Part shown: one piece after another, positions 1 through 64,000 of the stretch
How the letters are laid out: each line of letters opens with the position of its first letter
Numbering within the stretch: position 1 is the first letter of the stretch
Assembly: GCA_963716565.1 (NCBI GenBank)
Contig: OY970318.1
Span: 830-64,829, forward strand
Length of the DNA: 64,000 bases
Origin: an uncultured Candidatus Saccharibacteria bacterium
GTDB lineage: Bacteria > Patescibacteriota > Saccharimonadia > Saccharimonadales > CAIOMD01
Reading direction: 5' to 3'
Position numbers and translations under genes: made by a program
The notes under the pieces: model-generated
The model's database searches: none
What the model was told of the DNA's origin: nothing
What the model saw: the letters and a program-made list of their open reading frames with translations, nothing else

Positions 1-3000
1 AATGGTAGCTATTTCTACTCCAACCTCACCATCAACAAATCTGGCGGCGTAGCTTCTTTAGCGGCCAACTATTCGGTTAGCACGGCCAACCAAAGGGTCA
101 CCATTACGGCTGGCACTCTAGCAACAGCCGGCTATACTTTGGCTTTATCTGGTGCTGGCTCTGTATTTTCTAACGACGGCACTCTAAGGGTGCAGGGCGG
201 GGAAACTTTAACCTTCACCAAAGACACTAACTCTGGAACGGTAGAATATGTTGGTACTGGAGCCACCAACTACGCCTCCCTCAACTACGGCAACACCTAC
301 TATGGTCTTACCATTAACTCTACTTCTGGCACTAACTCCTTTACGGCTGCGGCCGCCACGGCTGTAGGTAATGACTTTACTCTAACGTCTGGTACTTTTG
401 TAGCTCCTTCGGCCGCTAACCTAACCGTTTCTAGAAACTTTACTCACTTTGGTGGCAACTTTACTCATAACTCTGGCACGGTAGTTCTAAATACTACCAC
501 CATGGCCGAAGTCACTGGTTCAACTACCTTCAATAACCTAACTTGCTCTACGGGTGGTAAAACTCTTAACTTTGGAGCGGGGGATACTCAAACAGTTGTA
601 GGTACTACTACCCTCAATGGTTCAGCTGGTAATCTACTGACTCTTAACAGCAACGCTAGTCCTACTCAATGGCGGATTGATCCCCAGGGTACCAGAAGTG
701 TTTCTTATGTTGATGTTAAAGATTCCAATAACATCGCTGTGGCTTCCATTGGCCCAAGTAATTCCACTAACAGCTACAACAATACTAATTGGTTCAGCTA
801 CAGCGTTACAGCTTCGGCTGGTGCTAATGGCAGCATTGACCCTACTGGTGTTAGCAATTACGACAGCGGCTCTAGCCCCACTTATGACATCACTCCCGAT
901 CCTGGCTACCACATAGCCGATGTATTAGTAGATTCCGTTTCGGTGGGTACGCCTACTAGCTATACCTTTACTAACATCACCGCTAACCACACCATCTCTG
1001 TTACCTTTACCATAGATACTTACACCATCACCGCCTCCGCCGGCAGCAACGGTGCTATTGACCCAGTGGGCACCGATACTTACAACCTCGGCGACAATGC
1101 CACCTACGACATTACCCCCAACGCCAACTACCACATTGCCGACGTCCTAGTAGATAGCGTATCCGTCGGTACTCCCACCAGCTACACCTTTACCAACATC
1201 GTAACTAACCACACCATTAGCGTTAGCTTCGCCATCGACACCAAAACTATAACCGCCTCCTCCGGCGCCAATGGCAGTATTGATCCGACTGGCACAGTAA
1301 CCGTTAACTACGGCAGCGACCAAACCTTCACTATTACAGCTGACCCCGGTTACCAAGTTGACGATGTGCTAGTTGACTCCGTCAGCGTCGGCGCTCTAAC
1401 CGAATACACTTTCACTAATGTCACTACTAACCACACCATTAGTGCTAGCTTCACTATTAACACTTACACCATCACCGCCTCCGCCGGCAGCAACGGTGCT
1501 ATTGACCCAGTGGGCACCGATACTTACAACCTCGGCGACAATGCCACCTACGACATTACCCCCAACGCCAACTACCACATTGCCGACGTCCTAGTAGATA
1601 GCGTATCCGTCGGTACTCCCACCAGCTACACCTTTACCAACATCGTAACTAACCACACCATTAGCGTTAGCTTCGCCATCGACACCAAAACTATAACCGC
1701 CTCCTCCGGCGCCAATGGCAGTATTGATCCGACTGGCACAGTAACCGTTAACTACGGCAGCGACCAAACCTTCACTATTACAGCTGACCCCGGTTACCAA
1801 GTTGACGATGTGCTAGTTGACTCCGTCAGCGTCGGCGCTCTAACCGAATACACTTTCACTAATGTCACTACTAACCACACCATTAGTGCTAGCTTCACTA
1901 TTAACACTTACACCATCACCGCCTCCGCCGGCAGCAACGGTGCTATTGACCCAGTGGGCACCGATACTTACAACCTCGGCGACAATGCCACCTACGACAT
2001 TACCCCCAACGCCAACTACCACATTGCCGACGTCCTAGTAGATAGCGTATCCGTCGGTACTCCCACCAGCTACACCTTTACCAACATCGTAACTAACCAC
2101 ACCATTAGCGTTAGCTTCGCCATCGACACCAAAACTATAACCGCCTCCTCCGGCGCCAATGGCAGTATTGATCCGACTGGCACAGTAACCGTTAACTACG
2201 GCAGCGACCAAACCTTCACTATTACAGCTGACCCCGGTTACCAAGTTGACGATGTGCTAGTCGACTCCGTCAGTGTCGGCGCTCTAACCGAATACACTTT
2301 CACTAATGTCACTACTAACCACACCATTAGTGCTAGCTTCACTATTAACACTTACACCATCACCGCCTCCGCCGGCAGCAACGGTGCTATTGACCCAGTG
2401 GGCACCGATACTTACAACCTCGGCGACAATGCCACCTACGACATTACCCCCAACGCCAACTACCACATTGCCGACGTCCTAGTAGATAGCGTATCCGTCG
2501 GTACTCCCACCAGCTACACCTTTACCAACATCGTAACTAACCACACCATTAGCGTTAGCTTCGCCATCGACACCAAAACTATAACCGCCTCCTCCGGCGC
2601 CAATGGCAGTATTGATCCGACTGGCACAGTAACCGTTAACTACGGCAGCGACCAAACCTTCACTATTACAGCTGACCCCGGTTACCAAGTTGACGATGTG
2701 CTAGTTGACTCCGTCAGCGTCGGCGCTCTAACCGAATACACTTTCACTAATGTCACTACTAACCACACCATTAGTGCTAGCTTCACTATTAACACTTACA
2801 CCATCACCGCCTCCGCCGGCAGCAACGGTGCTATTGACCCAGTGGGCACCGATACTTACAACCTCGGCGACAATGCCACCTACGACATTACCCCCAACGC
2901 CAACTACCACATTGCCGACGTCCTAGTAGATAGCGTATCCGTCGGTACTCCCACCAGCTACACCTTTACCAACATCGTAACTAACCACACCATTAGCGTT

Positions 3001-3636
3001 AGCTTCGCCATCGACACCAAAACTATAACCGCCTCCTCCGGCGCCAATGGCAGTATTGATCCGACTGGCACAGTAACCGTTAACTACGGCAGCGACCAAA
3101 CCTTCACTATTACAGCTGACCCCGGTTACCAAGTTGACGATGTGCTAGTCGACTCCGTCAGCGTCGGCGCTCTAACCGAATACACTTTCACTAATGTCAC
3201 TACTAACCATACGATTAGCGCTAGCTTCACGATCATTCCCGTTGTTACCCCAACACCTACGCCAACTCCCGCCTCCACGCCTACACCCACTCCGGCTTCA
3301 ATCTTTGTATCTGGGCAAATGCCTGCCTCTACGCCGACCCCAACCCCAACTCCCGAAGAAATGGCCTCTACAGAAAACCAAGCAGAAACCAACAAAGAGG
3401 CTGCCCAGTCTGGAAGCTCCAACAAATCATTAGCCATCTTTATTGCTTGCTTGGGTGGCTTTGCATTATCCTTATCGGTTTTCGGATTTTGGTATCATGC
3501 TCGACGAAGATACGATGATGCCACTAACCAGGCGTATCACCAAGTAGCAGGGAGCGAAGTTAAAGCCCAGACAATTGCACCCAATAGCCAAACGGCTTCG
3601 CAATACGATCAACCCCCTAATCGCAATATCTTTTAG
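1..3636 (+). CDS. Repeat-rich cell-surface protein, 5' end cut by the window edge (beta-helix-like region, Ig-like 'InlB B-repeat'-type modules, Pro/Thr linker, C-terminal membrane anchor)
   Basis: Frame 1 is open from base 1 (NGSYFYSNLTINKSGGVASLAANYSVSTANQRVTITAGTLATAGYTLALSGAG...). This matches the interior of the next gene, so the TTG at 139 in the ORF track is not the true start. The protein has about 74-aa modules of the form Y.ITAS.G.NG.I.P.G....Y.ITP..GY.I.DVLVDS.SVG....YTFTN(I/V)T.NHTIS.SF. A PT-rich linker lies at about 3235-3360. A hydrophobic segment LAIFIACLGGFALSLSVFGFWY followed by HARRR forms the anchor. Confidence 0.85.
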   Translation, partial: NGSYFYSNLTINKSGGVASLAANYSVSTANQRVTITAGTLATAGYTLALSGAGSVFSNDGTLRVQGGETLTFTKDTNSGTVEYVGTGATNYASLNYGNTYYGLTINSTSGTNSFTAAAATAVGNDFTLTSGTFVAPSAANLTVSRNFTHFGGNFTHNSGTVVLNTTTMAEVTGSTTFNNLTCSTGGKTLNFGAGDTQTVVGTTTLNGSAGNLLTLNSNASPTQWRIDPQGTRSVSYVDVKDSNNIAVASIGPSNSTNSYNNTNWFSYSVTASAGANGSIDPTGVSNYDSGSSPTYDITPDPGYHIADVLVDSVSVGTPTSYTFTNITANHTISVTFTIDTYTITASAGSNGAIDPVGTDTYNLGDNATYDITPNANYHIADVLVDSVSVGTPTSYTFTNIVTNHTISVSFAIDTKTITASSGANGSIDPTGTVTVNYGSDQTFTITADPGYQVDDVLVDSVSVGALTEYTFTNVTTNHTISASFTINTYTITASAGSNGAIDPVGTDTYNLGDNATYDITPNANYHIADVLVDSVSVGTPTSYTFTNIVTNHTISVSFAIDTKTITASSGANGSIDPTGTVTVNYGSDQTFTITADPGYQVDDVLVDSVSVGALTEYTFTNVTTNHTISASFTINTYTITASAGSNGAIDPVGTDTYNLGDNATYDITPNANYHIADVLVDSVSVGTPTSYTFTNIVTNHTISVSFAIDTKTITASSGANGSIDPTGTVTVNYGSDQTFTITADPGYQVDDVLVDSVSVGALTEYTFTNVTTNHTISASFTINTYTITASAGSNGAIDPVGTDTYNLGDNATYDITPNANYHIADVLVDSVSVGTPTSYTFTNIVTNHTISVSFAIDTKTITASSGANGSIDPTGTVTVNYGSDQTFTITADPGYQVDDVLVDSVSVGALTEYTFTNVTTNHTISASFTINTYTITASAGSNGAIDPVGTDTYNLGDNATYDITPNANYHIADVLVDSVSVGTPTSYTFTNIVTNHTISVSFAIDTKTITASSGANGSIDPTGTVTVNYGSDQTFTITADPGYQVDDVLVDSVSVGALTEYTFTNVTTNHTISASFTIIPVVTPTPTPTPASTPTPTPASIFVSGQMPASTPTPTPTPEEMASTENQAETNKEAAQSGSSNKSLAIFIACLGGFALSLSVFGFWYHARRRYDDATNQAYHQVAGSEVKAQTIAPNSQTASQYDQPPNRNIF
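1018..3237 (+). repeat. Five near-perfect tandem copies of a 444-bp unit (148 aa, two B-repeat-like modules each)
   Basis: The string acttacaccatcaccgcctccgccggcagc recurs at 1018, 1462, 1906, 2350 and 2794, a period of 444. The antisense ORFs in the track repeat with the same period and identical sequence. Only a few substitutions are visible (for example gttgac/gtcgac near 2260 and 3148). Confidence 0.95.
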
Positions 3637-3810
3637 GCAAGCCAAAGACAAAACAATGGCTTATATATCTAGCTTAAGAAACGAGATATTTGGTAATTTA
3701 TAAAGAAACTCTAAAAACATCCAAAAAACTCCTTTAAGCCTAAGCATTAGCAGAGTATAATTTAAGCTAGCTGCGGGTAAAAAAATAACAAAAAGTGTAA
3801 AGGGCTCTGT

Positions 3811-11391
<7,581 letters not shown>

Positions 11392-11488
11392 GTGGTGTCG
11401 TTGCCGAAGTAAGGCCATGGATACAGCCGTCGACTAAAAGATAGCCTCAGCCTCTAGTCTTTAATCTTAAGCATTGTTATAATTTACA

Positions 11489-14400
11489 TTGATGGGAAAA
11501 GAAAAAATAACCCCGTCGTTATTAGGGTGTTCCAATAAAAATATGCAAAAACCCAATAGGGGTTTGTGTTTGAGGCGCCCTAACCCTGTAAAACGAATTC
11601 ACTTAAAACTTCTAAAGAATGTAAGCTATAACGTCTGGTTCAATAAATTTAGGAATCACAAAAAGACTCATTATGCTTATGGGGCTTTTGTTGTAGTTAT
11701 TTTAGCCTCAATTTTGATTACTAACTTAATGCCGAACAAGGCTGTAGCTACGGCCACCATGACCTGGACGAATAACGGCGACTTTAGTATGAACAAAGTC
11801 GGTGCTTGTGAAGCTACTACTTTAAACGGTGTAACGGTTACTGGTACAGCTTATACAGACGAAACGTGTGCCACGACTGGAATAGATTCAAGTACGACTT
11901 TAGCGGCAGGGCCGGCGTTTCTCAATAATGTTATTTCTTTGGCGGGAGGCGGTAGTCACGGTGTTGCCGCTAGGGCGGACGGAACAGTTTGGAATTGGGG
12001 TGGTAACGGTCGTGGCCAACTAGGAAACAATACATACATCTCTAGTATGTTCCCTGTTCAAGTTATGAATCCTGCCGGTAACGGTTATCTGACAGACATA
12101 GTCGCTGTCACTGCTGGCGCCGGACACACCCTAGCCCTTAAGAGCGATGGTACGGTTTGGGGGTGGGGGTATAGTGCTCATTATGAGTTAGGAGGGTACA
12201 CTACAGACAGATTATTGCCTGTCCAGGTGAATGGCCTGTCGGATATCATTGCGATATCTGGGGGTACTTGGCACTCTTTAGCCCTTAAGAGCGATGGTAC
12301 GGTTTGGGCTTGGGGGTATGGTGCTTATGGCCAACTAGGTATTAACTGGACCGGGAATACCGGAACACCTGTGCAGGTGAAAGATACGCCCGGAACTGGT
12401 TACCTAACTGGGATTACTGCAATTAGCGCTGGCGATAACCATTCTATAGCACTAGCGGGTGATGGCGCTGTCTGGGCATGGGGAAGAAATGATGATGGCA
12501 GGATAGGCGATGGAACTTCGGGCGTCGATAGAAGATTGCCTGTGCAGGTAAAAGATAGTGTCGGGTCTGGTTATCTAACAAATATAATTTCAGTAGCAGC
12601 GGGCGGAGGTCATAGTCTTGCCGCTGGCTCAGACGGTTATGTTTGGGCTTGGGGCGGGAATGTTGCGGGCCAGGTTGGTGATGGCACAATGACTTCCCCC
12701 AGAACCCTACCAATCAAAGTAAAAGACACTTCTGGTACAGGTTATTTGTCTAGTGTTATTAAGGTTACAGCGGGGTCATCTCACTCTATGGCCTTGAAGA
12801 ACGATGGCGGTGTTTGGGCGTGGGGATACAACAATTATAGTCAAATAGGCGATGGTTCACCTACGGACCACTCCACTCCGGTTCGCGTAAAAGATGCAGC
12901 CGGTACCGGATATTTAACCAATATATCTGCCATTTCTGGAGCCTATAATAATCCATTTGCCTTAGATAATGATGGCACGGTTTGGGCGTGGGGAGGGAAT
13001 AATGTTGGACAGGGTGGTTTTAGTTCGGTGTCTAGGTCTGCATCTAACACTACAACTCTGGATAAACCGAATCACATTCTGGCAATGGTGGATGCGACAA
13101 AGCTAGCAGATGTTACAAAAATAACCTCTAATTTGGCCTTAAAAAATGACGGCACAATCTGGGGTTGGGGAAATAATAGCAGTGGCGAGCTGGGAGATGG
13201 TACGGCTGTTAATCAGTCTGTGGCTGTACCTGTGGACGGCGGATATTTTAGTAATGTGGCGAGCATTGCATCTACAGCGCATTCAGTGGCCTTAAAAAAT
13301 GACGGAACAGTTTGGTCTTGGGGTTATGGTTATTATGGATCGCTAGGTATAAATTCCAATGTCAATAAATATAGTCCAGTTCAGGTGAGAGATGCTAGTG
13401 GAGCTAATTATTTAACTGATGTGATTGCCATTGCCGCCAACGGTTATTTCTCTTTGGCTCTAAAAAACGACGGCAGTGTTTGGGCGTGGGGCCAAAATAG
13501 TAGTGGCCAGCTAGGAGATGGAACTACTAGTCAAAGAAACCTACCAGTGCAAGTAAAGGATCCAGCTGGTACGGGGTATTTAACAGGCATTGTAGCGATC
13601 AGTGCTGGTAGTTCGCACTCTTTTGCTGTAAAAAATGACGGCACAATCTGGGGCTGGGGATACAATGCTTCCGGATGTCTCGGAGATAATACTACAACCC
13701 AGCGAACTTTACCCGTGCAGGTAAAAGATGCAGCTGGCACAGGCTACCTGTCTAATGTTGTCAAGATTATAGCCGGTGGAGGTACTTCCATGGCTATCTT
13801 GAACGATGGTACTGCTTGGGCTTGGGGGGTTAACAGTAATGGCCAAATTGGAGACGGTACTACTTCACAAAGAAATTTACCCGTACAGATTAAGGATACT
13901 GCCGGTACCGGCTACTTAGTTAATGTAGTATCTGTGTCTTCCGGTAGTAATTTTTCGATAGCGTCAACATCAGATGGTAGAGTTTGGGCTTGGGGTTATG
14001 GCTATTACGGTCAACTGGGAGGAAGCAGTGGATCAAGTCTGCCGCAACCCGTTTTAGATCCATCCGGTTCTGGGTATTTGTCTGGTGTTGCGGCAGTGTC
14101 TGCAGGTTCCAATCGCTCAGTGGCGCTTAAATCTGATGGCACCGTAATGTCTTGGGGCTACAATCTTGGTGGTCAGGTGGGGAATGGAACGCAAATTCCT
14201 ACCTATGTACCGGATAATGTATATTCAAATATTGACCTCAACGCCGGCTACGTTGGCACTGGCACAGCCTCCAACTTCATTGCCGACATGGGCTCTAACC
14301 GTAAAACCAAGTGGTACGACCTAGATTGGAACACTAGTGCTTTGCCAGCTAATACTAGCTTGAAGTTCAATGTTCGTAGCAGTGATGATAAAGTGAGTTG

Positions 14401-17056
14401 GTCAGACTGGAGCAGTGACTTCACTCAAAACACACCTGGTTCCACAACTGGCAATGCCGACATCTCGGCCCTTCCATTCAGTCGCTACCTGGAAGTCAAA
14501 GCTACCCTTACCTCTACCGACTTAGTTAATACCCCAACTTTGCAAGATTTCACCATCACCCACATGAACGATCAGAATGCCCCAACTTGGGACTACCCAG
14601 TTGCCATTCCGGTTTACACCGACGACACTAAAGCTACAGCCCTTACTTCCAGCTCTTGGCAAGCCAACAACAATCTAACTAGTATCTATGCTGATTGGTC
14701 TGGAGCCACCGAACCAGAAGAAGAATCAGGCATTGCCCACTACTACGTCTACCTTGGTACCGACAACACCGCTAATCCCATCACCGCTGGTGTAGATATG
14801 GATACCGCCACCGAAGGTTACATCGATTTACCAAACAATCCCACGGACGGCACTTACTACCTGCGCGTTACCGTATCTGACCTAGCTGGCAATAACCTCA
14901 ACATGCCATCCGGTAGTGATTTGTTCAAATATCTTTATGATGGCACTAAACCTAATAACCCATCTTATATTTCGGTCTCGCCAGTGGGCTGGAGCATAGC
15001 CAACAGTTTTGACTTTAGCTGGCCCGAAGCCCTAGACCCTGGCAGCGGTTCGTCTAATATCGATTACTATCAATATCGCAAAGCTGGTGGGGGCGACACT
15101 TGGCATGACACTGTCGACAGATCGATTATCGGGATCACTTCTTACCAAGATGGTCGTAACGAATTCTTCGTTCGAGCTATCGACAACGCTGGTAATATTG
15201 CCGACAACCAAACCAGCGTTTATTACTACTACAACGGTTCGGCTCCAAGCGCTCCTGCTGGTTTGGACGTGGTACCACCCAACGCTACAACTAACAGCTT
15301 TACCTTCACCTGGTCAGAACCAGCTGTCCACAATGCCGACATTCGTGGCTATTACTACTCCATTGGCCCCGAGCCGACTATTAACAATTCGGTCTTTACT
15401 ACTAACACTACTACCGGCGCTATTCCGGCTGCCACCCAGCAGGGCTTTAATACCTTTTACGTAGTAGCAGTTGACGCTGATGACCAAATTAACTGGGGCA
15501 GTTATGCCGAAATCCAATTTGAATGTAACACTACCGCCCCAGGTATACCAGGCGGAGTGGTAATTAGTGATAGTAGCAACCGAGCTGATGAAAACTGGGC
15601 ACTCACTACGGCATGGAGCGCCTCAGCCGGAACAGTCCACCATTATAATATCTACCGTTCTACTGATGGCATTAACTTCTCGGCCATCGGCCAAACGGGC
15701 AGTACAGGCTTTTTTGACTCCGGCCTATCCAATACATCCACTTATCATTACAAAATTACCGCCGTAGATAACGCTGGTGCCGAATCAGCCTTTTCGTCGA
15801 CCGTCTCTAAGCAACCAACTGGCAAGTTCACCGAACCGCCGTTAATTGTTACTGGTCCTGATGTCGACATTAAAGCCACTCGTGCCACCATAACTTGGAG
15901 TACCGACAGAGCTTCATCCAGCTTTGCGGCTTACTCTAAAGATAACTCTTACGCTGAATCTAAGGGCCAGGTGGACTCGGTTACTTCGCATAGCGTAGAA
16001 CTATCTGGCTTAGAAGCTGGTACTACCTACAACTTCAAGGTCCAATCTTTAGACGAAAACCGCGACTACCCAATCGAAGATGCTTATTCTGGTGAATTCA
16101 ATTTTACCACTCAATCGGCCCCTGGTATCGCCGAAGTTAATGTTTCGGATATTCGGTTAACTTCAGCCACCGTTACCTGGAAGACTACCACAGTAGCCAC
16201 CTCTACAATTGTTTATGGTAAGACTGCCAACTATGGTCAAACTATCACTGACCAATCCGGCTCGGCTGTTACCACTCACACAGTTAAGCTAGAGGGTCTA
16301 GACCATACCACTCCATATTTCTTTAAGATTTATGGTACGGACAGTGATGGCAACCAGCTAGTCTCCGACAACTACGCCTTCAGTACTCTAACCTATCCCC
16401 GAGCTTATGATGTGCGTTTTGAGCAGCAAAAGAACACGGCTACATCCACTCTAAAGGTTACCTGGACGACTAATGTGCCCACGAGCTCCATTGTTACTTA
16501 CAACCAAGAAGGTGAAAGCTCAAAAGAAGTATCCAAATCTACCCTAGAAACTACTCACTCTATGTTAGTGCCCAATCTTCAAGACAACGTGCTGTACTAC
16601 ATGAGCGTTGGTGGCCGTGATGCCTATGGTAACGCCGCCTTGTCAGACAGTCAACGAGTTAAAACCGACTACGACACCCGTCCGCCAGCCGTCACCGACA
16701 TCGTCACCGAAAGCACTTCGTCTGGTTATGGCTTAGATACCAAGGCCCAAATAGTGGTATCTTGGATGACCGACGAACCAGCCACATCCCAAGTGGAATA
16801 TGCCGAAGGCGTAACAGGTGACAGCTACAATATGCGCTCCCCAGAAGATAGTGGCTTAAGCACTTCTCATGTTGTTGTATTAACCGATCTCAAACCATCT
16901 AGCTCCTACCACTTTCGAGTTATCTCTAAAGATACCTCTGCCAACCAAACTATCTCCGAACCAGACTCGGTTCTAACCGACATAGCTCGGGCTTCTATCA
17001 TCGACATCATTATTAAGTCCCTCCAAGATACTCTTGGCTGGCTGTTTGGAGGATAG
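11489..17056 (+). CDS. Giant (1855 aa) membrane-anchored RCC1-repeat (beta-propeller) / fibronectin-III-like surface protein
   Basis: There is an N-terminal TM segment (YAYGAFVVVILASILITNL). Many RCC1-type repeats follow (G..H..AL..DGTVW.WG.N..GQLGDGT...R..PVQV), spanning about 11900-14200. The C-terminal part has repeated ~95-aa FN3/purple-acid-phosphatase-N-like modules (I.W.T....S.V.YG........T.H.V.L.GL...T.Y.F.V.S.D..GN). The start is ambiguous (TTG 11489, ATG 11492 or ATG 11543). Confidence 0.8.
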   Translation: MMGKEKITPSLLGCSNKNMQKPNRGLCLRRPNPVKRIHLKLLKNVSYNVWFNKFRNHKKTHYAYGAFVVVILASILITNLMPNKAVATATMTWTNNGDFSMNKVGACEATTLNGVTVTGTAYTDETCATTGIDSSTTLAAGPAFLNNVISLAGGGSHGVAARADGTVWNWGGNGRGQLGNNTYISSMFPVQVMNPAGNGYLTDIVAVTAGAGHTLALKSDGTVWGWGYSAHYELGGYTTDRLLPVQVNGLSDIIAISGGTWHSLALKSDGTVWAWGYGAYGQLGINWTGNTGTPVQVKDTPGTGYLTGITAISAGDNHSIALAGDGAVWAWGRNDDGRIGDGTSGVDRRLPVQVKDSVGSGYLTNIISVAAGGGHSLAAGSDGYVWAWGGNVAGQVGDGTMTSPRTLPIKVKDTSGTGYLSSVIKVTAGSSHSMALKNDGGVWAWGYNNYSQIGDGSPTDHSTPVRVKDAAGTGYLTNISAISGAYNNPFALDNDGTVWAWGGNNVGQGGFSSVSRSASNTTTLDKPNHILAMVDATKLADVTKITSNLALKNDGTIWGWGNNSSGELGDGTAVNQSVAVPVDGGYFSNVASIASTAHSVALKNDGTVWSWGYGYYGSLGINSNVNKYSPVQVRDASGANYLTDVIAIAANGYFSLALKNDGSVWAWGQNSSGQLGDGTTSQRNLPVQVKDPAGTGYLTGIVAISAGSSHSFAVKNDGTIWGWGYNASGCLGDNTTTQRTLPVQVKDAAGTGYLSNVVKIIAGGGTSMAILNDGTAWAWGVNSNGQIGDGTTSQRNLPVQIKDTAGTGYLVNVVSVSSGSNFSIASTSDGRVWAWGYGYYGQLGGSSGSSLPQPVLDPSGSGYLSGVAAVSAGSNRSVALKSDGTVMSWGYNLGGQVGNGTQIPTYVPDNVYSNIDLNAGYVGTGTASNFIADMGSNRKTKWYDLDWNTSALPANTSLKFNVRSSDDKVSWSDWSSDFTQNTPGSTTGNADISALPFSRYLEVKATLTSTDLVNTPTLQDFTITHMNDQNAPTWDYPVAIPVYTDDTKATALTSSSWQANNNLTSIYADWSGATEPEEESGIAHYYVYLGTDNTANPITAGVDMDTATEGYIDLPNNPTDGTYYLRVTVSDLAGNNLNMPSGSDLFKYLYDGTKPNNPSYISVSPVGWSIANSFDFSWPEALDPGSGSSNIDYYQYRKAGGGDTWHDTVDRSIIGITSYQDGRNEFFVRAIDNAGNIADNQTSVYYYYNGSAPSAPAGLDVVPPNATTNSFTFTWSEPAVHNADIRGYYYSIGPEPTINNSVFTTNTTTGAIPAATQQGFNTFYVVAVDADDQINWGSYAEIQFECNTTAPGIPGGVVISDSSNRADENWALTTAWSASAGTVHHYNIYRSTDGINFSAIGQTGSTGFFDSGLSNTSTYHYKITAVDNAGAESAFSSTVSKQPTGKFTEPPLIVTGPDVDIKATRATITWSTDRASSSFAAYSKDNSYAESKGQVDSVTSHSVELSGLEAGTTYNFKVQSLDENRDYPIEDAYSGEFNFTTQSAPGIAEVNVSDIRLTSATVTWKTTTVATSTIVYGKTANYGQTITDQSGSAVTTHTVKLEGLDHTTPYFFKIYGTDSDGNQLVSDNYAFSTLTYPRAYDVRFEQQKNTATSTLKVTWTTNVPTSSIVTYNQEGESSKEVSKSTLETTHSMLVPNLQDNVLYYMSVGGRDAYGNAALSDSQRVKTDYDTRPPAVTDIVTESTSSGYGLDTKAQIVVSWMTDEPATSQVEYAEGVTGDSYNMRSPEDSGLSTSHVVVLTDLKPSSSYHFRVISKDTSANQTISEPDSVLTDIARASIIDIIIKSLQDTLGWLFGG

Positions 17057-17062
17057 GAGTTG

Positions 17063-17824
17063 ATGACTAATACGAAGGTAATAATTAGTATTCGAGACCT
17101 CCATAAGAGCTATAGGGTTGGCAAAAAAATGGTGCCGGTTTTGAATGGCATAGACTTAAATATTCACACCGGTGATTTTGTGATTATTTTAGGCCCGTCT
17201 GGCTGTGGTAAGAGTACTCTTTTAAACACTATTCTAGGATTAGAACCACCCACTGGTGGTGAAGTGCTTGTTAAGCATCGCAACATGTTTATTTTAGACG
17301 AAAACAAAAGAGCCGATTTTAGACATGTCAATTTTGGCATGATTTACCAACGGCCAAACTGGATAAAGTCGTTAAACGTAGCCGAAAACATTGCTTTACC
17401 GTTAGATATTGTTGGCCAATCCCACCACGATAATATCCGTTTGGCCGAACAGGCTTTAGAAAGATTTGATTTAAGTGACTTTCGTAAATACGATACGTCG
17501 GAATTATCCAGTGGCCAGCAGCAAAAAGTTGCTGCCTGCCGAGCACTAATTACTAGCCCGCCAATAATTTTGGCCGATGAACCAACTGGCAATCTCGATT
17601 CAGTATCGGCTGCTACATTGATGGATGACCTGATTAATTTAAATGATCAATATGGCCGCACGATTGTGATGGTAACCCATAACCCCGACTACGCAACTTA
17701 TGCATCTAAAACTGTGATGATGGAAAATGGCAAAGTCATTCGTGTTATCGCAAGAGATAAAAAACCCAAACTTCAACAAGAACTAACATCAAAAACAGAG
17801 GGCACTGGCGGGGGTGAATTATGA
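17063..17824 (+). CDS. ABC transporter ATP-binding protein (MacB/LolD/FtsE-like)
   Basis: Walker A is GPSGCGKST, the signature is [10 protein letters not shown] and Walker B is [11 protein letters not shown]. An AGGAG lies 6 nt upstream of ATG 17063. The stop overlaps the next start as ATGA. Confidence 0.9.
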
Positions 17825-19020
17825 AACTGGCATTTTTACTAAGAATGGCTTTTAAGAATCTGCTGGGCCACAAGATGCGAACCCTTTTAACGATTTTTGG
17901 TGTAGCTATTAGCATTGGCTTTGTTTGTTTTTTGCTGGCCTTTGGTTATGGTTTACAAAAAATAGCTACCGATCAAATTGCTAATGGTGATAGTTTAAAA
18001 ATGTTAGATGTTACCATTGGTTCTTCTAGAGTGGTTAATTTAGACCAAGACACCATAAATAAAATTTATAGTTTTGATGAGGTAGCCCATGTTTATCCGC
18101 GGGTAGCCGTAGCCAGCGACATCCAATATGAAAGTTCAAAAATTGATAGCGTAGCCTACGGTCTAAACACCGACTTGCTGGGTATAGTCAAACCCAATAT
18201 TTCTAGTGGCCAATCCTATATTCAGGATGATGTTAATAAAGTACTAATTAATGCTACGGTTGCCAGGCAACTAACTACTGCCGAGCCTTCAACTTTAATT
18301 GGTAAAGAAATTACCATTCGGCTAGTTTTAAGAGCCGAGTTATTTTCGGATGAGGCCGCTAAGTCTACTATAGAATCGGCTAAGTATATTGTTACTGGCA
18401 TTATGGACGAAGGTACGACACCGTATATTTACATCCCGCTCAATGCAATTACCAAATATCAAGTCGATCGTTTTAGCGCTATCAAAGTTGAGCTAAAAGA
18501 TTCCGATTTAGCAGAAAAAGTTAAACCGCAAATTGAGCATTTAGGGTTTAAAGTCGACTCCATTAAAAACACTATCGATCAAGTAGAGCAATTCTTTAGT
18601 GTTTTTCAGGTGATACTGTTAATTATTGGTGCAGTGGCTGTAATTGTGGCAGCGGTTGGCATGTTTAACACTCTAACTATTTCGTTGATGGAAAAGACCA
18701 GGGAAGTTGGCATCATGAAAGTGTTGGGCGCCAAAAAGAAAGACATTGGTCGCATATTCATTGCCGAATCACTGGTGGTCGGTTTACTAGGTTGTACAAT
18801 AGGTATCCTATTTAGCGTACTCGTTGGTAGCATAATTAATTTGTCAATTTCAGCGGCAGCACGTTCTAGTGGTAATGTGTCGGTTACTTTGTTCTACCTG
18901 CCAGTACACTACGTTCTGATTATTGTAGCGGCCGCTATAGTAATTAGCATATTTACTGGTTTGTATCCGTCAAAGCGTGCCGCTAAGATTAATCCGCTAG
19001 ACGCCTTGCGATACGAATAA
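17821..19020 (+). CDS. FtsX/MacB-type ABC permease
   Basis: The layout is TM1, a ~230-aa extracytoplasmic domain, then three C-terminal TM segments. The FtsX-like core is MEKTREVGIMKVLGAKKKDI and the tail is YPSKRAAKINPLDALRYE. Confidence 0.85.
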   Translation: MKLAFLLRMAFKNLLGHKMRTLLTIFGVAISIGFVCFLLAFGYGLQKIATDQIANGDSLKMLDVTIGSSRVVNLDQDTINKIYSFDEVAHVYPRVAVASDIQYESSKIDSVAYGLNTDLLGIVKPNISSGQSYIQDDVNKVLINATVARQLTTAEPSTLIGKEITIRLVLRAELFSDEAAKSTIESAKYIVTGIMDEGTTPYIYIPLNAITKYQVDRFSAIKVELKDSDLAEKVKPQIEHLGFKVDSIKNTIDQVEQFFSVFQVILLIIGAVAVIVAAVGMFNTLTISLMEKTREVGIMKVLGAKKKDIGRIFIAESLVVGLLGCTIGILFSVLVGSIINLSISAAARSSGNVSVTLFYLPVHYVLIIVAAAIVISIFTGLYPSKRAAKINPLDALRYE

Positions 19021-19090
19021 AAGCTACATTATCACTCACTAACAGGGGTTTTTGCTATACTAATTGTGGCCTACTTCTTTAGGCCAAACA

Positions 19091-20323
19091 ATGGAACTGC
19101 TTAAAAGAACAAAGCGGATTGATGGTGTTACCCATAGTTTTGTTTTGGGTGTATTCAGCGTGGTGTTTGTTTTTATATTTTTGGCAACCAGTTTTGTAGT
19201 CGCCAATGGGCAAACTATGGGGCCCAATGACAGGCACGTAGTTAACTTATATCTTGATGGTCAAACCACAACCATTCCAACCAGAGCGACTAATGTTAAA
19301 GATTTTTTAGAAAAAACAGACATTACCCTGAACGAAGCCGACCTTGTAGAGCCGGGCCTTTATTCGCCAATCACCGAAGACAATTTTAATATTCAGGTTT
19401 ATCGAGCTCGACCGATATCGATAATCGATGGCTCGGTTATTAAGCGTGTTTTAACGCCACATACTAGTGCTAAATTGGTTGTAGAGCAAGCCGGCTTTAC
19501 AGTTTACCCAGAAGATAACTTAACGTTTACAACTAGCACAGATTACGTAAAAGATATGATTTTGGGCGAGAGGCTTATAATCGATCGAGCTACGCCAGTA
19601 AGCTTTAGTTTATATGGCGCGCCAGTAGCTACTTATCGCACTCAAGCCGAAACGGTTAATGGATTTTTGCAAGAACGAGGGATTACGCTAGAAGAAGGCG
19701 CTACCGTAGTGCCGAGCCTAGATACTCCCATTATCGCCAACGCGGCTATCTATATATCGAAGTATGGCAAAACTGTAACTACGGTTGAAGAACCGGTGCA
19801 GTTCGACATTGAGTCTACGCCAGATCCTACCCAGGCTAATGGTGTAGTAACTATTATTAAACCTGGCGTAATGGGCAAAAAACAGGTTGTGTACGAACTT
19901 ATGTTGAACGGTAGCACAGAAACTAGCCGAACAAAGATACAGGAAGTAATTACTGTATTACCCCAAAAGCAGCAACAAACAATAGGTACAAAACCAAGTA
20001 GCGGCCTAACTCAATCAAAGGGAGTAAATATCTTTACCGATAGCAAGGGCGTGACGCATCGCGAAACTTACTACGACCTGCCGATGGGTAATGTTATGCA
20101 AAATTGCGAGCAAGCTGGTTTTTATACGGTTCGTGGCGATGGGGCAAAAGTAGACAGAGACGGATACGTTATAGTTGCCGCCAACCTAAACATCTATCCA
20201 CGTTGCTCGATAGTAGAAACAAGTATTGGGCTCGGCAAAGTTTACGACACAGGTAGCTTTGCCTTAATGCATCCTTATGGTTTTGATCTTGCAACTGACT
20301 GGTCTAGAGAAGATGGGATATAG
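19091..20323 (+). CDS. YabE/RpfB-like cell-wall protein (DUF348 repeats, G5 domain, C-terminal 3D/MltA-like domain)
   Basis: There is a TM segment followed by DUF348-like repeats (V.LY.DGQ...I.T.A.NV.DFL). A G5-like segment is present (TTVEEPVQFDIES...GKKQVVYEL). The 3D-like C-terminus reads GYVIVAAN...GKVYDTGSF. The ATG at 19091 is preferred over the TTG at 19064. Confidence 0.7.
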   Translation: MELLKRTKRIDGVTHSFVLGVFSVVFVFIFLATSFVVANGQTMGPNDRHVVNLYLDGQTTTIPTRATNVKDFLEKTDITLNEADLVEPGLYSPITEDNFNIQVYRARPISIIDGSVIKRVLTPHTSAKLVVEQAGFTVYPEDNLTFTTSTDYVKDMILGERLIIDRATPVSFSLYGAPVATYRTQAETVNGFLQERGITLEEGATVVPSLDTPIIANAAIYISKYGKTVTTVEEPVQFDIESTPDPTQANGVVTIIKPGVMGKKQVVYELMLNGSTETSRTKIQEVITVLPQKQQQTIGTKPSSGLTQSKGVNIFTDSKGVTHRETYYDLPMGNVMQNCEQAGFYTVRGDGAKVDRDGYVIVAANLNIYPRCSIVETSIGLGKVYDTGSFALMHPYGFDLATDWSREDGI

Positions 20324-21095
20324 AATCATTCCAAATAAAGCGCTGGGCCAGCACTGGCTTAACGACAAAGAAGCCCTTGACGCCATTGTGGCGGCCGGGC
20401 AGGTTAAAGCTGGCGACAATATTTTAGAAATTGGGCCGGGGCAGGGGGCTCTAACCGATGTTTTGCTGCAAAAAAGAGCACAAATAACGGCTGTGGAATA
20501 TGACTCAGAATTGGCCAGGGAATTAACAAAAAAATATCAAGACAACCCGGCAATTAAAATATTTAGCCAAGATATTAGGAGCTATAACTTTAACGACATG
20601 CCGAGTGGCTATAAAATTGTCGCCAACATCCCCTACTACCTGACTTCCCTGCTGATTAGACAAATTTGCGAAGCAGCTAATCCGCCGGCAATTGCCGTTT
20701 TATTGGTGCAGAAAGAAGTAGCCGAAAGGGTTTGTGCGAGTCCTGGCGAAATGTCTATTTTAAGCGTTTCTGCTCAAACTTATTTTGAGACGTCTTTGGG
20801 TCGAGTAGTAAGGGCCGATTTGTTCATACCGCCACCCAAAGTTGATTCCCAAATTTTAATTTTAAAAAGGCGAGCTGAGTCATTGGTTGATGAGCAAAAT
20901 TCTAAACAATTTTTTAGAATCGTTAAAGCTGGTTTTAGCGAACGGCGTAAAAAATTACGCAGCTCGCTTAGCGGGGGCTTAGGCATTAGTAAGTCCGAAG
21001 CCGAAAATCTACTGAACAAAGCAGGCATTAATCCAGACTTGCGTGCTCAAAACCTGAGCCTAGAAGACTGGCTAAATTTAGCCAGTCTAATCTAA
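20313..21095 (+). CDS. rsmA: 16S rRNA (adenine1518/1519-N6)-dimethyltransferase
   Basis: Motifs are NKALGQHWL and the SAM-binding ILEIGPGQGALT, plus IVANIPYY and FSERRKKL. The real start is probably ATG 20313, overlapping the previous stop. Confidence 0.9.
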   Translation: MGYRIIPNKALGQHWLNDKEALDAIVAAGQVKAGDNILEIGPGQGALTDVLLQKRAQITAVEYDSELARELTKKYQDNPAIKIFSQDIRSYNFNDMPSGYKIVANIPYYLTSLLIRQICEAANPPAIAVLLVQKEVAERVCASPGEMSILSVSAQTYFETSLGRVVRADLFIPPPKVDSQILILKRRAESLVDEQNSKQFFRIVKAGFSERRKKLRSSLSGGLGISKSEAENLLNKAGINPDLRAQNLSLEDWLNLASLI

Positions 21096-21109
21096 CTACT
21101 TCACCAAAA

Positions 21110-22315
21110 TTACTGGGCTATGAAGGTAAGGGCGCGGCCGGTTTTGCCAGCGCGGCCAGTACGACCAATGCGGTGAATATAATCGTCGTAAGTTTTTGGT
21201 ACGGAGTAGTTTATTACGTGAGTAATATCGCTAACATCAATGCCTCTGGCAGCAACGTCGGTAGCTACTAGAATGTTGATTTCGTCTTGCTTAAATCGAT
21301 TTAAGGCTCGCTGGCGTTGGCCTTGGCTCTTGTTGCCATGAATGGCATCGGTCTTAAAACCGCGGATGCTTAACTCTTTGTTGAGTCGCTCTACGCCATG
21401 CTTGGTTTCGTCAAAGACTAAAGTCTTTTTAGTATCGGCATGAATTAGCAAATCATGTAACTTTTCGATTTTTTCTTGGCTACCACCGTATCTAATGACA
21501 TCTTGGTGTACGTTGTCGCAGGTGTCGCCACTTTTTACGGTAATCATTAGAGGGTCTCTAGAAAAAGTCTTAATTAGATCATGTACTCGGTGGTCTAATG
21601 TAGCCGAAAAGAATAACGACTGACGATTGTCGGCTAGTTTACCTAAAATGCTGCGAACGTCGTTAACAAAACCCATGTCTAGCATACGGTCAACTTCGTC
21701 TAGTATGACAATGTTAAAGTCAGACAGGCTTAGGCTGCGGCGTTCTAGGTGGTCTTTTATGCGGCCGGGTGTGCCAATAACAATGTTGGGGCGGGCACGC
21801 AAGTCGCGCAATTGTGGGCCCATAGGGCTACCGCCAATTAAAACTGCTCCGCAAATGTCGCTGCCTCTGGCAATAACGCGGCACTCGGCCTCGATTTGCT
21901 GAGCTAGCTCCCTAGTTGGGGCAATAATTAACACCTTAGAACGCGGTTCGTTTATTAAACGATTTAAGGCCGGTATAGCAAAAGCGGCCGTTTTACCGGT
22001 GCCAGTGTTGGCAATGCCGATAATATCTTTGCCACTTAATACTTCGGGAATAGTTTTATCCTGAATTGGGGTTGGTGATACATAGCCGTTTTTAGCAAGG
22101 TTGTCTTTAATCAATTTGTCGACGTTAAAATCGCTAAATTGGTTTAGTGGAGCATACTCCAAAACATCAACTACCTTGGCAGCCTTTATAAATTTAGCAG
22201 GGTCAATGTATTGACCGTGTCTAGATTGGTTAGCCCGATTTGGCCTAGAATAATTCTGGCTTCGGCGCGCGTTGGCAGACGAGAAACTTCTCGTCTTATT
22301 TCTGTAATAAGACAT
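21110..22315 (-). CDS. DEAD-box ATP-dependent RNA helicase
   Basis: The Q-motif region reads PTPIQ. Motif I is ANTGTGKTAAF, motif II is DEVD (a DEAD variant), motif III is SAT and motif VI is HRIGRTGRAG. Confidence 0.9.
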   Translation of the reverse strand: MSYYRNKTRSFSSANARRSQNYSRPNRANQSRHGQYIDPAKFIKAAKVVDVLEYAPLNQFSDFNVDKLIKDNLAKNGYVSPTPIQDKTIPEVLSGKDIIGIANTGTGKTAAFAIPALNRLINEPRSKVLIIAPTRELAQQIEAECRVIARGSDICGAVLIGGSPMGPQLRDLRARPNIVIGTPGRIKDHLERRSLSLSDFNIVILDEVDRMLDMGFVNDVRSILGKLADNRQSLFFSATLDHRVHDLIKTFSRDPLMITVKSGDTCDNVHQDVIRYGGSQEKIEKLHDLLIHADTKKTLVFDETKHGVERLNKELSIRGFKTDAIHGNKSQGQRQRALNRFKQDEINILVATDVAARGIDVSDITHVINYSVPKTYDDYIHRIGRTGRAGKTGRALTFIAQ

Positions 22316-22511
22316 AAAAAATAATCCTTTGTTGTTTAAATTTATTTACTCTAATTGTCGGTAATGAAATCGAGTAAATATTTGCTTAAACAAACCCGGA
22401 TCATTAATTAACAATATGTATACATTAGCACAATAAAAATAGTATGTCAAACCAATATTTTAGGCATTTAGCCCCTATAGGCGCATAATATATAGGAATT
22501 GAGGTTTGAAT

Positions 22512-22757
22512 ATGGCCAAAGATAGGCATTTGGATTATATGCAAGAAGAAGAAATCATTGCCGCGTTAAAAGATATGGTGTTAGACCCGGGAATGATTAC
22601 AAAACCTAGCTTTAGAGCTAATACTTTGCTGTGGCCAGACAATAAAATACCCTTTACGGAGGCTCACTTAGCCTATTTAAAGAACCATCCAGATATTGAC
22701 CCCAAACATTATTTGTCTAATTTACGCCTAATGATCCGCAAAAAGACTTATTGCTAA
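22512..22757 (+). CDS. Hypothetical protein (81 aa)
   Basis: The ORF has a GAGG upstream of ATG 22512. No motif was recognised. Confidence 0.45.
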   Translation: MAKDRHLDYMQEEEIIAALKDMVLDPGMITKPSFRANTLLWPDNKIPFTEAHLAYLKNHPDIDPKHYLSNLRLMIRKKTYC

Positions 22758-22770
22758 ATCGGTTATTGAT

Positions 22771-23184
22771 TTATTCTTGATTGGTACGATATAGCCCAAC
22801 TGGGGTTCTAGCTATCAAACCTTGGCTTTGGAGCCTAAGAAGCCGATTCTGGATCTGACCATATTGGAGGCTAGTTAAAGGTGCTCCGTCATTGATGATA
22901 AGAATGTAAGAATTAATAGTGGTTAAATTGGCTAGATCTTTACCGATGGGCCTTAGCAATTCGGTGTCGGTTATAAGTTCTTCATCGCTAAAATCAGTAT
23001 CAGTATATTTTTCTGGGCCAACATATTCTGGTTTGAGGTGCTGTGATTCTGGTAATGGGTTTTTGGAAGTTACAGCTAAGTTATCTGCTTTTGCGATTTT
23101 TCTCGCCGTAATTTTTTGGCCAATTATAGCAGCTATCTCTTCTCTAGAATGTCGGGTCGTGACCGGTGCTTCAGGTGATGTCAT
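22771..23184 (-). CDS. Hypothetical protein (137 aa)
   Basis: This ORF is convergent with 22512-22757. No motif was recognised. Confidence 0.45.
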   Translation of the reverse strand: MTSPEAPVTTRHSREEIAAIIGQKITARKIAKADNLAVTSKNPLPESQHLKPEYVGPEKYTDTDFSDEELITDTELLRPIGKDLANLTTINSYILIINDGAPLTSLQYGQIQNRLLRLQSQGLIARTPVGLYRTNQE

Positions 23185-23383
23185 GATATTCCCCTTACGC
23201 GCCCACTACTTAAAGAGTGTAGCACCATAATTTAACGATGCAAGCATAAGAGTCATATCGCCAAAGCCAGGCTTGACGGCTATTAACAAAACGTAAGTAC
23301 TATGGTATAATATGACCTCAGTCGCAGAAGGTAATTGTTTTGCGATTGAGAGGTATTTACAGGCCAAGAATGGCTTGCAACGC

Positions 23384-23770
23384 GGGACTGACTTTAGCTC
23401 GACGTTGAATATTAACAATTTATGCATGCAAGCCGGTTTGTGCACCGTTACCGTACTACAATAAGTAGATGGCAAAAACTTTCTACAGCGTGTAGCTAGC
23501 ATGTTTTCCATGCCAGCTTACGCACCAGCCCTAGTTTAATCTAAGGCGATTGCTTGGTTTGATGCCAGGTAGAACCAAAGCAGTCTCATATTTTCTGGCT
23601 GCCAATCTTGAGCACCGTTTGAGCTCATTTTTGTAAGCTTTTCGAACTGCGGCTAATAGTTTTTTGTCTGTTTTATAACTAGTAGCCTAAGACACCCCAA
23701 ACAGAATAAGCTTGTAGAGGCATGAGTTGTTGTTCGACGGACCCGGGTGCGATTCCCGGCAGTTCCACCA
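23384..23770 (+). ncRNA. ssrA: tmRNA (SsrA)
   Basis: The 5' end GGGACTGACTTTAGCTCGACG resembles the canonical GGGGCUGAUUCUGGAUUCGACG. At the 3' end the T-arm is CCGGG-tgcgatt-CCCGG, followed by CAGTTCC-A-CCA. The 7-bp acceptor stem pairs 23384-23390 with 23760-23766 and includes a G3:U70 pair. A candidate tag ORF GGC AAA AAC ... GCC CTA GTT TAA runs 23470-23538. Its reading frame is tentative. Confidence 0.85.
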
Positions 23771-23776
23771 CGTAAA

Positions 23777-23819
23777 ATTATCTAAAAAGGGACCCCTGAT
23801 GGGTCTCTTTTTAGATAAT
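23777..23819. terminator. Long AT-flanked hairpin / bidirectional intrinsic terminator after tmRNA
   Basis: The sequence is ATTATCTAAAAAGGGACCC-ctgat-GGGTCTCTTTTTAGATAAT. The pairing extends outward to CACGT (23769-23773) with ACGTG (23821-25). Confidence 0.7.
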
Positions 23820-23889
23820 CACGTGGCGCAGCCACAATTTTACGTGCCCCGTGGCGAATATATGAGCTTTACGGGGCTATAATACTAAC

Positions 23890-24156
23890 ATGAAGGGTCA
23901 TTTTGTCTACATATTGGAATCGGAAATCGATAGTTCTTGGTATATAGGTTATTCTCAAGATGTAAAACAGAGACTCTTAGCGCATAATTCTGGCAAGAAC
24001 GTGTCTACAAAACTAAAGAAACCGTGGCGGTTAATTTATTTTGAGGGCTATCTTAATAAGAGTGACGCGTTAGGCAGAGAAGAATTTTTAAAATCAGGTA
24101 GCGGACACAGGTTCATTCGCAAGCAAATTTGTCACTATTTGCTAGAAAAGAATTGA
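23890..24156 (+). CDS. GIY-YIG nuclease-family small protein
   Basis: The sequence FVYILESEIDSSWYIGYSQDVKQRLLAHNSG fits the GIY...YIG motif, followed by ...R...E. Confidence 0.75.
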   Translation: MKGHFVYILESEIDSSWYIGYSQDVKQRLLAHNSGKNVSTKLKKPWRLIYFEGYLNKSDALGREEFLKSGSGHRFIRKQICHYLLEKN

Positions 24157-24281
24157 TTGGTTTGCAAAACTTGGGGATGGAGTTTTTTTGTTTGACTAGG
24201 GGTTGTAGGGCTTTTAGCATTAGCATTTATTGGCGTTCAGCGCTATAGTATTTCTTAGAATTAACCAAGGTAAATTAATCT

Positions 24282-26180
24282 ATGGAAAACGACAACAAGC
24301 AACCCAAGGCCGAAGAATCTTTGAACGAGGAACCATCAAAAAATCAAGATGATAAAACGGAAAACGCCGAAACTTTGCCATCACCAGAGGCGGAAGCTAA
24401 AACATCCGAAAGCCCAAACCTAGAGACTGCAGAATCAAAGCCAGTTGTAGGCAGGGTCAAAAAAAGTCACAAAAAACTAGTTGCCATTATCTTAGTGGTA
24501 ATTCTTATTTTAGCCGCTGGTGGTGCTTCGGCTTATTTCTTCTATTTTCAAGATAAGTGGAACAACAATGACCAGCAAGGCGAGGGTAATAACAACCAGC
24601 AGGAACCAACCGTTACTCCAAGTGCCGAAGAACTAGATCCGCTACTGGCTAAGTTAATTAATCCAACTACCGGCGAAGTCTGGCTTAATCCAATCGTGCC
24701 CATAGAAAAGCAAGGCTATTTTACTGACAATGATGGAGACGGCTACAGTTCCGAAGATTATACCGACTATTACCAAGTTGGTACTCGGGGCGACAACACA
24801 ATTATAATGACGAGCGGCTCAGCTATGGGGCCTGGTGACAATCTGCAACTATTCGAAAGACAGCCCAGTGGCCAAGTTACCTTTGTTATTCATCCCAGCG
24901 CTAACGCAACCTATAACGAAGACTACGAAAGTTATACTACCGCCGAGCTAAGAGACAACATTTTAGTAGATCAAGCTATCCACTATGATTCACTGACCGT
25001 TCCAGACCAGATTACCTTGGATAGCGAAGCAAATATTGTACGCAAGCCGGTGTATCCTACGATTGGCAATATTTATGTTGCACCTACTCCGAATTATCCG
25101 CGGGTAGAAACTGTTATTAGGCAACTGGGTCAGGGCCAAATAGTTAAGAGCGAATACAGCAGCGTAGATACGGACTTAACATCAATTTATTATTTCTTAA
25201 AAACTGCCCTTAACACCTCTATCACTTTAGTTTATCAACCACTCGATACCGATTTGAGCCTGTACCAATGGCAAGGTGGCTATAATGGTATCAGTGATAG
25301 CCTCAAATCTATTAACAGAGGATGCGGAGGCTTAATATATAGTTCGGTTGCTAGAAGCGACGCCTTAACTGATGCGGATGTAGCAGTAGCTGGCGAATCC
25401 GGTCAGGGTTTAACCGTTTATAAAATTACTAATCTCGATAACCCTCTTGTGCTTAAAGCCTATCAAGAATTTCAGGAATCTGGTGGAAGCAGCGCTCAAT
25501 CCGAAATGTATGCGGATATTTCTAAAGACGATTTTGTTAACCAGCAGCACGCTTTAGTCGTATTTAAAGATAACTACAACCAATGGCTAGTATATATCCG
25601 TGAAACCTTTTCGCCGCCTGTCGGTTGCGCTAAACCGGTAGTTTATTTGTATCCAACGGTTAATCAGCAGGTTGCGGTTAAGGTTGGTGCCGACGTTAAG
25701 TTATCAGATCCACTGTATGATGTTCAAAAAGGCTGGCTGGCATATGCCAAAACCAATGGTCAGCTAACGGTTAATGGCCAGCAATTTAACTCTTTATTCT
25801 GGGAGGGTCTGGGCTATGGAGCTTATCCGGCGGTAACATCTGGCACAGTGGTAAGGCAGGCTGACGCTGTAAAAACAATTCGCTGGCAATTGGCTCAGCA
25901 AGGTTTGAACAATCAAGAAATTGCCGACTTTATGGATTATTGGAAAGACAAACTGCCAAGCAACCCTTACATAAGAATAACTTGGCTTAACACGGCGCAA
26001 ATGGATGTACTAGCACCGCTATATATTGCACCCAAGCCAGATACAGTAATCCGCGTGTTCTTAGATGCCGAAGGGCTGAACGAGCCAATCGATTTACCAG
26101 CCCAAGACTTAAAGCCAGCGATGCGATTGGGCTTTACGGTTGTTGAGTGGGGTGGTTTGGCCAACGGCCTGTTCCGGTAG
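24282..26180 (+). CDS. Membrane-anchored hypothetical protein (632 aa)
   Basis: The N-terminus is an acidic low-complexity region, followed by one TM segment (LVAIILVVILILAAGGASAYFFYF) and a large extracytoplasmic region. No motif was recognised. Confidence 0.6.
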   Translation: MENDNKQPKAEESLNEEPSKNQDDKTENAETLPSPEAEAKTSESPNLETAESKPVVGRVKKSHKKLVAIILVVILILAAGGASAYFFYFQDKWNNNDQQGEGNNNQQEPTVTPSAEELDPLLAKLINPTTGEVWLNPIVPIEKQGYFTDNDGDGYSSEDYTDYYQVGTRGDNTIIMTSGSAMGPGDNLQLFERQPSGQVTFVIHPSANATYNEDYESYTTAELRDNILVDQAIHYDSLTVPDQITLDSEANIVRKPVYPTIGNIYVAPTPNYPRVETVIRQLGQGQIVKSEYSSVDTDLTSIYYFLKTALNTSITLVYQPLDTDLSLYQWQGGYNGISDSLKSINRGCGGLIYSSVARSDALTDADVAVAGESGQGLTVYKITNLDNPLVLKAYQEFQESGGSSAQSEMYADISKDDFVNQQHALVVFKDNYNQWLVYIRETFSPPVGCAKPVVYLYPTVNQQVAVKVGADVKLSDPLYDVQKGWLAYAKTNGQLTVNGQQFNSLFWEGLGYGAYPAVTSGTVVRQADAVKTIRWQLAQQGLNNQEIADFMDYWKDKLPSNPYIRITWLNTAQMDVLAPLYIAPKPDTVIRVFLDAEGLNEPIDLPAQDLKPAMRLGFTVVEWGGLANGLFR

Positions 26181-26197
26181 ACCCCATTTAATATTAA

Positions 26198-26229
26198 TTG
26201 ACTATTTTTTAAGAAGTGAGATTATATTG
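26198..26229 (+). promoter_or_regulatory. Candidate sigma70-type promoter for the high-GC islet
   Basis: TTGACT lies at 26198-26203, followed by a 17-nt spacer and ATTATA/TATATT at 26221-26229. Confidence 0.35.
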
Positions 26230-26322
26230 TTGATTCCTTTGTCTGAGGAGGAGTTAGCCCTGGGATTCCCTAGGGCAAATAGTGTCTGTGCAAATCAGCA
26301 TGAACCTTGAGAGGGGAAAAAG

Positions 26323-26505
26323 ATGAAGAAGGTAGAGCGCATCGTAGAGCTGGCCACTGAGGCCAAGAAGCGGGCAGTAGACTTCGCGGGCCGCGTCAGG
26401 GGGCTTCCTGGACCCGCCAAAGTCATCGCTAGCTTTCTGGCTGGAGCGGTGGTTGCAGGAACAGCCGTTCTGCTCAAGGGTCGTTCGCAACAGCCGGCCG
26501 AGTAG
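26323..26505 (+). CDS. Small tail-anchored membrane protein (60 aa), high-GC islet gene 1
   Basis: A GAGGGG sequence precedes the ATG. The C-terminal hydrophobic segment is VIASFLAGAVVAGTAVLL. Confidence 0.5.
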   Translation: MKKVERIVELATEAKKRAVDFAGRVRGLPGPAKVIASFLAGAVVAGTAVLLKGRSQQPAE

Positions 26506-26530
26506 TCTCGCCAAGTCTCTAGGAGGAGAC

Positions 26531-26815
26531 ATGAAAAGAGTGCTTCGGTTTGTAAAGCGGGCAGCCTGGGTAGTGGTCAAGGCGCTGGCCAACGCGATTG
26601 CTATACCGTTGGCTATCGTCGGTTGGCTGGCTTGGCACATCCTTAAGGCGGTGGCTTATATAGTGATCATCTTGATCGCCATGCTGGGGATTGCCATCTG
26701 GTTTACCTGTATGTACTCCAAGGTCGGCATAGCCGAGCTGTGGATACGGATCAGCCCGCACTCCAAATGGGCCACTGAATACTTGGCCGGATGGGAAGAA
26801 GACCTATGCGACTGA
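26531..26815 (+). CDS. Small polytopic membrane protein (94 aa), high-GC islet gene 2
   Basis: A strong AGGAGG lies 5 nt before ATG 26531. The ORF-track start at 26453 is probably too far upstream. There are two to three hydrophobic segments. Confidence 0.55.
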   Translation: MKRVLRFVKRAAWVVVKALANAIAIPLAIVGWLAWHILKAVAYIVIILIAMLGIAIWFTCMYSKVGIAELWIRISPHSKWATEYLAGWEEDLCD

Positions 26816-27078
26816 TAGAGGCAAGTCTGTATGGTATTGCTGTGGCAATCATCATCATGCTTCTAATCAAGCTCGCGGAATCATTCGGCAAGCCCGAGGC
26901 GGAGCCAAACCGGTCCAGCAAAGGCTGGCCCGGCGATGACACGCTATGTGCCGGACGACGATTCCCCGTTCTGGATCCATTAGACGATCCCACGCTCGAG
27001 CTAGACACAGTCTTTCTTGGCGACCTGCCGATTGCCGACAAAGACAACTCAGACGAACAACCCCGACCGCCCATCTAG
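26806..27078 (+). CDS. Small N-terminally anchored protein (90 aa), high-GC islet gene 3
   Basis: ATG 26806 overlaps the end of gene 2. The TM segment is LYGIAVAIIIMLLI and the tail is acidic. Confidence 0.5.
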   Translation: MRLIEASLYGIAVAIIIMLLIKLAESFGKPEAEPNRSSKGWPGDDTLCAGRRFPVLDPLDDPTLELDTVFLGDLPIADKDNSDEQPRPPI

Positions 27079-27103
27079 GGCGCGTCGGGGTTGTCGCCTT
27101 TTT
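27061..27103 (+). terminator. Candidate intrinsic terminator closing the high-GC islet
   Basis: CCCCGAC ... GTCGGGG and GGCG ... CGCC stems are followed by TTTTT (27099-27103). Confidence 0.5.
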
Positions 27104-27189
27104 AGAGACTTTTTTTTATGCCTTGTCAAACAAAACTAAAAAGCTTAAGCTAAAAGATAGGTTCTAAAAAGTAATAAGGAGAATAATTA

Positions 27190-27759
27190 GTGCAAAAAAT
27201 TCATTTAAAGCTATTTAGCTTGCTGGCGGTTATGGCTTTTGTTGTTTTAGCTGTAGCACCAGTTTTAGCTGTAGCACAACAACAGGGCAATGATAGCGCT
27301 GGTTCAGATAACAGCCAAAATGTCACAGGCTCGGGCAGTGATAACGCTCAAGGCAATCGTTTGCAGGGCGAAAATCTAACAAAATGCCAAAATAAAGAAA
27401 CGCAAATTAATAACTATATGTTGCGCATTACTAATCGTGCTGAGTTGCAATACAACTTGTTTGGTACGATAGCCCAGCGCGTGCAGGCTTACTACCAAAA
27501 CAATAACTTGTCTTTAGGCAACTATAACGACTTGGTCTCTGCCGTAAATGCTACCCAGGTACAGGCTCAAAACACTTTTAGAGCTATGGAGCAAAACGGC
27601 GGTGCCTTTAATTGTGATAGCGACGATCCGCATGCCTATGCCAACCAATTTAGGAATAGCTTTAACAGTGCCGTAGATGGACTACAAGCTTATAAAAACG
27701 CAGTGCGCAACTTATTAGTGGCGGTACAAACAGTTGCCGAGGAGGCTAGTGATGAATAA
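27190..27759 (+). CDS. Secreted hypothetical protein (189 aa)
   Basis: AAGGAG precedes GTG 27190. The signal-peptide-like N-terminus is LLAVMAFVVLAVAPVLAVAQQ. Confidence 0.6.
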   Translation: MQKIHLKLFSLLAVMAFVVLAVAPVLAVAQQQGNDSAGSDNSQNVTGSGSDNAQGNRLQGENLTKCQNKETQINNYMLRITNRAELQYNLFGTIAQRVQAYYQNNNLSLGNYNDLVSAVNATQVQAQNTFRAMEQNGGAFNCDSDDPHAYANQFRNSFNSAVDGLQAYKNAVRNLLVAVQTVAEEASDE

Positions 27760-28051
27760 ATTAAAACAAGCCGGCTTTTCGGTAGTCGAAATAGCTTTAG
27801 TTATCGTGCTTTTGGGTATAGTTGGTTTTGTGGGATATAGAGTCTACGACGCCAATCGTGATGATAGTACAACCGCAGAAACAACAACGCCTACTGTCGA
27901 CCCAGCGGCTGCAACCGACGTTGGCACAGCGCCCGCAGTCGAAACGGCCAGTGATTTAGGGGAGGCACTAGAAGTGCTAGAGGCTACTGACCCATCTGGT
28001 AGTAATGTGACCGACGCTGACGCTATCGACAGCGACGTCGCCGGATTCTAG
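27752..28051 (+). CDS. Type IV pilin-like protein (prepilin N-terminal cleavage/methylation motif)
   Basis: MNKLKQAG/FSVVEIALVIVLLGIVGFVGY has the G-F junction with Glu at +5. A GAGGAGG lies 6 nt upstream of ATG 27752. The ORF-track start at 27734 is rejected. Confidence 0.8.
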   Translation: MNKLKQAGFSVVEIALVIVLLGIVGFVGYRVYDANRDDSTTAETTTPTVDPAAATDVGTAPAVETASDLGEALEVLEATDPSGSNVTDADAIDSDVAGF

Positions 28052-28069
28052 AATATAGCATTTTGTAAT

Positions 28070-28103
28070 AAGAAGAGCTGACAAAAAACAGCTCTTCTTT
28101 TGG
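28070..28103 (+). terminator. Intrinsic terminator after the pilin gene
   Basis: AAGAAGAGCTG-acaaaaaa-CAGCTCTTCTT forms the hairpin and is followed by TTTGG. Confidence 0.8.
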
Positions 28104-28108
28104 TTTGC

Positions 28109-28155
28109 CTATCGTCTATCATCCATCGTCCAACGTCCATTTAATCTGGTACAAT
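28109..28155 (+). promoter_or_regulatory. Five phased heptamers plus an extended -10 (TGgTACAAT) upstream of metG
   Basis: The heptamers ctatcgt ctatcat ccatcgt ccaacgt ccattta are followed by atc and TGGTACAAT (28147-28155). The ATG lies 9 nt downstream. Confidence 0.6.
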
Positions 28156-28164
28156 AGATACGCA

Positions 28165-29616
28165 ATGAGCAAGTATTATATAACCACTTCTATACCCTAT
28201 GTTAACGATCAACCGCATCTAGGCCATGCTATGGAATATGTCTACGCCGATGTATTAGCTCGTTATCATCGCAAACTTGGCGACAATGTACTTTTTAGTA
28301 CTGGCGCCGATGAGCACGGCAGTAAAATTGCCCTAAAGGCCAAAGAGTTGGGCGTTACTCCAAAAGAGCTAACCGAAAAGAATGTGGCTGGTTTTGTAAA
28401 ACTGCTTAAAAAATTAGATATTACCAACGACCGGTTTATTCGTACTAGCGATAAAGCCCACCAACAGCGGGTCCAGATGATCTGGGCAAAACTAAAAAAA
28501 GATATTTACAAGAATAAGTATATTGGCTTGTATTGTGTAGGTTGCGAAGAATTTGTTACCGAAACAACCGCTAAAGAGCATAAGAATGTCTGCCCGGTCC
28601 ATCAGAAACCTTACGAAAAACTAGAAGAAGAAAATTACTTTTTTGCCCTAAGTCGTTACAGCGAGGCAATCAAAGCGGCTATTAAGAGTGATTCGTTGCA
28701 CGTTATACCCAAGACTCGCAAAAATGAAATACTAAGCCTAATAGACAGTGGCTTAGATGATATAAGCATTTCTAGGCCGGTAGATAAACTAGCCTGGGGC
28801 GTTAAGGTTCCCGGTGATGACAAGCAAATAATGTATGTTTGGTTCGAAGCCTTACTAAACTATATAACGGTTCTCGGCTACCCAGAACATGAAGATTTTG
28901 CCAGCTACTGGCCAGCCAGCATACAAGTTATTGGTAAAGACATTTTGCGTTTTCATGCTGCCATTTGGCCCGGTATTCTTTTGGCCCTAGACCAACACTT
29001 GCCCAAACAGCTATACGTACACGGTTTTGTGAACGTAAATGGCCAAAAGATGAGCAAAAGCGCGGGTAATGGCGTAGACCCTAACGAAGTTATTGCCAAA
29101 TACGGTAGCGATGCCTTTCGCTACTTCTTTATGCGCCACATTCCCAGCTACGAAGACGGCGACTTTACTTGGGAACTAATGGAAAAAGCTTACAACAACG
29201 AACTAGCCAATGAATTAGGCAATGCAGTTGGGCGCGTAGCCGCCATGGTTAATAAGTACCAGAACAATATTGTTGGCACTATTCCAGAAGCCGGCCATGA
29301 CATTCATGAATACCAAGACGCTCTAGAAAAATGTCGTTTCGATAAAGCTTTAGACGAAGTCTGGGAGCAAGTGCGCGGTGTGAATCAGTACATCGACACC
29401 GAAAAGCCATGGGTTATTGCAAAAAGTGGCGATGAGCCTCATTTGCGGGAAGTGCTAGCTTATGCCGTTAGTTGTCTGCTAGAAATTGCCGACTTACTAG
29501 AACCATTTATGCCCACCGCCTCCAAGAAGATTAACTACCTGTTTAAAGAGGGTGTTATTAGGCCCTTGGATGGCTCATTATTTCCTAAAGAAGAAGTTAC
29601 TAACACTGCAAAATAA
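28165..29616 (+). CDS. metG: Methionyl-tRNA synthetase
   Basis: MSKYYITTSIPYVNDQPHLGHAMEY carries the HIGH-type motif and KMSKS is present. A Zn-knuckle CVGCEEF...CPVH is present. The start is placed at ATG 28165, in frame with the track's TTG at 28105. Confidence 0.9.
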   Translation: MSKYYITTSIPYVNDQPHLGHAMEYVYADVLARYHRKLGDNVLFSTGADEHGSKIALKAKELGVTPKELTEKNVAGFVKLLKKLDITNDRFIRTSDKAHQQRVQMIWAKLKKDIYKNKYIGLYCVGCEEFVTETTAKEHKNVCPVHQKPYEKLEEENYFFALSRYSEAIKAAIKSDSLHVIPKTRKNEILSLIDSGLDDISISRPVDKLAWGVKVPGDDKQIMYVWFEALLNYITVLGYPEHEDFASYWPASIQVIGKDILRFHAAIWPGILLALDQHLPKQLYVHGFVNVNGQKMSKSAGNGVDPNEVIAKYGSDAFRYFFMRHIPSYEDGDFTWELMEKAYNNELANELGNAVGRVAAMVNKYQNNIVGTIPEAGHDIHEYQDALEKCRFDKALDEVWEQVRGVNQYIDTEKPWVIAKSGDEPHLREVLAYAVSCLLEIADLLEPFMPTASKKINYLFKEGVIRPLDGSLFPKEEVTNTAK

Positions 29617-30377
29617 TGTTGGAACTTGTCGATACCCATTGCCATCTGCAATTTCCGCAGTATAAGTTGGAAGTCGAAGACGTTACAAGCCGGGCATTCG
29701 ATAGTGGCGTAAATCGTTTGATAACAGTGGGCACTAATGGCCAAGACAGCCAAGAAGCAGTTAATCTGGCAGAATCTAACGAACATGTTTGGGCAACCGT
29801 TGGGATACATCCTCACGATGCCAATAACTGGCAAGATCAAAAACAAAAGCTGCAAGATTTAGTGGCTCATCCTAAGGTGGTCGCCGTTGGCGAATGTGGG
29901 CTAGATTATTATCGCAATCTCTCCGGCAAAGATAGCCAAGCTGAGGCTTTTAGGTTCCAAATTGAACTGGCTATTGAGCGTAGTTTGCCATTGGTTTTTC
30001 ATATCCGCGATGCTTACGATGATTTTTGGAAAATCGTTGACGGCTATAACGATTTAAAAGCCGTAGTCCATTGTTTTTCGGCCGGCCAAGAAGAGTTAGA
30101 TAAAGCCCTAGAGCGTGATTGGTATATTGGCCTAAATGGCATAGTGACTTTTAGTCAAAATGCCCAACAATTAGATGTTTTCAAGAACGTTCCTTTGAAT
30201 AGGCTGCTACTAGAAACCGATGCACCATTTTTGACTCCAGCGCCATTACGTGGTAAAATAAACGAACCAAAAAATGTTGTGATGGTGGCGGAATTTTTGA
30301 GCGAATTAAGGGGTGAGCCACTCGATGAACTGGCTAAAATCAGCACCGCCAACGCTCGCCAACTTTTTGGAATATAA
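29616..30377 (+). CDS. tatD: TatD-family metal-dependent hydrolase/DNase
   Basis: Motifs are VDTHCHL, GECGLDY, HCFSG-like HCFSAG and ETDAPFL. Confidence 0.85.
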   Translation: MLELVDTHCHLQFPQYKLEVEDVTSRAFDSGVNRLITVGTNGQDSQEAVNLAESNEHVWATVGIHPHDANNWQDQKQKLQDLVAHPKVVAVGECGLDYYRNLSGKDSQAEAFRFQIELAIERSLPLVFHIRDAYDDFWKIVDGYNDLKAVVHCFSAGQEELDKALERDWYIGLNGIVTFSQNAQQLDVFKNVPLNRLLLETDAPFLTPAPLRGKINEPKNVVMVAEFLSELRGEPLDELAKISTANARQLFGI

Positions 30378-30390
30378 CTTTATAAAATCA

Positions 30391-30822
30391 ATGACAAAAT
30401 TTAGCACAACTCCCCCAGAGCCGGGCGATAACTCTGCCGGTCCAGAAGAACTTTTGAGCCAACTCCGAGAAGCTCATTTTAAAAGCGACCTAGAAACAAT
30501 CAAATATGCCCTAAGAAACGTGCCTGAAGGGCCTCAAGATTCTGATCCCGCAGACGTTCAATCCCATTCTGGCTTGGCCGGTGATGTTGGTTCGGCAGAG
30601 TTAATGGCATCTAGCCGCCAAGCTATAGTCGAAATACATAAGACGTACGATTTAGGGTTAGGCGGGGTTGTAGAATTAACCAGGCCAGCCCAGGCTACTA
30701 ATAAGCCCAAAAATTCTATTACACCAATACGGCCAGCCAACGTAACCAGCATAGAAGATATTCGCAGAATCGTCGAAACGCAATGTAATTATGGCGACCG
30801 GGGCGGTGATGACGCAGCATAA
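30391..30822 (+). CDS. Hypothetical protein (143 aa)
   Basis: This is an ORF only. ATG 30391 is preferred because the track's start at 30313 overlaps tatD. Confidence 0.4.
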   Translation: MTKFSTTPPEPGDNSAGPEELLSQLREAHFKSDLETIKYALRNVPEGPQDSDPADVQSHSGLAGDVGSAELMASSRQAIVEIHKTYDLGLGGVVELTRPAQATNKPKNSITPIRPANVTSIEDIRRIVETQCNYGDRGGDDAA

Positions 30823-32017
30823 GGCCCTTAAGGGTTGTTCACTGGTTCTTAACAGCACAAAGAAGATTAGCAGATTTGCCAACTATTTTGATTACGCCGC
30901 TTCAACGCCGCTATTGCCCGAAGCAAAAACAGCTATGGAGCCGTATTTTAGTGAAAGATTTTACAACCCATCGGCTTTATATTTGGGTGCCCGTACCAAT
31001 CGCTTAGCCTTAGAAGCTTCTAGGGCCACGATAGCTAGGGGCCTAGGAGCTAAGCCAGTCGAAGTCATCTTCACCGCTGGGGGCACCGAAGCCAACAGCT
31101 TAGCTATTAGGGGTATATTAGAAGCGCGTCCAGAGTCGAAGGTATTAGTTAGTGCCATAGAACATGAATCAGTTCTGGCTCCAGCCAAACTATTTGACTG
31201 CCAGTTATTGCCGGTTGATAAAAAAGGTACAGTTAAGCTAGACGTTCTTGAAAAAGCTATTACCGATAAGGTGGCTCTAATCAGTGTGATGTATGCCAAT
31301 AATGAAATTGGTACAATTCAGCCCATTCGTGAAATTGCTCAAATCGTTAAGTTGGTAAATAAAGACCGCCAAAACAGGGGTGTGAAACCTTTATTATTTC
31401 ACACTGATGCCTGCCAGGCGGCTAATTATTTAGATATGCAAGTTAACAAACTTGGCGTTGATTTAATGACTATCAATAGTGGCAAAATATACGGGCCAAA
31501 ACAATGTGGCGCTCTATACGTAAAAAGCGGTGTTAGGCTAAAGCCATTAATTTTGGGTGGTGGCCAAGAATTTGGCTTGCGTAGCGGTACCGTCAACCTA
31601 GCTAATGTTATTGGTTTTACTGTTGCGTGGGAACTTATTAGGCAAGATTATCAAGAAGAAGCTAGGCGGTTAAGCCAGTTACGTGATGAATTTATTGAGG
31701 GCGTAAAAGGAAAGGTCCCAAGTATTGTCGTTAACGGTCCGAGCGGTCAAAATCGGTTAGCCAACAACATCAGTTTATCTTTTAAAAACGTCGATAACGA
31801 ACGGCTAGTGATGGTCTTGGATGAATGTGGCTTTCAAGTTGCTAGCGGTTCAGCTTGCTCGGCGGCTAGTGATGAACCGTCACACGTTTTACGAGCCGTT
31901 GGACTGAACAAAAACTTGAGTCGTGGTACCATTCGGATTGCTCTAGGGCGTTACAGTAACGGGACTTCTTTAAAGAATTTGTTACAGGGCTTAGTAAAAG
32001 CCGTAGCTAAAAAGTAA
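30791..32017 (+). CDS. Cysteine desulfurase (class V aminotransferase, NifS/IscS-like)
   Basis: Motifs are FDYAASTP, GGTEANSLAI, HTDACQA, INSGKIYGPK (PLP lysine) and ASGSACSA (active-site Cys loop). An alternative start is ATG 30809. Confidence 0.85.
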   Translation: MATGAVMTQHKALKGCSLVLNSTKKISRFANYFDYAASTPLLPEAKTAMEPYFSERFYNPSALYLGARTNRLALEASRATIARGLGAKPVEVIFTAGGTEANSLAIRGILEARPESKVLVSAIEHESVLAPAKLFDCQLLPVDKKGTVKLDVLEKAITDKVALISVMYANNEIGTIQPIREIAQIVKLVNKDRQNRGVKPLLFHTDACQAANYLDMQVNKLGVDLMTINSGKIYGPKQCGALYVKSGVRLKPLILGGGQEFGLRSGTVNLANVIGFTVAWELIRQDYQEEARRLSQLRDEFIEGVKGKVPSIVVNGPSGQNRLANNISLSFKNVDNERLVMVLDECGFQVASGSACSAASDEPSHVLRAVGLNKNLSRGTIRIALGRYSNGTSLKNLLQGLVKAVAKK

Positions 32018-32061
32018 GCAAAAGCGCTATACTAATCAACAGGGAGCGCATCCCTGTTGAT

Positions 32062-32889
32062 ATGAGTATAAAAATATTTTCAAAAATCTTAATTTGTCTT
32101 GCTTCATTAACGGTTTCATCAGTGACCCTGACGGCCTTGGCTCAGAACGTTACCCAAGCCTATGGTACCGATACAGTTTTAAGGCGGGGTATGATTGTTG
32201 GCCTAGACGAAGAAAATCCGCTCAAGGTCGAAACTGTTAGTTCCGAACAGTACGAACGTATGCATGGTGTGGTGGTGGGTGTTAATGACTCGGCGCTAGT
32301 GCTAGATAGCCAAACCGAAACTATTTACGTGGCTACCACCGGACGGTTCACGGTTTTAGTTAGCGACCAAAATGGCAATATTGCTATTGGCGATTACGTA
32401 ACAGTCTCGTCGGTTAGTGGAATTGGCCTAAAAGCCAACAGCTCCGATCAGGTGGTTTTAGGTAGGGCAATTGAAAGTTTTGACGGGGATGATTCAAGCC
32501 AGGTTGTCAGTACGGCTACAGAAAAAGATGCCAAAGACAACGAAAAGCAACTACGTATTGGCCAAATCTTGGTTGATATTGATGTTGGCAAAAACCCACT
32601 GCTAAAGGCCGATAACGGATTACCATCAATCTTAAAAAAGGCTAGTGAATTCATTGCCGGGCATCCAGTATCTTCGGCCAGAGTCTATATAGGTTTGGCA
32701 GTGGTTGCTATTGTTTCAATTATTTCTGGCAGTATTCTTTATAGCGGCATCAGAAGCAGCATTGTCGCAATTGACCGTAATCCACTGGGCAAAAAAGTGA
32801 TTATAAAAAGCCTGCTACAAGTAGTTATTATTAGTGCCATTATTTTCTTGAGTGGAGCGTTTGGGGTATACTTACTACTGAGATTATAG
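32062..32889 (+). CDS. Secreted-domain protein with a C-terminal two-helix hairpin reminiscent of ATP synthase subunit c (no membrane carboxylate)
   Basis: A signal peptide (ILICLASLTVSSVTLTALAQN) is followed by a soluble region of about 190 aa. The C-terminus reads VYIGLAVVAIVSIISGSILYSGIRSSIVAI-DRNP-LGKKVIIKSLLQVVIISAIIFLSGAFGVYLLL. The gene occupies the atpE position directly upstream of the b subunit gene. Confidence 0.5.
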   Translation: MSIKIFSKILICLASLTVSSVTLTALAQNVTQAYGTDTVLRRGMIVGLDEENPLKVETVSSEQYERMHGVVVGVNDSALVLDSQTETIYVATTGRFTVLVSDQNGNIAIGDYVTVSSVSGIGLKANSSDQVVLGRAIESFDGDDSSQVVSTATEKDAKDNEKQLRIGQILVDIDVGKNPLLKADNGLPSILKKASEFIAGHPVSSARVYIGLAVVAIVSIISGSILYSGIRSSIVAIDRNPLGKKVIIKSLLQVVIISAIIFLSGAFGVYLLLRL

Positions 32890-32914
32890 ATATAAACAAA
32901 GGGGGTGGCTTTAA

Positions 32915-33532
32915 ATGCAAATCTGGCAACTAGCAGTTATAATTTCTGCCACTATAGCTATAATTGCTTGGGTGCTATGGTTTGCCTTTCGCTCTAGTGG
33001 GGGCGAAAAAGCTAAGGTTCCGGCTCGGGCTTTAAGCGAGGTTGCCGAAACAGAAACCGAGCGCATATTTGATGATGAATTTCGTGAAGAATTACGTAAT
33101 CGCGGGCGATTATATTTTAAAAAGATTATTAGCGAAAACGCTATGTTCTTGCAACAAGACTTGCGCTTGACTACCAGCCAGCTCAGCGACTATATGAAAG
33201 AAGAAGTTAAGCGAACGCTGCAAGAAGAGTTTGCCAAATATACCGAATCAATCACTACTGCCAAAGACTTAGCCATAGAAACCATTCAAAAAACTCAAAC
33301 TACCATCGATCAACAGCGCCAGGCTTTAGAGAAGCAATTAAACGAAGAAGTAGCTATCGAAAAGAAGCGTACTTTAGATAACTTCGATAAAAACATGGCT
33401 GCCATTGTTAATCATTACATTATGGCTGCCATCGGCACCGAAATAGATTTAAGCAACCAGCTAGATTACATTTTTAGGCGGTTAGAAGAAAATAAAGCTG
33501 CCATATTAGAGGATATCCGTAATGGAACTTAA
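32915..33532 (+). CDS. atpF: F-type ATPase subunit b-like (N-terminal TM plus long coiled coil)
   Basis: There is one TM segment (LAVIISATIAIIAWVLWFAF) followed by a charged heptad-rich helix. The call rests on this and on operon position. Confidence 0.6.
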   Translation: MQIWQLAVIISATIAIIAWVLWFAFRSSGGEKAKVPARALSEVAETETERIFDDEFREELRNRGRLYFKKIISENAMFLQQDLRLTTSQLSDYMKEEVKRTLQEEFAKYTESITTAKDLAIETIQKTQTTIDQQRQALEKQLNEEVAIEKKRTLDNFDKNMAAIVNHYIMAAIGTEIDLSNQLDYIFRRLEENKAAILEDIRNGT

Positions 33533-34007
33533 ATTGCCGCCAGAACTAGTTACCTTAAAAGATGTTATACAGGCTCAGGGCGAGCTAAATTTATATATAG
33601 ACAAGATGATTCAAAGCGTTATGCGCCACGATAAGCCAGTGGAGTACCCAGAACTTTCTGTTGGTTTGAAGGCTTTGGTTACGCTCAACCAGATTGATTT
33701 ACACAAAGAAAACGAAGGTCGTCAGTTATTAACAAAGTTAGAAAGCCTTATTAACAAAGCGCCTCAAGTAAATGTTAGTTTTTCTGATGAACCGCCAGAA
33801 GAGGCTTTGTTAAAACTAATGGCCTGGTTCAGAAAAGAGATTAGCCCAATAATACTGTTTAAAGTTGGCATTCGCCCAAATATCGGTGCCGGTATGGTGT
33901 TGCAAACTCCCTTGCATCGCTACGATTTTTCTATTAGGCGCCACCTGATTAATCACCAAAAAGACCTGATTGAGTCCTTAAAAGGCAGTATGGTAGCTAA
34001 TCAATGA
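33522..34007 (+). CDS. atpH: F-type ATPase subunit delta (OSCP)-like
   Basis: The C-terminal pattern [10 protein letters not shown]...[32 protein letters not shown] resembles OSCP (..liGG..i..gd...D.S....L). Operon position supports the call. Confidence 0.6.
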
Positions 34008-35424
34008 GCAAGCATTTTGACACCCTAGTCGACAGCGGCAGCCCTATTGGTGAAGTTATATCAGTCAATAAATATCTAGTCACCGTTAAGGGCTTGCATC
34101 CAGTTAATCAGAACGCTTTGGTGTTGTTCGAAGATGATTCAAAGGGCCTGGTGCGTTATATATATAATGATCACGTAGAAATTTTTCATTTAGGTAAAAA
34201 TGTATTGCGGGCTGGAGTAAAGGCAGTAGTCCAACATAATGAGCTAGTATCGAAGGTGGGCAAAAGTTTTGTTGGCCGAGTGATATCGGTATCTGGTGAG
34301 CCTTTAGACGGCAAGGGTCCAATTGCTGCCGACGATGTATGGCCGGTATTTAACCAGGCAGTGCCATTGTATGAACGCCAAGCTCTTGGCGACTTACTCG
34401 AAACTGGTATAACGGTTATTGATAGCTTGTTTCCTATCGTTAAAGGCCAAAGGATGGCCGTGCTGGGCGATAGCAAAACTGGCAAAAGTACGCTTACTAC
34501 CCAGTTAGCTATTCATCAGAAAGATAGCCAAAACGTGGTTATTTATGTATTAATCGCTAAGCGTCGAGCCGATGTAGATATGCTCATCGATCGTTTGCAA
34601 GAAGCTGATGCTTTAAAGAATACTATCGTTATAGTATCAACACTTTTTGAGTCGTTAGTGGTAAGTTATTTAGCGCCATATGTTGGTTGTGCTATGGCTG
34701 AATATTTTTGGCAAAAGCTGGGAACAGACACCATTATTATTTACGACGATTTAACAACTCACGCTATGATTTATCGGGAAATGTCACTGCTTAGTGGTAT
34801 CAGCCCTGGCCGCGACTCTTACCCGGGCGATATGTTCTATACTCACTCCAGCTTGTTAGAAAGAGCCGGCCGTTTAGCCAGCAATAGTAAAACTTTAACA
34901 AGTTTGCCGTTGGTATTAGTGCCGGGTGGCGATATTACTGCCTATTTACCGACTAATATTATGTCAATTACTGATGGTCAATGGATCATGGATATGGATA
35001 TCTTCCGTGATGGCATCAGGCCGGCCCTTAATATTGGCTTAAGCGTTACAAGGGTAGGTGGAGTTGGCCATAACGATCGTCAAAAAAAGATTGCCGGCCG
35101 AGTTATGAAAACTTTGGCGGCTTATCGCCAAGCGGCCGAATATGCCCGCTTCGGATCAGAGCTGGCTCTAGAGTCTAAAAATGCCTTAACCGTTGGATGG
35201 CGTATCAATGAATTAATCTGTCAAAAACCAGCCGAGACCTTTAGTGCCATCAATCAACAGTTAATGTTCGAAATTATTCTAGATTTAGCCGAAGGCGAAA
35301 TTTTAGATATGCCACAGCTTAAGACTTTAGTTAGCGAATATTCTGCCCAGATTGCGCCTGACGATTCCAACTACGAAGAGATTAAAGCCCTGCTTAAATC
35401 TAAGAGCCTAATGGAGATGAAGAA

Positions 35425-35428
<4 letters not shown>
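34004..35428 (+). CDS. atpA: F1 ATPase alpha subunit (474 aa, short)
   Basis: Motifs are GDSKTGKST (compare GDRQTGKT), [47 protein letters not shown] and PTN..SITDGQ. Confidence 0.9.
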
Positions 35429-37583
<2,155 letters not shown>

Positions 37584-37592
37584 GCGTCGTTT

Positions 37593-37883
37593 ATGGCTAC
37601 CCAAAACCAATCAGCTCAAACTACCCCGGTTGCGGCCAACCGTTTTCATCTAAGGGTGTATTCTCCTTTTAGGGTTTATTTTGATGGTGACGCAAACAGT
37701 GTTTCGGCTATAAATGATACTGGGCCATTTGACATATTAGCTAGACACCATAAATTCATAACGCTTCTTAATCCTTGCGATTTGGTAATCAAAACCGAAG
37801 ATCAACAGGATTTTGTTATTAGTATCACGCGCGGCATTATGCAGGTAAAAGACAGTGATGTAGTAGTGTTTTTGGACGTTTAG
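37593..37883 (+). CDS. atpC: F1 ATPase epsilon subunit-like (96 aa)
   Basis: Size and operon position fit. The N-terminal beta-sandwich-like pattern is L.V.SP.......A.SV.A....G.F.IL..H.. Confidence 0.6.
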   Translation: MATQNQSAQTTPVAANRFHLRVYSPFRVYFDGDANSVSAINDTGPFDILARHHKFITLLNPCDLVIKTEDQQDFVISITRGIMQVKDSDVVVFLDV

Positions 37884-37927
37884 CTTTCCGGCCAGAAAAT
37901 TGATGCTCATCGTCTATAATGTAGGGG

Positions 37928-38962
37928 ATGAAAACAGTTTATGTTGGTTTAAGTGGCGGAGTAGACAGTTCGGTGGCGGCCGCCTTGCTAAAAGAGCAGG
38001 GCTATCATGTGGTTGGTGCCTACATGAAAAACTGGAGCCAGAGCTTGCCTGGTTTTACTTGCCCATGGCGCGATGATTACCAAGATGCTAAGCGAGTTGC
38101 CGTGCAACTTGGCATTGATTTTGAGTTATTTGATTTCGAAAAAGACTATCGCCAAAAAGTGGTGGACTATATGATTGATGTCTTTAAGTCTGGCCAAACA
38201 CCAAATCCAGATATTATGTGCAACCAAGAGATAAAATTTAAATTGTTTTTAAATACAGCTTTAGAAAAAGGCGCCGATTTTATTGCCACCGGCCACTATG
38301 CTCGTACTAAAAACGGCCAGCTATTTAAGGCTAAAGACGACAATAAAGACCAAACTTATTTCTTATACCGAGTTACTAGCCAGGCTTTGGCTAAAACAAT
38401 TTTTCCGCTGGGCGACTTAACAAAGCCCCAAGTCCGGGAACTGGCTAAAAAATACAATTTAGTTACGGCTACCAAAAAAGAAAGTATGGGAATTTGTTTT
38501 GTTGGCAAAGTGCCAATTAAAGACTTCTTGCTAAATTATGTTAAATCAAAAACAGGGAACATTGTTGATCAATTTGGCCGTGTTATTGGCCAGCACGATG
38601 GAGCCATCTTTTATACCATCGGCCAACGGCATGGTTTAGATGTTGGCGGCGGTTTGCCATATTACGTTGTTGGCAAAGATATGAAAAAGAACGAAGTTTA
38701 TGTATCTACCCAACTTAACGATGAGAAGTTGTGGCTTAAGGAGCTGACGCTAACAGAATGGCACTGGATAAACCGGTCGCCCGTGCCCAATAAAGTCTAC
38801 GAAATCCGTACTCGGCATCGTGCTCCACTGGCTAAGGCTGTGTTTAAAGATGAATCCTTAAAAACACTAAGCCTAAAAGAGCCGGTTAGGGCAATTACTC
38901 CTGGCCAATCAGTGGTTATCTACGATGGCCAAGAAGTCCTTGGCGGTGGCATCATTATTTAG
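37928..38962 (+). CDS. mnmA: tRNA-specific 2-thiouridylase
   Basis: The PP-loop is VGLSGGVDSSVAA. Other motifs are KNW, NPDI.CN..IKF, ATGHYAR and DQTYFL. Confidence 0.9.
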   Translation: MKTVYVGLSGGVDSSVAAALLKEQGYHVVGAYMKNWSQSLPGFTCPWRDDYQDAKRVAVQLGIDFELFDFEKDYRQKVVDYMIDVFKSGQTPNPDIMCNQEIKFKLFLNTALEKGADFIATGHYARTKNGQLFKAKDDNKDQTYFLYRVTSQALAKTIFPLGDLTKPQVRELAKKYNLVTATKKESMGICFVGKVPIKDFLLNYVKSKTGNIVDQFGRVIGQHDGAIFYTIGQRHGLDVGGGLPYYVVGKDMKKNEVYVSTQLNDEKLWLKELTLTEWHWINRSPVPNKVYEIRTRHRAPLAKAVFKDESLKTLSLKEPVRAITPGQSVVIYDGQEVLGGGIII

Positions 38963-39071
38963 ACGTTGGATAATGGACGTTAGACAATAGAGGGCTACCT
39001 ACGCAGGTTATGTTATTTGGCATTTCTAACATCTAATGTCCATCGTCTATCGTCTAATAATGGTGTACAAT
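38956..39071. promoter_or_regulatory. Inverted pair of 5-heptamer arrays flanking a ~30-nt spacer; the right arm abuts TGGTGTACAAT
   Basis: The minus-strand array (38990 down to 38956) reads ctattgt ctaacgt ccattat ccaacgt ctaaata. The plus-strand array (39026-39060) reads ctaacat ctaatgt ccatcgt ctatcgt ctaataa. It is followed by TGGTGTACAAT (39061-39071). The two arms can pair over about 30 positions with a few mismatches. Confidence 0.6.
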
Positions 39072-39113
39072 CTTAGGTGTATATAAGCATTAACAATTAA
39101 CAGGAGACCGATA

Positions 39114-39416
39114 ATGGGCCTATTTAGTTTTTTTAAAAAGCAGTCCGACCAGCAAGTACAAAATCAAAACATGGCTGATAACCAGCTTAGCCCTGCAGCC
39201 GATGTGCCTGCAGCTACTCCACCAGTAAACGTTAACCAAGTGCCGCCGTCACCAGCTCCAATGTCACCAAGCAATCCAGAACCGGTTGTTCCACCCACAG
39301 AACCAGCCGCCCCAGCAGAAAATGCTAACGATGTAGCAGGTGATTCACTAGATGGTGCTCAAAGCGATAGCGGCAGCGATTCGGGCAGTTCTGACGCCGG
39401 TGACTCCAGCTGGTAG
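39114..39416 (+). CDS. Pro-rich, acidic low-complexity protein (100 aa) with an amphipathic N-terminus
   Basis: GGAG precedes the ATG. The sequence runs MGLFSFFKKQ..., then a PxP-rich middle, then a DSGSDSGSSDAGDSSW tail. Confidence 0.55.
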   Translation: MGLFSFFKKQSDQQVQNQNMADNQLSPAADVPAATPPVNVNQVPPSPAPMSPSNPEPVVPPTEPAAPAENANDVAGDSLDGAQSDSGSDSGSSDAGDSSW

Positions 39417-39432
39417 TTTTTAAGCTTAACCA

Positions 39433-39462
39433 TTGACTAAAAATTAAATAATTTTTTAAAGT
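39433..39462 (+). promoter_or_regulatory. Weak candidate promoter for the structured RNA
   Basis: TTGACT lies at 39433-39438, followed by an 18-nt spacer and TAAAGT at 39457-39462. Confidence 0.3.
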
Positions 39463-39468
39463 GTTTTT

Positions 39469-39924
39469 TGCTATTATTTAAAGAACCTCTTGTTGGGAGG
39501 TCTTGGGGGACTATAAGCAAGCGGTCCGGGCAAATCGGGGCATCACGTTTTGTTCAAGTAATGAACCGTACGGGCTTGATCTGTGATGAGTTAGCGGTGA
39601 CACTCAACAACACCAGCCGGGGTGCCCTTAGGGGCTACCACCAATACGCATGGGTTTACCCAGCCGTGGCGAAGAGCCAACGGCCCGAGTCACTCCTTGA
39701 TGTATGGGGGTGACATCCATCTGTGTTACCTGTGGCTCAGGTATAGGCGGAAGCGCCTTATCAGGGCCATCAAGGTCAAGACCACTGTGGGGGTATCCAA
39801 AACCTATGCGCCTTCCAGGCAGGCACGAAACCAAGTTCCCCGGTTTGCCTTTCGTGCCTGAAAACTCTGCGGATAGTCCAGTGGTATCCATTCCATCTGG
39901 GCTATCCGCTATAACCATAGTCTT
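39469..39924 (+). ncRNA. GC-rich structured non-coding region directly upstream of the RT; candidate retron msr-msd RNA (boundaries uncertain)
   Basis: GC rises to 58% (counted over 39601-39660) against 17% in 39421-39480. The ORF track shows overlapping ORFs in several frames on both strands with no SD or start context, a typical non-coding signature. An 11-bp perfect hairpin pairs 39820-39830 with 39850-39860. A 13 to 16-bp hairpin spans 39869-39909. A 13-bp long-range complement pairs GGGCAAATCGGGG (39528-39540) with CCCCGGTTTGCCT (39838-39850). Confidence 0.55.
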
Positions 39925-40995
39925 ATGAGCCAGATACAATTATTTGATCCAGAAGCATTAATGCAACCAGCGGTTGACCCCAGGGTCGAAAAATTATTGA
40001 GTGGCTTTGAGGACGCTAGCTTTAGGACATTCCCAAAACAAGAGCGCGATAAAGTTCGTTGGCTGCACGATCCCAACGAAAGCATGCGAGAGGCACATGA
40101 ACTTATTAAAGAGCTCGCTGCGAATGCTAGTGCCATATCGCCACATGCCACTGGGCTACAAGGTGGTAGTCGTGCCAATGCTGAACGGCATTTGGGCAAT
40201 AAGTTTTTTTATTTGATTGATTTAAAAGATGCCTACGGACAAATACAATTACCAGCGCTTGCAGAATTTTTAGGCAACCATGGCTTTCCAGCCGAGACTG
40301 CTGACATCGAAACTATTTTAAATCGTTTTTGTCGCAAACCCGACGGGCAGGGTCTTTGCCAAGGGGGCCCAGCCTCGCCGTTACTATTTAACATTGCCCT
40401 TTATGATGTCGACCAACAAATAGCGGGAATATGCGAAAAGCATGAACTAACTTATACGCGATATGCGGATGATTTGGCTATTTCTGGCCGTGAATCAATT
40501 GGCGATAAGAAGCGTAAGCAAATACGTGGAGTTCTTGAAGAGGCTGGGTTAGAAATTAGCCATAAAAAGACTCACCGCCATAGTTTGGCGAATGCTCCTG
40601 TAGTTGTGACTGGCATTCAGATAAATCGCAGCGGTTCAATTATTTTACCTACGCCCAAACAGCTAAGAGTAGCTAATATTATAAATGAGCTGTGCTTTCA
40701 AGTATTCGAGGATGGCGAACCATTAACCGAATTGCAGGTCCAAAAGGTGGCTGGCTACAAAGGCATGGTTATGTCTGCTATCGATGGGCGTCGAAAAGAT
40801 CTAACGGCTTTCGAAAAAGATGCTCTTGTAAAAGCCGAAGCATTAAGACTTTCGTATAAGCAGAGTAGGGAGACGGTCAATTTGGGCTTCACGGCTCTTA
40901 GATTATTCAATGGTCGACCGATGCAAATCGAAATTGTCGATGGTAGATTCCGCAGAGTAGTCGGCCCATCATTTGAACTGCCAAAACGGGATTAA
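39925..40995 (+). CDS. Retron-type reverse transcriptase (356 aa)
   Basis: Motifs in order are SRANAERH (NAxxH), YLIDLKDAY, LCQGGPASPLLFN (QGxxxSP), YTRYADDLAIS (YADD codons 40462-40473), SHKKT and PVVVTGIQIN (VTG). The protein aligns by eye along its whole length with retron Ec86 RT. Confidence 0.85.
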   Translation: MSQIQLFDPEALMQPAVDPRVEKLLSGFEDASFRTFPKQERDKVRWLHDPNESMREAHELIKELAANASAISPHATGLQGGSRANAERHLGNKFFYLIDLKDAYGQIQLPALAEFLGNHGFPAETADIETILNRFCRKPDGQGLCQGGPASPLLFNIALYDVDQQIAGICEKHELTYTRYADDLAISGRESIGDKKRKQIRGVLEEAGLEISHKKTHRHSLANAPVVVTGIQINRSGSIILPTPKQLRVANIINELCFQVFEDGEPLTELQVQKVAGYKGMVMSAIDGRRKDLTAFEKDALVKAEALRLSYKQSRETVNLGFTALRLFNGRPMQIEIVDGRFRRVVGPSFELPKRD

Positions 40996-41022
40996 TGTAA
41001 GAAATCTGTTAAAATATATCTG

Positions 41023-43029
41023 ATGAACGCATCTGAAATTCGTAAAGCCTTTTTGGATTATATGGCAAAAAATGGCCACACTGTAATTCCGCGTGCCAAT
41101 TTGGTGCCACAAAATGACCCAACTACTTTATTCACCGGTTCGGGCATGCAACCGCTGGTGCCGTATTTGTTAGGCGAAAATCACCCAAGTGGCAACAGGG
41201 TAGCTAATAGTCAAACCTGTTTGCGTGCTGAAGATATAGAAGAAATTGGCGACATGTGCCATACCACCTTTTTTGAAATGCTTGGCAACTGGAGTTTTGG
41301 AAATTATTGGAAGGAAGAACAGCTAGCTTGGCTATTTGAATTTCTAACAGATAAGGTTGGACTTGAGCCATCAAAACTTTACGTAACTTGTTTTTCTGGT
41401 GACAAAGAAGTAGGAATACCGCCAGATGAAGATTCGGCCAGAAAATGGAAAGAACTATTTAGCCTCAAGAATATAGAGGGCAAAATAGTCGAAATCGGTT
41501 CTAAAAAAGACGGTGGCATCAAAGGTATGCAAGACGGTCGGATTTTTTATTACGACGCCGGCAAAAACTGGTGGAGTCGAGCTGGGACCCCTAAAGAAAT
41601 GCCTGCTGGCGAACCTGGCGGCCCAGACAGCGAAGTTTTTTATCGTTTTTCTGACGATGAGCACAGTGAAGAAGAAAAGAAACAGTTTGGCGAACAATGC
41701 CACCCCAATTGCGAATGCGGTCGTTTTTTAGAAATCGGCAACTCAGTGTTTATGCAATATATTAAAAGAGAAGATGGTTCTTTTGGTCCCTTGCCAAAGA
41801 ATAATATTGACTTTGGTGGCGGTTTAGAGCGCATTGCTGCAGCTAAAGCTAACAATCCGGATGTCTTTAAGATTGATTTGCTCTGGCCGATTATTCAAAA
41901 ACTCGAAGAATTATCGAGCATGAAATATGATTTTACTCCTGGCGATTTGGGTTACGAAACGGTTCCCGAATGCTGGATAAAAGTTATGGAATCTATGCGG
42001 GTGATTGCCGATCACTTGCGAGCGGCCGTTTGGCTGGCAGTGGATGGGGTCGTGCCCAGCAACAAAGTTCAGGGCTATGTAATGCGTCGCTTAATGCGCC
42101 GTGCTATTCGCTACGCCTTAGAACTTAAGATAGAACAAGATTTATGCGAGCGCATTGTTCCTACGATTATTGATATTTACCAAGCCGATTACCCAGAGGC
42201 GAAAGAAGCTAAAGACAAGATTATAGATGTATTGACCAAAGAAGAAAAAATCTTCCGGCAAACCCTAAAAAAAGGGCTAAAGGAGTTCGAGGGTTATTTT
42301 GCAAAGATAGCAGTCGAATATGACACAAAAGTTGCCACTCCAGAAGAGGTAGCGGAAAAAACGGGGCAATTTGTCCCTCTGTTGAAGTTAACGGGAGAAA
42401 TATTATTTAAGCTATATGATACTTATGGTTTTCCGATTGAACTCTCCAAAGAGGAAGCCATTAACAGAGACATCAAGGTTGATGACAATGCTGAAGAGGA
42501 ATTCAATAAGCTCATGCAAGAGCAGCGGCAGCGTTCGCAGACGGCAGCGCAAGGGGCTTTTAGGGGCGGCTTAGCCGATAGCAGTGAAATGACTACCAAA
42601 TATCACACTGCGGCGCACCTGCTAATGCAAGCCCTAAGAAGCGTATTAGGTGATCATGTTAGCCAAAAGGGCAGCAACATCACCGCCGAGCGTTTGCGTT
42701 TAGACTTTAGCCATCCCGAAAAGGTAACGCCCGAACAACTGGCCGAAGTCGAGAAAATTGTTAACGAAAAAATCCAAGCCGACTTACCTGTTACCTGCTC
42801 CGAACAAGATGTAAAACAAGCTATGGCCGAAGGCGCTCAAGGCGTTTTTGGCGATAAATATGGCGACAAGGTAAAAGTTTACTCAATCGGCGACTTTAGC
42901 AAAGAAATCTGTGGCGGCCCACACATTGACCACACTGGCCAGCTAGCCGAAGGTGATAAAAAATTTCGCATTACAAAAGAAGAGTCTTCTAGTGCAGGGG
43001 TTAGGCGAATTAAGGCCGTTCTAGCCTGA
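41023..43029 (+). CDS. alaS: Alanyl-tRNA synthetase, short form (668 aa, no C-Ala domain)
   Basis: Motifs are MNASEIRKAFLDYMAKNGHT, FTGSGMQP, FFEMLGNWSFG.YWK, editing-site HTAAHLL and CGGPH. An extended -10 TGTTAAAAT lies at 41006-41014. Confidence 0.9.
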   Translation: MNASEIRKAFLDYMAKNGHTVIPRANLVPQNDPTTLFTGSGMQPLVPYLLGENHPSGNRVANSQTCLRAEDIEEIGDMCHTTFFEMLGNWSFGNYWKEEQLAWLFEFLTDKVGLEPSKLYVTCFSGDKEVGIPPDEDSARKWKELFSLKNIEGKIVEIGSKKDGGIKGMQDGRIFYYDAGKNWWSRAGTPKEMPAGEPGGPDSEVFYRFSDDEHSEEEKKQFGEQCHPNCECGRFLEIGNSVFMQYIKREDGSFGPLPKNNIDFGGGLERIAAAKANNPDVFKIDLLWPIIQKLEELSSMKYDFTPGDLGYETVPECWIKVMESMRVIADHLRAAVWLAVDGVVPSNKVQGYVMRRLMRRAIRYALELKIEQDLCERIVPTIIDIYQADYPEAKEAKDKIIDVLTKEEKIFRQTLKKGLKEFEGYFAKIAVEYDTKVATPEEVAEKTGQFVPLLKLTGEILFKLYDTYGFPIELSKEEAINRDIKVDDNAEEEFNKLMQEQRQRSQTAAQGAFRGGLADSSEMTTKYHTAAHLLMQALRSVLGDHVSQKGSNITAERLRLDFSHPEKVTPEQLAEVEKIVNEKIQADLPVTCSEQDVKQAMAEGAQGVFGDKYGDKVKVYSIGDFSKEICGGPHIDHTGQLAEGDKKFRITKEESSSAGVRRIKAVLA

Positions 43030-44004
43030 AAGCCCTTGGACTGTTTCTTCTAAAATGGTTTTAAGGTGTCTTGTAAGCGCGTAGTAGGACGTTGGATTGT
43101 TTTCTGGAGTATATGTTTCTTTTCTCTCTTTTCCGCTAGAGTCCAACTGAACTTGGGTGCCGTCTCTGTCTCTAGCAATATATCGTTCGGCAACAGTTTG
43201 CTCAACAGTATAACCAAAGGCATCACTGGCATCTCCCAAGCAGAGGTAGGAGAATTTTTTAGCCATCGTTGTGTTGTCGTGGTTCTGTAGCAACAGTACA
43301 GAATATAACTTGTACCGTTGTTTTCTAGGATTTTCACCTTTTTCTGTTTCCTCGCGGGGTTCTTCCTCGGTATTAATAGCTAATCCTAGTCTATCTCCGT
43401 TTGGTAATGTCTGAATGCAGGTTTGGCTCTCAACCGATTTACCTTCGTAACAGCCTATACATTTTGTAATCCCCTCTATTAAGCGATCATCTAAGACATC
43501 GTCTTGGTATACAGATGGATAGTCAATTGGTAATAGCTCACCGCCACTTCTCGCGGCCAGCAAATTGCCCAGTAAATGCGTGGCAAGGAGAGGGTTGCGA
43601 ATTATCGTTTGTTTTTGAGTTGGCGCAGATATAAGCATCGCATTTTTGTTGGTTGTGATATTTATGGGCATACCATCTGCTTTAAAAGTTATTTCTGACT
43701 TCCAATTCAAACCTTGCAGGGCACTTAACTTTGGGCCCAAACGGCGGAATCTTACGTTTAACTCTGTGGTCAAAAAGCTCTCTGGCAGTCCTAACGATTC
43801 CCCAATATCTTCTGGTAATGTTTTTCTGTGCAGCCTAAAAGCATCCTCGGCCTCCACGCTACAGTTGTGCGAAGAAAAAGCTTGCATAAATTCAAAGAAG
43901 CTTCTAGACTCAAGAAATTCTTCTAGGGCTCTGGGTTCGGTAAAAATATCTTGGCCCATTTCACCAAATTGCCAGGGGCTATCGTATTCAGAACCACTTC
44001 TCAT
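43021..44004 (-). CDS. Hypothetical protein (327 aa), convergent with alaS and overlapping it by 9 nt
   Basis: This is a long ORF. No motif was recognised. Confidence 0.55.
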   Translation of the reverse strand: MRSGSEYDSPWQFGEMGQDIFTEPRALEEFLESRSFFEFMQAFSSHNCSVEAEDAFRLHRKTLPEDIGESLGLPESFLTTELNVRFRRLGPKLSALQGLNWKSEITFKADGMPINITTNKNAMLISAPTQKQTIIRNPLLATHLLGNLLAARSGGELLPIDYPSVYQDDVLDDRLIEGITKCIGCYEGKSVESQTCIQTLPNGDRLGLAINTEEEPREETEKGENPRKQRYKLYSVLLLQNHDNTTMAKKFSYLCLGDASDAFGYTVEQTVAERYIARDRDGTQVQLDSSGKERKETYTPENNPTSYYALTRHLKTILEETVQGLSG

Positions 44005-44083
44005 AGCCCATTATTATGCAATACGGGCGTCCATTAGTCAAGCTTAGTCAATTTAATAGATTGAATGTGCTAAAATAAAGCAT

Positions 44084-45370
44084 ATGCTCGATAAACTAAA
44101 ACACCTTAAAAAACACAAGCCAGAGGGCGAGAAACCAAACAATCAGCGCTTGATGGTTGGTTTAGATATTGGTACCGAATTTGTCAAAGCTCTCGTTGCC
44201 AAAGTTGACGATAATAATCAGATAGAAATCTTAGGTGTTGGGCGGGCTCATCAATCCTTAACCGATATGCAAGCTGGCGCTATTGCCGATATTGCTGCCG
44301 TTGTAGCCAATTGCGACAACGCTCTAACCCAAGCTGAGCAACAGGCCGGGCTAAGCGCCCGTAGTGCCGTTGTGGGCATTGCTGGCGAGCTGGTAAAAGG
44401 CAACACTATCACCGTTAAATTTACACGCAAGAACCCTAACAAAGAGATTACCGTAGACGAAATTGACCGAATCTTTTCACTGGTTCAAGAAAGAGCTTTG
44501 GCTCTAGCTAAAAAACAACTTGCCCTAGAAACTGGCGGCAAAGAAATCGGCTTAAAGCTGGTTAACAGTGCCCTTATTGCTATAGAAATCGATGGCTACG
44601 GCGTTACTAATCCAATTGGTTTTCAGGGCAAAGATGTTCAAGTAGAACTCTACACGGCCTTTGCGCCATTAGTGCATATTGGTGCTATCGAGCGAGTCGC
44701 CGAACAGCTAGATCTAGATTTATTAACCGTAGCCGCCGAGCCATTTGCAGTGGCACGTTCAGTTATTGGTGACGACCCCAACGCCAACTTAAGCGCTATT
44801 TTAATGGATGTTGGCGGCGGCACCACCGATATTGCCGTAGTAAACGAAGGTGGCGTAGAAGGCACCATAATGTATGGTATTGGCGGTCGCAGTTTTACTA
44901 AATCGGTTGCTAAAGATTTAGATGTTGACTTCGAACGGGCCGAAAGCCTTAAGTTAGGCTTGAGCGATGGTCGCACACCAGAGCCAAGGCGTAAATCGGT
45001 AGAAGATGCTCTTAAAAAGACTTTATCGGTTTGGTTAAGCGGTGTTGAACTGGCCTTAAGTGAATTTAAACGGTTAGATAATCTGCCCCACCAAATATTT
45101 CTTTGCGGTGGTGGTGCTAGCCTAGAGCTATTAACCGATATTTTAGCCACTGGTTCGTGGTTCGAAGGCCTGCCATTCACCAAAAAGCCACAAGTCCAAC
45201 TAATAAAACCGGGCCAAGTAGTTGGCGTAAAAGACAAAACCGGCCTATTAGACGACCATACATTCATTACGGCCATGGGATTATTGCGAGTTGGTATCGA
45301 TACCCTGTTACAATATGATATGCCGGCCGGCTCCATTAAAGAGCGCCTAAATAAGATATTAAAGATATGA
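44084..45370 (+). CDS. ftsA: Actin-like cell-division ATPase FtsA
   Basis: Motifs are VGLDIGTEFVKALV, AVVGIAGE, MDVGGGTTDIAV, GGRSFTKSVAKDL......AESLK and LCGGGA. Confidence 0.8.
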   Translation: MLDKLKHLKKHKPEGEKPNNQRLMVGLDIGTEFVKALVAKVDDNNQIEILGVGRAHQSLTDMQAGAIADIAAVVANCDNALTQAEQQAGLSARSAVVGIAGELVKGNTITVKFTRKNPNKEITVDEIDRIFSLVQERALALAKKQLALETGGKEIGLKLVNSALIAIEIDGYGVTNPIGFQGKDVQVELYTAFAPLVHIGAIERVAEQLDLDLLTVAAEPFAVARSVIGDDPNANLSAILMDVGGGTTDIAVVNEGGVEGTIMYGIGGRSFTKSVAKDLDVDFERAESLKLGLSDGRTPEPRRKSVEDALKKTLSVWLSGVELALSEFKRLDNLPHQIFLCGGGASLELLTDILATGSWFEGLPFTKKPQVQLIKPGQVVGVKDKTGLLDDHTFITAMGLLRVGIDTLLQYDMPAGSIKERLNKILKI

Positions 45371-47013
45371 AAAAAGATACCATATACGTCGATTTAGACG
45401 ACGAAATCACCACTATTACCGACAAGGTCCAAAACGCTGCCGAAAAACTAGTGGCCTTAGTTTTACCAAAGCGTTGTGTCGTTTTACAGAGTGCTGTTAA
45501 TATGAAAATTTTGAATAAAATCGCTAAGGATAATTCCAAAGCAGTAGTACTAATTACCAATGAGGCCTCAATATTGGCTTTAGCTGGTGCATCGGGTATG
45601 TATGTAGCCAAGACCCTACAATCTAAACCGTATATTCCCGACGCTATGGGTGGCGAAGAGGTTGTTGAAAATATTGAAGAGGTTGGAGAAGCCGAAGGTC
45701 TGGACGAATCCAAACCCATCGGCGAATTGGCCGTGGCGGCTGGTATAGATTTAGATGACGATGCACCAATCGAACTAGACAACGATTCCGTAGACACGCC
45801 GACCGGTAAAGATAAAGCCCAGGCTAAAAAAGACAAAAAACTACGGGTGCCAAACTTCGAAAAGTTTCGTCTTTGGCTGGTATTGGCCGTAATCGGTGCG
45901 GTGTTGTTAATTGGCGGCGGAATTTATGCGGCCAAAGCTCTGCCCAGAGCCACCGTTGTAATTACAACTCAAAATCAGGCGGTGCCAGTTACTTTAACCG
46001 CTACCGGCAGCATAACTGCCACAACTGTCGATCTGGCCAATAAAATTGTGCCGGCCGAAGTTAAAACTATCCAGCAATCGGTTACTAAAAGCCTAATCGC
46101 CACAGGTGAGGTGAATAAAGGCAATAAGGCCACTGGGCAAGTTATCTTTTACAACTGTAGTCAAGAAGATAAGTTGGGCGACATCGATCGAACAGTACCC
46201 GCCGGTACGATTATAAGTGGGGCGAGTTTTGCGTTTGTTACTAGTAGTGATGCCGTAGTTCAGCCAAGTAGCATTGTTGGCGGCAACTGCCAATATAACA
46301 AACCCTCTAGTGCTATAGGGGTGACAGCGCAAGCGGGAGGTGACGAATATAATCTATCGCCTCGTGATTATGCTGTTTCAGGATTTGGGAGTATAACCGC
46401 CAGAGATGAAAGTGGTATGGGTGGGGGCACCGACAATATTGTTACGGCCGTATCCCAGGCCGATTGTGACAATGCAAAAAACGAGCTAATAGGTACCAAA
46501 ACCGACGATTATAAGAATCAATTGTCGGCCCAAATTGTTACCGCTGGTTTGCTACCGATAAGAGACACATTCTTATCTACGCCTGGCGATATAGTTTGCA
46601 ATCCGGCTGTTGGTGCCGAGGCCGCCGAATCGGTCGCTACCCTTACATTAACGTTGAGTATGATAGGCGCCAACAAAACCGGCTTAGACCAACTGGTGTT
46701 AGCCGATGTTGCTGCCCAGGGCAACAAACAATCGGTCTTTGAAACCGGCGTAACAAACGCCCTAGTTAGCCTTAAAGAAAAATCTGCCGCTGGCGACGCC
46801 GTATTTACTATACAAGTCAGCGCCCAAACTGGCATGCAACAAGACGCCGAAGCCATTGCTAAATTAATTGCAGGTAAAAAATATGGCGAAAGCTTGTCGG
46901 CTATTAAAGCTCAGTCAGGAGTGGCCGACGCCGAGATAGATTACAGTCCCTTTTGGGTGGCTTCTACGCCAAAAGATACCAAACGCATCAACGTGACCTT
47001 TATCAGCCAATGA
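45367..47013 (+). CDS. Hypothetical single-pass membrane protein (548 aa), translationally coupled to ftsA
   Basis: It overlaps ftsA as ATGA. There is a TM segment (LWLVLAVIGAVLLIGGGIYAA) and a large extracytoplasmic region. No motif was recognised. Confidence 0.6.
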   Translation: MKKDTIYVDLDDEITTITDKVQNAAEKLVALVLPKRCVVLQSAVNMKILNKIAKDNSKAVVLITNEASILALAGASGMYVAKTLQSKPYIPDAMGGEEVVENIEEVGEAEGLDESKPIGELAVAAGIDLDDDAPIELDNDSVDTPTGKDKAQAKKDKKLRVPNFEKFRLWLVLAVIGAVLLIGGGIYAAKALPRATVVITTQNQAVPVTLTATGSITATTVDLANKIVPAEVKTIQQSVTKSLIATGEVNKGNKATGQVIFYNCSQEDKLGDIDRTVPAGTIISGASFAFVTSSDAVVQPSSIVGGNCQYNKPSSAIGVTAQAGGDEYNLSPRDYAVSGFGSITARDESGMGGGTDNIVTAVSQADCDNAKNELIGTKTDDYKNQLSAQIVTAGLLPIRDTFLSTPGDIVCNPAVGAEAAESVATLTLTLSMIGANKTGLDQLVLADVAAQGNKQSVFETGVTNALVSLKEKSAAGDAVFTIQVSAQTGMQQDAEAIAKLIAGKKYGESLSAIKAQSGVADAEIDYSPFWVASTPKDTKRINVTFISQ

Positions 47014-47426
47014 CCCAGTATAATAATTTATTAGGACTAGACATTGGCGAGCGCAGAATAGGGGTAGCCAGAGTTAATTTAGTGGCGCGTTTGCCCCAAG
47101 CTCTTATGACGTTAATTAATGACGATTCATTTGTTAATAAACTTAAAGATTTGATAAAACAACATCAAATAGATGCTTTGGTAGTTGGCTTGCCGCGCAA
47201 CCTTAAAGGTGAAGAAACTGCCCAAAGTAGCTACACTAGGCAATTCAGTAAAGATAAATTAGCTGGTATTGGTTTGCCAATTATCTGGCAAGACGAAACG
47301 CTTAGTTCGGTAGCCGCAGCCGAAGATATGAACAAACGTAAGCAAAAATCAGATAATATTGATGCTTTGGCGGCCGAAATTATTTTAGATGATTATTTAA
47401 GTGCTAATCGCAAAGGGGGCTCATGA
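47010..47426 (+). CDS. ruvX: YqgF/RuvX-family pre-16S rRNA nuclease (putative Holliday junction resolvase)
   Basis: Motifs are LLGLDIGERRIGVA, VVGLPRNL.GEET and DETLSS. ATG 47010 overlaps the previous stop. Confidence 0.85.
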   Translation: MTQYNNLLGLDIGERRIGVARVNLVARLPQALMTLINDDSFVNKLKDLIKQHQIDALVVGLPRNLKGEETAQSSYTRQFSKDKLAGIGLPIIWQDETLSSVAAAEDMNKRKQKSDNIDALAAEIILDDYLSANRKGGS

Positions 47427-48490
47427 AGTTCGAAATTAATAAACCCAAACCCAAGATTCGTTTAAGAACAATCTTATTAGTAACCGGTTTAAGTTTGGTA
47501 TTTATTGGTTGCGTTTTAACGGCCAGTTTAAAATATTGGTACGAATCTAATTTAAAACCACTAAGCCAACAATATTCCGAAGTACTGGTAAATATCCCAC
47601 AAGGCTACGCTATGGCTCAAATAGCTGATCTGTTGCAAGAAAAGGGAATTATTAAATCTGATACGGCCTTTGAATGGTATGTTCGATTTGCTAAGTTGCG
47701 CAACGGTTTGCAGGCTGGCGAATATAAATTAAGCCCCAGTTATTCGGCCAAAGAGATTGCCAACAAGATTGGCAACGGCGAAGTTAATACCTCGCTATTT
47801 ACTATACTGCCAGCTCAACGGCTAGACCAAATTCAAAAATCTTTTGCCAGTGCCGGCTACACCCAGCCCGAAATCGATGCCGCCTTTAACCCAGCACTTT
47901 ATACTAACCATCCCGCACTAGTTACCAAACCTGCCGAAGCTAGCCTAGAGGGTTATTTGTACCCAGAAACATTCCAGATAACTGCGTCAACATCGTTAGC
48001 CGAGATTATAGAGCTATCGCTGGATCAAATGGATATAGCTTTAACGGCCGACATTGTTAGCGGCTTTCAGCAGCAGGGTTTAACTATCTACCAAGGTATC
48101 ACCCTAGCCTCAATTGTTGAGCAGGAAGCTTCTAGTGCCACCGACCGTAAGATGGTAGCCGGGGTATTTTTGAATCGTCTTAGGGCTGGTATATCTTTAG
48201 GCTCAGATGTGACCTACCGCTACATAGCGGCTATTACCGGCCAGGATCCAACGCCATTTATTGATTCCCCCTATAACACTCGCATGTATAGCGGTCTGCC
48301 CCCTGGGCCAATTAGCAACATGTCTAGCAGTTCGTTAGAAGCGGTGGCTAATCCAACGGCCAGTGATTATCTATTTTTTGTAGCTGGTGACCCAGTAAAC
48401 GGTGTGAGCACAATCTACTATTCCAAGACTCAAGCCGAGCACGAAGCTCTTGCTAGGCAATACTGTCAAATACTCTGTAGTACGTATTAG
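47423..48490 (+). CDS. mltG: Endolytic murein transglycosylase MltG (YceG-like)
   Basis: There is an N-terminal TM segment. Motifs are I.IP.G.....IA..L...G.I, LASIVEQEA and SGLPPGPISN. Confidence 0.85.
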   Translation: MKFEINKPKPKIRLRTILLVTGLSLVFIGCVLTASLKYWYESNLKPLSQQYSEVLVNIPQGYAMAQIADLLQEKGIIKSDTAFEWYVRFAKLRNGLQAGEYKLSPSYSAKEIANKIGNGEVNTSLFTILPAQRLDQIQKSFASAGYTQPEIDAAFNPALYTNHPALVTKPAEASLEGYLYPETFQITASTSLAEIIELSLDQMDIALTADIVSGFQQQGLTIYQGITLASIVEQEASSATDRKMVAGVFLNRLRAGISLGSDVTYRYIAAITGQDPTPFIDSPYNTRMYSGLPPGPISNMSSSSLEAVANPTASDYLFFVAGDPVNGVSTIYYSKTQAEHEALARQYCQILCSTY

Positions 48491-48913
48491 ATTAGCCGTT
48501 AGATAAAGGCGTTAAAATTTCTGTATGCTGTCGTTCGGTGTCTAGCGCTTGCTCAAGGTGTTAAAAAGCTGTTGCCAGGTTGACTTTAAGCCTATTTTTA
48601 GCTAAACTTGACATTACGGTTTCTTATGATTAACGTGCCGATTTTGCTTAAGATGAGTTAATTAAAGAACCTGTCGCGACTACTAAATTTTGCATTTTTT
48701 TAAAAGCAAAAAAGAAAATTTAAACGGTAGTGTCAGCGAGTGGCGGCCTAAGTATCGCCAGGAGCTTGTATCAGAAAGTTTTTTAAGAAGCGCCAGAGGA
48801 ATAAGGTAGAAGAAAGTGGCCTACCTTGGGCTTTTAGTAACGTTAGCGCTTTATATAACGACCGCGTTAAAATCTCTCATAAAATTAAGAGGTTCTTTTC
48901 GAAGCGTGGTTTT

Positions 48914-49891
48914 TTGCTAGCTAACTTAACTCTGATAGTTGTCGTTGTTGGTGTCGTTTGGCTTGGCCAGGGTACGATTCAAAAATCTATTAATCTGTCG
49001 TTTATAACCAATACCAGCAATAACCAATCAACGGTTCCTTTAGATGTTATTTCTTCGGCCGAAATCGCCGCTAATATTGCTGCAGTCACCAGTTTGCCCG
49101 AAGCGGTTGCTGTGACCAACCAGGCCGACTCTCTAGAGATTTACTTAGCCAACTCTATCAAAATCGATCAAGCCATTATATCTAAGCCGCAAATTGTCAC
49201 CGGTGGTACTAAATCCCGCAAAGATATAATTACTTATATTTCTGTCTCTGGCGATACAGTTAGTTCGTTGGCGGCAAAATATGGTGTTACGTCTGATAGC
49301 ATAAGGTGGTCTAACGGGCTTTATAGCAACTATGTAGCAATTGGTACCGAACTTAGAATACCGCCAGTTAACGGCATCGTATATAAGGTGCGAAGCGGCG
49401 ACACACTAGATTCTTTGGCTTCCAGATTTCAAGTTAACAAAGAAGTAATTGTGGCTTTTAACGACATCGAAATCAGCGGTTTACCGGTGGGCGAGTATAT
49501 TGTTATACCCAACGGCACACAGGCCTATTATGCCACTAGCTGGATTAGCTACAGCTACACCCCGCAGTGGGCCGGCAACGGTTATTATTACGGCTATTGT
49601 ACTTATTATGCCGCTACCAAGGTAGCAGTGCCAAGCAACTGGGGCAATGCCAATACTTGGGATGATTATGCTCGGCTTAGTGGCTGGATAGTTAGCTCAA
49701 CGCCGGTAGTCGGTGCCATTGCCCAGAGTGATGCTATGAGCTACTGGGGCCACGTGGCCTACGTAGAAGAAGTCTCAAGCGATGGCTTGATGATACGTTA
49801 TAGCGATATGAACGCTTTATGTGGCTGGGGCTGTGTTGGCTACAGCGGCTGGGTGCCAATTAACTTTTACCAGAATTATATTTACAGATAA
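48914..49891 (+). CDS. LysM x2 - CHAP peptidoglycan hydrolase
   Basis: There are two LysM-like repeats (YISVSGDTVSSLAAKYGV... and YKVRSGDTLDSLASRFQV...). The CHAP-like C-terminus has GYCTYYAA and GHVAYVEEV. The start is a TTG and is uncertain. Confidence 0.8.
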   Translation: MLANLTLIVVVVGVVWLGQGTIQKSINLSFITNTSNNQSTVPLDVISSAEIAANIAAVTSLPEAVAVTNQADSLEIYLANSIKIDQAIISKPQIVTGGTKSRKDIITYISVSGDTVSSLAAKYGVTSDSIRWSNGLYSNYVAIGTELRIPPVNGIVYKVRSGDTLDSLASRFQVNKEVIVAFNDIEISGLPVGEYIVIPNGTQAYYATSWISYSYTPQWAGNGYYYGYCTYYAATKVAVPSNWGNANTWDDYARLSGWIVSSTPVVGAIAQSDAMSYWGHVAYVEEVSSDGLMIRYSDMNALCGWGCVGYSGWVPINFYQNYIYR

Positions 49892-49941
49892 CCTTGTTTT
49901 TGAAGATTATAGAATTGAAAAATTCTTTAATTATTACTTAA

Positions 49942-51261
<1,320 letters not shown>

Positions 51262-51284
51262 CTCGTGGTATGCTGTTAGTACAG

Positions 51285-52727
51285 ATGTCCAATAGCTTTT
51301 ATTTTTACGATTTAGAAACTAGCGGTATCAGCGCACGTAATGCTCGCATTATGCAATTTGCTGGCCAGCGTACTGACTTAGACTTAAAACCAATCGGCGA
51401 ACCCGAAACTTTTTATATTAAAATTACCCCAGATGTTTTGCCCGACCCAGAAGCTATTTTGCTTACCGGCATAACTCCTCAAAAGACCTTACTGGATGGC
51501 ATCACCGAAGCCGAATTTTTAAAGTATTTTTACGATAAAATCGCTACACAGGGTACCATTTTTACGGGCTTTAATAGCATTCGTTTTGATGATGAATTTG
51601 TTCGCTTTTTAAACTACCGCAACTTTTGGGATGCCTACGAGTGGCAATGGCAGGGTAGCAAAAGCAAATGGGATATTTTAGATGTTAGCCGTATGACCCG
51701 CGGGCTGAGGCCAGAAGGTATTGTTTGGCCATTTGATTCTAATGGCAAACCCAGCAACAAGCTAGAACTGTTAGCCAAAGTTAATAAGCTAAATCATACC
51801 CAAGCTCACGACGCCGCCAGTGATGTACAAGCTACTATTGCCGTAGCCAAACTAATTAAGCAAAAACAACCCAAGCTGTTTGATTATTTATTAACCATGC
51901 GCGATAAAAAGCGCATAGAAGAACTAGTGCAAAAGCCCGAACCATTTGTTTATACCTCTGGGCGCTACAATGGCGAATTCGAAAGAACTACCGTGGCCAT
52001 TACTTTGACTAATCATCCCACCCAAAAAGGAGCCGTTTTTGTTTACGACTTAAGGGTTGACCCAGCCAAGTGGGCCAAAAAAACACCTAAAGAATTGGCT
52101 GAATATTTAGCTAAATTTAAGTACGAAGAGAATGAGGAACGTCTGCCGGTAAAGCAATTGCAATTTAACCGTTGCCCAGCCGTAGCGCCGTTAACGGTGT
52201 TAGATGAAGCCAGCCAAAAGCGCCTAAAGCTAGATTTAAAAATGGTAGACAAAAACCTAAAGAGTTTGCTAAGTTTTAGTGATCTTGGCAAAAATCTGCA
52301 AGAAGCTATAAAGCTTAACGAACAGCAAAAACAATCTGCTTTAATAATTGATATAGAAGACGTCGATAGTCAGCTTTACGATGGCTTTTTTAACGATGAC
52401 GACAAAGACAAAATGCAAGTTGTGCGCCAGGCCAACCAAGACACTTTGGCCGATTTGCACTTAGCCTTTAACGACGGCCGTTTAGAAAAACTGCTGCTGT
52501 TGTATAAAGCCCGCCAGTTTCCTAAAAGTTTAAGTGCCGACGAGCAAAAACAGTGGCAAGATTATTGCCAGCACAAGTTGTTAGCCGGTGGCGACCAAAG
52601 CCAATTTGCTATGTATATAAATAAGCTCAACGAGCTATCTGTAAAAGAAGATTTAAGCGACCAGCAGCGCTATTTGTTAGAAGAATTAAAATTCTACGCC
52701 GAAAGCATTATGCCCTATGAAAATTAA
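51285..52727 (+). CDS. sbcB: Exodeoxyribonuclease I
   Basis: Motifs are FYFYDLETSG, RIMQFAGQRTD, GFNSIRFDDEF.R, W...D.LDV.R....LRPEGI.WP and AHDA.SDV.ATIA.AKL. The protein aligns by eye with E. coli ExoI along its length. Confidence 0.85.
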   Translation: MSNSFYFYDLETSGISARNARIMQFAGQRTDLDLKPIGEPETFYIKITPDVLPDPEAILLTGITPQKTLLDGITEAEFLKYFYDKIATQGTIFTGFNSIRFDDEFVRFLNYRNFWDAYEWQWQGSKSKWDILDVSRMTRGLRPEGIVWPFDSNGKPSNKLELLAKVNKLNHTQAHDAASDVQATIAVAKLIKQKQPKLFDYLLTMRDKKRIEELVQKPEPFVYTSGRYNGEFERTTVAITLTNHPTQKGAVFVYDLRVDPAKWAKKTPKELAEYLAKFKYEENEERLPVKQLQFNRCPAVAPLTVLDEASQKRLKLDLKMVDKNLKSLLSFSDLGKNLQEAIKLNEQQKQSALIIDIEDVDSQLYDGFFNDDDKDKMQVVRQANQDTLADLHLAFNDGRLEKLLLLYKARQFPKSLSADEQKQWQDYCQHKLLAGGDQSQFAMYINKLNELSVKEDLSDQQRYLLEELKFYAESIMPYEN

Positions 52728-53014
52728 AGGGCAATAAGATTGATATAAGCCAGCTTGGTGGCTAATTGGCGTTCGGGTGTTAGCTTATTGATAATTCTTT
52801 GAGCTTTAAGATATAGATGAAAAACGCCGTAGACGGCTAACCCTAGCCAAAGTACAAAAACAATATCAGCAAAGTTAATCTGGTAATTAGTGCCGGGCAC
52901 GATGCCCAGCATAATGAATTTTACAAAAACATCGTCGAATTTAATTGCACTGATAGCACCGGCCAAAGATAACATTGGCCAAACAAAGTCATAAATGCCG
53001 CAAAGCCACCACAT
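52724..53014 (-). CDS. Small hydrophobic protein (96 aa)
   Basis: The ORF has two to three hydrophobic segments. No motif was recognised. Confidence 0.4.
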   Translation of the reverse strand: MWWLCGIYDFVWPMLSLAGAISAIKFDDVFVKFIMLGIVPGTNYQINFADIVFVLWLGLAVYGVFHLYLKAQRIINKLTPERQLATKLAYINLIAL

Positions 53015-53138
53015 AATAGGTTAATTATACAACAGAGTAGGCAAAAAAGCAATTATCTTGCACAATAGTCAGTAACCACGGGCTAATCACGAGTACACTA
53101 GAAAAACTTCTTAAAATGTGCTAAAATCACTGCTCGTT

Positions 53139-55949
53139 ATGGCAGATTTTATTAGCATTAGGGGAGCGCGCGAACATAATCTAAAAGATGTTAGTTTAGA
53201 GTTGCCGCGCAACCAGCTAATTGTTATTACTGGTTTATCTGGCTCGGGTAAATCATCACTTGCTTTCGACACTATTTATGCCGAAGGCCAACGCCGCTAC
53301 GTAGAAAGTTTAAGTAGCTACGCTCGCCAATTCTTAGGGTTAATGGACAAGCCAGATGTAGACCAAATTGACGGTCTTTCGCCCGCAATTTCTATAGACC
53401 AACGCTCTACCAGCCGCAACCCGCGCTCTACCGTGGCCACTGTTACCGAAATTTACGATTACTTACGCTTATTATTCGCCCGTATTGGCATTCCACACTG
53501 CCCAGTTTGCGGTAAAGAAGTTAGCCGCCAAACTCAAACGGTTATTGTTGATCAAATCGCCAAAGATATGGCTAAGGCCAAAATTATGGTGCTAGCGCCA
53601 ATTGTAATAGATAAAAAAGGCGCTTTTGAACATATTCCAGAACGCTACCAAAAAGCCGGTTTTAGCCGGGTTAGGGTAGACGGCGTAGTTTATTCTTTAG
53701 ATGAATTCCCCGAACTAGATAAAGCCCTGCGCCACAAAATTGACATTGTAGTAGACCGCCTAGTAGTAGACGGTGATAACTTTAATCGTCTAAGTCAATC
53801 GGTAGAACAAGCCTTAGACTTGGCCGAAGGGCTAGTTACCGTTGTTAATGCCGATGATAATAGTGAACGTGGCTATTCCTTGCTGTACGCTTGCCCCGAT
53901 CACCCCGACGTTACCATACCCGAACTAGAACCGCGCAATTTTAGTTTTAACTCACCGCACGGTGCTTGCCCGGTTTGTACTGGTTTGGGCAATCGCCTAG
54001 AAGTAGACCCAAGCTTGGTTATTCCCAATGGCCGGCTAACTATTGCCGAAGGCGCTATTAGGCCGTGGAACCGCATTCGTATGGATAGCTGGTATGTAAA
54101 AAAGGTAGAAGTTATGGCCGAGGCCAACGGTTTTAGCGTGCATGTACCAACCGGCCAGCTAACCCCAGAACAACTAAAAATGGTGCTTTATGGCACTGGT
54201 GACAAAGTTTATGACGTGCCCCTAGGTGGTGGCCGTAGTTACGAAACTACTTTTGAAGGAGTTATTCCTAACCTAGAGCGCCGTTATAAAGAAACCGAAA
54301 GCGACTTTATTCGCCGCGATATTGAGCGTTTTATGCAAGAATTGCCCTGCACAGCCTGCCAGGGCAAACGCTTAAAGCCCGAAATCTTAGCCGTCACAGT
54401 AGCTAATTTATCTATTATAGACATTTGTGAACTATCTATTGACGATGCTGCCGAACTGTTTAAGAGCCTAAAACTTAACCCTACCGAAACCACTATTGCC
54501 AAGCAAATCTTAAAAGAAATCAGTGCCCGACTAAGTTTTATGCAAGACGTGGGCTTAAATTATTTAAGCCTAACACGCGCCGCCAACACTTTAAGCGGCG
54601 GTGAAGCCCAACGCATTCGTCTAGCTACCCAAATTGGTTCTGGCCTGATGGGCGTTTTATATGTTTTAGATGAGCCATCTATTGGCTTGCACCAACGCGA
54701 CAATGCTAGGTTAATAGCGACGCTTAAAAAACTGCGCGATTTAGGCAATACTGTAATTGTGGTAGAGCACGACGAAGAAACCATCCGTAGCGCCGACCAT
54801 TTGGTAGATATTGGCCCAGGCGCCGGTATCCATGGTGGGCACGTCATTGCTCAAGGCACACCGGCAGAAGTAGCTAAAGTTCCAGCCAGCATTACTGGCC
54901 AATATTTAAGCCACGTACAAAAAATTGTCGTGCCGGCCAAGCGTCGTAAATCCAACGGCAAAGAGTTAATTATTCGGGGTGCCCAAGAGCATAATTTAAA
55001 GAACATCGACGTTACAATTCCGCTGGGCCAGTTAGTGGTAGTTAGCGGTGTTAGCGGTTCGGGTAAATCTAGTCTAATAAACGACATCTTGGCCAGGGAA
55101 TTAGCCAGCAAATTGCAACGAGCCAATACCATACCTGGCAAGCATGATGTGGTAGAGGGTGTTAACCAGCTAGACAAAGTTATTGTTATAGACCAGTCGC
55201 CAATTGGCCGCACGCCACGCAGCAATCCGGCAACTTATACTGGTTTGTTCGGCCCAATCCGCGAATTATACGCTGCTACACCAGAAGCCAAGATTCGGGG
55301 CTACGGGCCAGGGCGGTTTAGCTTTAACGTACGCGGCGGACGCTGCGAAAACTGCCGTGGCGATGGCATCATAAAGGTAGAAATGCACTTTTTGCCCGAT
55401 GTTTACGTACCCTGCGAAGAATGCAAAGGCCAACGTTACAATCGCGAAGCTTTAGAAATCCACTATAAAGGCAAAAACATTAGCGAAGTTTTAAATATGA
55501 CCTGCGAACAAGCCTTAGACTTCTTTAAAAACATTCCAGCCGTGGCCCGAAGGTTGCAAACTTTAGTAGATGTAGGCTTGGGCTATATAACGCTTGGCCA
55601 ATCGGCTACCACTTTAAGCGGTGGCGAAGCCCAGCGCGTAAAATTAGCTACCGAACTGTCACGCCGTCCAACTGGCCGCACGCTGTATATCCTAGACGAA
55701 CCGACCACTGGCTTGCACATTCATGACGTTAAGAAGTTACTGCAGGTTTTGCGCGCGCTAGTAGACGCCGGTAACTCTATGATTATTATCGAACACAACT
55801 TAGATGTTATAAAATCCGCTGACTACCTAATTGATATGGGTCCCGAAGGCGGCGAGGCTGGTGGGGAAATCGTAGCGACCGGTACACCCGAAGCCGTAGC
55901 CAAAAACTCTAAAAGCTACACCGCCCAATTTCTAAAAAAGATTCTGTAG
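53139..55949 (+). CDS. uvrA: Excinuclease ABC subunit A
   Basis: Motifs are [16 protein letters not shown], two Walker A boxes (GLSGSGKSS and GVSGSGKSS), zinc modules CP.C.G... and C..C.G.G, and two LSGGEAQR signatures. Confidence 0.95.
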
Positions 55950-55950
55950 G

Positions 55951-56678
55951 TTATTTCTTAAAAGAGTCTATAAATCTATGCCACTGTTGATGAATGGATT
56001 TTTTCAATTTGGCACGGGATGATGGGTCTTTCCAAATGTGCCAAAAACTAATGGCCACCGTAGAAACCGTGGCCAGAATAACGACTGGTAATATGTATTT
56101 GTCGATGTTAAAGAATTTACCCAAGACTTTACCAGCCCAATAGCCAACCATGGTTACCAAGCCAACCCAAACCGCTCCGCCGATTAGGTTGTAGATTGTA
56201 AACCACTTGTAGTCCATTTTAGCTATGCCGGCTAGCGGTGGCACAATTGTGCGCACAACAGGTATAAAGCGGGCAATTAAGATGGTTTTACCGCCATGTT
56301 TTTTGTAAAAGTTTTGGGCATGGGTGATGTTTTCGGGGTTAAGCAACAAAGCATCCTCGTTTTTAAAGATTCTTGGCCCGCTTTTTTGCCAATTGTATAG
56401 CCCAGCATATTGCCCAGTACCGTACCCAAGAACATCAAACCTAAAACTAGTGCTAAATTAACTCGGCCTTGGGCGGCAAAAAAGCCAGCCGCAAAAAGCA
56501 GGGTATCACCTGGTAAAAAGAAACCAACCAACAAGCCGGTTTCGGCAAACAAAATTAGTGCCAATAGTAGTGGTCCACCAATCTGCAGGGCTCTATCAAT
56601 ATCGATTTCGCGGGTTAACAAGAACGCTACCGCTGCAACAACAACTAACACCAAAAGAATTTTTAAATATTTTTTCAC
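55951..56678 (-). pseudogene. DedA-family membrane protein interrupted by a frameshift at an A6/T6 homopolymer
   Basis: Two overlapping ORFs (56277-56678 and 55951-56349) together read a complete DedA: ...FLPGD...GYTIGKKAG | PRIFKNEDALLLNPENITHAQNFYKKHGGKTILIARFIPVVRT.... The frame switch maps to ggcaaaaaagcggg (T-run 56382-56387 on the plus strand). Confidence 0.75.
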
Positions 56679-56694
56679 GTTAGATTAAATTGTA

Positions 56695-58161
56695 TCACGC
56701 AATGTAAGATAGGCGACCTTCGATCTTAGCGTTTAAATTTTGGTTGTTTCGTAAATATTCTTCTAAAACTTCTTGGGCGGAGGTAGAAACTACCTTTGGC
56801 GGTTCGATTGCTACCAATTCTTCAGGAGTAATATTTAAATAATCTGTGCAGTTATTGTAATGGTAGCCTTGCAGGCAAATTGTATAGGTTGCCTTATCTT
56901 CTACGGGCTTGCCGGCTACCACTAAAGACAATAACTTTTTATCCTTATCGCTGTAGGTGGCCGCTACTCCACTGTTGACTTGGTAGTTTTCGCCTTCGCC
57001 ATCACGGTTTTCGATACGCATAATGTGCTCAAAGATTTTCTTTAACTGAGCTCCGGTAATCTTAAAGCTTGTTAAGCTGTCGTCGTAAGGGAAGCAGGCC
57101 ATAAAATCGCCTAAAGTTACAACTGGCCCTAACTCTTTAACTCGTATTGCACCGCTACCCAAAAAGATTACATCACTGCTGGCAGAGGCAGTAATAGCGT
57201 CCGCTAGGGCATTACCAAGTGGCGTTTCTATCTCGCGTTTGGGGTGAGTTAGTTTTTGAGCAAACTTGGTTAAGATGGTGCTGTATTTGTCGTCTACTTG
57301 CTTTTTAAAAATGCTAATAAACTCTTTTAATTTTTCGTCTGGTTTGGCGATGCCTTCAACAATTGGCACTAACTGCCACTTATATTCAATGATGCTGTTT
57401 GTGTCGTCATCGACCGTAATGTCAAAACGACCAATTTGGTCACTGCCAGTACCAGCTTGAGTAATCAATATTTTATTTACTTCTTCGGGCTTTTCTAAGA
57501 CGGTATGCGAATGACCGCCAATAATCATATCTACTCCCCATTCGGGTTTCAGCATCTTAGCCAAAACGATATCTGAGTCAAAGCCGATATGGGTTAAAAC
57601 GATAGTTAGATCAATGTCATTATTTTTATAGGCATTGCTAATTTTACCAACTTCTTCGAGCGGCATCTTCTAGTGTGATGAATGAACCAACCAGCTTATC
57701 TGACTTAATAGAATCGATTACTTTATCGGTAATAATGCCGGTAAACAGAATCTCAAACCCAGCCTTTTTAATTATTAATAAGGCTGCATCAGGCGTTTAT
57801 TGTATTTTTTAATGTATAGGTTAGCGTTAACGATCGGGAAGTTAGCCATCTTTTCTAAAAACAACAAATGGGGCAGGCCATAATCGAATTCATGGTTGCC
57901 CAAAGACACAACGTCGGGTGCTAGGTAGTTCATAATCTCCATTGTTGATATGCCCTTATATTCGGAATCAATCATCGAACCCTGCACCATATCGCCAGAG
58001 ATTACGTATAATACATTTTCTTCCTCGCTACGAACTTTATTAATATAGCCAGAAAGCAAAGCTAACCCGCCAATCATTTTGGATTTTTTGTCTTTTACTT
58101 CCGCCAAAAAATCGCCGTGCATGTCGTTAGAATGCAAGATCGTAAACTTTTTAGTCTTCAT
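56695..58161 (-). pseudogene. 5'-nucleotidase / calcineurin-like metallophosphoesterase broken into three frames
   Basis: The N-terminal ORF (57775-58161) has ILHSNDMHG, GDMVQG and GNHEFD. The middle piece LLIIKKAGFEILFTGIITDKV...SFITLED reads in another frame. The C-terminal ORF (56695-57666) has LTHIGF and GGHSH. The first shift looks like a single-T loss in ccttatt(t)aataatt near 57776-57780. Confidence 0.75.
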
Positions 58162-58218
58162 AGAATCCTCCTAGTTTGCTGTACTCATTGTAATACCAAA
58201 GAGTAAGTTTTGGCCTAA

Positions 58219-60000
58219 TTATTGTTCTTGTAAGAAACCACCGGATTGATGGTTCCAAAGGGTGGCGTATAAGCCTTTTTTGTCTAAAAGCTCTTGGTGG
58301 GTGCCTTCTTCTACAATCTTGCCTTCATCTAAAACAACAATACGGTCAAGCCTCTGCACGGTACTTAGGCGGTGAGCTACTACGATGGCGGTGTTGTCTT
58401 CCATTAGTTTCCATAAAGCATCTTGGATTAGTTTTTCGCTATCACTATCCAGGGCGCTGGTGGCTTCGTCTAAAACTAGGATAGGAGAATTTTTTAACAT
58501 AGCTCTGGCAATGGCTACGCGTTGGCGCTGGCCACCGCTCAACTTAACACCGCGCTCACCAACCAAGGTGTCGTATTTGTTTGGCAAACTTTCAATAAAG
58601 TCATCGGCGTGCGCTTGCTTGGCAGCCTTAACTATTGCAGCTTTGGTAGCTTTAGGCTTACCGAACTGAATGTTTTCTAGCAACGTACGATGAAATAGAA
58701 TTGGCTCCTGTGGAACATAGGCAATAGCTTGGCGCAAATCTTGCTGGCGAAGCTGGCTAATATCTTGTCCGTCAATTAATATTTTGCCATCATCCAAATC
58801 CATAAACCGTAAAATTAACTTAGTTATAGTTGTCTTGCCACCGCCGCTAGGGCCAATTAGGCCAACCTTTTCTTTAGGCTTAATATGCAAAGAAACGCCA
58901 TCAAATAAGCTACTAGCATTGTTTTCGTGAGTGAACTTCACGTTTTCGAACACAATGTTGCCGGCCTTAATATTAGCTTCAATTGGATTCTGCACATCCA
59001 CTACCTCAACTGGCTGGTTAAGCATATATAAAGTTTCGGCCGCTTCACTCAAATAGCTCTCGATACTTCGCCATAGGCGGTTTAGGTCCCAGATATTTTT
59101 AGACAACATCGAGAAATAATTAAAGGATAAGAAAACAACACTAGCTGGGGCCCCCCAGGATTTATAAGCGACAACCGCAAGTAGCAACGACACGGTATTT
59201 ATCAAAACATAAAAAGGTGCCGTCATGGTGTCGACGTGCAGGTTGTGATAATTCCAAGCTTCCTTGCGAGCTTGTCGAATATTCTCGGTAGCCTGGTGAT
59301 AGCGAGCAACCTCTATATCTTCATTGGCGAAAGCTTTAATAGTGCTGGCATTGGTTATGGCATCGGCTAGCGCGGCAGTTTCTTCGCTTTCGTACTGGCT
59401 CCGCAACATATTTAGCTTTGAGCGCTTTCTGACCATCGGCCAACTTATGGCTATAAAAATACCTATAACAATATAAAAAGCAAAATAAACCCAAGGTGCC
59501 TTGGGTACCATCACTACACCCACAAATACCAGCGTTGCAATGACTCCAATTACGCTAAAAATAATTGTGTCATAAAAAGCCTGGAAGTTTTTGGTTAGTC
59601 GGCTAGAACGCGTGACCAGCGAACCCGAAAAATTATTATTGTGGAATGATGTAGAGCGATTGATAAGATCTTTAAAAGTTCGTTCGGCAACTTTTTGCAT
59701 CTGGTCGGATTCAAGGCGGAGCATAAAATGCATACCGATTCTTTCTAATATCTCACCGCTCAGCATACTAATTGCTACAAAAGCTACGGGCTTGATTAAG
59801 TCGCTAGTTGTTATGGACGAAATAACGACTTTATCTAAGATGCTTGCCACGAATAAGCCTGGTACGTAAGACGATAGCAAGTTACTGCCGCTAGTTAAGA
59901 ATATCGGCAGTAGGGCATCTACGGGTCGCTCCATTGCTACACGTATGTAGAATTTAGCGGCGCCCCATAAAGATAATTTGTCGCGGTCAGGTTTTTCCAA
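58219..60000 (-). CDS. ABC exporter, fused permease/ATPase (MsbA/multidrug type)
   Basis: A six-TM N-terminal half is followed by GPSGGGKTT, LSGGQRQRVAIARA and ILVLDEATSALD. The start is a TTG and is uncertain. Confidence 0.9.
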   Translation of the reverse strand: MEKPDRDKLSLWGAAKFYIRVAMERPVDALLPIFLTSGSNLLSSYVPGLFVASILDKVVISSITTSDLIKPVAFVAISMLSGEILERIGMHFMLRLESDQMQKVAERTFKDLINRSTSFHNNNFSGSLVTRSSRLTKNFQAFYDTIIFSVIGVIATLVFVGVVMVPKAPWVYFAFYIVIGIFIAISWPMVRKRSKLNMLRSQYESEETAALADAITNASTIKAFANEDIEVARYHQATENIRQARKEAWNYHNLHVDTMTAPFYVLINTVSLLLAVVAYKSWGAPASVVFLSFNYFSMLSKNIWDLNRLWRSIESYLSEAAETLYMLNQPVEVVDVQNPIEANIKAGNIVFENVKFTHENNASSLFDGVSLHIKPKEKVGLIGPSGGGKTTITKLILRFMDLDDGKILIDGQDISQLRQQDLRQAIAYVPQEPILFHRTLLENIQFGKPKATKAAIVKAAKQAHADDFIESLPNKYDTLVGERGVKLSGGQRQRVAIARAMLKNSPILVLDEATSALDSDSEKLIQDALWKLMEDNTAIVVAHRLSTVQRLDRIVVLDEGKIVEEGTHQELLDKKGLYATLWNHQSGGFLQEQ

Positions 60001-60164
60001 TTGCTTCTCCTGCTTTAATTTGAATGCCGGTAGGCCATAAATGGCACCAGTTTATAAAAGAATTTGTCTTTCATAATTGAGCGGATCGGTGCTTGCCGAT
60101 CATCAACATAAGTGGTTTAAGTTTACCACCCCTGTATAATAGATTCAAGTAAGAGTTTTCATCT

Positions 60165-61652
60165 ATGAACAAGAGTTTAAAAGCTAAATTAGCCACCTTG
60201 CCCAGAGCGCCCGGCGTATATTTTCACAAAAATACTAAAGGCGAGATTATTTATGTTGGCAAAGCTGCAAACTTAAAAAACAGAGTACGACAATATTTTC
60301 AGGCTAGCCGCTTACGCGACCCTAAAACAGACTTGTTAGTACAAGAAATTACCGATACCGATTGGCAGGTGGTAGATAGCGAAGCCGAAGCTTTGTTTTT
60401 AGAAGCTGAGCTAGTAAAGCGTTATTTGCCCAAGTACAACATTTTGCTGAGGGACGATAAGGCTTCTATATATATTCGGATTGATTTAACTAGCCGAACT
60501 CCAGCAGTCACTACAACCCGACGGCCGATAGATGATGGTGCTAAATATTGGGGTCCCTTTTGGCACGCCGGCGCAGTTAATAAAGCTTTACGCTATCTAC
60601 GTAAAGCCTTTCCGTACTCTACGCATGTTCACCTGCCAAACCGGGCTTGTTTGCAATATCACTTAGGCCTATGCCCGGGGCCCGAAACTACCGAATATAA
60701 CCGCCAAGCATACCTTGCAAATCTAAAAAAGCTAATTATGTTTATAGAAGGCAAAAGCTCCAGGGTTATAAAAACTCTAGAAAAAGAAATGCAAGCAGTA
60801 GCCAAACAGCATAATTACGAACAGGCAGCTATCTTGCGTAATCAGCTAAGAGCGCTAAAAGAACTTCAAACTCAAATTATATTTGGCGACAGTGAGCTAA
60901 TGGACTTATCTAAAGACCACGCCCTGGCTGATATAGCTAAACTACTTAGTTTAAAAATGCCACCGAAGAGAATAGAGGGTTACGATATTAGTCATTGGCA
61001 GGGTACGGATAGTGTTGCCAGTATGGTGGTTTTTAAGAATGGCACGCCAGCTAAACAAGATTACCGCAAATTTAAGATGAGGCTTATTGGCAATGATGAT
61101 TATGCCCATATGCACGAAGTTATTTTGCGTCGGTTCCAGCCCAAGAACATTAAGGCTTGGGGATTGCCGAGCTTAATTATTATTGATGGCGGCAAAGGCC
61201 AGCTGGCGGCTGCCATAAAAGCTCTGACGGTTGTAAGCAGGCAGGTGCCGATCATTGGTTTAGCCAAAAGATTCGAACAGATAATAGTTGATAATAAACA
61301 AAGCCAAGTTGTTGCGTCTAATAAAACCATTCAGCGATTAGGCGGCTTTGCTAACCAAAGCAGCGATTATTTGGTGATTGATTTACCGGTCGCCAGCCAT
61401 ACCGTCAAGTTGTTGCAACGCATCCGCGATGAAGCCCATCGCTTTGCGGTAAGCTACCAATCGTCTATAAAAATTAAGCGTCAATCAACTAGCATCTTAG
61501 ATAGCATCCCTGCCATTGGGCCCATTACCAAGAAGAAGCTCTTAAAACATTTTGGCTCTGTAAAAGCTCTCGAAACTGCTAGTTTGAAAAATTTAACCGA
61601 GCTAGTAGGCAAACATCGGGCTCAAATCATCAAGCAATATTTTTCACAGTGA
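60165..61652 (+). CDS. uvrC: Excinuclease ABC subunit C (495 aa, short form)
   Basis: The GIY-YIG region reads GVYFHKNTKGEIIYVGKAANLKNRV.QYF. The UVR-like segment is YEQAAILRNQLRAL. The endonuclease region has IEGYDISH...IIDGGKGQ. The C-terminal HhH reads IPAIGPITKKKLLKHFGS. Confidence 0.9.
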   Translation: MNKSLKAKLATLPRAPGVYFHKNTKGEIIYVGKAANLKNRVRQYFQASRLRDPKTDLLVQEITDTDWQVVDSEAEALFLEAELVKRYLPKYNILLRDDKASIYIRIDLTSRTPAVTTTRRPIDDGAKYWGPFWHAGAVNKALRYLRKAFPYSTHVHLPNRACLQYHLGLCPGPETTEYNRQAYLANLKKLIMFIEGKSSRVIKTLEKEMQAVAKQHNYEQAAILRNQLRALKELQTQIIFGDSELMDLSKDHALADIAKLLSLKMPPKRIEGYDISHWQGTDSVASMVVFKNGTPAKQDYRKFKMRLIGNDDYAHMHEVILRRFQPKNIKAWGLPSLIIIDGGKGQLAAAIKALTVVSRQVPIIGLAKRFEQIIVDNKQSQVVASNKTIQRLGGFANQSSDYLVIDLPVASHTVKLLQRIRDEAHRFAVSYQSSIKIKRQSTSILDSIPAIGPITKKKLLKHFGSVKALETASLKNLTELVGKHRAQIIKQYFSQ

Positions 61653-61656
61653 CTTA

Positions 61657-61699
61657 TCTAGCGTCTATCATCCATCATCTAGCGTCTAATTTGGTATAA
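61657..61699 (+). promoter_or_regulatory. Five phased heptamers plus an extended -10 (TGgTATAAT), third copy of the motif
   Basis: The heptamers ctagcgt ctatcat ccatcat ctagcgt ctaattt are followed by GGTATAAT (61692-61699). The array starts 5 nt after the uvrC stop. The ATG at 61714 lies 14 nt after the -10. Confidence 0.6.
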
Positions 61700-61713
61700 T
61701 AGGCAACTGACTC

Positions 61714-62077
61714 ATGACAAAAACTTTTTTCAGATTTTCAATCAGATGGTTCGCCAATAGCTTGGGCCTGTATGTAGCCGCTCGAATTTTTGAATTAGTA
61801 GATTATCAGAATCGTTGGGGAGTTATTATCACGGCCGGTTTAGTCTTGGCAATTCTTAATATTCTTATAAGGCCGGTGTTGATTATTTTTACCTTGCCAG
61901 CCATCGCTCTAACCTTGGGTATTTTTATGATTGTCATTAATGGGCTTAATTGTTTCGCTAGCTAGTTGGCTGTACGAATCATTGCAGGTTAGCTCTTTTT
62001 GGGCGGCAATGCTTGTGGGTATAGTCATTGGGCTGGTAAACTATATAGTATCGGTCGTCACCGAGCGGTTGGAGTAA
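61714..62077 (+). pseudogene. DUF360/'phage holin family 4'-like membrane protein with a +1 frameshift caused by a GCTA tetranucleotide duplication
   Basis: The ORF 61714-61965 ends ...INGLNCFAS*. The next frame continues ASWLYESLQVSSFWAAMLVGIVIGLVNYIVSVVTERLE* (61961-62077). Removing one GCTA of tcGCTAGCTAgttgg (61957-61964) restores a single ~120-aa ORF. Confidence 0.65.
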
Positions 62078-62080
62078 AGC

Positions 62081-62299
62081 ATGAGCAATATTTATAATTA
62101 CATAACAGTTGGAATGGCCATATTCTTAACGTTGTTGATTTTAATGCAAACAAGGGGCGCCGGCTTGGGCGCTGGTTTTGGTAGTGCTGGCGAAATAGAA
62201 ACTGTCCGCCGCGGCTCAGACAAAACTTTGTTTCAAATGACCGTTGTTTCGGCCATTATCTTTGTGGTGTCAATCATTCTGGGGATTATCGCCCAATAG
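62081..62299 (+). CDS. secG: Preprotein translocase subunit SecG
   Basis: The 72-aa protein reads ...LTLLILMQTRGAGLGAGFGSAGE.....RG.DK.L...T.V.A.IF, which fits the SecG pattern. Confidence 0.8.
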   Translation: MSNIYNYITVGMAIFLTLLILMQTRGAGLGAGFGSAGEIETVRRGSDKTLFQMTVVSAIIFVVSIILGIIAQ

Positions 62300-62305
62300 A
62301 GGCAT

Positions 62306-64000
62306 ATGAGAATTAAATATACGCGGCTAAAATTGCGCCGTGACATCCGAGCTCGTAAACGAAAATTTATTAACTTTAGCCAAATTGCCAACAAACAGCT
62401 AGATAGGCATATTTTTAGACGTTGGCATAATTTTAAATACGCAGTTAAATTCGCCTTTGTTTGGGTCGGGCTAGTAGTAATTTTAATGATTGCGGTAGCT
62501 TTTCAAACCCTTCAACTCGGTAGTCACTATTTAGTTACCCAGCCAGTTGCCGGCGGAGTTTATATCGAAGGCATCATTGGCCATTTTAGTAATGCCAACC
62601 CAATTTATGCCACCACCGATATTGATACGGCAGTAAGTAAATTGCTGTTTGACTCGCTGTTTACCTACGATAGCAACAATAATTTGGCTGGTGATTTGGC
62701 TGTTAGCTGGGGGCTAGACGATAGGGAGTTGGTTTATACGGTTAATCTAAAACCAGGGATTGTTTGGCACGATGGCCAGCCCTTTACTAGTGACGACGTG
62801 GTGTTCACCTACCAAACAATTCAAAACCCAGATGCTAAATCGCCATTTTTGGCCAACCTATCGGGCGTAACCGTCGAAAAAATTGATAGCCTAACAGTTC
62901 GTTTTACCTTGGCTAATGCTTATGCAGCTTTCCCGCACTCTCTAACTAATGGCATATTGCCTTACCACCTTCTAAAAGATGTACCGGCTGTAGAATTACG
63001 TAGCGCTGCCTTTAACACAAAATCGCCAGTTGGTACTGGACCTTTTGAGTGGGAAAGTGTAACTGTTGACGAAGGCCGCCAAGCCGATGTTATTCAGCTA
63101 TCTAATTTTGATCGTTACCACGACGGTCAACCCAAGTTGGACGGTGTGACTTTTAAAACTTATCCCAACGACAAAAGCCTACTCGATGCCCTAGCGTCTA
63201 AAAAGGTAATTACGGCAGCCGGTTTAGACGTTGCCGATACTGATTACGATAACGACTATGAGCTAACCGGCTTTAACTTAATGAGCGCCAATATGCTGTT
63301 TCTAAAGACCACCAGCCCGCTTCTGGTTGACATAAATGTTCGACAAGCTTTGGTAAAAGCTACCGATGTGCCATCGCTTTTAACAACTATTGGCTACCCA
63401 GTCATACCAGTAACCGAACCAATTTTGAACTCGCAGATTGGCTATAACCCGGCTTATCAGCAGTTTCGCTTTAATCAGGCAGCGGCTATTCAGCAGCTAG
63501 AGAGTGTTGGCTGGGCTTTGCCGGCTGGCGAACAGTTCAGAGTAAAAAATGGCCAACAGTTAACAATTAGTTTGGCTTACCAGAACAAGCGGGACTTTTC
63601 GTTACTGGTTAAACTTTTGCAAGAACAGTGGGCTCAGGTAGGGGTAAATTTGGTAGTTAATGTAACCCAAACGGCTGAAGATAGCCAAAAATATATTGAT
63701 AGTCACGATTATGACGTACTGCTATATGGCATTAGTATCGGTGCCGACCCAGACGTTTACGTTTACTGGCACTCTAGCCAGATTACCGGTAGTGGCCAAA
63801 CTAGGTTAAACTTCTCGGAATATAAATCCTCAATTTCTGATATCGCCCTAGAGTCTGGTCGCTCGCGTTCCGACGTAGCTTTAAGATCGGCTAAATATCA
63901 ATCGTTCTTGGGCCGTTGGCAAAATGATGCTCCGGCCATTGGCTTGTATCAGCCTCGCTATTTGTATGTATCGAATCAGCATATTTATGGCATCGATGCC
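62306..64000 (+). CDS. ABC transporter substrate-binding protein, family 5 (peptide/nickel type), 3' end cut by the window edge
   Basis: The frame is open from ATG 62306 to the last base. I translated it and saw no stop. It is absent from the ORF track, presumably because no stop is reached. There is an N-terminal TM anchor. Motifs are L.GDLA.SW......Y.. .LK.G..WHDG.PFT..DV.F.Y, and later YD..L.G....DPD. Confidence 0.8.
   Translation, partial: MRIKYTRLKLRRDIRARKRKFINFSQIANKQLDRHIFRRWHNFKYAVKFAFVWVGLVVILMIAVAFQTLQLGSHYLVTQPVAGGVYIEGIIGHFSNANPIYATTDIDTAVSKLLFDSLFTYDSNNNLAGDLAVSWGLDDRELVYTVNLKPGIVWHDGQPFTSDDVVFTYQTIQNPDAKSPFLANLSGVTVEKIDSLTVRFTLANAYAAFPHSLTNGILPYHLLKDVPAVELRSAAFNTKSPVGTGPFEWESVTVDEGRQADVIQLSNFDRYHDGQPKLDGVTFKTYPNDKSLLDALASKKVITAAGLDVADTDYDNDYELTGFNLMSANMLFLKTTSPLLVDINVRQALVKATDVPSLLTTIGYPVIPVTEPILNSQIGYNPAYQQFRFNQAAAIQQLESVGWALPAGEQFRVKNGQQLTISLAYQNKRDFSLLVKLLQEQWAQVGVNLVVNVTQTAEDSQKYIDSHDYDVLLYGISIGADPDVYVYWHSSQITGSGQTRLNFSEYKSSISDIALESGRSRSDVALRSAKYQSFLGRWQNDAPAIGLYQPRYLYVSNQHIYGIDA

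Follow-up and report, generated by a model that had tools for sequence, protein, structure and literature searches.

A probable horizontally acquired orphan operon for three predicted small membrane proteins in a Saccharimonadales chromosome

We analysed a GC-rich islet within a 64-kb stretch of a Saccharimonadales chromosome (the whole of this stretch is hereafter the window) and found that it is probably a horizontally acquired orphan operon. The reading to which we incline, with somewhat more confidence than doubt, is that roughly 26245-27100 is about 0.85 kb of recently acquired foreign DNA forming one self-contained operon. Three short open reading frames (ORFs), each with an ATG start and a hydrophobic segment of transmembrane (TM) length, fill the space between a promoter-like site and a terminator on the same strand. 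An earlier note on this DNA had guessed at Saccharibacteria, and the genome is indeed a member of the Saccharimonadales; it had also described an independent transcription unit of three small membrane-protein ORFs, a description that the operon anatomy supports.

The ORF block (26323-27078) has a GC content of 0.565 (56.5%), while the mean for 756-bp segments across the window is 0.443 (sd 0.032). It is the GC-richest 756-bp stretch in the 64 kb; only 0.06% of the segments equal it and all of them overlap the islet. Taken with its edges (26198-27105), the islet has a GC content of 0.545. The three 60-bp values on which the earlier note had relied were reproduced exactly (0.233 at 26181-26240, 0.617 at 26401-26460 and 0.267 at 27101-27160), but the rise from 23% to 62% overstates the contrast: the 23-27% values come from AT-rich intergenic spacers of an ordinary kind, and at 44% GC this is not a low-GC genome. 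The tetranucleotide distance of the islet from the mean of the 64-kb window has a z of 2.6, and the sole larger distance in the window belongs to a repetitive surface-protein gene (1000-3250).

Codon usage sets the islet apart as well. Written in native codons, the same three proteins would be expected to have a GC of 0.476 and a GC3 of 0.41, whereas we observed 0.570 and 0.643 (z 8.7 and 7.7, respectively); the GC excess lies mostly at synonymous sites. Six small ORFs located nearby are native-like in this respect, with GC3 z values from -1.7 to +0.4. Congruently, a CAI-like index of codon adaptation gave 0.50-0.56 for the islet ORFs and 0.73 +/- 0.03 for native genes, the lowest of which scored 0.68. 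The islet is atypical in composition and codon usage for its resident genome, which is one of the features by which we define a horizontally acquired islet operationally. The foreign composition claimed by the earlier note is thus upheld by the GC maximum, by the GC3 deviation and by a codon index below that of every native gene.

A sigma-70-like promoter sequence lies at 26198-26226 (+ strand), within an AT-rich spacer (GC 0.25) just past the stop codon (26180) of the upstream 632-aa gene. It consists of TTGACT, a spacer of 16/17 nt and (G)ATTAT(A), with a TG before the -10 box. The promoter TTGACT-17-ATTATA of the earlier note is therefore present, but it is a consensus match of a quality no better than chance, as the region holds 8 matches of 9 of 12 positions and shuffled sequences hold 8.1. 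It is thus from its position that we infer a promoter function. The site is followed by a putative 5' leader of ~90 nt (26227-26322, + strand), where GC climbs to 0.50, with two adjoining hairpins, one at 26231-26256 and the other at 26257-26276; the latter, an 8-bp stem, had already been pointed out and does fold. A GAGGAGGAG run is buried in the first hairpin, and no start codon follows it. The fold of the leader as a whole (dG -32.4) is weakly better than that of shuffled sequences (z -1.9). An upstream ORF of 8 codons starts at ATG 26300, lacks a Shine-Dalgarno (SD) sequence and ends in ATGA on the start of ORF1. At the other end of the unit, an intrinsic terminator (27058-27103, + strand) combines a long GC-rich hairpin at 27058-27096 with a T-run at 27099-27103 and is succeeded by another T-run at 27110-27117. 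The presence of a terminator after the ORFs was confirmed by a hairpin energy of -35.7 kcal/mol (z -6.1) that none of 200 shuffles equalled.

The three ORFs of 60, 94 and 90 aa reported before, with their hydrophobic segments, are all present on the + strand, and an independent gene caller called the same three genes on an independent assembly. ORF1 (60 aa, 26323-26505) has GAGG 8 nt before its ATG and a GC3 of 0.64 when 0.39 is expected (z 4.0); its product combines a basic amphipathic N-terminal helix region with one C-terminal hydrophobic segment (residues ~31-53), a predicted tail-anchored topology. After a 25-nt spacer comes ORF2 (94 aa, 26531-26815), whose GC3 is 0.69 as compared with an expected 0.44 (z 5.4); the strong SD claimed for its ATG at 26531, AGGAGG, is there, 4 nt away. 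The ORF2 protein starts with a basic N-terminus (MKRVLRFVKR), followed by a 52-residue hydrophobic stretch, which we read as two predicted TM helices joined by a tight HILK turn, and by a helical C-terminal tail of ~30 aa; a single-sequence AlphaFold2 model of it yielded a long helix only. ORF3 (90 aa, 26806-27078; GC3 0.60, expected 0.40, z 4.0) has no recognisable SD, its ATG overlaps the end of ORF2 by 10 nt, suggesting translational coupling, and its stop codon sits inside the loop of the terminator hairpin. Its product carries an N-terminal TM helix (residues 2-27) and a 63-aa acidic tail rich in Pro and Asp, modelled by AlphaFold2 from the single sequence as a helix with an unstructured tail (tail pLDDT ~55).

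None of these proteins resembles anything in the collections that we searched. ORF1, ORF2 and ORF3 found only themselves among 5.8 billion protein clusters, as did ORF2 in a full HMMER search of 1.84 billion representatives, and none of the three matched Pfam (E up to 10), NCBIfam, PADLOC or the PDB sequences. In PHROGs the best match of the islet had an E of 0.12, to a family without known function. No match was obtained for the islet by blastn against phages (50,697 phage genomes) and plasmids, for ORF2 and ORF3 by tblastn against the same phages and plasmids, or for the three ORFs in scans of IMG/VR contigs. A metagenome scan with the neighbouring 632-aa protein found nothing either. We conclude that the three proteins are orphans in the collections searched, and that no donor lineage or homologue elsewhere is to be found among these protein, phage, plasmid and viral collections.

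The orphan status leaves room for an explanation that we hold to be possible but unlikely, in which the islet is inert imported DNA whose ORFs are fortuitous or are pieces of a larger decaying gene, for instance one for a ~250-aa protein with four TM segments interrupted by two frameshifts. ORFs of ~100 codons do arise by chance in DNA of 56% GC, which counts against the coding reading, and no homologue was found that could supply evolutionary support for selection on the ORFs or for their translation. Chance ORFs of similar length (128 and 107 aa) exist on the opposite strand of the islet, where they gave no Pfam match. The absence of an SD before ORF3 and the contacts between frames point the same way: extended to a TTG at 26453, the ORF2 frame overlaps the end of ORF1, and that of ORF3 likewise runs into the last part of ORF2, a pattern to be expected of pieces separated by frameshifts. 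On the other hand, AGGAGG in ORF2 and GAGG in ORF1 stand at the right distance from the first ATG, when SD-like motifs precede only 5 of the 78 start-like triplets in the islet, these two starts being among the five. The spacer between ORF1 and ORF2, with an SD of its own, a promoter-like site and a very strong terminator that frame the unit, and the failure of any piece searched alone to find a larger homologue all argue against inert DNA. Moreover, the second codon position has the lowest GC in each of the three ORFs, while in the antisense ORFs GC2 is at least as high as GC1.

Another explanation is that the islet is the remnant of a phage lysis or moron cassette, in which ORF2 would be a class-II-like holin (N-in/C-in) and ORF1 and ORF3 accessory or antiholin-like proteins. 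This is consistent with the small size, the two predicted TM helices, the basic N-terminus, the foreign composition and the nearby tmRNA gene. We consider it improbable: besides the poor PHROG score and the lack of any match in the phage genomes or IMG/VR contigs, the 10 kb to each side hold no endolysin, integrase or phage gene, a displaced tmRNA fragment and a dual-start motif are likewise absent, and membership in a holin family found no backing in Pfam or PHROGs. The holin/lysis or toxin-immunity role proposed in the earlier note is accordingly speculation, with no PHROG or PADLOC match, no lysin and no phage or mobile genes nearby.

The same note had suggested that the DNA was captured from a high-GC actinobacterial host. 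Cultured Saccharimonadales live on Actinobacteria, the genome is of this order and the GC of the islet is above that of the genome, all of which would suit such an origin. Nevertheless, we regard it as quite improbable, and the suggestion as unsupported, since neither a protein nor a DNA match was found, the very well sampled Actinobacteria included, nor any homologue in the 5.8 billion clusters, and since the islet GC3 of 0.59-0.69 is far below the actinobacterial level. Actinobacteria of 65-72% GC typically have a GC3 of 0.85 or more; the values of the islet suggest a donor of ~55% GC rather than such an actinobacterium, unless the DNA has partly adapted to its recipient. Some Saccharimonadales reach a GC of 0.52-0.53 and would be equally plausible donors.

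That the islet is a structured non-coding RNA instead of coding sequence is very improbable. The ORF block does fold somewhat better than dinucleotide shuffles (z -2.7, with none of 20 as good), and a native control does not (z +0.9). However, the antisense of the full transcribed unit folds with a z of -5.2 and the sense strand with -4.1; that the antisense does no worse is an indication of base composition or palindromic terminators and not of a specific fold. No known structured RNA reached the Rfam gathering score, and the two sub-threshold matches (E <= 1), on the terminator and the spacer, are chance-level. The codon-position GC pattern, the SDs and the TM segments fit coding.

With regard to the assembly, a 3434-bp Logan contig from run ERR12035938 holds the native 632-aa gene, the three ORFs and 88 bp beyond. 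That assembly breaks at ~27141-27166, ~60-90 bp past the islet, with an overlap of ~26 bp with the next contig, which could reflect population heterogeneity or merely low coverage. A chimera or contaminant insertion, to which this break and the abrupt change in composition might point, is extremely improbable because this contig, from an independent short-read assembly, spans the left junction of the islet and links the native gene to all the ORFs and to a native-like AT-rich spacer, and because the islet edges fall at a promoter and a terminator and not at arbitrary break points.

The islet starts ~2.4 kb past the tmRNA 3' end (23770), from which it is separated by genes of native composition, for a GIY-YIG protein and the 632-aa protein. 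The genes around it are those of this 632-aa protein, which is a membrane protein, of a secreted protein of 189 aa and of a pilin-like protein, together with housekeeping genes. It is absent from all 64 related loci that we compared. The nearest of these have MetRS identities of 73-80% and also miss the flanking genes, so that none of the loci presents a genuine empty site; relatives with 60-74% identical MetRS keep metG-tatD-nifS, while none has the islet or its neighbours. In the best syntenic relative, L032, the DEAD helicase, GIY-YIG and tmRNA genes are followed by quite different cargo before metG. As far as these sequences tell, the tmRNA-metG interval is a variable locus whose gene content differs among relatives, and it thereby behaves like a hot spot for envelope genes peculiar to individual lineages.

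Under our preferred reading of an acquired operon, transcription would start at ~26233, a few bases past the -10 box, and stop at the terminator, producing one mRNA on which the three short genes tile the unit on a single strand. ORF1 and ORF2 would be translated from their own SD sites and ORF3 probably by coupling, given that its ATG lies inside the end of ORF2. The three products may then reside together in the cell membrane, where they would form a small complex or consist of a membrane-acting protein and its partners. Judging by architecture only, our best guess is that they could constitute a holin-like, a toxin-plus-immunity or a YqjD/YqjE/YqjK-like membrane-stress module. Saccharibacteria are bacteria with tiny genomes that live on other bacteria and supposedly gain few genes. 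A clean and recent operon import would indicate that gene import continues in these bacteria, with the landing site pinpointed on the chromosome. If expressed, the orphan trio would be candidates for envelope functions of a lineage-specific kind, for example in attachment, immunity or membrane stress, which are beyond the reach of homology-based annotation. The finding is a modest one, as these genomes commonly contain small membrane proteins that are orphans.

Compared with tRNA/tmRNA-linked islands of the Islander/TIGER type, the islet is alike in its foreign composition, its location a few kb downstream of a tmRNA gene and its variable interval. According to PMC4383910, tmRNA genes are frequent integration targets, and the distal end of an integrated island is recognised by a displaced piece of the target gene. 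In contrast, the islet has just 0.85 kb, lacks a tyrosine integrase (Pfam scans of all ORFs lying between the DEAD helicase and metG, plus the flanking genes, revealed no integrase or recombinase) and is separated from the tmRNA by native-composition genes. It also lacks a displaced tmRNA 3' end, since the final 20 nt of the tmRNA gene and the 21 nt before them (<=3 mismatches) match the gene alone in the 64 kb, and no transposase, target duplication or above-chance flanking repeat, direct repeats included, was found around it. We rejected a classical tmRNA island for want of an integrase, a displaced fragment and flanking repeats, and for an islet that does not abut the tmRNA 3' end. Two matches across the 4.9-kb region, both at chance level by a rough estimate, are an inverted one of 15 nt (24186-24200 and 27121-27135, 93% complementary) and a direct one of 19 nt (24199-24217 and 27087-27105, 79% identical).

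As for the class II holins of phages and small lysis cassettes, ORF2 is like them in having fewer than 100 aa, two predicted TM helices and charged ends and in belonging to a small cassette of foreign DNA, whereas the islet has no PHROG or phage-genome match, endolysin or phage context. The E. coli yqjD-yqjE-yqjK genes have the same order, with a tail-anchored protein first and a two-TM hairpin second, and in both cases the third gene starts before the second has ended, the overlap with its stop being 11 nt in E. coli and 10 nt in the islet; the resemblance is in architecture only. The proteins have 101, 134 and 99 aa in E. coli and 60, 94 and 90 aa in the islet, and hydropathy, measured in the same way, gives an N-terminal TM helix for ORF3 but none for YqjK. 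YqjE is a two-TM inner-membrane protein, and DUF883 is PF05957. YqjD and YqjK bear the labels 'DUF883' and 'PF13997' in the RefSeq annotation. Membership of the islet proteins in the YqjD, YqjE or YqjK families was rejected, with blastp E values of at least 0.9 and no Pfam match to those families (E up to 10).

Three relatives carry high-GC single-gene cassettes (L032 7630-8148, L049 4514-5143 and L012 4229-4765) that share with the islet a location a few kb upstream of metG. They encode secreted proteins of 172-209 aa with a lytic-transglycosylase-like motif, which the islet does not, and they have in common a conserved leader with a Met-Gly-Cys upstream ORF, to which the islet leader shows no homology. 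When the transglycosylase-like proteins of the relatives were used in tblastn (nine queries, 1-kb database), matches with E values of 0.01-0.03 fell on the antisense strand of the islet; these are in inconsistent frames and hit the same protein region twice, and we rejected the idea of a degraded transglycosylase-like gene. It is conceivable, though we would call it a long shot, that there is an undescribed class of small self-contained GC3-rich (~0.6-0.7) cassettes with their own leader and a strong hairpin terminator, repeatedly delivered into the variable interval before metG of Saccharimonadales by a common pool of donors (for example the host, a phage or a mobile element not yet recognised) and encoding envelope-acting proteins for epibiont-host interaction. 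The cargo of such a class would be lytic-transglycosylase-like secreted proteins in these three relatives and, in the islet, a trio of small membrane proteins. The cassettes of the relatives have a GC3 of 0.62-0.67, a level like that of the islet, among neighbouring genes of 0.25-0.43, and, as in the islet, every one of them comes with a leader of its own and a GC-rich hairpin terminator and codes for an envelope-directed product.

The GC-rich islet at ~26198-27105 is very probably of foreign origin, and base composition and codon usage carry this reading. The GC values counted by hand in the earlier note were exact (0.233 at 26181-26240, 0.617 at 26401-26460 and 0.267 at 27101-27160), but the low ends of its jump from 23% to 62% correspond to AT-rich flanking spacers (GC 0.25), and the genome is mid-GC (44%) and not low-GC. 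The ORF block (26323-27078) has a GC content of 0.565 against a window mean of 0.443 (sd 0.032, same-size windows); the GC maximum of the 64 kb falls within it, and the 0.06% of windows that are equally GC-rich all overlap it. Recoding the three islet proteins by the codon usage taken from 14 confident native genes predicted a GC of 0.476 and a GC3 of 0.41, whereas the observed values were 0.570 and 0.643 (z 8.7 and 7.7), with GC3 z values of 4.0-5.4 for the single ORFs. About a quarter of the GC excess thus comes from the Ala/Gly/Arg/Pro-rich proteins and the remainder is synonymous. As a native control, six neighbouring small ORFs (a GIY-YIG gene, two hypothetical ORFs 5' of the tmRNA, the genes of a 189-aa and a pilin-like protein, and a 169-aa ORF) gave GC3 z values of −1.7 to +0.4. 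The codon-adaptation check proposed earlier returned a CAI-like index of 0.50-0.56 for the three ORFs compared with 0.73 ± 0.03 for native long genes; with this index under the native minimum (0.68) and the GC3 deviation, the claim of a foreign composition stands. In the tetranucleotide check, also proposed earlier, the islet lay at z 2.6 from the window average, a distance exceeded only by windows in 1000-3250, within a giant tandem-repeat surface-protein gene. Two such ORFs lie in this region, the part of the window whose tetranucleotide signature deviates most: 139-3636 (at least 1165 aa, 5' end maybe incomplete) and 3811-11391 (2526 aa). Both proteins contain long runs of near-identical ~85-aa tandem repeats and have a long identical N-proximal block in common, and the C-terminus of the 2526-aa protein looks, by eye, like that of a histidine kinase.

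The upstream 632-aa gene has its stop at 26180, and from 26198 onwards runs a promoter-like site made up of TTGACT, a 16/17-nt spacer and (G)ATTAT(A), the −10 box being preceded by TG. This is the candidate promoter of the earlier note, but 8 matches of equal quality were found against 8.1 expected from shuffles, and only its position speaks for it. The ~90-nt leader folds into two adjoining hairpins at 26231-26256 and 26257-26276 (z −1.9), the second being the 5' hairpin reported before. The three small ORFs were recovered as described, all on the + strand: ORF1 (26323-26505, 60 aa), ORF2 (26531-26815, 94 aa) and ORF3 (26806-27078, 90 aa), the last of which shares its first 10 nt with the end of ORF2. 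GAGG lies 8 nt 5' of the ORF1 ATG and the strong Shine-Dalgarno (SD) sequence AGGAGG, as noted, 4 nt 5' of the ORF2 ATG (26531). A scan of start-like triplets within the islet found an SD-like motif at 5 of 78, with none at the start of ORF3, whose translation would rely on coupling to ORF2. The predicted terminator is a long hairpin at 27058-27096 (dG −35.7 kcal/mol, z −6.1, equalled by 0 of 200 shuffles) followed by T-runs, with the ORF3 stop codon inside its loop. Elsewhere in the window, native starts such as 23890, 11489, 37928, 19064 and 28165 have a TATAAT-like box 5-8 nt upstream without a Shine-Dalgarno sequence, and an SD-like motif was found at 6 of 23 native genes (taking the first start codon of each ORF). 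This sequence pattern suggests that leaderless mRNAs may be widespread in this Saccharimonadales genome. Since many native genes seem leaderless, the long leader with strong SDs is somewhat unusual here; SDs are also present at the native 189-aa and pilin-like genes.

In each of the three ORFs GC2 is the lowest codon position, unlike in the antisense ORFs (128 and 107 aa), where GC2 ≥ GC1 and the products are Ser/Arg/Gly-rich, which favours coding on the + strand. In ORF1 the N-terminal half is basic and helical, and tail-anchoring is predicted because the sole hydrophobic segment spans residues 31-53. ORF2 combines a basic N-terminus with a 52-residue hydrophobic stretch broken by HILK, which we read as a putative two-helix hairpin, and a C-terminal tail of ~30 residues with two short predicted helices; its single-sequence AlphaFold model (one long and two short helices) adds little. 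ORF3 is predicted to begin with a TM helix (residues 2-27), followed by an acidic, Pro/Asp-rich tail of 63 residues with no predicted structure (pLDDT ~55). Among 5.8 billion protein clusters the three proteins matched only themselves, as did ORF2 in a scan without word filter of 1.84 billion representatives. Given a foreign origin, we consider it likely that the ORFs are real genes; foreign origin and real genes taken jointly are slightly favoured. That the islet is inert or frameshifted DNA seems unlikely. Because genomes of this kind hold many orphan small membrane proteins, the islet is mildly notable and not surprising.

The contig carrying the window measures 799,209 bp, and the genome was placed in Saccharimonadales by MetRS, the product of metG downstream of the islet, whose best matches (60-80% identical) are nearly all Saccharibacteria/Saccharimonadales. 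Around the islet lie housekeeping genes (ABC transporter, KsgA, DEAD helicase, MetRS, TatD, NifS-like, ATP synthase and MnmA), with no integrase, transposase or phage gene among them. The earlier note was reminded of holin or toxin-immunity cassettes, and by architecture one reading would indeed be a holin-like or toxin-plus-immunity membrane module; with no phage gene nearby, a phage lysis remnant is improbable. The tmRNA gene (23384-23770) is followed by the small GIY-YIG gene, the gene of the 632-aa membrane-anchored protein, the islet, the 189-aa secreted protein, the pilin-like protein and metG. Because no displaced tmRNA fragment was found in the window and no meaningful repeats flank the islet, we rejected a tmRNA-integrated island of the classical type that PMC4383910 defines. 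The 189-aa gene has an exact 16-nt direct repeat, GTTTTAGCTGTAGCAC, in its signal-peptide region (27244-27277, spacing 18 nt), which duplicates a VLAVAP/VLAVAQ motif. Its end overlaps the start of the 99-aa pilin-like gene (27752-28051), whose product has a Thr/Ala/Pro/Asp-rich tail and a prepilin-type N-terminal methylation motif that falls slightly short of the curated thresholds (Pfam N_methyl 17.8 bits, cut-off 21.2; TIGR02532 15.2 bits, cut-off 16.3).

In relatives the downstream synteny metG-tatD-nifS is kept and the upstream synteny is lost. One partly syntenic relative, locus L032 (MetRS 73%, DEAD helicase 68% identity), carries the tmRNA and GIY-YIG pair inverted with respect to the DEAD helicase and metG (window 22300-28100 against 5100-10000 of the locus). 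Its genes between tmRNA and metG are entirely different, so the interval is lineage-variable, and window 22300-28100 is rearrangement-prone. No true empty site was found among the relatives examined, all of them distant. Most likely, the islet is an operon that was imported recently, is complete in itself, encodes three small membrane proteins and lies in a variable chromosomal interval.

GC3 tracks genomic GC, and a GC3 of ~0.64 points to a donor near 55% GC. This is unlike a typical actinobacterium (65-72% GC), the host from which the earlier note had proposed the DNA might derive; moreover, some fetched Saccharimonadales loci themselves have a GC of 0.51-0.53 and the proteins match only themselves, leaving an actinobacterial host quite doubtful.

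The ORF block shows a modest excess of predicted folding (z −2.7 against +0.9 for a native control), as a structured RNA might, but we hold this identity to be very improbable. Another GC-rich stretch (0.535), a ~500-nt gap on the + strand between an MnmA-like gene and the next ORF (39430-39925), lacks a convincing ORF and matched nothing in Rfam, not even at E ≤ 1. It folds at −193 kcal/mol (z −5.8 against shuffles; − strand z −3.5), contains GGUCCGGGC, and may be a structured RNA, perhaps a divergent RNase P RNA.

An assembly chimera is the least credible explanation. In Logan, the public short-read assembly collection, a 3434-bp contig of run ERR12035938 joins the 632-aa gene to the same three called genes and extends 88 bp past ORF3; the left junction is thus confirmed by a separate assembly, and coverage of the right junction reaches into the AT-rich spacer. 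The run may itself be the one behind the published genome. The next contig (189-aa gene, pilin-like gene, start of metG) begins ~26 bp before the end of the first, and this break just past the islet (~27141-27166) could reflect low coverage or a presence/absence variant in the population. The downstream contig (1510 bp) has records from 2 samples, the contig with the islet from 1.

Most likely, then, this is a horizontally acquired orphan islet, a clean small compositional example. A few kb 5' of metG, three relatives have one high-GC gene each: L032 7630-8148 (region 7500-8330), L049 4514-5143 (4440-5300) and L012 4229-4765 (4100-4900), with a GC3 of 0.62-0.67 against 0.25-0.43 for neighbours in the same locus. 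Their products (172-209 aa) are secreted and have an ES-GG...GL(M/F)QV motif that we take to resemble lytic transglycosylases, an identity that Pfam did not confirm; these cassettes had no match in Pfam, PDB, phage or Rfam. They have in common a conserved ~90-nt leader, CCGGAGGCCA...(A/G)TGGGGTGT...GCCGCATAC...AAGGAG, in which an SD and a Met-Gly-Cys uORF lie, and a GC-rich hairpin terminator closes each unit. The islet has neither their proteins nor their leader but is alike in GC3 level, neighbourhood and envelope-directed products, which may hint at a common source or mechanism. Architectural likeness places the islet in neither a holin/toxin-immunity family nor that of Escherichia coli yqjD-yqjE-yqjK; the latter has no sequence similarity to the islet proteins but the same order of a tail-anchored and then a two-TM protein, with a similar stop/start overlap.

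Follow-up and report, generated by a model that had tools for sequence, protein, structure and literature searches.

Heptad arrays beside -10-only promoters of a Saccharibacteria lineage belong to the intergenic heptanucleotide repeats and, to judge by their conservation, are a possible protein docking site

Upstream of metG in a Saccharibacteria genome, within the 64-kb stretch of DNA analysed here (the window), a run of degenerate 7-bp units leads into the -10 box, which raises the question of what these units are and why similar runs stand before genes of unrelated function. The original prediction of a heptad array followed by an extended -10 at this site (28109-28155) was confirmed by reading the sequence, and the interpretation attached to it was partly supported overall. 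Array A1 (+ strand) consists of four full heptads (CTATCGT, CTATCAT, CCATCGT, CCAACGT; 28109-28136), recovered by reading, by pattern search and by Tandem Repeats Finder, and a terminal A/T-rich unit (CCATTTA; 28137-28143, +), followed by atc and the extended -10, TGgTACAAT (28147-28155, +), which is conserved across Saccharibacteria. The metG coding sequence (methionyl-tRNA synthetase; 28165-29616, +) has its ATG at 28165, only 9 nt after the extended -10, so its mRNA is probably leaderless or nearly so. The gene preceding metG ends in an intrinsic-terminator-like hairpin (28070-28099, +) that lies 5' of A1, separate from the array, and is present in the relative L121 too (relatives are designated by L numbers).

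Three further full arrays were found in the window. Array A2 (CTAACAT, CTAATGT, CCATCGT, CTATCGT, CTAATAA; 39026-39060, +), kept in L161 and L162, is followed after tgg by the -10 TG-TACAAT (39064-39071, +) of the promoter that serves a 100-aa ORF (39114-39416, +). Array A3 (CTAGCGT, CTATCAT, CCATCAT, CTAGCGT, CTAATTT; 61658-61692, +) begins 5 nt past the uvrC stop codon and overlaps the extended -10, TGgTATAAT (61692-61700, +), of a holin-4-like/secG operon with its ATG at 61714. Array A4, found by regex scan, is inverted (CTATTGT, CTAACGT, CCATTAT, CCAACGT, CTAAATA; 38956-38990, -), shares bases with the stop codon of mnmA (TAG; 38960-38962), and leads into no -10; RNA folding showed that it forms a long inverted repeat with A2 across a 35-nt spacer (38950-39066), while A1 and A3 are solitary. 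Before mnmA itself, a remnant of one and a half units, CATCGT CTATAAT (catcgtctataat; 37908-37920, +), was read in the sequence, and its last unit, CTATAAT, contains the mnmA -10, TATAAT (37915-37920; ATG 37928). The three arrays originally described were thus all present, the one at 39026-39071 exactly as placed, the one at 61657-61699 shifted by one (A3 with its -10 is 61658-61700), and so too the remnant given as 37907-37919, which is real and likewise off by one; the minus-strand array at 38956-38990 was missing from that count. The extended -10 said to follow the arrays, TGnTAYAAT, is found at two of the three boxes, those of A1 and A3; at A2, TG abuts TACAAT and the canonical TGn spacing is lost.

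Each of the four arrays has four CYANYRT units and a CYAWWWW end unit, the latter being found in every array of the clade. The pattern CYANYRT x4 + CYA had four exact matches in the window, whereas 100 dinucleotide shuffles gave an expectation of 0.01, so that the recurrence of one composite element before unrelated genes, as had been claimed, was confirmed far beyond chance within these 64 kb. A regex scan allowing up to 3 mismatches added no array in the window, and Tandem Repeats Finder independently reported period 7 at three of the array sites (28111-28140, 39038-39056, 61656-61688). All four arrays lie within the non-coding fraction, about 8% of the window, and an Rfam search of the window returned only the tmRNA, with no RNA family in the vicinity of A2 or of the retron. 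Within any window array, neighbouring units always differ, so recent slippage cannot account for the uniformity of the arrays.

By its MetRS, UvrC and MnmA homologues, the window falls in Saccharibacteria (Candidatus Saccharimonadales), and it is part of a 799-kb contig. The promoters of the window provide the context for the position of the arrays. Most consist of a TAnAAT or TGnTAnAAT box that precedes a start codon by 6-13 nt, at which distance the mRNAs are probably leaderless, and no recognisable -35 was found at window promoters. The metG promoter was compared in about 20 Saccharibacteria, in which TGnTACAAT is conserved about 9 nt before the ATG, the sequence upstream is unrelated, an array is usually absent, and there is no conserved -35. 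Since promoters of this phylum have no -35, the arrays fill the -35 zone rather than replace one, and the earlier notion of a replaced -35 was dropped; judged from these sequences, the array is optional and peculiar to a lineage, and fills a zone in which this phylum has no -35. A -35 hidden within the arrays was also considered and rejected: 17 bp before the -10, the three promoters have the hexamers GTCCAA, TCGTCT and ATCATC, with no likeness to TTGACA or to one another.

Arrays of the Saccharibacteria clade cover about -17 to -50 of -10 or extended -10 promoters, most of them leaderless. A1-A3 each precede a -10 box by 6-10 bp, and in every promoter-side array of the clade the last core lies 6-15 bp upstream of the -10, a range of gaps without a fixed register, so that phasing with the -10 was rejected. 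The upstream stop codon lies 0 to 125 nt away, in some cases (A1 in the window; the holin array in L159) with a separate terminator hairpin in between. The sequence comparison thus shows a position fixed relative to the promoter and not to the upstream gene. Array orientation is that of the downstream gene at 4/4 promoter sites, and the downstream genes have unrelated housekeeping functions.

To describe the unit, 49 units from 11 arrays were tabulated. Position 1 was C in 48/49, position 2 a pyrimidine in 47/49, position 3 A in 48/49, position 4 T in 23, A in 21 and G in 5, position 5 a pyrimidine in 47/49, position 6 a purine in 47/49, and position 7 T in 49/49, giving the consensus C-Y-A-N-Y-R-T, or a core RTCYA every 7 bp, with C1, A3 and T7 near-invariant and positions 2, 4, 5 and 6 variable. 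Variation was uneven over the seven positions (heterogeneity chi-square = 59.9, p = 5e-11, counting orthologous arrays as independent and using an array set found in part with the pattern itself). Arrays of the family have 4 to 8 units, and a single unit is only about 1.3-fold enriched outside arrays. A factor reading a 7-bp register had been among the original proposals; the fixed C1, A3 and T7 are what such a factor would need, and this part of the proposal is supported at the level of sequence, while no reader was found in the array-adjacent ORFs.

Comparison with relatives showed that arrays at one site differ in length while the promoter does not. At metG, the array has 4.5 units in L123 (88% MetRS identity), 2.5 units in L121 (85%; exactly two units fewer than in the window), and about 8 units in L125 (72%), it is absent from L122 (83%), in which GATACAATagata is kept, and it is absent from the remaining relatives; the -10 is unchanged while copy number varies over 0, 2.5, 4.5 and about 8 units. 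At the holin/secG site, the window has 4.5 units, as has L159 (69% UvrC identity), L160 (71%) has 5.5, and in L158 (79%) the array has decayed; in L159, uvrC is set apart from the array by an additional gene and a terminator hairpin, and the array still adjoins the holin -10. Downstream of mnmA, the + strand array was kept in 3/3 genomes (window, L161, L162) with 4.5 to 5.5 units, and GGTGTACAAT at the A2-side promoter is invariant in the three, while the inverted arm, lost from L161, persists in L162 across a 97-nt spacer. A FAD-oxidase promoter carries arrays in 2/2 genomes, L158 (7.5 units, with a 21-bp higher-order repeat or duplication) and L159, and a divergent pair stands after atpC in L121 and L161, in a convergent region without a promoter. 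A gene inversion between the mnmA-flanking arrays was rejected, the minus-strand gene after atpC in L121 not being mnmA.

The unit family therefore occupies at least five unlinked sites (metG, mnmA-downstream, holin/secG, FAD-oxidase, atpC-downstream), and all arrays in relatives are intergenic or overlap a stop codon only. About 400 kb of other Patescibacteria loci contained no such array except one in L125. These comparisons, all of sequence, show that the array family is restricted to a lineage and that whole units are gained and lost between relatives, a pattern that looks like replication slippage. The shared module proposed originally for the region before genes holds at the promoter sites; it is not exclusive to promoters, as A4 and the conserved L121/L161 pair abut gene 3' ends. 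Other heptad families occupy equivalent places in relatives, namely TTACTTA x5 directly before the obg -10 in L158, TTGWAAA in L158 and L153, and AGCTAAT as an inverted pair around TATAAT in L148, and tandem repeats in 519 kb of Patescibacteria loci most often have a period of 7.

Arrays of this kind are not confined to the phylum. Among the matches listed from a scan of 185,579 species genomes with a CYANYRT-type pattern, arrays occurred in Bacteroidota, Chloroflexota, Acidobacteriota, Gemmatimonadota, Clostridia and others, each genome with its own unit (CCAGCAT, CTACTGT, CCATCGT, CTAATAT etc.), and were often perfect and long and often arranged as divergent inverted pairs. Among the same listed matches, 119/151 arrays were intergenic and the pyrimidine strand ran toward the nearest gene in 74 vs 28 cases (p = 6e-6), both by crude ORF calls. 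A scan of viral contigs returned mostly perfect AT-rich simple repeats.

On these sequence features, the arrays are members of the bacterial class of intergenic heptanucleotide repeats (LSSR/STRR/TAACTGA/GGGAATC type): they have a 7-bp unit repeated head-to-tail at least three times, a bias to non-coding DNA, many sites with restriction to a lineage, orthologous sites that differ in copy number and sequence, and the polarity described by Rehm et al. in 2015. The original statement that the motif is undescribed was accordingly revised (PMC4692102, PMC4679880); what is new is the heptad unit and the phylum, and what is already known is the repeat class, which is still unexplained. No report of the CYANYRT unit, or of any such repeat in Saccharibacteria, was found in the literature searched. 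Neither function nor reader has been established for heptanucleotide repeats (PMC4692102, PMC4679880). Heptamers are an over-represented class of simple repeats in bacteria, for which polymerase slippage was proposed, according to Mrazek 2007 as cited in PMC4679880 and PMC4692102.

The closest parallels are the intergenic GGGAATC repeats of Xanthomonas and GGGGAYT repeats of Nostoc, in which four units are preferred, a non-coding bias and inverted arrangements are seen, relatives have the identical intergenic sites with differing lengths, the neighbours are unrelated genes, and the purine-rich strand is non-coding upstream of ORFs and coding downstream of them (Rehm et al. 2015, PMC4692102). 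The window family shares with them the 7-bp unit, about four copies, the non-coding bias, one family at many sites, the inverted arrangements, shared sites of differing length or sequence, and the unrelated genes, and also the polarity, the pyrimidine strand of A1-A3 being the coding strand upstream of genes, and the purine strand of A4 and of the L121/L161 pair being the coding strand after gene ends. In contrast to the Xanthomonas and Nostoc repeats, the window-family units are pyrimidine-rich without G-runs and are degenerate instead of near-perfect, and their arrays abut a -10 at 6-15 bp, in the phylum Saccharibacteria. As the unit has no G-runs, the G-quadruplex/i-motif explanation explored for Xanthomonas and Nostoc cannot apply to it, and the G-quadruplex explanation explored for G-rich families cannot be the general one. 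A unit that cannot form G-quadruplexes yet obeys the copy-number and polarity rules of the G-rich repeats makes structure-specific explanations less likely and favours a cause common to all these families.

TAACTGA direct repeats of marine Beggiatoaceae, cyanobacteria and some Bacteroidetes stand a few nucleotides from the start codon, overlapping the ribosome-binding region, and a translational role was proposed for them (MacGregor 2015, PMC4679880). They resemble the window family as heptamer direct repeats (2-6 copies of TAACTGA) that are intergenic, forward and just upstream of genes of unrelated function, sporadic and lineage-restricted, with a dedicated binding protein proposed for TAACTGA; the window-family arrays differ in unit and lie upstream of the -10 of leaderless genes, probably outside the mRNA. 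The STRR heptamers of cyanobacteria, reportedly described by Mazel in 1990, were grouped with TAACTGA and have the same likenesses to the window family.

To our knowledge, unspaced heptads have just one well-characterised reader, the omega repressor of pSM19035. This ribbon-helix-helix (RHH) protein binds arrays of 6-10 contiguous unspaced heptads (WATCACW) in direct or inverted orientation, each heptad taking up about one dimer, and its operators overlap the -35 zone of several promoters (PMC4627068). The omega operators/parS of inc18 plasmids resemble the window arrays in having at least two contiguous unspaced heptads, direct or inverted, in the -35 zone of several promoters per replicon, those of the window being predicted, with a number and orientation of heptads that vary by site, and there is a partial resemblance of the core in a shifted register (ATCRTCY in the window, WATCACW for omega), of which only ATC is shared. 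They differ in that the window arrays do not follow the WATCACW consensus, have 4-5 units against 6-10, and belong to a family at chromosomal housekeeping promoters, where omega acts at plasmid maintenance genes; some window-family arrays also lie away from promoters, the others having their last core 6-15 bp upstream of a predicted -10. No cognate RHH/omega-like or ParA gene was seen in the 64 kb covered of the 799-kb genome, and a Pfam search of nine window ORFs, among them the neighbours of A1 and A2, and of one array-adjacent ORF of L159 revealed no DNA-binding domain, RHH or other. An array-adjacent reader gene was rejected on this Pfam result. Two 146-aa genes that lie close to arrays, in L158 and L159, have no relation to each other. 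Since the omega consensus is absent and no RHH gene was found, the likeness is one of working, not of membership.

Two other systems with heptamers at promoters were compared. The hmw1A/hmw2A promoters of Haemophilus influenzae carry 7-bp tracts that undergo phase variation (PMC8262952), and like the window family these are heptamer tandem repeats whose copy number differs between strains or relatives. The hmw tracts are perfect, have 9 to 28 or more copies, lie downstream of the promoters and tune an adhesin by slippage, whereas the window units are imperfect and few and lie upstream of the -10 of housekeeping genes; an hmw-type phase-variable tract does not fit the window arrays, which contain no long run of identical units and no identical adjacent units. 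PhoB/SARP-type heptamers come near in sequence (CTGTCAT is one mismatch from CTATCAT) and in position (about 8-10 bp upstream of a -10, no -35), but recur every 11 bp (7 + 4 spacer) with monomers on one face of the helix, and boxes of this type were rejected for the window, in which the period is 7 bp, contiguous, with no spacer.

With these comparisons in hand, the conservation of the arrays looks, from their sequences, sufficient for a protein docking site, and the explanation tentatively preferred, at somewhat less than even confidence, is a candidate platform for cooperative protein binding that would work like omega, by analogy and with no membership claimed. A small DNA-binding protein would dock on the array, one heptad being read per dimer, and dimers would bind cooperatively along the array as omega does on unspaced heptads over the -35 zone; the bound protein would modulate access of RNA polymerase, most simply by repression, and would so control a handful of otherwise unrelated promoters, the inverted arrays by gene ends being further binding sites. 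Constraint at C1, A3 and T7, recurrence at unlinked sites, persistence of imperfect arrays across genera and abutment to the -10 would together be best explained by a trans-acting reader. The excess of arrays over expectation (four in 64 kb vs 0.01), all of them non-coding, favours such a platform, as does the holin array, which is kept across genera at only 69-79% UvrC identity.

Other observations weigh against a protein-binding platform. The array is dispensable, L122 and most Saccharibacteria keeping the metG -10 without one; arrays stand between convergent genes with no promoter there; the gap to the -10 is unphased (6-15 bp); the downstream housekeeping genes have no apparent regulatory logic; and the 64 kb covered of the 799-kb genome contain no candidate reader gene. 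The heptad families TTACTTA, TTGWAAA and AGCTAAT in equivalent places, with period 7 as the commonest, point to a generic process rather than one regulator, and for the analogous Xanthomonas and Nostoc repeats no regulatory role could be shown (PMC4692102). A fuller version of the platform, given as a doubtful proposal, would make the arrays operators of a chromosomal omega-like, cooperative 7-bp-register binder that controls a few -35-less housekeeping promoters of the clade; the 7-bp period, the preference for about four units, the polarity to genes and the inverted pairs shared with unrelated heptamer families of Xanthomonas, Nostoc and many other phyla would then point to a common machinery by which such arrays are made or used, with G-quadruplex formation not the cause.

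The main rival is that polymerase slippage, with the bias toward 7 nt that has been proposed for bacteria at large, makes and resizes the arrays as filler without a dedicated reader, which is kept where DNA carries no other information, any effect on expression being passive; in a compact genome, such free DNA would be the -35-less zone upstream of the -10 and a few bases after stop codons. This is a possibility to be taken seriously, though an unlikely one. Length changes in whole units suit it, including the difference of exactly two units between the window and L121 at metG and the 21-bp higher-order duplication in L158, and so do the most frequent state of orthologous promoters (no array, -10 unchanged), the decay of the L158 holin array, the prevalence of period 7 and the several unit families in relatives, the arrays in promoter-free convergent regions, the lack of a common function among downstream genes, and the negative results for analogous repeats of other bacteria. 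The over-representation of heptamers in bacteria, with slippage proposed as its cause (Mrazek 2007, as relayed by PMC4679880 and PMC4692102), adds to this. Slippage alone leaves four things unexplained: the recurrence of a single unit family at no fewer than five unlinked sites, invariance at 3/7 positions while neighbouring units differ, imperfect arrays still recognisable at 69-79% protein identity, and an array that always adjoins the -10 despite 35-125 nt of other free spacer.

Action at the level of RNA or DNA structure was considered next, and is improbable. Hairpins of inverted pairs would end or stabilise upstream or convergent transcripts, and single pyrimidine-rich arrays in read-through RNA would be unstructured landing pads for proteins such as S1, cold-shock proteins or Rho. 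The A4/A2 pair is an inverted repeat with 45-bp arms and an RNA fold of -48.5 kcal/mol (z = -8.6), in which pairing continues past the arrays and takes in the 3' end of mnmA; the folds of the L162 pair and of the atpC pair of L161 have z-scores of -4.0 and -2.5. The positions of the pairs, after mnmA and between convergent genes, are also those expected of terminators, and RNA-binding readers were proposed for TAACTGA heptamers by MacGregor (PMC4679880). Against this, 2/4 window arrays (A1, A3) are solitary, the L121 pair folds no better than shuffles (z = -1.85), and L161 has no inverted arm yet retains the promoter array after mnmA. No U-tract follows the array hairpins and the arrays were not called as terminators; an intrinsic terminator was rejected for A4/A2 on this ground, and the terminator before A1 is the separate hairpin at 28070-28099. 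A1 and the L159 holin array each follow a separate terminator hairpin and precede a leaderless start, and transcription of either is therefore unlikely.

The units could also be tandem -10 look-alikes (C + TAnnnT) that trap or feed RNA polymerase through the housekeeping sigma factor as decoy or auxiliary -10s, a reading to which little probability is given. The invariant A3 and T7 coincide with A-11 and T-7, the two bases that matter most in a -10, and position 2 is mostly T (T-12); the arrays are oriented as a real -10 would be at 4/4 promoter sites, and the last unit of the mnmA remnant, CTATAAT, is itself a -10. However, the units are 1-4 nt out of register with the real -10 and lack the TG extension used by real promoters of this genome, about a quarter of them are CAnnnT, a -10 has no use for the invariant C1, inverted arrays would fire antisense into gene ends, and TTACTTA and TTGWAAA at equivalent sites are without TAnnnT. 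Apart from the TAnnnT resemblance, nothing speaks for the sigma sequestration or promoter melting proposed originally, and the register and these other families are at odds with both.

Mobile-element ends (MITE-like, with arrays as terminal inverted repeats) or uptake signals for transformation are the least probable origin, as the similar geometry of inverted pairs (35-nt spacer in the window vs 38 nt at the unrelated atpC site in L121), the divergent pairs common in other phyla among the matches listed, and the natural competence of Saccharibacteria (PMC10633639) are set against spacers of 35-97 nt (97 nt in L162, at the mnmA site orthologous to that of the window) that are unrelated and have no conserved internal sequence, no target-site duplication or transposase seen, and single units that are only about 1.3-fold enriched outside arrays and not spread through coding DNA, for which reasons both a MITE/REP-type dispersed element and an uptake-signal-like k-mer were rejected.

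Over-representation of heptanucleotides in bacteria has been noted since at least 2007, and the Saccharibacteria family is a clean test case for it, with a small genome (about 0.8 Mb), few and short arrays, a fixed place beside -10-only leaderless promoters and a constrained core, in a phylum that is genetically tractable through natural competence (PMC10633639). If a heptad-reading protein exists, it would be among very few transcription regulators known in Patescibacteria. As for same-species sequences, no record was found with the window MetRS, using either start, and the same-species matches in databases came via SecG and AtpC. Two same-species assemblies (Logan ERR12035938, ERR15459710), for which gene positions only were compared, have identical gene spacing around A4/A2.

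Polarity of the CYANYRT-type heptad arrays was counted over 120 loci from other phyla (L001–L120) and the arrays of the window. Among the matches listed, the pyrimidine-rich strand was directed at the nearest gene in 74 versus 28 cases within 60 nt, with polarity at gene ends of 49 versus 13, and divergent inverted pairs were frequent. The same polarity rule is reported for the G-rich heptamers of Xanthomonas and Nostoc (PMC4692102).

In the window, the pairing between A4 (minus strand, overlapping the mnmA stop codon) and A2 (plus strand, before a 100-aa ORF at 39114–39416) extended past the heptads, joining 38950–38962 with 39054–39066. The final mnmA codons, catcattatttag, were complementary to ctaataatggtg, which lies immediately 5' of the -10 of the next promoter, and this outer pairing was also present in the related locus L162.

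Many gene starts in the window carried a TAnAAT or TGnTAnAAT box just 6–13 nt upstream of the start codon (for example at 23890, 37928, 41023, 44084, 53014 and 56678), with Shine-Dalgarno and -35 elements absent, an arrangement that implies, as read from sequence, widespread leaderless mRNAs. The metG form of the box was conserved in approximately 20 Saccharibacteria.

Downstream of A2, a block at 39417–40995 contained a retron-type reverse transcriptase gene (39925–40995; Pfam RVT_1, PADLOC), with retron types III-A and II-A as top PADLOC matches, preceded by ~500 bp without a convincing ORF. This stretch may encode the retron non-coding RNA; Rfam gave no match within it. Since the orthologous site in L161, a Patescibacteria relative, lacked the block and had the small ORF followed directly by alaS, the block appears to have been inserted on the 3' side of the A2 promoter. 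Downstream of A3, the holin-4-like gene (61714–62077) was broken into two overlapping ORFs of 83 and 48 aa, versus a single intact ORF of 119–120 aa (PF04020) in relatives, possibly reflecting a frameshift, pseudogene or sequencing error.

Elsewhere in the window, a 444-bp tandem repeat (962–3230; 5.1 copies, 98% identity) within a 1165-aa ORF was followed by giant ORFs of 2526 aa (3811–11391) and 1855 aa (11489–17056), which probably encode surface proteins. A tmRNA gene was located at 23384–23770 (Rfam, 106.5 bits; ARAGORN), with a tag peptide predicted by ARAGORN as GKNFLQRVASMFSMPAYAPALV.

Further heptad families occupied equivalent intergenic places in related Patescibacteria (L158 7–40, 2177–2211 and 9854–9914; L153 11429–11479 and 16869–16897; L148 3091–3181; L122 7511–7548). 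They included TTACTTA x5 immediately 5' of the obg -10 (L158), TTGWAAA arrays in two distant genomes (L158, L153), an AGCTAAT inverted pair flanking TATAAT on both sides (L148), and, in a related locus, TTAACTG x5 after metG.

Follow-up and report, generated by a model that had tools for sequence, protein, structure and literature searches.

A carboxylate-free, subunit-c-like hairpin protein encoded with a divergent F1-like ATPase operon in Saccharimonadales

The 64-kb stretch of Saccharibacteria DNA analysed here (hereafter, the window) contains an open reading frame at 32062-32889 on the + strand, which starts with ATG and encodes a protein of 275 aa, p275. The gene stands at the head of an operon of F1-like ATPase genes. 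The features of the locus are as follows, with the basis of each assignment in brackets.

32038..32060, + strand: inverted repeat with a 9-bp stem, CAACAGGGA-gcgca-TCCCTGTTG (read from the sequence)
32062..32142, + strand: predicted Sec-type signal peptide of p275, aa 1-27 (sequence; helix 2-22 in the model)
32143..32625, + strand: extracytoplasmic beta-rich domain of p275, aa 28-188 (AF2, Foldseek, weak Pfam match)
32626..32658, + strand: short juxtamembrane helix of p275, aa 189-199, which separates TM1 from the outside domain (AF2)
32674..32886, + strand: subunit-c-like helical hairpin of p275, aa 205-275 (AF2, Foldseek, family statistics)
32776..32784, + strand: R239-N240-P241 cytoplasmic loop of p275 (corresponds to the subunit c R-Q/N-P loop)
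32915..33532, + strand: b-like peripheral-stalk subunit, 205 aa (sequence; weak NCBIfam b matches)
33522..34007, + strand: delta/OSCP-like subunit, 161 aa (family profile; PF00213 on orthologues)
34004..35428, + strand: F1 alpha-like subunit, 474 aa, with both ends shortened (PF00006 at 2e-67)
35425..36282, + strand: F1 gamma-like subunit, 285 aa (PF00231 at 1.5e-28)
36279..37583, + strand: F1 beta-like catalytic subunit, 434 aa (profile matches, motifs)
37593..37883, + strand: epsilon-like subunit, 96 aa (PF02823 over aa 18-94, nothing further)

The operon has the order p275, b-like, delta-like, alpha, gamma, beta and short epsilon, with neither an a nor a c gene, and it is conserved in over 80 Saccharimonadales loci. 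In the window, a 25-nt gap separates p275 from the b-like gene, and the later genes overlap or nearly abut. The inverted repeat lies in the 44-nt gap that follows a cysteine desulfurase gene and stops 1 nt 5' of the p275 ATG; judged from its sequence and place, it might form a hairpin that controls translation or transcription.

Sequence and the AF2 model (pLDDT 87 for the whole protein) gave the same layout for p275: a signal peptide, a beta-rich outside domain of ~160 aa, and a C-terminal two-helix hairpin. The putative cleavage motif A-L-A precedes Q28, which is nearly invariant in the family alignment. The family comprises more than 750 cluster representatives of about 260-340 aa; a search of 1.84 billion representatives with the hairpin profile gave 755 matches, and the best 150 of the 755 all belonged to the p275 family. 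A metagenome scan with a seven-sequence alignment of the family recovered 19 loci, while the scan with p275 as a single protein gave no match. No match was found in a PHROGs search with p275. The possibility that p275 is a spurious open reading frame or an assembly artefact was rejected, since hundreds of family members share a fixed synteny.

The extracytoplasmic domain that the initial annotation had placed ahead of the hairpin was recovered as a beta-rich core at aa ~30-177, modelled with a pLDDT of about 90. In Foldseek, the modelled fold resembled phage preneck-appendage barrel, tail/capsid fibre, and head-decoration domains, with E-values of 6e-9 to 1e-6 over 150-165 columns in BFVD and with matches to 8pkh, 9ocb, 3gqh, 5wk1, and 1c5e in the PDB. 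A weak Pfam match to PF23982 was also obtained. Folds of these types are typically trimeric, and on the basis of the model the domain would fit poorly into a ring of 8-15 copies.

The last ~70 aa of p275 had been read as two hydrophobic helices joined by the loop DRNP, and the AF2 model and the sequence agree on this. The long helices 205-239 and 241-274 are joined at D/G238-R239-N240-P241, with TM1 at about 208-227, a cytoplasmic extension and loop at 228-253, and TM2 at about 254-273 (pLDDT 90 for the hairpin alone). We derived residue statistics from 247 relatives with a full hairpin. R239 and P241 were found in 247/247, N240 in 246/247, and G238 in 244/247, and in the cytoplasmic part nothing but G-R-N-P-L is invariant. 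At position 238, where G is the rule in the family, the window protein carries D; therefore, "DRNP" is a local variant of GRNP. The likeness of the loop to the R-Q/N-P loop of subunit c was thus borne out by the conservation of R-N-P in the relatives. The positive charges R231, R239, K244, K245, and R249 are gathered at the loop side and, together with the upstream signal peptide, fit an orientation with the N-terminus outside and the loop inside. These charges, the signal peptide and the modelled helices uphold the initial proposal that the spacing resembles that of subunit c and that the N-terminus-outside topology matches.

The two membrane segments carry almost no acidic residues. TM2 (254-273) contained a single D/E among the 247 sequences, at position 258, and TM1 (208-227) contained three stray D/E in about 4,900 residue cells, one at 220 and two at 222. 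Position 259 corresponds to P+18 and is therefore in register with the carboxylate of subunit c; it is L/I/V in the family and Ala in the window protein, as the initial annotation had observed. Since no membrane carboxylate is present in the 247 relatives, p275 cannot carry H+ or Na+, and the earlier expectation on this point holds. The GxGxGxG (or AxAxAxA) packing motif is likewise absent from helix 1, as had been reported for the window protein; the helix-1 consensus of the family, RVYxSLxxLxxxxxIxGSLLYSG, contains isolated small residues only.

The homology to subunit c suggested at first was supported in part. A Foldseek search of the PDB with the hairpin placed F-type c subunits at all of ranks 1-45, mostly with TM scores of 0.65-0.80 over 64-69 residues at 9-25% identity. 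The rmsd was 1.0-2.2 A for most of these matches and 3-4 A for about ten, with one outlier (TMq 0.50 / 8.1 A). However, the E-values of 0.1-2 were non-significant, and simple helical hairpins can match the c fold without homology, so that the fold match may be non-specific; the VirB2-like T4SS pilins of Southlakia likewise match the subunit-c fold class. The profile searches did not follow the fold search. Pfam at E<=1 gave no subunit c match for p275, and Pfam and NCBIfam searches together showed no relation to subunit c. A c-subunit HMM did not match p275 at E<=10, and hmmsearch of the PDB with the p275 profile returned no c subunit at E<=10. hhalign of p275 against a seven-species c alignment gave a probability of 1.9% and aligned the loop alone, in register with RQP. 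Thus, fold and loop register speak for the relationship, while E-values, profiles and the missing GxGxGxG speak against it. As all profile tests were negative, we claim no homology between p275 and subunit c but a resemblance.

The other products of the operon are recognisable as F1 and stalk subunits. In the b-like protein, a single TM helix at the N-terminus leads into a long helix; the protein gave a weak PDB b match (E 1.2), shows 64% mean column identity across 13 lineages, and contains an unusually conserved motif, EFREELRNRGRL(H/Y)F.K.I..ENAMFLQQDLRLTTSQL. The family profile of the delta-like protein matched many OSCP/delta chains in the PDB (E 8e-4 to 0.02). The alpha-like protein scored 386 bits against the TIGR00962 cut-off of 484, the gamma-like protein 77 bits against the TIGR01146 cut-off of 194, and the beta-like protein 439 against an equivalog cut-off of 463. 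In the beta-like protein, Walker A, the catalytic Glu in GER(V/I)REG, and Walker B are intact, and GELSPAD stands in place of DELSEED. The epsilon-like protein consists of the N-terminal beta-sandwich only, the C-terminal inhibitory helices being missing. Judged from these sequences, the epsilon without an inhibitory C-terminal domain and the intact beta motifs would be hydrolysis-type features, and the operon, with all equivalog scores below the cut-off, is a divergent, paralog-like F1 operon.

We found no atpB or atpE in the operon or the 64-kb window and no a or c gene in about 100 related loci, and a c-subunit HMM run over about 1.3 Mb from 85 sources gave nothing at E<=10. The cultivated saccharibacterium Southlakia has a normal atpZ-B-E-F-H-A-G-D-C operon. 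For S. aalborgensis, GWC2_44_17, and M. amalyticus, which are represented by complete Saccharimonadales genomes, published KEGG counts give two alpha/beta/gamma sets, one of which may be of the present operon type, and one a/b/c set (PMC12592800 Table S5). Canonical a and c genes are probably present elsewhere in relatives. The initial annotation had located p275 at the atpE position; this was not sustained, because the operon is a divergent F1-like one below the cut-offs and relatives have a single a/b/c set. The p275 gene probably does not sit where atpE would in the operon of the main ATP synthase.

The linkage of p275 to the F1-like operon is strict. The family flanks the operon in 72/72 sources wherever the contig permits a call: the b-like gene is next in 67, one source has p275 after epsilon, and in the other 4 the contig stops there. 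No p275 was found away from the operon among these 72 sources, and in them the family did not occur independently of ATPase operons. The position directly after epsilon was seen in L081 and in L104-L106. The reverse does not hold, since in 10-12 related loci the operon is intact, equally conserved, and provided with full catalytic motifs, yet no p275 lies within 10 kb on either side. One of these loci is on the complete chromosome OZ246406.1, and the p275-less loci fall at five or more separate places in the beta NJ tree. In a search seeded with the nearest p275, OZ246406.1, whose genome is part of the protein collection searched, was not among the best 120 of 777 matches. These intact operons indicate that p275 has either moved elsewhere in such genomes or that the ATPase works without p275.

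In 41 related loci, a pilus-like cluster lies immediately downstream of epsilon, giving the order p275, F1-like operon, bactofilin-domain gene, and pilin-like and chaperone-like genes. Both p275 and the cluster were present in these 41 loci, neither in 10, p275 only in 2, and the cluster only in 0 (Fisher p = 3e-9, uncorrected for phylogeny). The cluster resembles the Pam pilus operon in its architecture and through one weak WxLIP_PGBD Pfam match, a likeness of gene architecture. No Pam-like gene was found in the 64-kb window.

We propose that p275 is an ion-blind, c-like membrane coupling subunit through which an F1-like ATPase acts on a surface structure, and we assign this reading a probability of about 50%. 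In it, Saccharimonadales would have a second, F1-like ATPase in which p275 is the subunit dedicated to the membrane and the extracytoplasmic side; this ATPase would keep a rotor (gamma and short epsilon) and a stalk (b-like and delta-like), but neither an a subunit nor a c ring that carries ions. After cleavage of the signal peptide, the phage-fibre/decoration-like beta domain would be exposed outside, and the c-like hairpin would anchor the protein. In subunit c, the R-Q/N-P loop contacts gamma and epsilon; in p275, the gamma/epsilon foot would probably dock on the G-R-N-P-L loop. Because there is no membrane carboxylate and no a subunit, the assembly would be unable to translocate ions. ATP hydrolysis by alpha3beta3 would instead produce torque or a conformational change that passes via p275, assembled as a ring or a small oligomer, to the surface structure. 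In most relatives, the linked candidate for that structure would be the adjacent Pam-like cluster with its bactofilin-domain gene.

The joint loss of p275 and the pilus-like cluster from loci that keep an intact ATPase operon also suits a different reading, namely that p275 is an envelope or pilus-associated anchor (for example, a platform or tether of the Pam-type filament or of the bactofilin-domain protein) whose generic hairpin does not touch the F1-like complex and whose place next to the ATPase operon reflects no more than co-regulation or synteny. The lack of profile similarity to subunit c and the non-specific character of the fold matches agree with such an anchor, and a phage-fibre/decoration fold would serve binding or oligomerisation. 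However, p275 and the pilus-like cluster lie on opposite sides of the operon, to which p275 is always directly adjacent, and the window keeps p275 and the ATPase without the cluster. Moreover, the invariant G-R-N-P-L corresponds to the c loop that binds gamma and epsilon, which a passive anchor does not need. We consider the anchor reading a minority possibility.

The coupling role itself could take a more elaborate form, in which p275 hairpins build an ion-blind, c-ring-derived rotor with an outside crown. The F1-like head, held by the b-like/delta-like stalk, would spin this ring or apply torque to it by ATP hydrolysis, and the motion would assemble, rotate, or retract donor-strand-exchange Pam pili of CPR bacteria or drive another surface fibre. 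A rotary ion machine would thereby have become a mechanical drive that acts through the membrane on an extracellular filament. We regard this form as doubtful.

A non-rotating role is improbable. As a stator accessory, p275 would pack its hairpin on the b-like TM helix in place of a and use its outside domain to attach the stator to the wall or a surface layer, leaving gamma and epsilon to engage another partner. Such a part would give the retained b-like and delta-like stalk the torque-resisting membrane anchor that it needs, and an outside fold of the trimer type is easier to reconcile with a small oligomer than with a large ring; a stalk role was also suggested by the mycoplasma authors for the subunit with a signal peptide and two TM helices. 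In contrast, the motif in the loop is that of the rotor contact in c and is no feature of a or b, and no other candidate partner of gamma and epsilon is encoded nearby. The conserved b-like motif is equally conserved in loci without p275 and is therefore not specific to it. Very unlikely is a replacement of the a subunit and c ring by p275 in the organism's only ATP synthase: the missing a and c genes and the CAILAD01 bins, which have alpha/beta/gamma/epsilon without a/b/c in KEGG annotation (PMC12592800 Table S5), would agree with it, but the divergent, paralog-like F1 genes, the doubled sets of the three complete genomes, and the normal operon of cultivated Saccharibacteria argue against it, and the search covers 64 kb of a 799-kb genome.

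Our search of the literature for an F1-like ATPase in CPR/Patescibacteria found none. Rotary F-type ATPases are ion machines, and to our knowledge the only derivatives without a and c are the F1-like ATPases of mycoplasmas, in which the membrane sector and the force path are unsolved. The operon described here is an apparent second case, seemingly independent, in the CPR radiation. A c-like partner that no longer binds ions and has acquired an outside domain would make the use of F1 torque outside the cell testable. Pam pili, proposed to assemble without dedicated machinery, would gain a candidate energy source. In addition, calls of "F-type ATPase present" in CPR reconstructions may partly reflect a non-bioenergetic paralog.

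Compared with subunit c (AtpE, PF00137), p275 shares a two-helix hairpin of ~70 residues whose ends both lie outside and whose loop is cytoplasmic, the invariant R-(Q/N)-P in the same register, helices that reach about 12-14 residues past the membrane on the F1 side, and a gene located together with those of gamma, epsilon, b, and delta homologues. In F-type synthases, 8-17 copies of subunit c assemble into a homo-oligomeric ring that touches gamma/epsilon and subunit a. p275 differs in having L/I/V/A at P+18 in place of the membrane carboxylate, in lacking GxGxGxG and detectable profile similarity, and in the signal peptide and ~160-aa outside domain fused at its N-terminus; furthermore, no a subunit is encoded beside it.

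The Pam system consists of secreted Ig-like pilins and membrane-anchored PapD-like chaperones; it is absent from the window, and a matching architecture is present in 41 related loci. The pam pilus operon is reported to be consistently accompanied by "ATP synthase subunit" genes in CPR (bioRxiv 10.64898/2026.03.03.709456). In the same preprint, these genes are taken to mean a link with ATP production, and Pam pili are proposed to be made without dedicated trans-envelope machinery; p275, the lack of a and c, and the paralogy are not described there. The outside domain of p275 is itself phage-fibre-like.

The F1-like X0 ATPases of mycoplasmas, that is, the MIB-MIP-associated ATPase and the gliding G1-ATPase of M. 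mobile, coexist with canonical F1Fo (Beven et al. 2012, PMC3369863; PMC12994834; PMC11864180). They resemble the Saccharibacteria operon as paralogous alpha/beta/gamma/epsilon clusters without a or c, linked to a cell-surface machine, for which ATP-driven force transmission across the membrane is proposed. p275 is also comparable to MMCAP2_0577 and MMOB1650, with a signal peptide plus a pair of TM helices at the C-terminus, in architecture only; NCBIfam gave no sequence similarity of p275 to the mycoplasma subunits of this type. The mycoplasma systems comprise a 12-TM subunit and a small cytoplasmic subunit but neither b nor delta; in the Saccharibacteria operon, genes of the b-like and delta-like type are retained, and a 12-TM protein is not encoded. 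The outside part is also much smaller here, with 275 aa for p275 against 85-127 kDa in mycoplasmas. The F1 genes match canonical atpA and atpD best, with no specific likeness to the MSC_0618/0619 or MMOB1660/1670 families. Kinship with the mycoplasma Type 2/3 families was rejected because no specific similarity was found, and the Saccharibacteria F1-like ATPase appears to have an origin independent of mycoplasma X0. The mycoplasma type numbers are assigned oppositely in NCBIfam and PMC12994834.

A further parallel may be offered by an F/V-ATPase-derived module that builds an extracellular filament and does not serve ion-coupled ATP synthesis. In the ATPase of flagella and type III secretion, FliH, FliI, and FliJ are relatives of F1 b/delta, alpha/beta, and gamma, respectively. 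The T3SS ATPase is a homo-hexamer docked on an export gate, and no export gate is encoded here. In contrast, the Saccharibacteria operon keeps the alpha3beta3-gamma-epsilon and stalk genes, and its candidate membrane partner is the c-like hairpin protein p275.

The ORF at 32062-32889 (+) encodes a 275-aa protein, p275, with the following architecture.

Architecture of p275
aa 1-27: Sec-type signal peptide (...A-L-A / Q28)
between the signal peptide and the short helix: beta-rich region
aa 189-199: short helix
aa 205-239 and 241-274: two long hydrophobic helices, junction D238-R239-N240-P241

The AlphaFold2 model was confident (mean pLDDT 87, 41 homologues as input), as was the C-terminal hairpin modelled by itself (pLDDT 90). 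An initial search turned up 137 relatives (260-300 aa), a distant family member as seed gave 777, and the profile of the last 80 residues retrieved 755 cluster representatives among 1.84 billion proteins; a spurious ORF was therefore rejected. The hairpin lay at the extreme C-terminus in all of the best 150 of the 755 profile matches. A 9-bp perfect inverted repeat (CAACAGGGA / TCCCTGTTG, 5-nt loop, window 32038-32060) ends 1 base 5' of the start codon, and might occlude the ribosome-binding region or, between iscS and the ATPase genes, work as an attenuator.

Among 247 complete hairpins, R239 and P241 were kept in all, N240 and Y270 in 246 each, and G238 in 244, D238 of the window being a local exception. 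The first transmembrane helix (TM1, 208-227) held three stray Asp/Glu at two positions and the second (TM2, 254-273) one in total; position 259 (P+18), in the register of the c-subunit carboxylate, is Leu, Ile or Val in the family and Ala in the window. At the membrane boundary, residue 253 is Gln in 207 hairpins, Glu in 11 and Lys in 10, so Q253 is not a conserved ion ligand. The positive charge on the loop side (R231, R239, K244, K245, R249), together with the signal peptide, orients the protein with its N-terminal domain outside the cell and a cytoplasmic loop. All of the features described in the initial annotation are present, and family-wide: the architecture (ORF and AlphaFold2), the loop and the missing carboxylate (247 hairpins).

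Structure pointed towards the description of the hairpin as subunit-c-like; sequence did not. Foldseek, run with the hairpin alone against 350,542 PDB chains, returned F-type ATP synthase or c-ring chains of 68-89 residues at all of ranks 1-45, the first non-c match being rank 46; TMq was 0.65-0.80 in 44 of the 45, identity was 9-25%, and rmsd was mostly 1.0-2.2 Å over 64-69 residues (3-4 Å in about 10 longer alignments). The E-values of 0.1-2 are non-significant for so short a query, and the fold matches are unspecific, because VirB2-type pilins likewise fall in the ECOD class “F1F0 ATP synthase subunit C” in the structure-based annotation of Southlakia (supplement of PMC10633639). Pfam and NCBIfam gave no ATP-synt_C match for p275 at E<=1, a PDB profile search with the hairpin found no c subunit at E<=10, and a c-subunit HMM did not match p275 at E<=10. 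In hhalign, the hairpin profile scored a probability of 1.9% against a 7-species c alignment, with the loop alone aligned, in the correct RNP/RQP register. The hairpin thus resembles F-type subunit c in its modelled fold and loop register, but lacks three features that define that family, namely the carboxylate, GxGxGxG and a match at profile level. We conclude that the hairpin would work like subunit c, and it may have descended from it; p275 is a membrane subunit that resembles subunit c, yet lies outside the c family.

An operon begins 25 nt downstream of p275, and its further genes overlap or abut.

Products of the F1-like operon (32915-37883, +)
b-like protein: 205 aa, one N-terminal TM helix and a long helix
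delta-like protein: 161 aa, profile matches OSCP/delta
alpha: 474 aa, F1-type, below NCBIfam equivalog cut-off
gamma: 285 aa, F1-type, below NCBIfam equivalog cut-off
beta: 434 aa, F1-type, below NCBIfam equivalog cut-off
epsilon: 96 aa, F1-type, below NCBIfam equivalog cut-off

Alpha, gamma, beta and epsilon are clearly F1-type, each under its cut-off (386 vs 484 for alpha, 439 vs 463 for beta, 77 vs 194 for gamma). Beta scores better against canonical F1 beta (E 1e-110) than against the G1 beta of Mycoplasma mobile (E 5e-81) and keeps Walker A, the catalytic Glu of GER(V/I)REG and Walker B, with GELSPAD in place of DELSEED. Epsilon is the N-terminal sandwich alone, without the helices that inhibit hydrolysis in ordinary enzymes. 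The delta-like profile picks up numerous OSCP/delta chains (E 8e-4 to 0.02). The b-like protein has weak similarity to b and, at 64% mean column identity, is unusually conserved for a stalk protein. The operon thus retains a rotor (gamma, epsilon) as well as a stator stalk (b-like, delta-like). No a or c subunit gene was found in the operon, in the 64-kb window or in about 100 related loci (together about 1.5 Mb). The b-like protein (window 32915-33532) and its orthologues are far more conserved than ordinary b subunits and carry a near-invariant motif, EFREELRNRGRLHFEKIIGENAMFLQQDLRLTTSQL, right after the post-TM linker, also in loci that lack p275.

We favor, with a probability of about 0.5, the reading of p275 as the subunit that provides the membrane and outside parts of an F1-like ATPase unable to move ions. 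The c-like hairpin would carry the output of ATP hydrolysis by the F1-like head to a surface structure, with its invariant GRNPL loop docking the gamma/epsilon foot. The architecture, the loop, the missing carboxylate, the missing a and c genes, the linkage and the co-inheritance were observed; we infer the contact with gamma and epsilon, the oligomeric state of p275, rotation and the target.

Linkage to the operon is tight. Scanning of GTDB species genomes with beta gave 80 Saccharibacteria loci (65-80% identity) among 528 relatives. In 72 p275-family sources (beta-scan loci and loci reached from p275 itself), the b-like gene lay directly 3' of the p275 homologue in 67, the homologue followed epsilon in one (L081, “Ca. 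Saccharimonas sp.”), a contig end cut off the neighbourhood in four, and no homologue lay away from the operon. The backbone order is metG-tatD-x-x-cysteine desulfurase-[p275]-operon; in the L104-L106 lineage, b-delta-alpha-gamma-beta-epsilon is followed by a p284 homologue and a 3093-aa protein. The Saccharimonas-like homologues after epsilon (L081 8110-8910, L104 10001-10855) have 266-284 aa, the GRNP loop and a divergent outside domain; next come either a 138-aa membrane protein plus a large surface protein rich in repeats, or the 3093-aa giant.

The strongest counter-evidence to p275 as an ATPase subunit comes from 10-12 lineages in which the operon is intact, equally conserved and catalytically complete, and p275 is not nearby. 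Such loci occur at at least five separate places in a crude neighbour-joining tree of beta, with the b-like gene directly after iscS and mnmA directly after epsilon; one p275-less complete chromosome, present in the protein collection, was not among the best 120 of the 777 p275 matches. Twelve Saccharimonadales loci (L024, L027, L028, L039, L040, L043, L053, L057, L068, L069, L073 and L076) have neither p275 nor the pilus-like cluster, with the F1-like operon intact and equally conserved. A rival reading, which we consider rather doubtful, is that p275 anchors a pilus or the envelope and is linked to the operon by synteny alone; the b-like gene is its neighbour in nearly all sources.

In most relatives, the pilus-like cluster follows epsilon. 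First comes a membrane protein that is transcribed divergently and has a bactofilin domain (PF04519, 2e-6), then four pilin-like secreted proteins; a 331-aa protein, which matches WxLIP_PGBD (Ig-like) weakly, and a PKD-like 306-aa protein each end in a TM helix. By gene architecture alone, the cluster is like the pam operon, which encodes donor-strand-exchange pilins PamA/B/E/T, membrane-anchored PapD-like chaperones PamC/D and TM-anchored PamR; ATP synthase subunit genes co-localise with it, a link read there as ATP production, and the absence of dedicated trans-envelope machinery for Pam pili is proposed (bioRxiv 10.64898/2026.03.03.709456). The “tail fibre-like protein” of that preprint may correspond to either p275 or the protein with the bactofilin domain. 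Where the flanks were long enough, both p275 and the cluster were present in 41 loci and both absent in 10; p275 occurred without the cluster in two (L081 and the window), and the cluster never without p275 (Fisher p = 3e-9, uncorrected for phylogeny). p275 and the cluster lie on either side of the operon, so that losing both takes two separate deletions in each case, which argues for a functional dependency.

The outside domain resembles phage “preneck appendage barrel”, tail/capsid-fibre and DUF2190 decoration proteins in BFVD (Foldseek E 6e-9 to 1e-6), and decoration/cement proteins and the phi29 gp12 C-terminal fragment in the PDB (E ~1e-4 to 1e-2); a weak PF23982 match is in line with these folds, and no catalytic motif was evident in the domain. 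Phage decoration/fibre-type folds usually trimerise, and a trimer-type fold sits uneasily with a large p275 ring. A stator-side anchor in place of the absent subunit a is an improbable alternative.

Other features of the window were also noted. A 356-aa reverse transcriptase (39925-40995, +; RVT_1 at 3.6e-22, YADD motif) follows roughly 500 nt (39420-39925) without a convincing ORF; it sits between mnmA and a small Pro/Ser-rich ORF on one side and alaS on the other, and could be a retron-like or other domesticated element. Three giant ORFs at 139-17056, of 1165 aa (InlB-type B repeats), 2526 aa (several TM segments, HATPase_c domain at the end) and 1855 aa (at least 12 RCC1 repeats, Fn3 domains), are followed by an ABC/FtsX (MacB-like) pair; large regions of this kind, coding for surface or secreted proteins, are typical of episymbiotic CPR. 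A tmRNA gene (23384-23770; Rfam RF00023, 106 bits) precedes a small ORF (23890-24156) that by eye is a candidate GIY-YIG-type nuclease. Upstream of metG, a 105-aa ORF (27734-28051), whose N-terminus (KQAGFSVVEIALVIVLLGIV...) is like that of type IV pilins, overlaps the gene end of a secreted protein of 189 aa.

The place of p275 was initially taken for that of atpE, but it is probably not the atpE position of the main ATP synthase. The usual operon, atpZ-B-E-F-H-A-G-D-C, is found in Southlakia epibionticum (supplement of PMC10633639). By KEGG counts, TM7x and RAAC3 have one copy of each subunit, whereas two copies each of atpA, atpD and atpG accompany single atpB, atpE and atpF genes in three complete genomes (Ca. 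Saccharimonas aalborgensis, GWC2_44_17 and Ca. Mycosynbacter amalyticus); several CAILAD01 bins have alpha/beta/gamma/epsilon without a/b/c (PMC12592800 Table S5). Because of the sub-threshold scores and this doubling of alpha, beta and gamma beside single a, b and c, the window operon is read as a paralogous set, probably a second ATPase; that it is the only ATP synthase, with its c ring replaced, is very unlikely. KEGG reconstructions would count alpha, beta and gamma of this paralog as atpA/D/G (PMC12592800 Table S5). Calls of “F-type ATPase present or nearly complete” in Saccharimonadia may thus be inflated by a non-bioenergetic ATPase, and inferences on respiration or PMF use likewise.

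Our literature search found no description of an F1-like ATPase in CPR. For the F1-like ATPase with p275 as its membrane and outside subunit, the F1-like X0 ATPases of mycoplasmas come closest in function among known systems. Unlike these, the Saccharibacteria operon keeps b and delta and lacks the 12-TM subunit, and it has no specific sequence relation to the mycoplasma families. The Saccharibacteria system is therefore placed beside them as a variant, probably of independent origin.

What the first reader, a model, noticed from the sequence alone, without database searches (positions are those of the whole stretch)
38963..41022. The RT locus looks like a ~2-kb cassette inserted between mnmA and alaS
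The cassette begins immediately after the mnmA stop. Its order is: inverted heptamer arrays, a Pro-rich ORF with a membrane-amphipathic-looking N-terminus (MGLFSFFKK) and an acidic disordered tail, the structured RNA, then the RT. alaS follows 27 nt after the RT stop and has its own extended -10 (TGTTAAAAT) inside that gap. The flanking housekeeping genes are therefore transcriptionally insulated. No terminator separates the Pro-rich ORF from the RNA, so all three parts may be one transcript. This makes the small ORF the most plausible partner or effector candidate.
Basis: inference. Interest (0 to 1): 0.55.

Follow-up and report, generated by a model that had tools for sequence, protein, structure and literature searches.

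The report
Effector-less retron cassette inserted before alaS
A 1.56-kb unit, made of a folded RNA plus a retron-type reverse transcriptase, sits between a resident small proline-rich gene and alaS in a Saccharibacteria genome. The small gene and the heptamer repeats are not part of it, and it has no recognisable effector gene.

Summary

- **Where the insert starts.** The closest relative found (L129, mnmA 83% identical) has mnmA, the same heptamer arrays, the same Pro-rich ORF, then a 44-nt gap and alaS. It has no RNA and no RT. A more distant genome (L041) shows the same layout.
- **Size of the insert.** The real insertion is only the structured RNA plus the RT, about 39442-41001.
- **Its own promoter.** The insert carries an extended -10 box (TGCTATTAT).
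- **Heptamer arrays.** They are a promoter-upstream motif that recurs elsewhere in the window.
- **RT lineage.** The RT belongs to the retron lineage. It has the NAxxH, VTG and YADD motifs. Its best HMM, PDB-sequence and Foldseek matches are all retron RTs.
- **RNA layout.** A conserved 13-bp end-closing helix encloses three small hairpins and a hypervariable ~160-nt hairpin, as in a retron msr-msd.
- **No effector.** No effector is adjacent here, and no neighbour is conserved across 46 related metagenomic loci.
- **Rarity.** Close relatives are very rare: two 50%-identity clusters among 1.84 billion representative proteins.

[quoted passage not shown] Its biological role is unknown.

The parts
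39442..41001 (+). The real inserted segment, about 1.56 kb: ncRNA promoter, ncRNA and RT. Boundaries are approximate, to within about 5 nt.
   Evidence: The empty site in L129 reads TAGAGTTATTGGCTAAACAATCAAAACAATCTGTTAAAATGTAATTGATG. Window homology ends after ATTGACTAAA (39432-39441) and resumes at AAATCTGTTAAAAT (41002-41015). L041 also has the Pro-rich ORF directly before alaS.
39469..39477 (+). Extended -10 promoter of the ncRNA (TGCTATTAT). The inferred transcription start is about 39483-39485.
   Evidence: It is read directly from the sequence. L001 has TGTTATTAT at the same position, and L002 has TTGACT-17-TATTCT before its RNA.
39528..39540 (+). 5' arm of the end-closing helix P1 (a1-like), GGGCAAAUCGGGG.
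   Evidence: It pairs with 39838-39850 (13 bp, span 323 nt) in the MFE and consensus folds. Both arms are conserved in L001, where almost everything else has diverged.
39541..39647 (+). msr-like region with three small hairpins: CAUCAC/GUGAUG, GGUG/CACC and GCCGGG..GCCC/GGGC.
   Evidence: The consensus fold with L001 keeps these helices and shows compensatory or one-sided changes. Sequence similarity to L001 is above chance (z 3.4). The trimmed alignment A7 has 79% mean column identity.
39648..39809 (+). msd-like long irregular hairpin (162 nt), hypervariable in sequence.
   Evidence: MFE helices 39648-39661 / 39791-39809 enclose an extended stem. L001 has a 182-nt counterpart with no sequence similarity (identity 0.48 against 0.49 for shuffled sequence, z -0.6). 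No coding signal is conserved.
39838..39850 (+). 3' arm of P1 (a2-like), CCCCGGUUUGCCU.
   Evidence: The arm can alternatively sit in the loop of a local hairpin, GGCACGAAA/UUUCGUGCC (39822-39858, read).
39869..39909 (+). Conserved 3' hairpin between P1 and the RT start codon. Its role is unknown; it may control RT translation.
   Evidence: The helix has 17 pairs, and 7 of them are changed on both sides between the window and L001.
39925..40995 (+). Retron-lineage reverse transcriptase, 356 aa. Motifs: NAERH (aa 85-89, nt 40177-40191), YADD (aa 180-183, nt 40462-40473), VTG (aa 228-230, nt 40606-40614).
   Evidence: PADLOC retron RT models score up to 7.4e-37. NCBIfam retron_St85_RT scores 6.7e-38, against 1.6e-13 for group II and 2.2e-12 for Drt2. 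The top 12 PDB sequence hits and the top 18 Foldseek hits are retron RTs. pN 0.24 against pS 0.85 versus L001.
39114..39416 (+). Resident Pro-rich small gene (100 aa). It is NOT part of the cassette.
   Evidence: It is present without the RT in L129 (49% id) and L041 (34% id). Analogous small ORFs occupy the same slot in L011 and L032. dN/dS is 0.12-0.21.
38959..39057 (.). Inverted heptamer arrays (left 38959-38991, right 39025-39057). The right array abuts the Pro-rich gene's -10 box TACAAT (39066-39071). They are NOT part of the cassette.
   Evidence: Identical arrays sit before the -10 boxes at 28108-28139 and 61657-61688. They are also present in RT-less L129.
41007..41015 (+). alaS extended -10 box, TGTTAAAAT. 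The ATG lies 7 nt after it, so the mRNA is probably leaderless.
   Evidence: It is conserved in L001 and L129, and L041 has TGTTATAAT.

Best explanation
The element is a stand-alone retron-type cassette made of one structured non-coding RNA and its reverse transcriptase. The window/L001 lineage gained it between a pre-existing small Pro-rich gene and the alaS promoter.

**Shown**
- The insertion boundaries.
- The RT's retron lineage and intact catalytic motifs.
- A strongly folded upstream RNA whose closing helix and 3' hairpin are conserved or covary with L001.
- The absence of any conserved neighbouring gene across the wider family.

**Inferred**
- The RNA is transcribed from its own extended -10 box.
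- Its ends pair (a1/a2).
- The RT binds the three conserved 5' hairpins (msr-like).
- Priming comes from the 2'-OH of a G next to the closing helix, and the RT copies the hypervariable long hairpin (msd-like) into a branched single-stranded DNA of roughly 150-190 nt.

No effector is encoded in cis, so what that RNA-DNA-RT complex does is open. It could act in phage sensing with a partner encoded elsewhere, or it could have another role.
For: **Insertion**
- L129 and L041 show Pro-rich ORF then alaS with nothing in between.
- None of 80 Saccharimonadales mnmA loci has the RT.
- The mnmA-alaS gap ranges from 11 nt to 5.1 kb and its contents are unrelated between genomes.

**RT**
- NAxxH and VTG are the retron hallmarks according to PMC7736814. 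H89 is invariant in A1 and at least 90% conserved in A5. G230 is invariant in both.
- PADLOC, NCBIfam, PDB-sequence and Foldseek top hits are all retron RTs. The AlphaFold model has mean pLDDT 79.

**RNA**
- Fold z-scores are -4.9 (window), -8.1 (L001) and -3.8 (L002).
- Of 87 consensus pairs, 23 changed on both sides.
- The layout matches the published msr-msd description: terminal repeats that hybridise, one to three msr hairpins, and a long msd stem-loop (quoting PMC7736814).
- The msr-like part is conserved and the msd-like part is hypervariable.
- The region upstream of the RT is structured in 22 of 33 family loci, against 8 of 41 coding controls.

**Stand-alone state**
- No neighbour is shared across the family, and the flanks are housekeeping genes.
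- Stand-alone (msr-msd)-RT cassettes are documented in the literature.
Against: - No msDNA has been observed and no branching G can be assigned. The window has no unpaired G within 6 nt after a1, whereas L001 has one at +2.
- HMM scores are far below curated family cut-offs (130 bits against 235), and no PADLOC retron type is favoured.
- Covariation rests on only two close sequences.
- A model built from the msr-like part finds nothing in other loci.
- A family-wide test on perfect inverted repeats did not beat shuffles or coding controls.
- The RNA core (323 nt, plus leader and 3' hairpin) is larger than most described retron ncRNAs (stated from my own knowledge).
- Without an effector, the element is an incomplete retron in the tripartite-defence sense.
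Confidence: 0.72

Rival explanations
1. One reading: the heptamer arrays, Pro-rich ORF, RNA and RT form one roughly 2-kb cassette and one transcript, with the Pro-rich membrane-amphipathic protein acting as the RT's partner or effector.
For: - Both genomes that carry this RT clade with known upstream context (window and L001) have the Pro-rich ORF immediately upstream.
- Only a weak terminator-like hairpin separates the ORF from the RNA.
Against: - L129 and L041 have the Pro-rich ORF, and L129 also the arrays, directly before alaS without RNA or RT.
- L002 and 46 other RT loci lack any such ORF.
- The RNA has its own promoter, present in all three loci with close-clade DNA.
- The arrays are a general promoter-upstream motif in this genome.
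- The ORF has no PADLOC or Pfam match.
Confidence: 0.06
2. The RT belongs to the retron lineage, but the system works like the effector-less RT-ncRNA defence systems DRT2 and DRT9. In that case the cDNA product itself (a concatemer, a homopolymer or a coding DNA) is the active agent, not an antitoxin-like msDNA.
For: - The architecture is the same: one RT plus one large upstream ncRNA and no effector, and this holds family-wide.
- Open frames of about 100 aa on the cDNA-sense strand cover the RNA in the window, L001 and L002.
Against: - The RT scores are much better for retrons than for Drt2 (46.9 bits against a cut-off of 390) or Drt3a.
- Foldseek ranks the DRT9 and DRT2 structures below 18 retron structures.
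- The antisense ORFs share no similarity and are not significant against shuffles (p 0.06-0.19).
- The template-like hairpin is hypervariable, which argues against a conserved encoded product.
Confidence: 0.12
3. The cassette is a functionally orphaned remnant, or it relies on an effector encoded elsewhere. One candidate is the genome-specific ORFan at 43021-44004; another would lie outside the window.
For: - Nothing effector-like lies in cis.
- orf327 is lineage-specific and sits in the next variable gap.
Against: - The RT is intact, with all motifs, and under purifying selection (pN 0.24 against pS 0.85) across a pair that is 40% diverged.
- The RNA structure is maintained while its sequence has turned over. 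Together these argue against decay.
- orf327 has no homologue at all, so co-occurrence cannot be tested. It is separated from the RT by alaS and lies on the other strand.
Confidence: 0.08
4. The RT belongs to another retroelement class: a diversity-generating retroelement (common in this phylum) or a group II intron fragment.
For: - DGRs are frequent in Patescibacteria (general knowledge; paper titles listed).
- The distant relative P0005 has an ...ASQ motif in place of ...ASP.
Against: - No template/variable repeat pair involving the RNA region exists in the 64-kb window.
- The RT has QGGPASP rather than the [LIV]GxxxSQ form that I recall as typical of DGR RTs (for the window motif; the DGR form is from my own knowledge).
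- The DGR RT structure ranks 23rd in Foldseek.
- The group II model scores 50 bits against a cut-off of 300, and there is no Rfam intron hit.
Confidence: 0.02

Closest known systems
Stand-alone (msr-msd)-RT retron cassettes (branches of RT clades 2 and 11 in Mestre et al. 2020, PMC7736814)
   Same: - A retron-lineage RT with NAxxH and VTG.
- An adjacent upstream ncRNA with hybridising terminal repeats, small msr-type hairpins and one long stem-loop.
- No associated effector gene.
   Different: - The RT is not assignable to any PADLOC or Mestre type; the best model scores about 125 bits, with several types tied.
- The host is a Saccharibacteria (CPR) genome. My searches of the held literature found no paper describing retrons in that group.
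- The RNA core is larger (323 nt) and carries an extra conserved 3' hairpin.
Characterised tripartite retrons (Ec86/Eco1, Ec78/Eco7, St85/Sen2, Ec83, Eco8)
   Same: - These are the best sequence and structure matches: PDB phmmer 1e-14 to 1e-10, Foldseek TM-score (normalised to target length) about 0.7 over the full target length.
- The motif set is the same and the RNA-then-RT gene order is the same.
   Different: - No effector of any known kind (NDT, PtuAB, ATPase-Toprim and so on) is present in cis.
- Identity to the solved RTs is only 15-23% in the Foldseek alignments.
- msDNA production has not been demonstrated.
DRT2 / DRT9 (UG-class defence RTs with an ncRNA and no effector)
   Same: The minimal two-part architecture: a structured ncRNA immediately upstream of a single RT.
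   Different: - The RT lineage differs (Drt2 model 46.9 bits against a cut-off of 390).
- There is no conserved template sequence and no significant repeat-spanning ORF.
Diversity-generating retroelements of Patescibacteria
   Same: A small RT with nearby non-coding template RNA in CPR genomes.
   Different: - No TR/VR pair was found.
- The window RT carries retron-type motifs.
- No target gene is apparent.

Membership tests
Retron (RT lineage) | [quoted passage not shown] | tested here: met
   NAERH lies at aa 85-89. H89 is invariant in A1 and at least 90% conserved in A5. It aligns with RDNAAAH of Ec78. The definition comes from PMC7736814.
Retron (RT lineage) | [quoted passage not shown] | tested here: met
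   VTG lies at aa 228-230. G230 is invariant in both A1 and A5. It aligns with VTGI of Ec78.
Retron (RT lineage) | Best profile and structure matches are retron RTs rather than group II, DGR or UG/Abi RTs | tested here: met
   NCBIfam scores are retron_St85 6.7e-38, group II 1.6e-13 and Drt2 2.2e-12. The PADLOC top 25 are all retron RT models. The PDB top 12 and Foldseek top 18 are retron RTs.
Retron (ncRNA) | Adjacent msr-msd RNA with terminal inverted repeats that pair, 1-3 msr hairpins and a long msd stem-loop | tested here: met
   The predicted fold has a 13-bp P1 (39528-39540 / 39838-39850), three hairpins and a 162-nt hairpin. P1 is conserved, and other helices covary with L001. This rests on prediction and two sequences only.
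Retron (ncRNA) | Branching G next to a1, and production of branched msDNA | not testable with these tools
   No experimental data are available. The G-rich 3' end of a1 (CGGGG) and the G at +2 in L001 are candidates only.
Retron as tripartite defence system | A specifically associated effector gene or fused effector domain | tested here: not met
   The flanks are the resident Pro-rich gene and alaS. The Pro-rich ORF occurs without the RT. No neighbour is conserved in 46 related loci. The RT's C-terminal tail (aa 314-356) is predicted with low confidence and no fold was assigned.
One of the 13 described retron types (PADLOC models) | A strong, type-specific match to one RT model | tested here: not met
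   The best score is 124.9 bits (III-A), with II-A, X and VI within 20 bits. All 40 family members behave the same way, with a best E-value of 5e-42. The NCBIfam score of 130 bits is below the cut-off of 235.
DRT2 (UG2) | A Drt2-type RT | tested here: not met
   NF041746 scores 46.9 bits against a cut-off of 390. The DRT2 structure ranks 30th in Foldseek.
Diversity-generating retroelement | A TR/VR near-repeat pair and an RT with [LIV]GxxxSQ | tested here: not met
   No repeat of the RNA region occurs anywhere in the window. The motif is QGGPASP. Only 64 kb of the genome could be searched. The [LIV]GxxxSQ form is from my own knowledge, not from a tool result.
Group II intron | Intron RNA domains and a maturase-type RT | tested here: not met
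   There is no Rfam hit at E up to 1. TIGR04416 scores 50.5 bits against a cut-off of 300.
Mobile insertion element | Terminal repeats, a target-site duplication, or an integrase or transposase | tested here: not met
   No duplication is visible at the junctions compared with the L129 empty site, and the 1.56 kb holds no recombinase. The sequence divergence of L129 limits resolution.

The most novel reading that the evidence does not exclude
The window RT and its roughly 30-60%-identical metagenomic relatives may form a distinct, previously unclassified branch of retron-lineage RTs whose native state is effector-less. Many come from groundwater samples, including 0.1-micron filter fractions. 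Each is a single RT with a large self-promoted structured RNA, scattered among housekeeping genes, some with a primase-type CHC2 zinc ribbon fused or adjacent. In this reading the reverse-transcribed product itself carries the function, or the module serves a non-defence role in very small genomes, rather than acting as the antitoxin of a toxin-antitoxin-like defence system.
Probability: 0.15. Interest if true: 0.7.

Novelty: new variant of a known kind. Interest (0 to 1): 0.4.

Why it matters
- **Annotation.** It corrects the locus annotation. The unit to study or clone is the 1.56-kb RNA+RT module, not the 2-kb interval, and the Pro-rich gene should not be pursued as its effector.
- **Biology.** Retrons are currently understood as three-part defence systems. 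A branch that is effector-less family-wide, kept under purifying selection in a ~0.8-Mb Saccharibacteria genome, raises the question of what RT plus msDNA does by itself.
- **Tools.** A compact cassette with its own promoter and a long, freely variable template hairpin might suit retron-based DNA-writing tools, if it proves active.

Tried and rejected
- **Rfam.** Searches of the locus and of 20 related loci found only tRNA and tmRNA.
- **Covariance model.** A model built from the msr-like part of the window and L001 found no further members in 42 sources.
- **Viral contigs.** An exact-pattern scan for the a1 arm gave 0 hits. An RT scan gave only relatives at 41% identity or less, most at 23-32%.
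- **Missing DNA.** P0003 and P0004, the other close RTs, could not be fetched. P0001's record could not be looked up, so the source assembly is unnamed.
- **Inverted-repeat test.** A family-wide test on perfect inverted repeats did not separate upstream regions from shuffles or coding controls. Family-wide a1/a2 pairing is therefore suggested by the MFE folds but not proven.
- **Antisense ORFs.** Those over the RNA are not conserved and not individually significant. The combined p of 0.006 is confounded by real neighbouring genes.
- **DGR repeats.** None were found in the window.
- **orf327 as an effector.** It has no family hit and no homologue, so the idea is untestable.
Full report
**What is in the interval.** The window around the finding reads as follows.

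| Coordinates | Strand | Feature |
|---|---|---|
| 36279-37883 | + | atpD, atpC |
| 37928-38962 | + | mnmA |
| 38963-41022 | | 2060-bp interval under review |
| 41023-43029 | + | alaS |
| 43021-44004 | - | 327-aa ORF |
| 44084-45370 | + | FtsA-like gene |

- Two inverted arrays of 7-nt units lie at 38959-38991 and 39025-39057, with 33-nt arms that are 76% complementary.
- A 100-aa Pro-rich ORF lies at 39114-39416, with a Shine-Dalgarno sequence.
- A GC-rich stretch has 56-58% GC, against 40-46% in the flanks. It folds far better than shuffles, with z = -4.9 and no shuffle as good.
- An RVT_1 protein lies at 39925-40995.
- A 27-nt gap before alaS contains TGTTAAAAT.

**The cassette is smaller than proposed.**
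- *Synteny survey.* A scan of GTDB species-representative genomes with mnmA returned 80 Saccharimonadales loci.
  - None encodes the RT.
  - In 71 of them mnmA is followed by alaS. The gap runs from 11 nt to 5.1 kb, and 21 loci have under 150 nt.
  - The larger gaps hold unrelated genes in different genomes. This junction is therefore a variable hotspot.
- *Decisive locus.* It came from the only detectable homologue of the Pro-rich protein (P0024).
  - Its contig, L129, is the closest relative seen: mnmA 82.6% and alaS 67.5% identical.
  - L129 reads mnmA, inverted heptamer arrays, Pro-rich ORF (MGLFSFFKKQSDAQVQNQNQN...), 44 nt, alaS. It has no structured RNA and no RT.
- *Outgroup.* A more distant genome, L041 (mnmA 64%), has a 65-aa MGLFGFLKKKK...Pro-rich ORF in the same slot, followed directly by alaS. 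L011 and L032 have analogous small ORFs there.
- *Boundaries.* Junction comparison places the RT-specific segment at about 39442-41001. It follows ATTGACTAAA, which matches ATTGGCTAAA in L129. It precedes AAATCTGTTAAAAT, the alaS promoter shared by the window, L001 and L129.
- *Direction.* With L129 and L041 as outgroups, a gain in the window/L001 lineage is the parsimonious reading.

**The Pro-rich gene and the arrays are resident features.**
- The Pro-rich ORF is a real gene. dN/dS is 0.21 against L001 and 0.12 against L129.
- It occurs without the RT in L129 and L041. The RT occurs without it in L002 and in 46 metagenomic loci.
- The heptamer motif is not specific to this locus.
  - TCYATCGTCYA with one mismatch allowed occurs 15 times in the window, against 2.0 expected, and 0 of 100 shuffles reach that count.
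  - The matches cluster in arrays immediately upstream of -10 boxes: at 28108-28139 (TGGTACAAT, before a metG-like ORF), at 61657-61688 (TGGTATAAT), and at 39025-39057 before the Pro-rich gene's TACAAT.
  - The arrays therefore look like a lineage-specific promoter-upstream element. They are also present in L129 but in none of 188 other loci.

**The RNA has its own promoter.**
- An extended -10 box, TGCTATTAT, lies at 39469-39477. L001 has TGTTATTAT at the equivalent position, and L002 has TTGACT-17-TATTCT before its RNA.
- A weak terminator-like hairpin closes the Pro-rich ORF at 39396-39414.
- A single three-part transcript is not excluded, but it is no longer the simplest reading.

**The RT is retron-lineage.**
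- *Profile matches.*
  - The 25 best PADLOC hits are all retron RT models, led by III-A at 7.4e-37.
  - NCBIfam gives retron_St85_RT at 6.7e-38, covering model positions 30-275 of 289. Group II scores 1.6e-13 and Drt2 2.2e-12.
- *Solved structures.*
  - The 12 best PDB sequence matches are retron RTs: Ec78, Ec86, Kva2, Ec67 and Ec83.
  - An AlphaFold model (mean pLDDT 79.4, pTM 0.74) matches 18 retron RT structures first. The TM-score normalised to target length is about 0.7. Group II, DRT9, DGR, G2L4 and DRT2 structures follow.
- *Motifs.* The two retron-defining motifs named by Mestre et al. (PMC7736814) are present.
  - NAERH lies at aa 85-89 and VTG at aa 228-230.
  - H89 is invariant in A1 and at least 90% conserved in A5. 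G230 is invariant in both.
  - YADD lies at aa 180-183.
- *Selection.* Against L001, pN is 0.24 and pS is 0.85 (saturated), which indicates purifying selection.
- *No type assignment.* Scores stay well below curated cut-offs, and no retron type stands out for any of 40 family members.
- *Rarity.*
  - An exhaustive search of 1.84 billion representative proteins found only two close clusters, itself and P0004.
  - Beyond those there are 33 hits at 1e-30 or better, on a continuum of 1380 at 1e-10 or better.

**The RNA has the retron msr-msd layout.** Folding of the window and L001 gives the same plan.

| Element | Window | L001 | Evidence |
|---|---|---|---|
| End-closing helix P1 | GGGCAAAUCGGGG 39528-39540 with CCCCGGUUUGCCU 39838-39850 (13 bp) | 481-493 with 812-824 (13 bp) | The arms are almost the only sequence the two RNAs share |
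| Three small 5' hairpins | 39541-39647 | present | Similarity z 3.4; 79% column identity in the trimmed alignment |
| Long irregular hairpin | 162 nt | 182 nt | No sequence similarity at all (z -0.6); no conserved coding potential |
| 3' hairpin before the RT start | 39869-39909 | present | 7 of 17 pairs changed on both sides |

- This layout matches the published description: terminal repeats that hybridise, one to three msr hairpins, and a long msd stem-loop.
- It also shows the familiar pattern of a conserved msr and a variable msd.
- In the wider family, the 350 nt upstream of the RT is significantly structured in 22 of 33 loci. The median z is -3.3, against -0.77 for coding controls (8 of 41 significant).
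- MFE folds show 10-18-bp closing helices spanning 170-340 nt in most loci.
- A stricter perfect-repeat test was not discriminating. A model of the msr-like part found no other members.

**No effector.**
- Neighbour clustering across the 46 metagenomic loci found no shared gene.
- The adjacent genes are housekeeping: DnaB, SmpB with tmRNA, GroES, LemA and an endonuclease-Q-like protein.
- P0006 sits alone, with about 600 nt of non-coding DNA upstream.
- The only recurring association is a DnaG-type CHC2 zinc ribbon. It is fused to the RT in P0008 and P0010, and encoded downstream in L091, L092 and L095. The window has none.
- Mestre et al. already note stand-alone (msr-msd)-RT cassettes in two RT clades. 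The architecture is therefore known, but this clade and this host are not. Literature searches found no paper describing a retron in Saccharibacteria or Patescibacteria.

**Verdict.**
- The element is a stand-alone retron-type RNA+RT cassette of a divergent clade. It was inserted between a resident small gene and the alaS promoter at a variable junction.
- msDNA synthesis by 2'-OH priming is inferred, not shown, and the downstream function is open.
- I rate it a new variant of a known kind, of moderate interest.

Noticed in passing
window 28108-28139, 39025-39057 (and inverted 38959-38991), 61657-61688: Arrays of 4-5 heptamers (TCYATCR) sit immediately upstream of -10 boxes (two of them extended) of at least three genes. 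The motif occurs 15 times against 2 expected. It is shared with L129 but absent from 188 other loci. It may be a lineage-specific promoter-upstream or regulator-binding element.
   Followed up: partly
window 43021-44004 (-): A 327-aa ORFan lies convergent with alaS and overlaps its end by 9 nt. It has no Pfam, NCBIfam or PADLOC hit, and its only match among 5.8 billion proteins is itself. It is absent from all 80 related loci. The alaS-to-ftsA-like gap is a second variable slot.
   Followed up: partly
L130 4001-5278; L091 2445-2798; L095 1126-1410: A DnaG-type CHC2 zinc ribbon recurs with this RT family. It is fused to the RT in P0008 and P0010, and encoded as a small ORF just downstream in three loci. 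It is a possible accessory module for a sub-branch.
   Followed up: partly
window 39628-39939 (-); L001 580-888 (-); L002 229-483 (-): Antisense (cDNA-sense) ORFs of 103, 102 and 84 aa cover the RNA region in all three loci. They share no similarity and are not individually significant against shuffles (p 0.06-0.19).
   Followed up: yes
window 39114-39416 vs L001 85-399: Synonymous divergence of the Pro-rich gene (pS 0.41) is much lower than that of the flanking alaS (0.72) or the RT (0.85). This suggests extra nucleotide-level constraint or a recent exchange of this segment.
   Followed up: no
window 41007-41025: The alaS -10 box ends 7 nt before the ATG and there is no Shine-Dalgarno sequence, so alaS is probably translated from a leaderless mRNA. 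The same arrangement is seen in L001 and L129.
   Followed up: no
window 39507-39514 and 39917-39924: The 5' leader GGGACUAU can pair with AUAGUCUU immediately before the RT start codon, which has no Shine-Dalgarno sequence. L001 has a roughly equivalent AUAAAAAC / GUUUUAU pairing. This could occlude RT translation initiation.
   Followed up: no
window 139-17056: Three very large ORFs (1165, 2526 and 1855 aa) lie in a row at the start of the window. A tmRNA gene lies at 23384-23770.
   Followed up: no
L003-L082 (mnmA-alaS gap): The mnmA-alaS junction holds unrelated inserts in different Saccharimonadales genomes. One is a 120-aa ORF beginning MLAIRLQRLGRKGYP, which looks like ribosomal protein S16; it recurs in six loci (L058, L059, L063, L064, L066, L074). 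Others include an HD-domain-like protein and various hypothetical genes. In two loci alaS is missing from this position.
   Followed up: partly

Follow-up and report, generated by a model that had tools for sequence, protein, structure and literature searches.

Which RNA, if any, is encoded by the GC-rich region directly upstream of a reverse transcriptase (RT) gene in an uncultured Candidatus Saccharibacteria bacterium, and what role would a retron without an effector have in a 0.8-Mb genome? In the current view, retrons are phage sensors with three parts that resemble toxin/antitoxin systems, and they also serve as tools for genome editing. In the window, by which we mean the whole 64,000-nt stretch of DNA analyzed here, a first reading made from the sequence alone had proposed that positions 39469 to 39924 hold an oversized structured RNA with retron-like terminal repeats. 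We consider it likely that this region is the gene of an msr-msd-type template/primer RNA belonging to a retron-like element in a Saccharibacteria (CPR) genome, and we read the RNA-RT pair as a new, effector-less retron variant with an RNA larger than classical retron RNAs.

A structured noncoding RNA beside a retron-family reverse transcriptase

The region differs from its surroundings in composition. Its GC content is 53.1% over 39469-39924 and 55% over 39490-39910, and it reaches 63% in single 60-nt windows, compared with 44% for the whole 64-kb window and 15-20% for the AT-rich promoter stretch just 5' of the region (lowest 60-nt window, 15%). The contrast with the upstream sequence is thus real, although the 58% given in the sequence-only reading was somewhat high. 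The same reading had called the region noncoding, and this holds: its stop-free stretches hold no conserved peptide in any of the six frames when compared with the syntenic region of a close relative (L001), although alignments are obtained for the RT, alaS, and small ORF that flank it. Strong structure, likewise proposed, was recovered as well. For the + strand, the folding energy is -188.4 kcal/mol (z = -4.8), a value equaled by 0 of 100 shuffles; the - strand does less well in the shuffle test (z = -3.2), and the minimum-energy fold of the + strand includes the 13-bp long-range helix that the first reading had noticed. We therefore describe a structured noncoding RNA gene at 39484-39910, with the RT adjacent on the same strand; its features are collected in Table 1.

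Rfam, which the earlier reading had named as a check, offers no competing RNA family for this region, including group II intron, RNase P, and 6S. At the gathering threshold, no match to the region was found in a scan of the whole window, and at E <= 10 on 39300-40100 there were just chance-level matches resembling C/D snoRNAs (E of 4 to 8). No tRNA lies near the region, no second copy of any part of 39469-39924 occurs in the 64-kb window, and the a1 sequence has no further targets above chance in the window. The direct 8-mers noted earlier are present, GGTATCCA at 39792 and 39883 and TCCATCTG at 39716 (not 39715, as first given) and 39892. Such repeats are at chance level, with 2 observed against 1.55 expected (P = 0.4), and they are not kept in L001.

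Table 1. Features of the RNA-RT unit in the window (positions counted from the first nucleotide of the window)
Feature	Coordinates	Strand	Remarks
Whole promoter-RNA-RT unit (approximate)	39440-40996	+	Insertion/deletion relative to a related genome
Candidate extended -10 promoter, TGcTATTAT	39469-39477	+	TG-n-TATTAT kept in L001 at 449-457
Putative 5' leader hairpin, ACCUCUU/GGGAGGU, upstream of a1	39485-39501	+	In minimum-energy fold; weak evidence
a1, 5' arm of closing long-range helix, GGGCAAAUCGGGG	39528-39540	+	Pairs with 39838-39850
msr-like segment, three short hairpins	39541-39640	+	Retained in two-sequence consensus fold
msr-like hairpin P2	39541-39589		
msr-like hairpin GGUG/CACC	39596-39614		
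Third msr-like hairpin	39621-39639		
msd-like central domain, branched, GC-rich	39647-39810	+	Closed by 11-bp stem CGCAUGGGUUU/AAACCUAUGCG
Local 11-bp hairpin with a2 in its 19-nt loop	39820-39860 (39820-39830/39850-39860)	+	-17.0 kcal/mol alone
a2, 3' arm of closing helix, CCCCGGUUUGCCU	39838-39850	+	Evidence as for a1
3' hairpin, 13 bp, between a2 and RT start codon	39869-39909 (39869-39881/39897-39909)	+	Pair probability 0.997; -27.4 kcal/mol
Retron-family RT, 356 aa, without effector domain	39925-40995	+	Pfam RVT_1, E = 3.6e-22

Judged by its motifs, profile matches, and predicted fold, the ORF downstream is a retron-family RT, in agreement with the first reading. It carries NAERH (residues 85-89), YADD (180-183), and VTG (228-230), and the NAxxH motif of region X and the VTG motif of region Y are features that set retron RTs apart (Mestre et al. 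2020, PMC7736814). QGxxxSP is found in the protein as well. Retron models are its best matches both in PADLOC (RT_III-A at 7e-37, then II-A, X, VI, and Ec107-like) and in NCBIfam (retron_St85_RT at 6.7e-38), and its best sequence matches among solved structures in the PDB are the RTs of retrons Ec78/Eco7, Ec86, Kva2, Ec67, and Ec83. An AF2 model built on 44 sequences (pLDDT 87.7) comprises fingers/palm and, at 243-311, a helical thumb; beyond the thumb there is a disordered tail of ~45 aa (312-356) and no extra domain. When this model was compared with the PDB by Foldseek, the top 18 structures were all retron RTs, with RTs of group II introns, DRT9, G2L4, DGRs, and DRT2 appearing later.

Within the retrons, the RT is no member of any of the typed clades I-XIII of PADLOC/NCBIfam, with scores far below the trusted cutoffs: the PADLOC bit scores are nearly tied (III-A 125, II-A 114, X 111; type models 105-125), and the 130 bits on the St85 model lie below its cutoff of 235. 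The clade around this RT is sparse, comprising 33 representatives at E <= 1e-30, of which the nearest is 53% identical and the next 40%, and when 1.84 billion proteins were searched, the 35 nearest representatives scored no better than ~1e-37 on any type model. The protein of the window itself is on record from a single 799-kb contig, and the named relatives of the AlaRS encoded there place the organism among the Saccharibacteria/Saccharimonadales.

A closing helix that recurs across the RT clade

The core of the sequence-only reading was the complementarity between GGGCAAATCGGGG at 39528 and CCCCGGTTTGCCT at 39838, which it interpreted as retron a1/a2 inverted repeats. The two do form 13 contiguous pairs, 2 of them G:U, and the resulting helix closes the minimum-energy fold with a pair probability of 0.85. 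Since a helix of this quality also arises in 12 of 300 dinucleotide shuffles of the window locus, and is alone weakly significant, its significance must come from comparison with relatives.

DNA of one close relative was compared, L001, a JGI metagenome contig; the close RT relatives P0003 and P0004 were left out of the upstream DNA comparison, as was P0006. L001 is syntenic with the window in its small ORF, noncoding region, RT, and alaS, with amino acid identities of 73% for the small ORF, 60% for the RT, and 76% for alaS. The noncoding regions give no blastn alignment to each other. The upstream region of L001 folds even better than that of the window (z = -8.9) and has the same layout, in which a closing helix surrounds three short hairpins with fairly good sequence conservation and then a large branched domain with its own closing stem. 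The helix of L001 (GGCAAATCGGGG/CCCCGATTTGCC) lies at the equivalent place, is equaled in 2 of 300 shuffles of that locus, and keeps all 12 shared pairs, with one U:G of the window replaced by U:A. The closing helix is thus present in both loci while the rest of the RNA cannot be aligned by blastn. Given that a1 and a2 are invariant in this close pair, classical covariation argues neither for nor against the helix, whose support comes instead from the recurrence of closing helices at the level of the family.

A consensus fold of the window and L001 obtained with RNAalifold holds 82 common pairs, 20 of which have changed on both sides, compared with 0 to 4 two-sided changes when the partners are slid by 1 to 3 columns; these counts are optimistic, since the consensus structure was derived from the same two sequences. 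Its central long hairpin carries 5 two-sided changes.

The recurrence became apparent on comparison with seven distant relatives of the RT (27-40% identity; L002, L053, L054, L057, L058, L060, and L061), each of which has a gene-free region of 380-640 nt upstream of the RT. In six of these regions, an inverted repeat with an unrelated sequence forms the best long-range helix: 16 bp spanning 234 nt, with the 3' arm ending 22 nt before the RT start (L054); 11 + 11 bp spanning 244 nt and ending 24 nt before it (L053); 10 bp over 266 nt, ending 30 nt before it (L057); 12 bp over 281 nt, ending 181 nt before it (L002); 9 bp over 320 nt, ending 33 nt before it (L061); and two helices of 13 and 11 bp in L060, with spans of 360 and 380 nt and 3' arms that end 69 and 34 nt before the start. 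The upstream region of L058 has no clear long-range inverted repeat. Across the loci, the best inverted repeat encloses 234-395 nt of sequence that folds better than shuffles (z of -4.3 to -6.5) and exceeds the RT gene in GC content, and the distance from the end of its 3' arm to the RT start is 22-181 nt. With the window and L001 counted and L058, the ninth locus, set outside, the minimum-energy fold includes the closing helix in seven of eight loci. The repeat sequences differ from locus to locus, except between the closely related window and L001.

The inverted repeats of these six distant relatives support the a1/a2 reading, together with the place of the helix in the minimum-energy fold and its retention in L001, and they suggest that the large size is typical of the clade. 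Classical msr-msd RNAs measure roughly 150-250 nt, compared with 323 nt from a1 to a2 in the window and ~430-450 nt for the whole leader. The description "oversized" therefore applies to the clade rather than to this locus: it stands for the leader as a whole, whereas the a1-to-a2 unit is normal among its relatives. In L002, an intrinsic terminator lies 12 nt after a2, and downstream of it the RT has a ribosome-binding site of its own, which suggests that the RNA of that locus is a separate molecule and not a leader. No neighboring gene recurs across the distant relatives, and their downstream genes are often on the other strand.

Terminal inverted repeats around a structured RNA, with the RT adjacent downstream, constitute the architecture of retron noncoding RNAs (PMC7736814, PMC8632793). 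The region also agrees with the operational description of retron noncoding RNAs by Khan et al. in their experimental census of retrons (an inverted repeat of more than 8 bp, a G near the start, several hairpins, and a distance of at most 500 bp from the RT), with the 13-bp helix providing the complementary 5' and 3' ends of more than 8 bp around msr and msd. As for further searches, a scan of genome contigs returned one distant relative only (L002), and a metagenome scan with the RT protein alignment returned no relatives. When metagenome DNA was scanned with GGCAAATCGGGGNNTCACG, 50 loci turned up; all of them lack a2 and an RT, and they were rejected as chance matches.

Elements of the RNA and a proposed route to cDNA

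The 5' end of the RNA can be placed by two promoter candidates. From the extended -10 element, a transcript start at ~39484 is predicted, and a consensus promoter scan picks an alternative, TTGACT at 39433 with TAAAGT at 39462; with either candidate, the RNA would start at ~39470-39485. At the site of the putative 5' leader hairpin, L001 has either a different hairpin or an outer extension of P1.

Apart from a1 and a2, the msr-like segment is the best-conserved sequence between the window and L001, and its hairpins carry both one-sided and two-sided changes in the consensus fold of the two. Forcing the base of P2 in the window locus costs 18 kcal/mol, the homologous stem being disfavored there. 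The msd-like domain is fast-evolving and has a size of ~165-190 nt. Its closing stem is the second-best long-range helix (pair probability of 0.88), and its consensus helices carry 5, 3, and 2 two-sided changes. None of the domain is aligned to L001 by blastn, and L001 has an equivalent closed, branched domain. The complementary DNA strand of the domain also folds, with z about -2. The layout is thus one of three short hairpins after a1 and a closed msd-like part, which at ~165 nt is branched rather than a single long hairpin.

The first reading had further pointed out that a2 sits in the loop of a local hairpin, so that this hairpin and the a1/a2 helix would either form a pseudoknot or exclude each other. 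Its coordinates proved right (AGGCACGAAA at 39821 and TTTCGTGCCT at 39850, plus the pair C39820-G39860), and in the window locus it is a strong alternative: with the hairpin forced, the fold has -182.9 kcal/mol compared with a minimum of -183.5 kcal/mol, making the two isoenergetic. In L001, by contrast, 5 bp at most can form there, and forcing them costs ~20 kcal/mol. From this difference, we conclude that the hairpin is lineage-specific and not a conserved pseudoknot or switch, although it may act as one or the other with a1/a2 in the window locus.

The second strong hairpin, GCGGATAGTCCAG at 39869 with CTGGGCTATCCGC at 39897, was likewise found where the first reading had put it and, as sequence comparison indicates, is conserved by covariation. 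It shares 12 pairs with positions 842-905 of L001, where the hairpin has a different sequence (GCGGGCAGUUCC.../...GGAACUGCCCGC); 4 of these pairs carry two-sided changes, 1 carries a one-sided change, and all remain paired. In the window, UAUAACCAUAGUCUUAUG comes after the hairpin, a stretch that lacks a T-run and leaves no space for a promoter. The hairpin ends 15 nt before the RT start codon, and no Shine-Dalgarno sequence is visible. By analogy with the intrinsic terminator at the equivalent position of L002, this hairpin is a candidate RNA 3' end or attenuator that would still allow read-through into the RT.

We propose a mechanism for these elements, which are arranged 5' to 3' in the order promoter (~39469-39477), a1, three msr-like hairpins, msd-like domain, a2, 3' hairpin, and RT. 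The RT would bind the msr hairpins that follow a1, and msDNA synthesis would be primed by the 2'-OH of a G at the inner end of a1, for which G39540 is a candidate, as it was in the first reading; both the window locus and L001 have a GGGG run at the end of a1. Beyond a putative msr/msd boundary, the msd domain would be copied leftwards from ~U39837 into a single-stranded DNA of ~150-190 nt. The 3' hairpin probably sets the 3' end of the RNA or attenuates read-through, such that the RNA would outnumber the RT mRNA.

A unit of RNA and RT without an effector

The boundaries of the unit could be read from a related Saccharibacteria contig (L062, with an AlaRS 70% identical to that of the window) that carries mnmA, the small ORF, and alaS, with 39 nt alone between the latter two. 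Both halves of this spacer align to the junction flanks in the window and in L001. In view of this empty site, promoter, RNA, and RT form a single insert of ~1.56 kb without a third gene, and RNA and RT were gained or lost jointly as one indel between the window and L001 on the one hand and L062 on the other. The small ORF is also present at the empty site and is therefore not part of the unit; it has no match to a defense family in PADLOC. The surroundings consist of housekeeping genes, namely, those for ATP synthase subunits, mnmA, alaS, and an FtsA-like gene. At the borders of the insert, a degenerate TTACCAGAC-like direct repeat can be seen on both sides.

A cognate effector is neither adjacent nor fused to the RT, the insert consisting of RNA and RT only, so that any output must act via a factor encoded elsewhere or via the cDNA/RT complex itself. 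As a trans effector, a 327-aa orphan ORF at 43021-44004 was considered and rejected, having no match in Pfam, NCBIfam, PADLOC, or the PDB and a single-sequence model with a pLDDT of 36.

What the unit has in common with retrons (Mestre et al. 2020, PMC7736814) is the RT fold with NAxxH and VTG, a noncoding RNA directly upstream on the same strand, terminal inverted repeats (here the 13-bp a1/a2) around short hairpins and then a large, fast-evolving structured domain, and a G at the inner end of a1. The nearest retron RT models are III-A, II-A, X, and St85/Sen2, and the nearest solved RTs are those of Eco7/Ec78, Ec86, and Ec83. It differs from them in lacking an effector in or beside the unit, in an RT that scores far below every typed model, in a longer a1-to-a2 distance, in its branched msd-like domain, and in having an additional, covarying hairpin located between a2 and the RT. 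The setting differs as well: the host is a member of the Saccharibacteria (CPR) with a genome of ~0.8 Mb, and the locus is a housekeeping one instead of a prophage or defense island. In the literature, we found no report of a retron for Saccharibacteria (CPR).

Some of these differences, along with further observations, count against the retron reading. The effector gene is absent, though characterized retron defense systems have three parts; the msd-like domain is branched and does not form the typical single or double long hairpin; a1/a2 is invariant in the sole close pair, and the P2 stem is disfavored by 18 kcal/mol in the window; the score on the St85 model falls short of its cutoff; and L058 has no clear helix. 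An effector is likewise not reliably associated with RT and noncoding RNA in the orphan branch of Ec107 (Retron-Eco5; clade2_Ec107like), for which Mestre et al. (PMC7736814) considered that the orphans possibly use unknown trans factors or serve another function. However, the RT of the window matches the Ec107-like model (1e-29) no better than the models for III-A, II-A, and X, and the Ec107 branch occurs mostly in Bacillota and host-associated settings.

It is tempting to go one step further and to regard the ~1.56-kb RNA and RT as a complete autonomous element that needs no effector and represents a new retron type, a proposal that we consider unlikely at present. It comes in two versions. 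In the first, the cDNA or the RT-RNA-DNA complex would itself be the output, serving as a sensor, decoy, or template in the reduced genome of an episymbiont; in the second, the element would be a self-mobilizing unit inserted between the small ORF and alaS, at which the border repeat hints. If the proposal were true, the Saccharibacteria-centered clade with its noncoding RNAs of 234-395 nt would constitute a new type of retron that works differently from toxin-sequestering retrons.

Alternatively, the RNA could be RT-associated without being a retron RNA, working as in the effector-less DRT2 and DRT9 systems, with the cDNA itself as the output and no 2'-5' branched msDNA. In DRT2 and DRT9, a structured upstream noncoding RNA is scaffold and template, and the cDNA, which is the functional product, is a concatemer, a homopolymer, or a de novo gene. 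The architecture is indeed shared, both having two components, a solitary RT and a large structured upstream RNA, with no effector, and the RNA of the window exceeds classical msr-msd RNAs in size and branching. There is also weak similarity in the RT core to the Drt2 and Drt3a models, and DRT9 and DRT2 structures appear at ranks 24-33 of the Foldseek list. Yet DRT2 and DRT9 belong to another RT lineage (the UG/Abi class), similarity to them is confined to the RT core, and the RT of the window is far closer to retrons, with 1e-37 compared with 2e-12 for Drt2, for which its 46.9 bits compare with a cutoff of 390, and with retrons as the top 18 structures. The RT furthermore has the retron-specific NAxxH and VTG motifs, and a terminal inverted repeat around the template is a retron hallmark. 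Nothing here points to rolling-circle or homopolymer synthesis, and a stop-free frame common to the loci is absent, with no conserved peptide on either strand. A hidden, Neo-like ORF was rejected as well: the minus-strand ORFs of 103 aa in the window and 102 aa in L001 have no peptide similarity, and no frame is open across the loci. A DRT-like mode of action thus appears doubtful.

Could the region instead be a long structured 5' leader that regulates translation or stability of the RT, without templating or priming? Its location directly upstream on the same strand, without a terminator T-run, makes cotranscription with the RT probable, and the 3' hairpin that ends so close to a start codon with no visible Shine-Dalgarno sequence would suit such a role. 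However, an RT of the retron family requires a cognate RNA, and the 1.56-kb unit contains no other candidate for it; six of the seven distant relatives also have terminal long-range pairing, built from unrelated sequences; and in L002 an intrinsic terminator ends the RNA, and the RT is served by a separate ribosome-binding site. We therefore regard a pure leader as very unlikely.

Hardly credible, finally, is that the region is an independent housekeeping or unknown RNA beside the RT, or part of another retroelement, such as the template repeat of a DGR or a remnant of a group II intron: it is GC-rich and structured like many CPR RNAs, and DGRs are the dominant RT class in CPR (PMC8632793), but RNA and RT are present or absent jointly as one indel, every relative has a large gene-free region upstream of its RT in differing genomic contexts, Rfam yields no match to group II intron, RNase P, or 6S, nothing resembling a variable-repeat copy of the region occurs in the 64-kb window, and the RT combines QGxxxSP with retron motifs and resembles DGR RT structures less than those of retrons and group II introns.

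If the retron reading is right, retrons would extend to a phylum in which DGRs are thought to be dominant in RT content, represented there by a clade that consists of RNA and RT only and is stable in the housekeeping loci of ultra-small CPR genomes. The empty-site comparison gives this minimal unit clean boundaries. The templates of the clade would be unusually long, at ~150-200 nt or more, and the clade could offer compact RTs with a naturally long template capacity for cDNA production. As a side observation, a DnaG-type zinc ribbon, absent from the RT of the window, is fused to the RT or encoded nearby in some of the relatives.

Borders and flanking genes of the RNA-RT insert

In L062, a related contig that carries the mnmA–small ORF–alaS arrangement but lacks the RNA-RT insert, the empty site contains the sequence TTACCAGACAAC (positions 4964-4975), and similar sequences are found at both borders of the insert in the window and in its close syntenic relative L001. 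These border repeats may represent a degenerate target-site duplication, or else a coincidence. The 100-aa low-complexity protein encoded by the small ORF, for which a family match was sought and none was found, is retained together with its leader in both L001 and L062; the small ORF lies outside the RT unit.

On the other side of alaS, the FtsA-like gene follows directly in L062, and the 327-aa orphan ORF is missing from that position. This difference, at a distance of 2 kb from the RT, is another lineage-specific indel. Searches of Pfam, NCBIfam, PADLOC, and PDB returned no match for its product, and a single-sequence structure model was unusable (pLDDT of 36).

Features of the window and of related loci
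Feature	Coordinates	Strand	Remarks
Left-border repeat	window 39428-39438; L001 ~403-413		reads AACCATTGAC
Right-border repeat, window	~40977-40985		reads TGCCAAAAC, within last RT codons
Right-border repeat, L001	1996-2007		reads TTACCAGAACAA, within last RT codons
Small ORF	window 39114-39416	+	100 aa; N terminus MGLFSFFKKQ; C terminus acidic, Ser/Asp-rich
Orphan ORF	window 43021-44004	-	327 aa; flanked by alaS and FtsA-like gene
AlaRS gene	window 41023-43029	+	short product, 668 aa
tmRNA gene	window 23384-23770	+	Rfam, 106.5 bits; tag peptide GKNFLQRVASMFSMPAYAPALV
Zinc-ribbon examples, wider RT clade	P0008, P0010, P0015-P0017 (RT proteins); L054 5683-5991; L055 2490-2798		

RNAs and possible accessory domains of distant RT relatives

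In L002, a Saccharibacteria metagenome-assembled genome, the 3' half of the RT-upstream RNA, including the arm resembling a2 (the 3' arm of the long-range closing helix), is tandemly duplicated with a period of ~480 to 497 nt (copies at 2056-2271 and 2534-2742), and intrinsic terminators at 2245-2271 and 2717-2742 mark the 3' ends of the two copies. At 395 nt, the RNA of L060 is the largest in the clade; it has two long-range helices, one of 13 bp and one of 11 bp, that cross one another (3072-3097/3419-3466), which makes them either competing closing helices or a pseudoknot.

Several RTs of the wider clade carry a DnaG-type zinc ribbon (PF01807) as a fused domain, or else have two genes nearby, one for a 102-aa zinc-ribbon protein and one for a protein with an ASCH domain. 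Such an arrangement, which is not present in the window, could be an accessory module of sister lineages.

Other genes of the window

The window has a tmRNA gene; no tRNA genes were found within its 64 kb. The AlaRS proteins of Saccharibacteria relatives are likewise short (625 to 680 aa).
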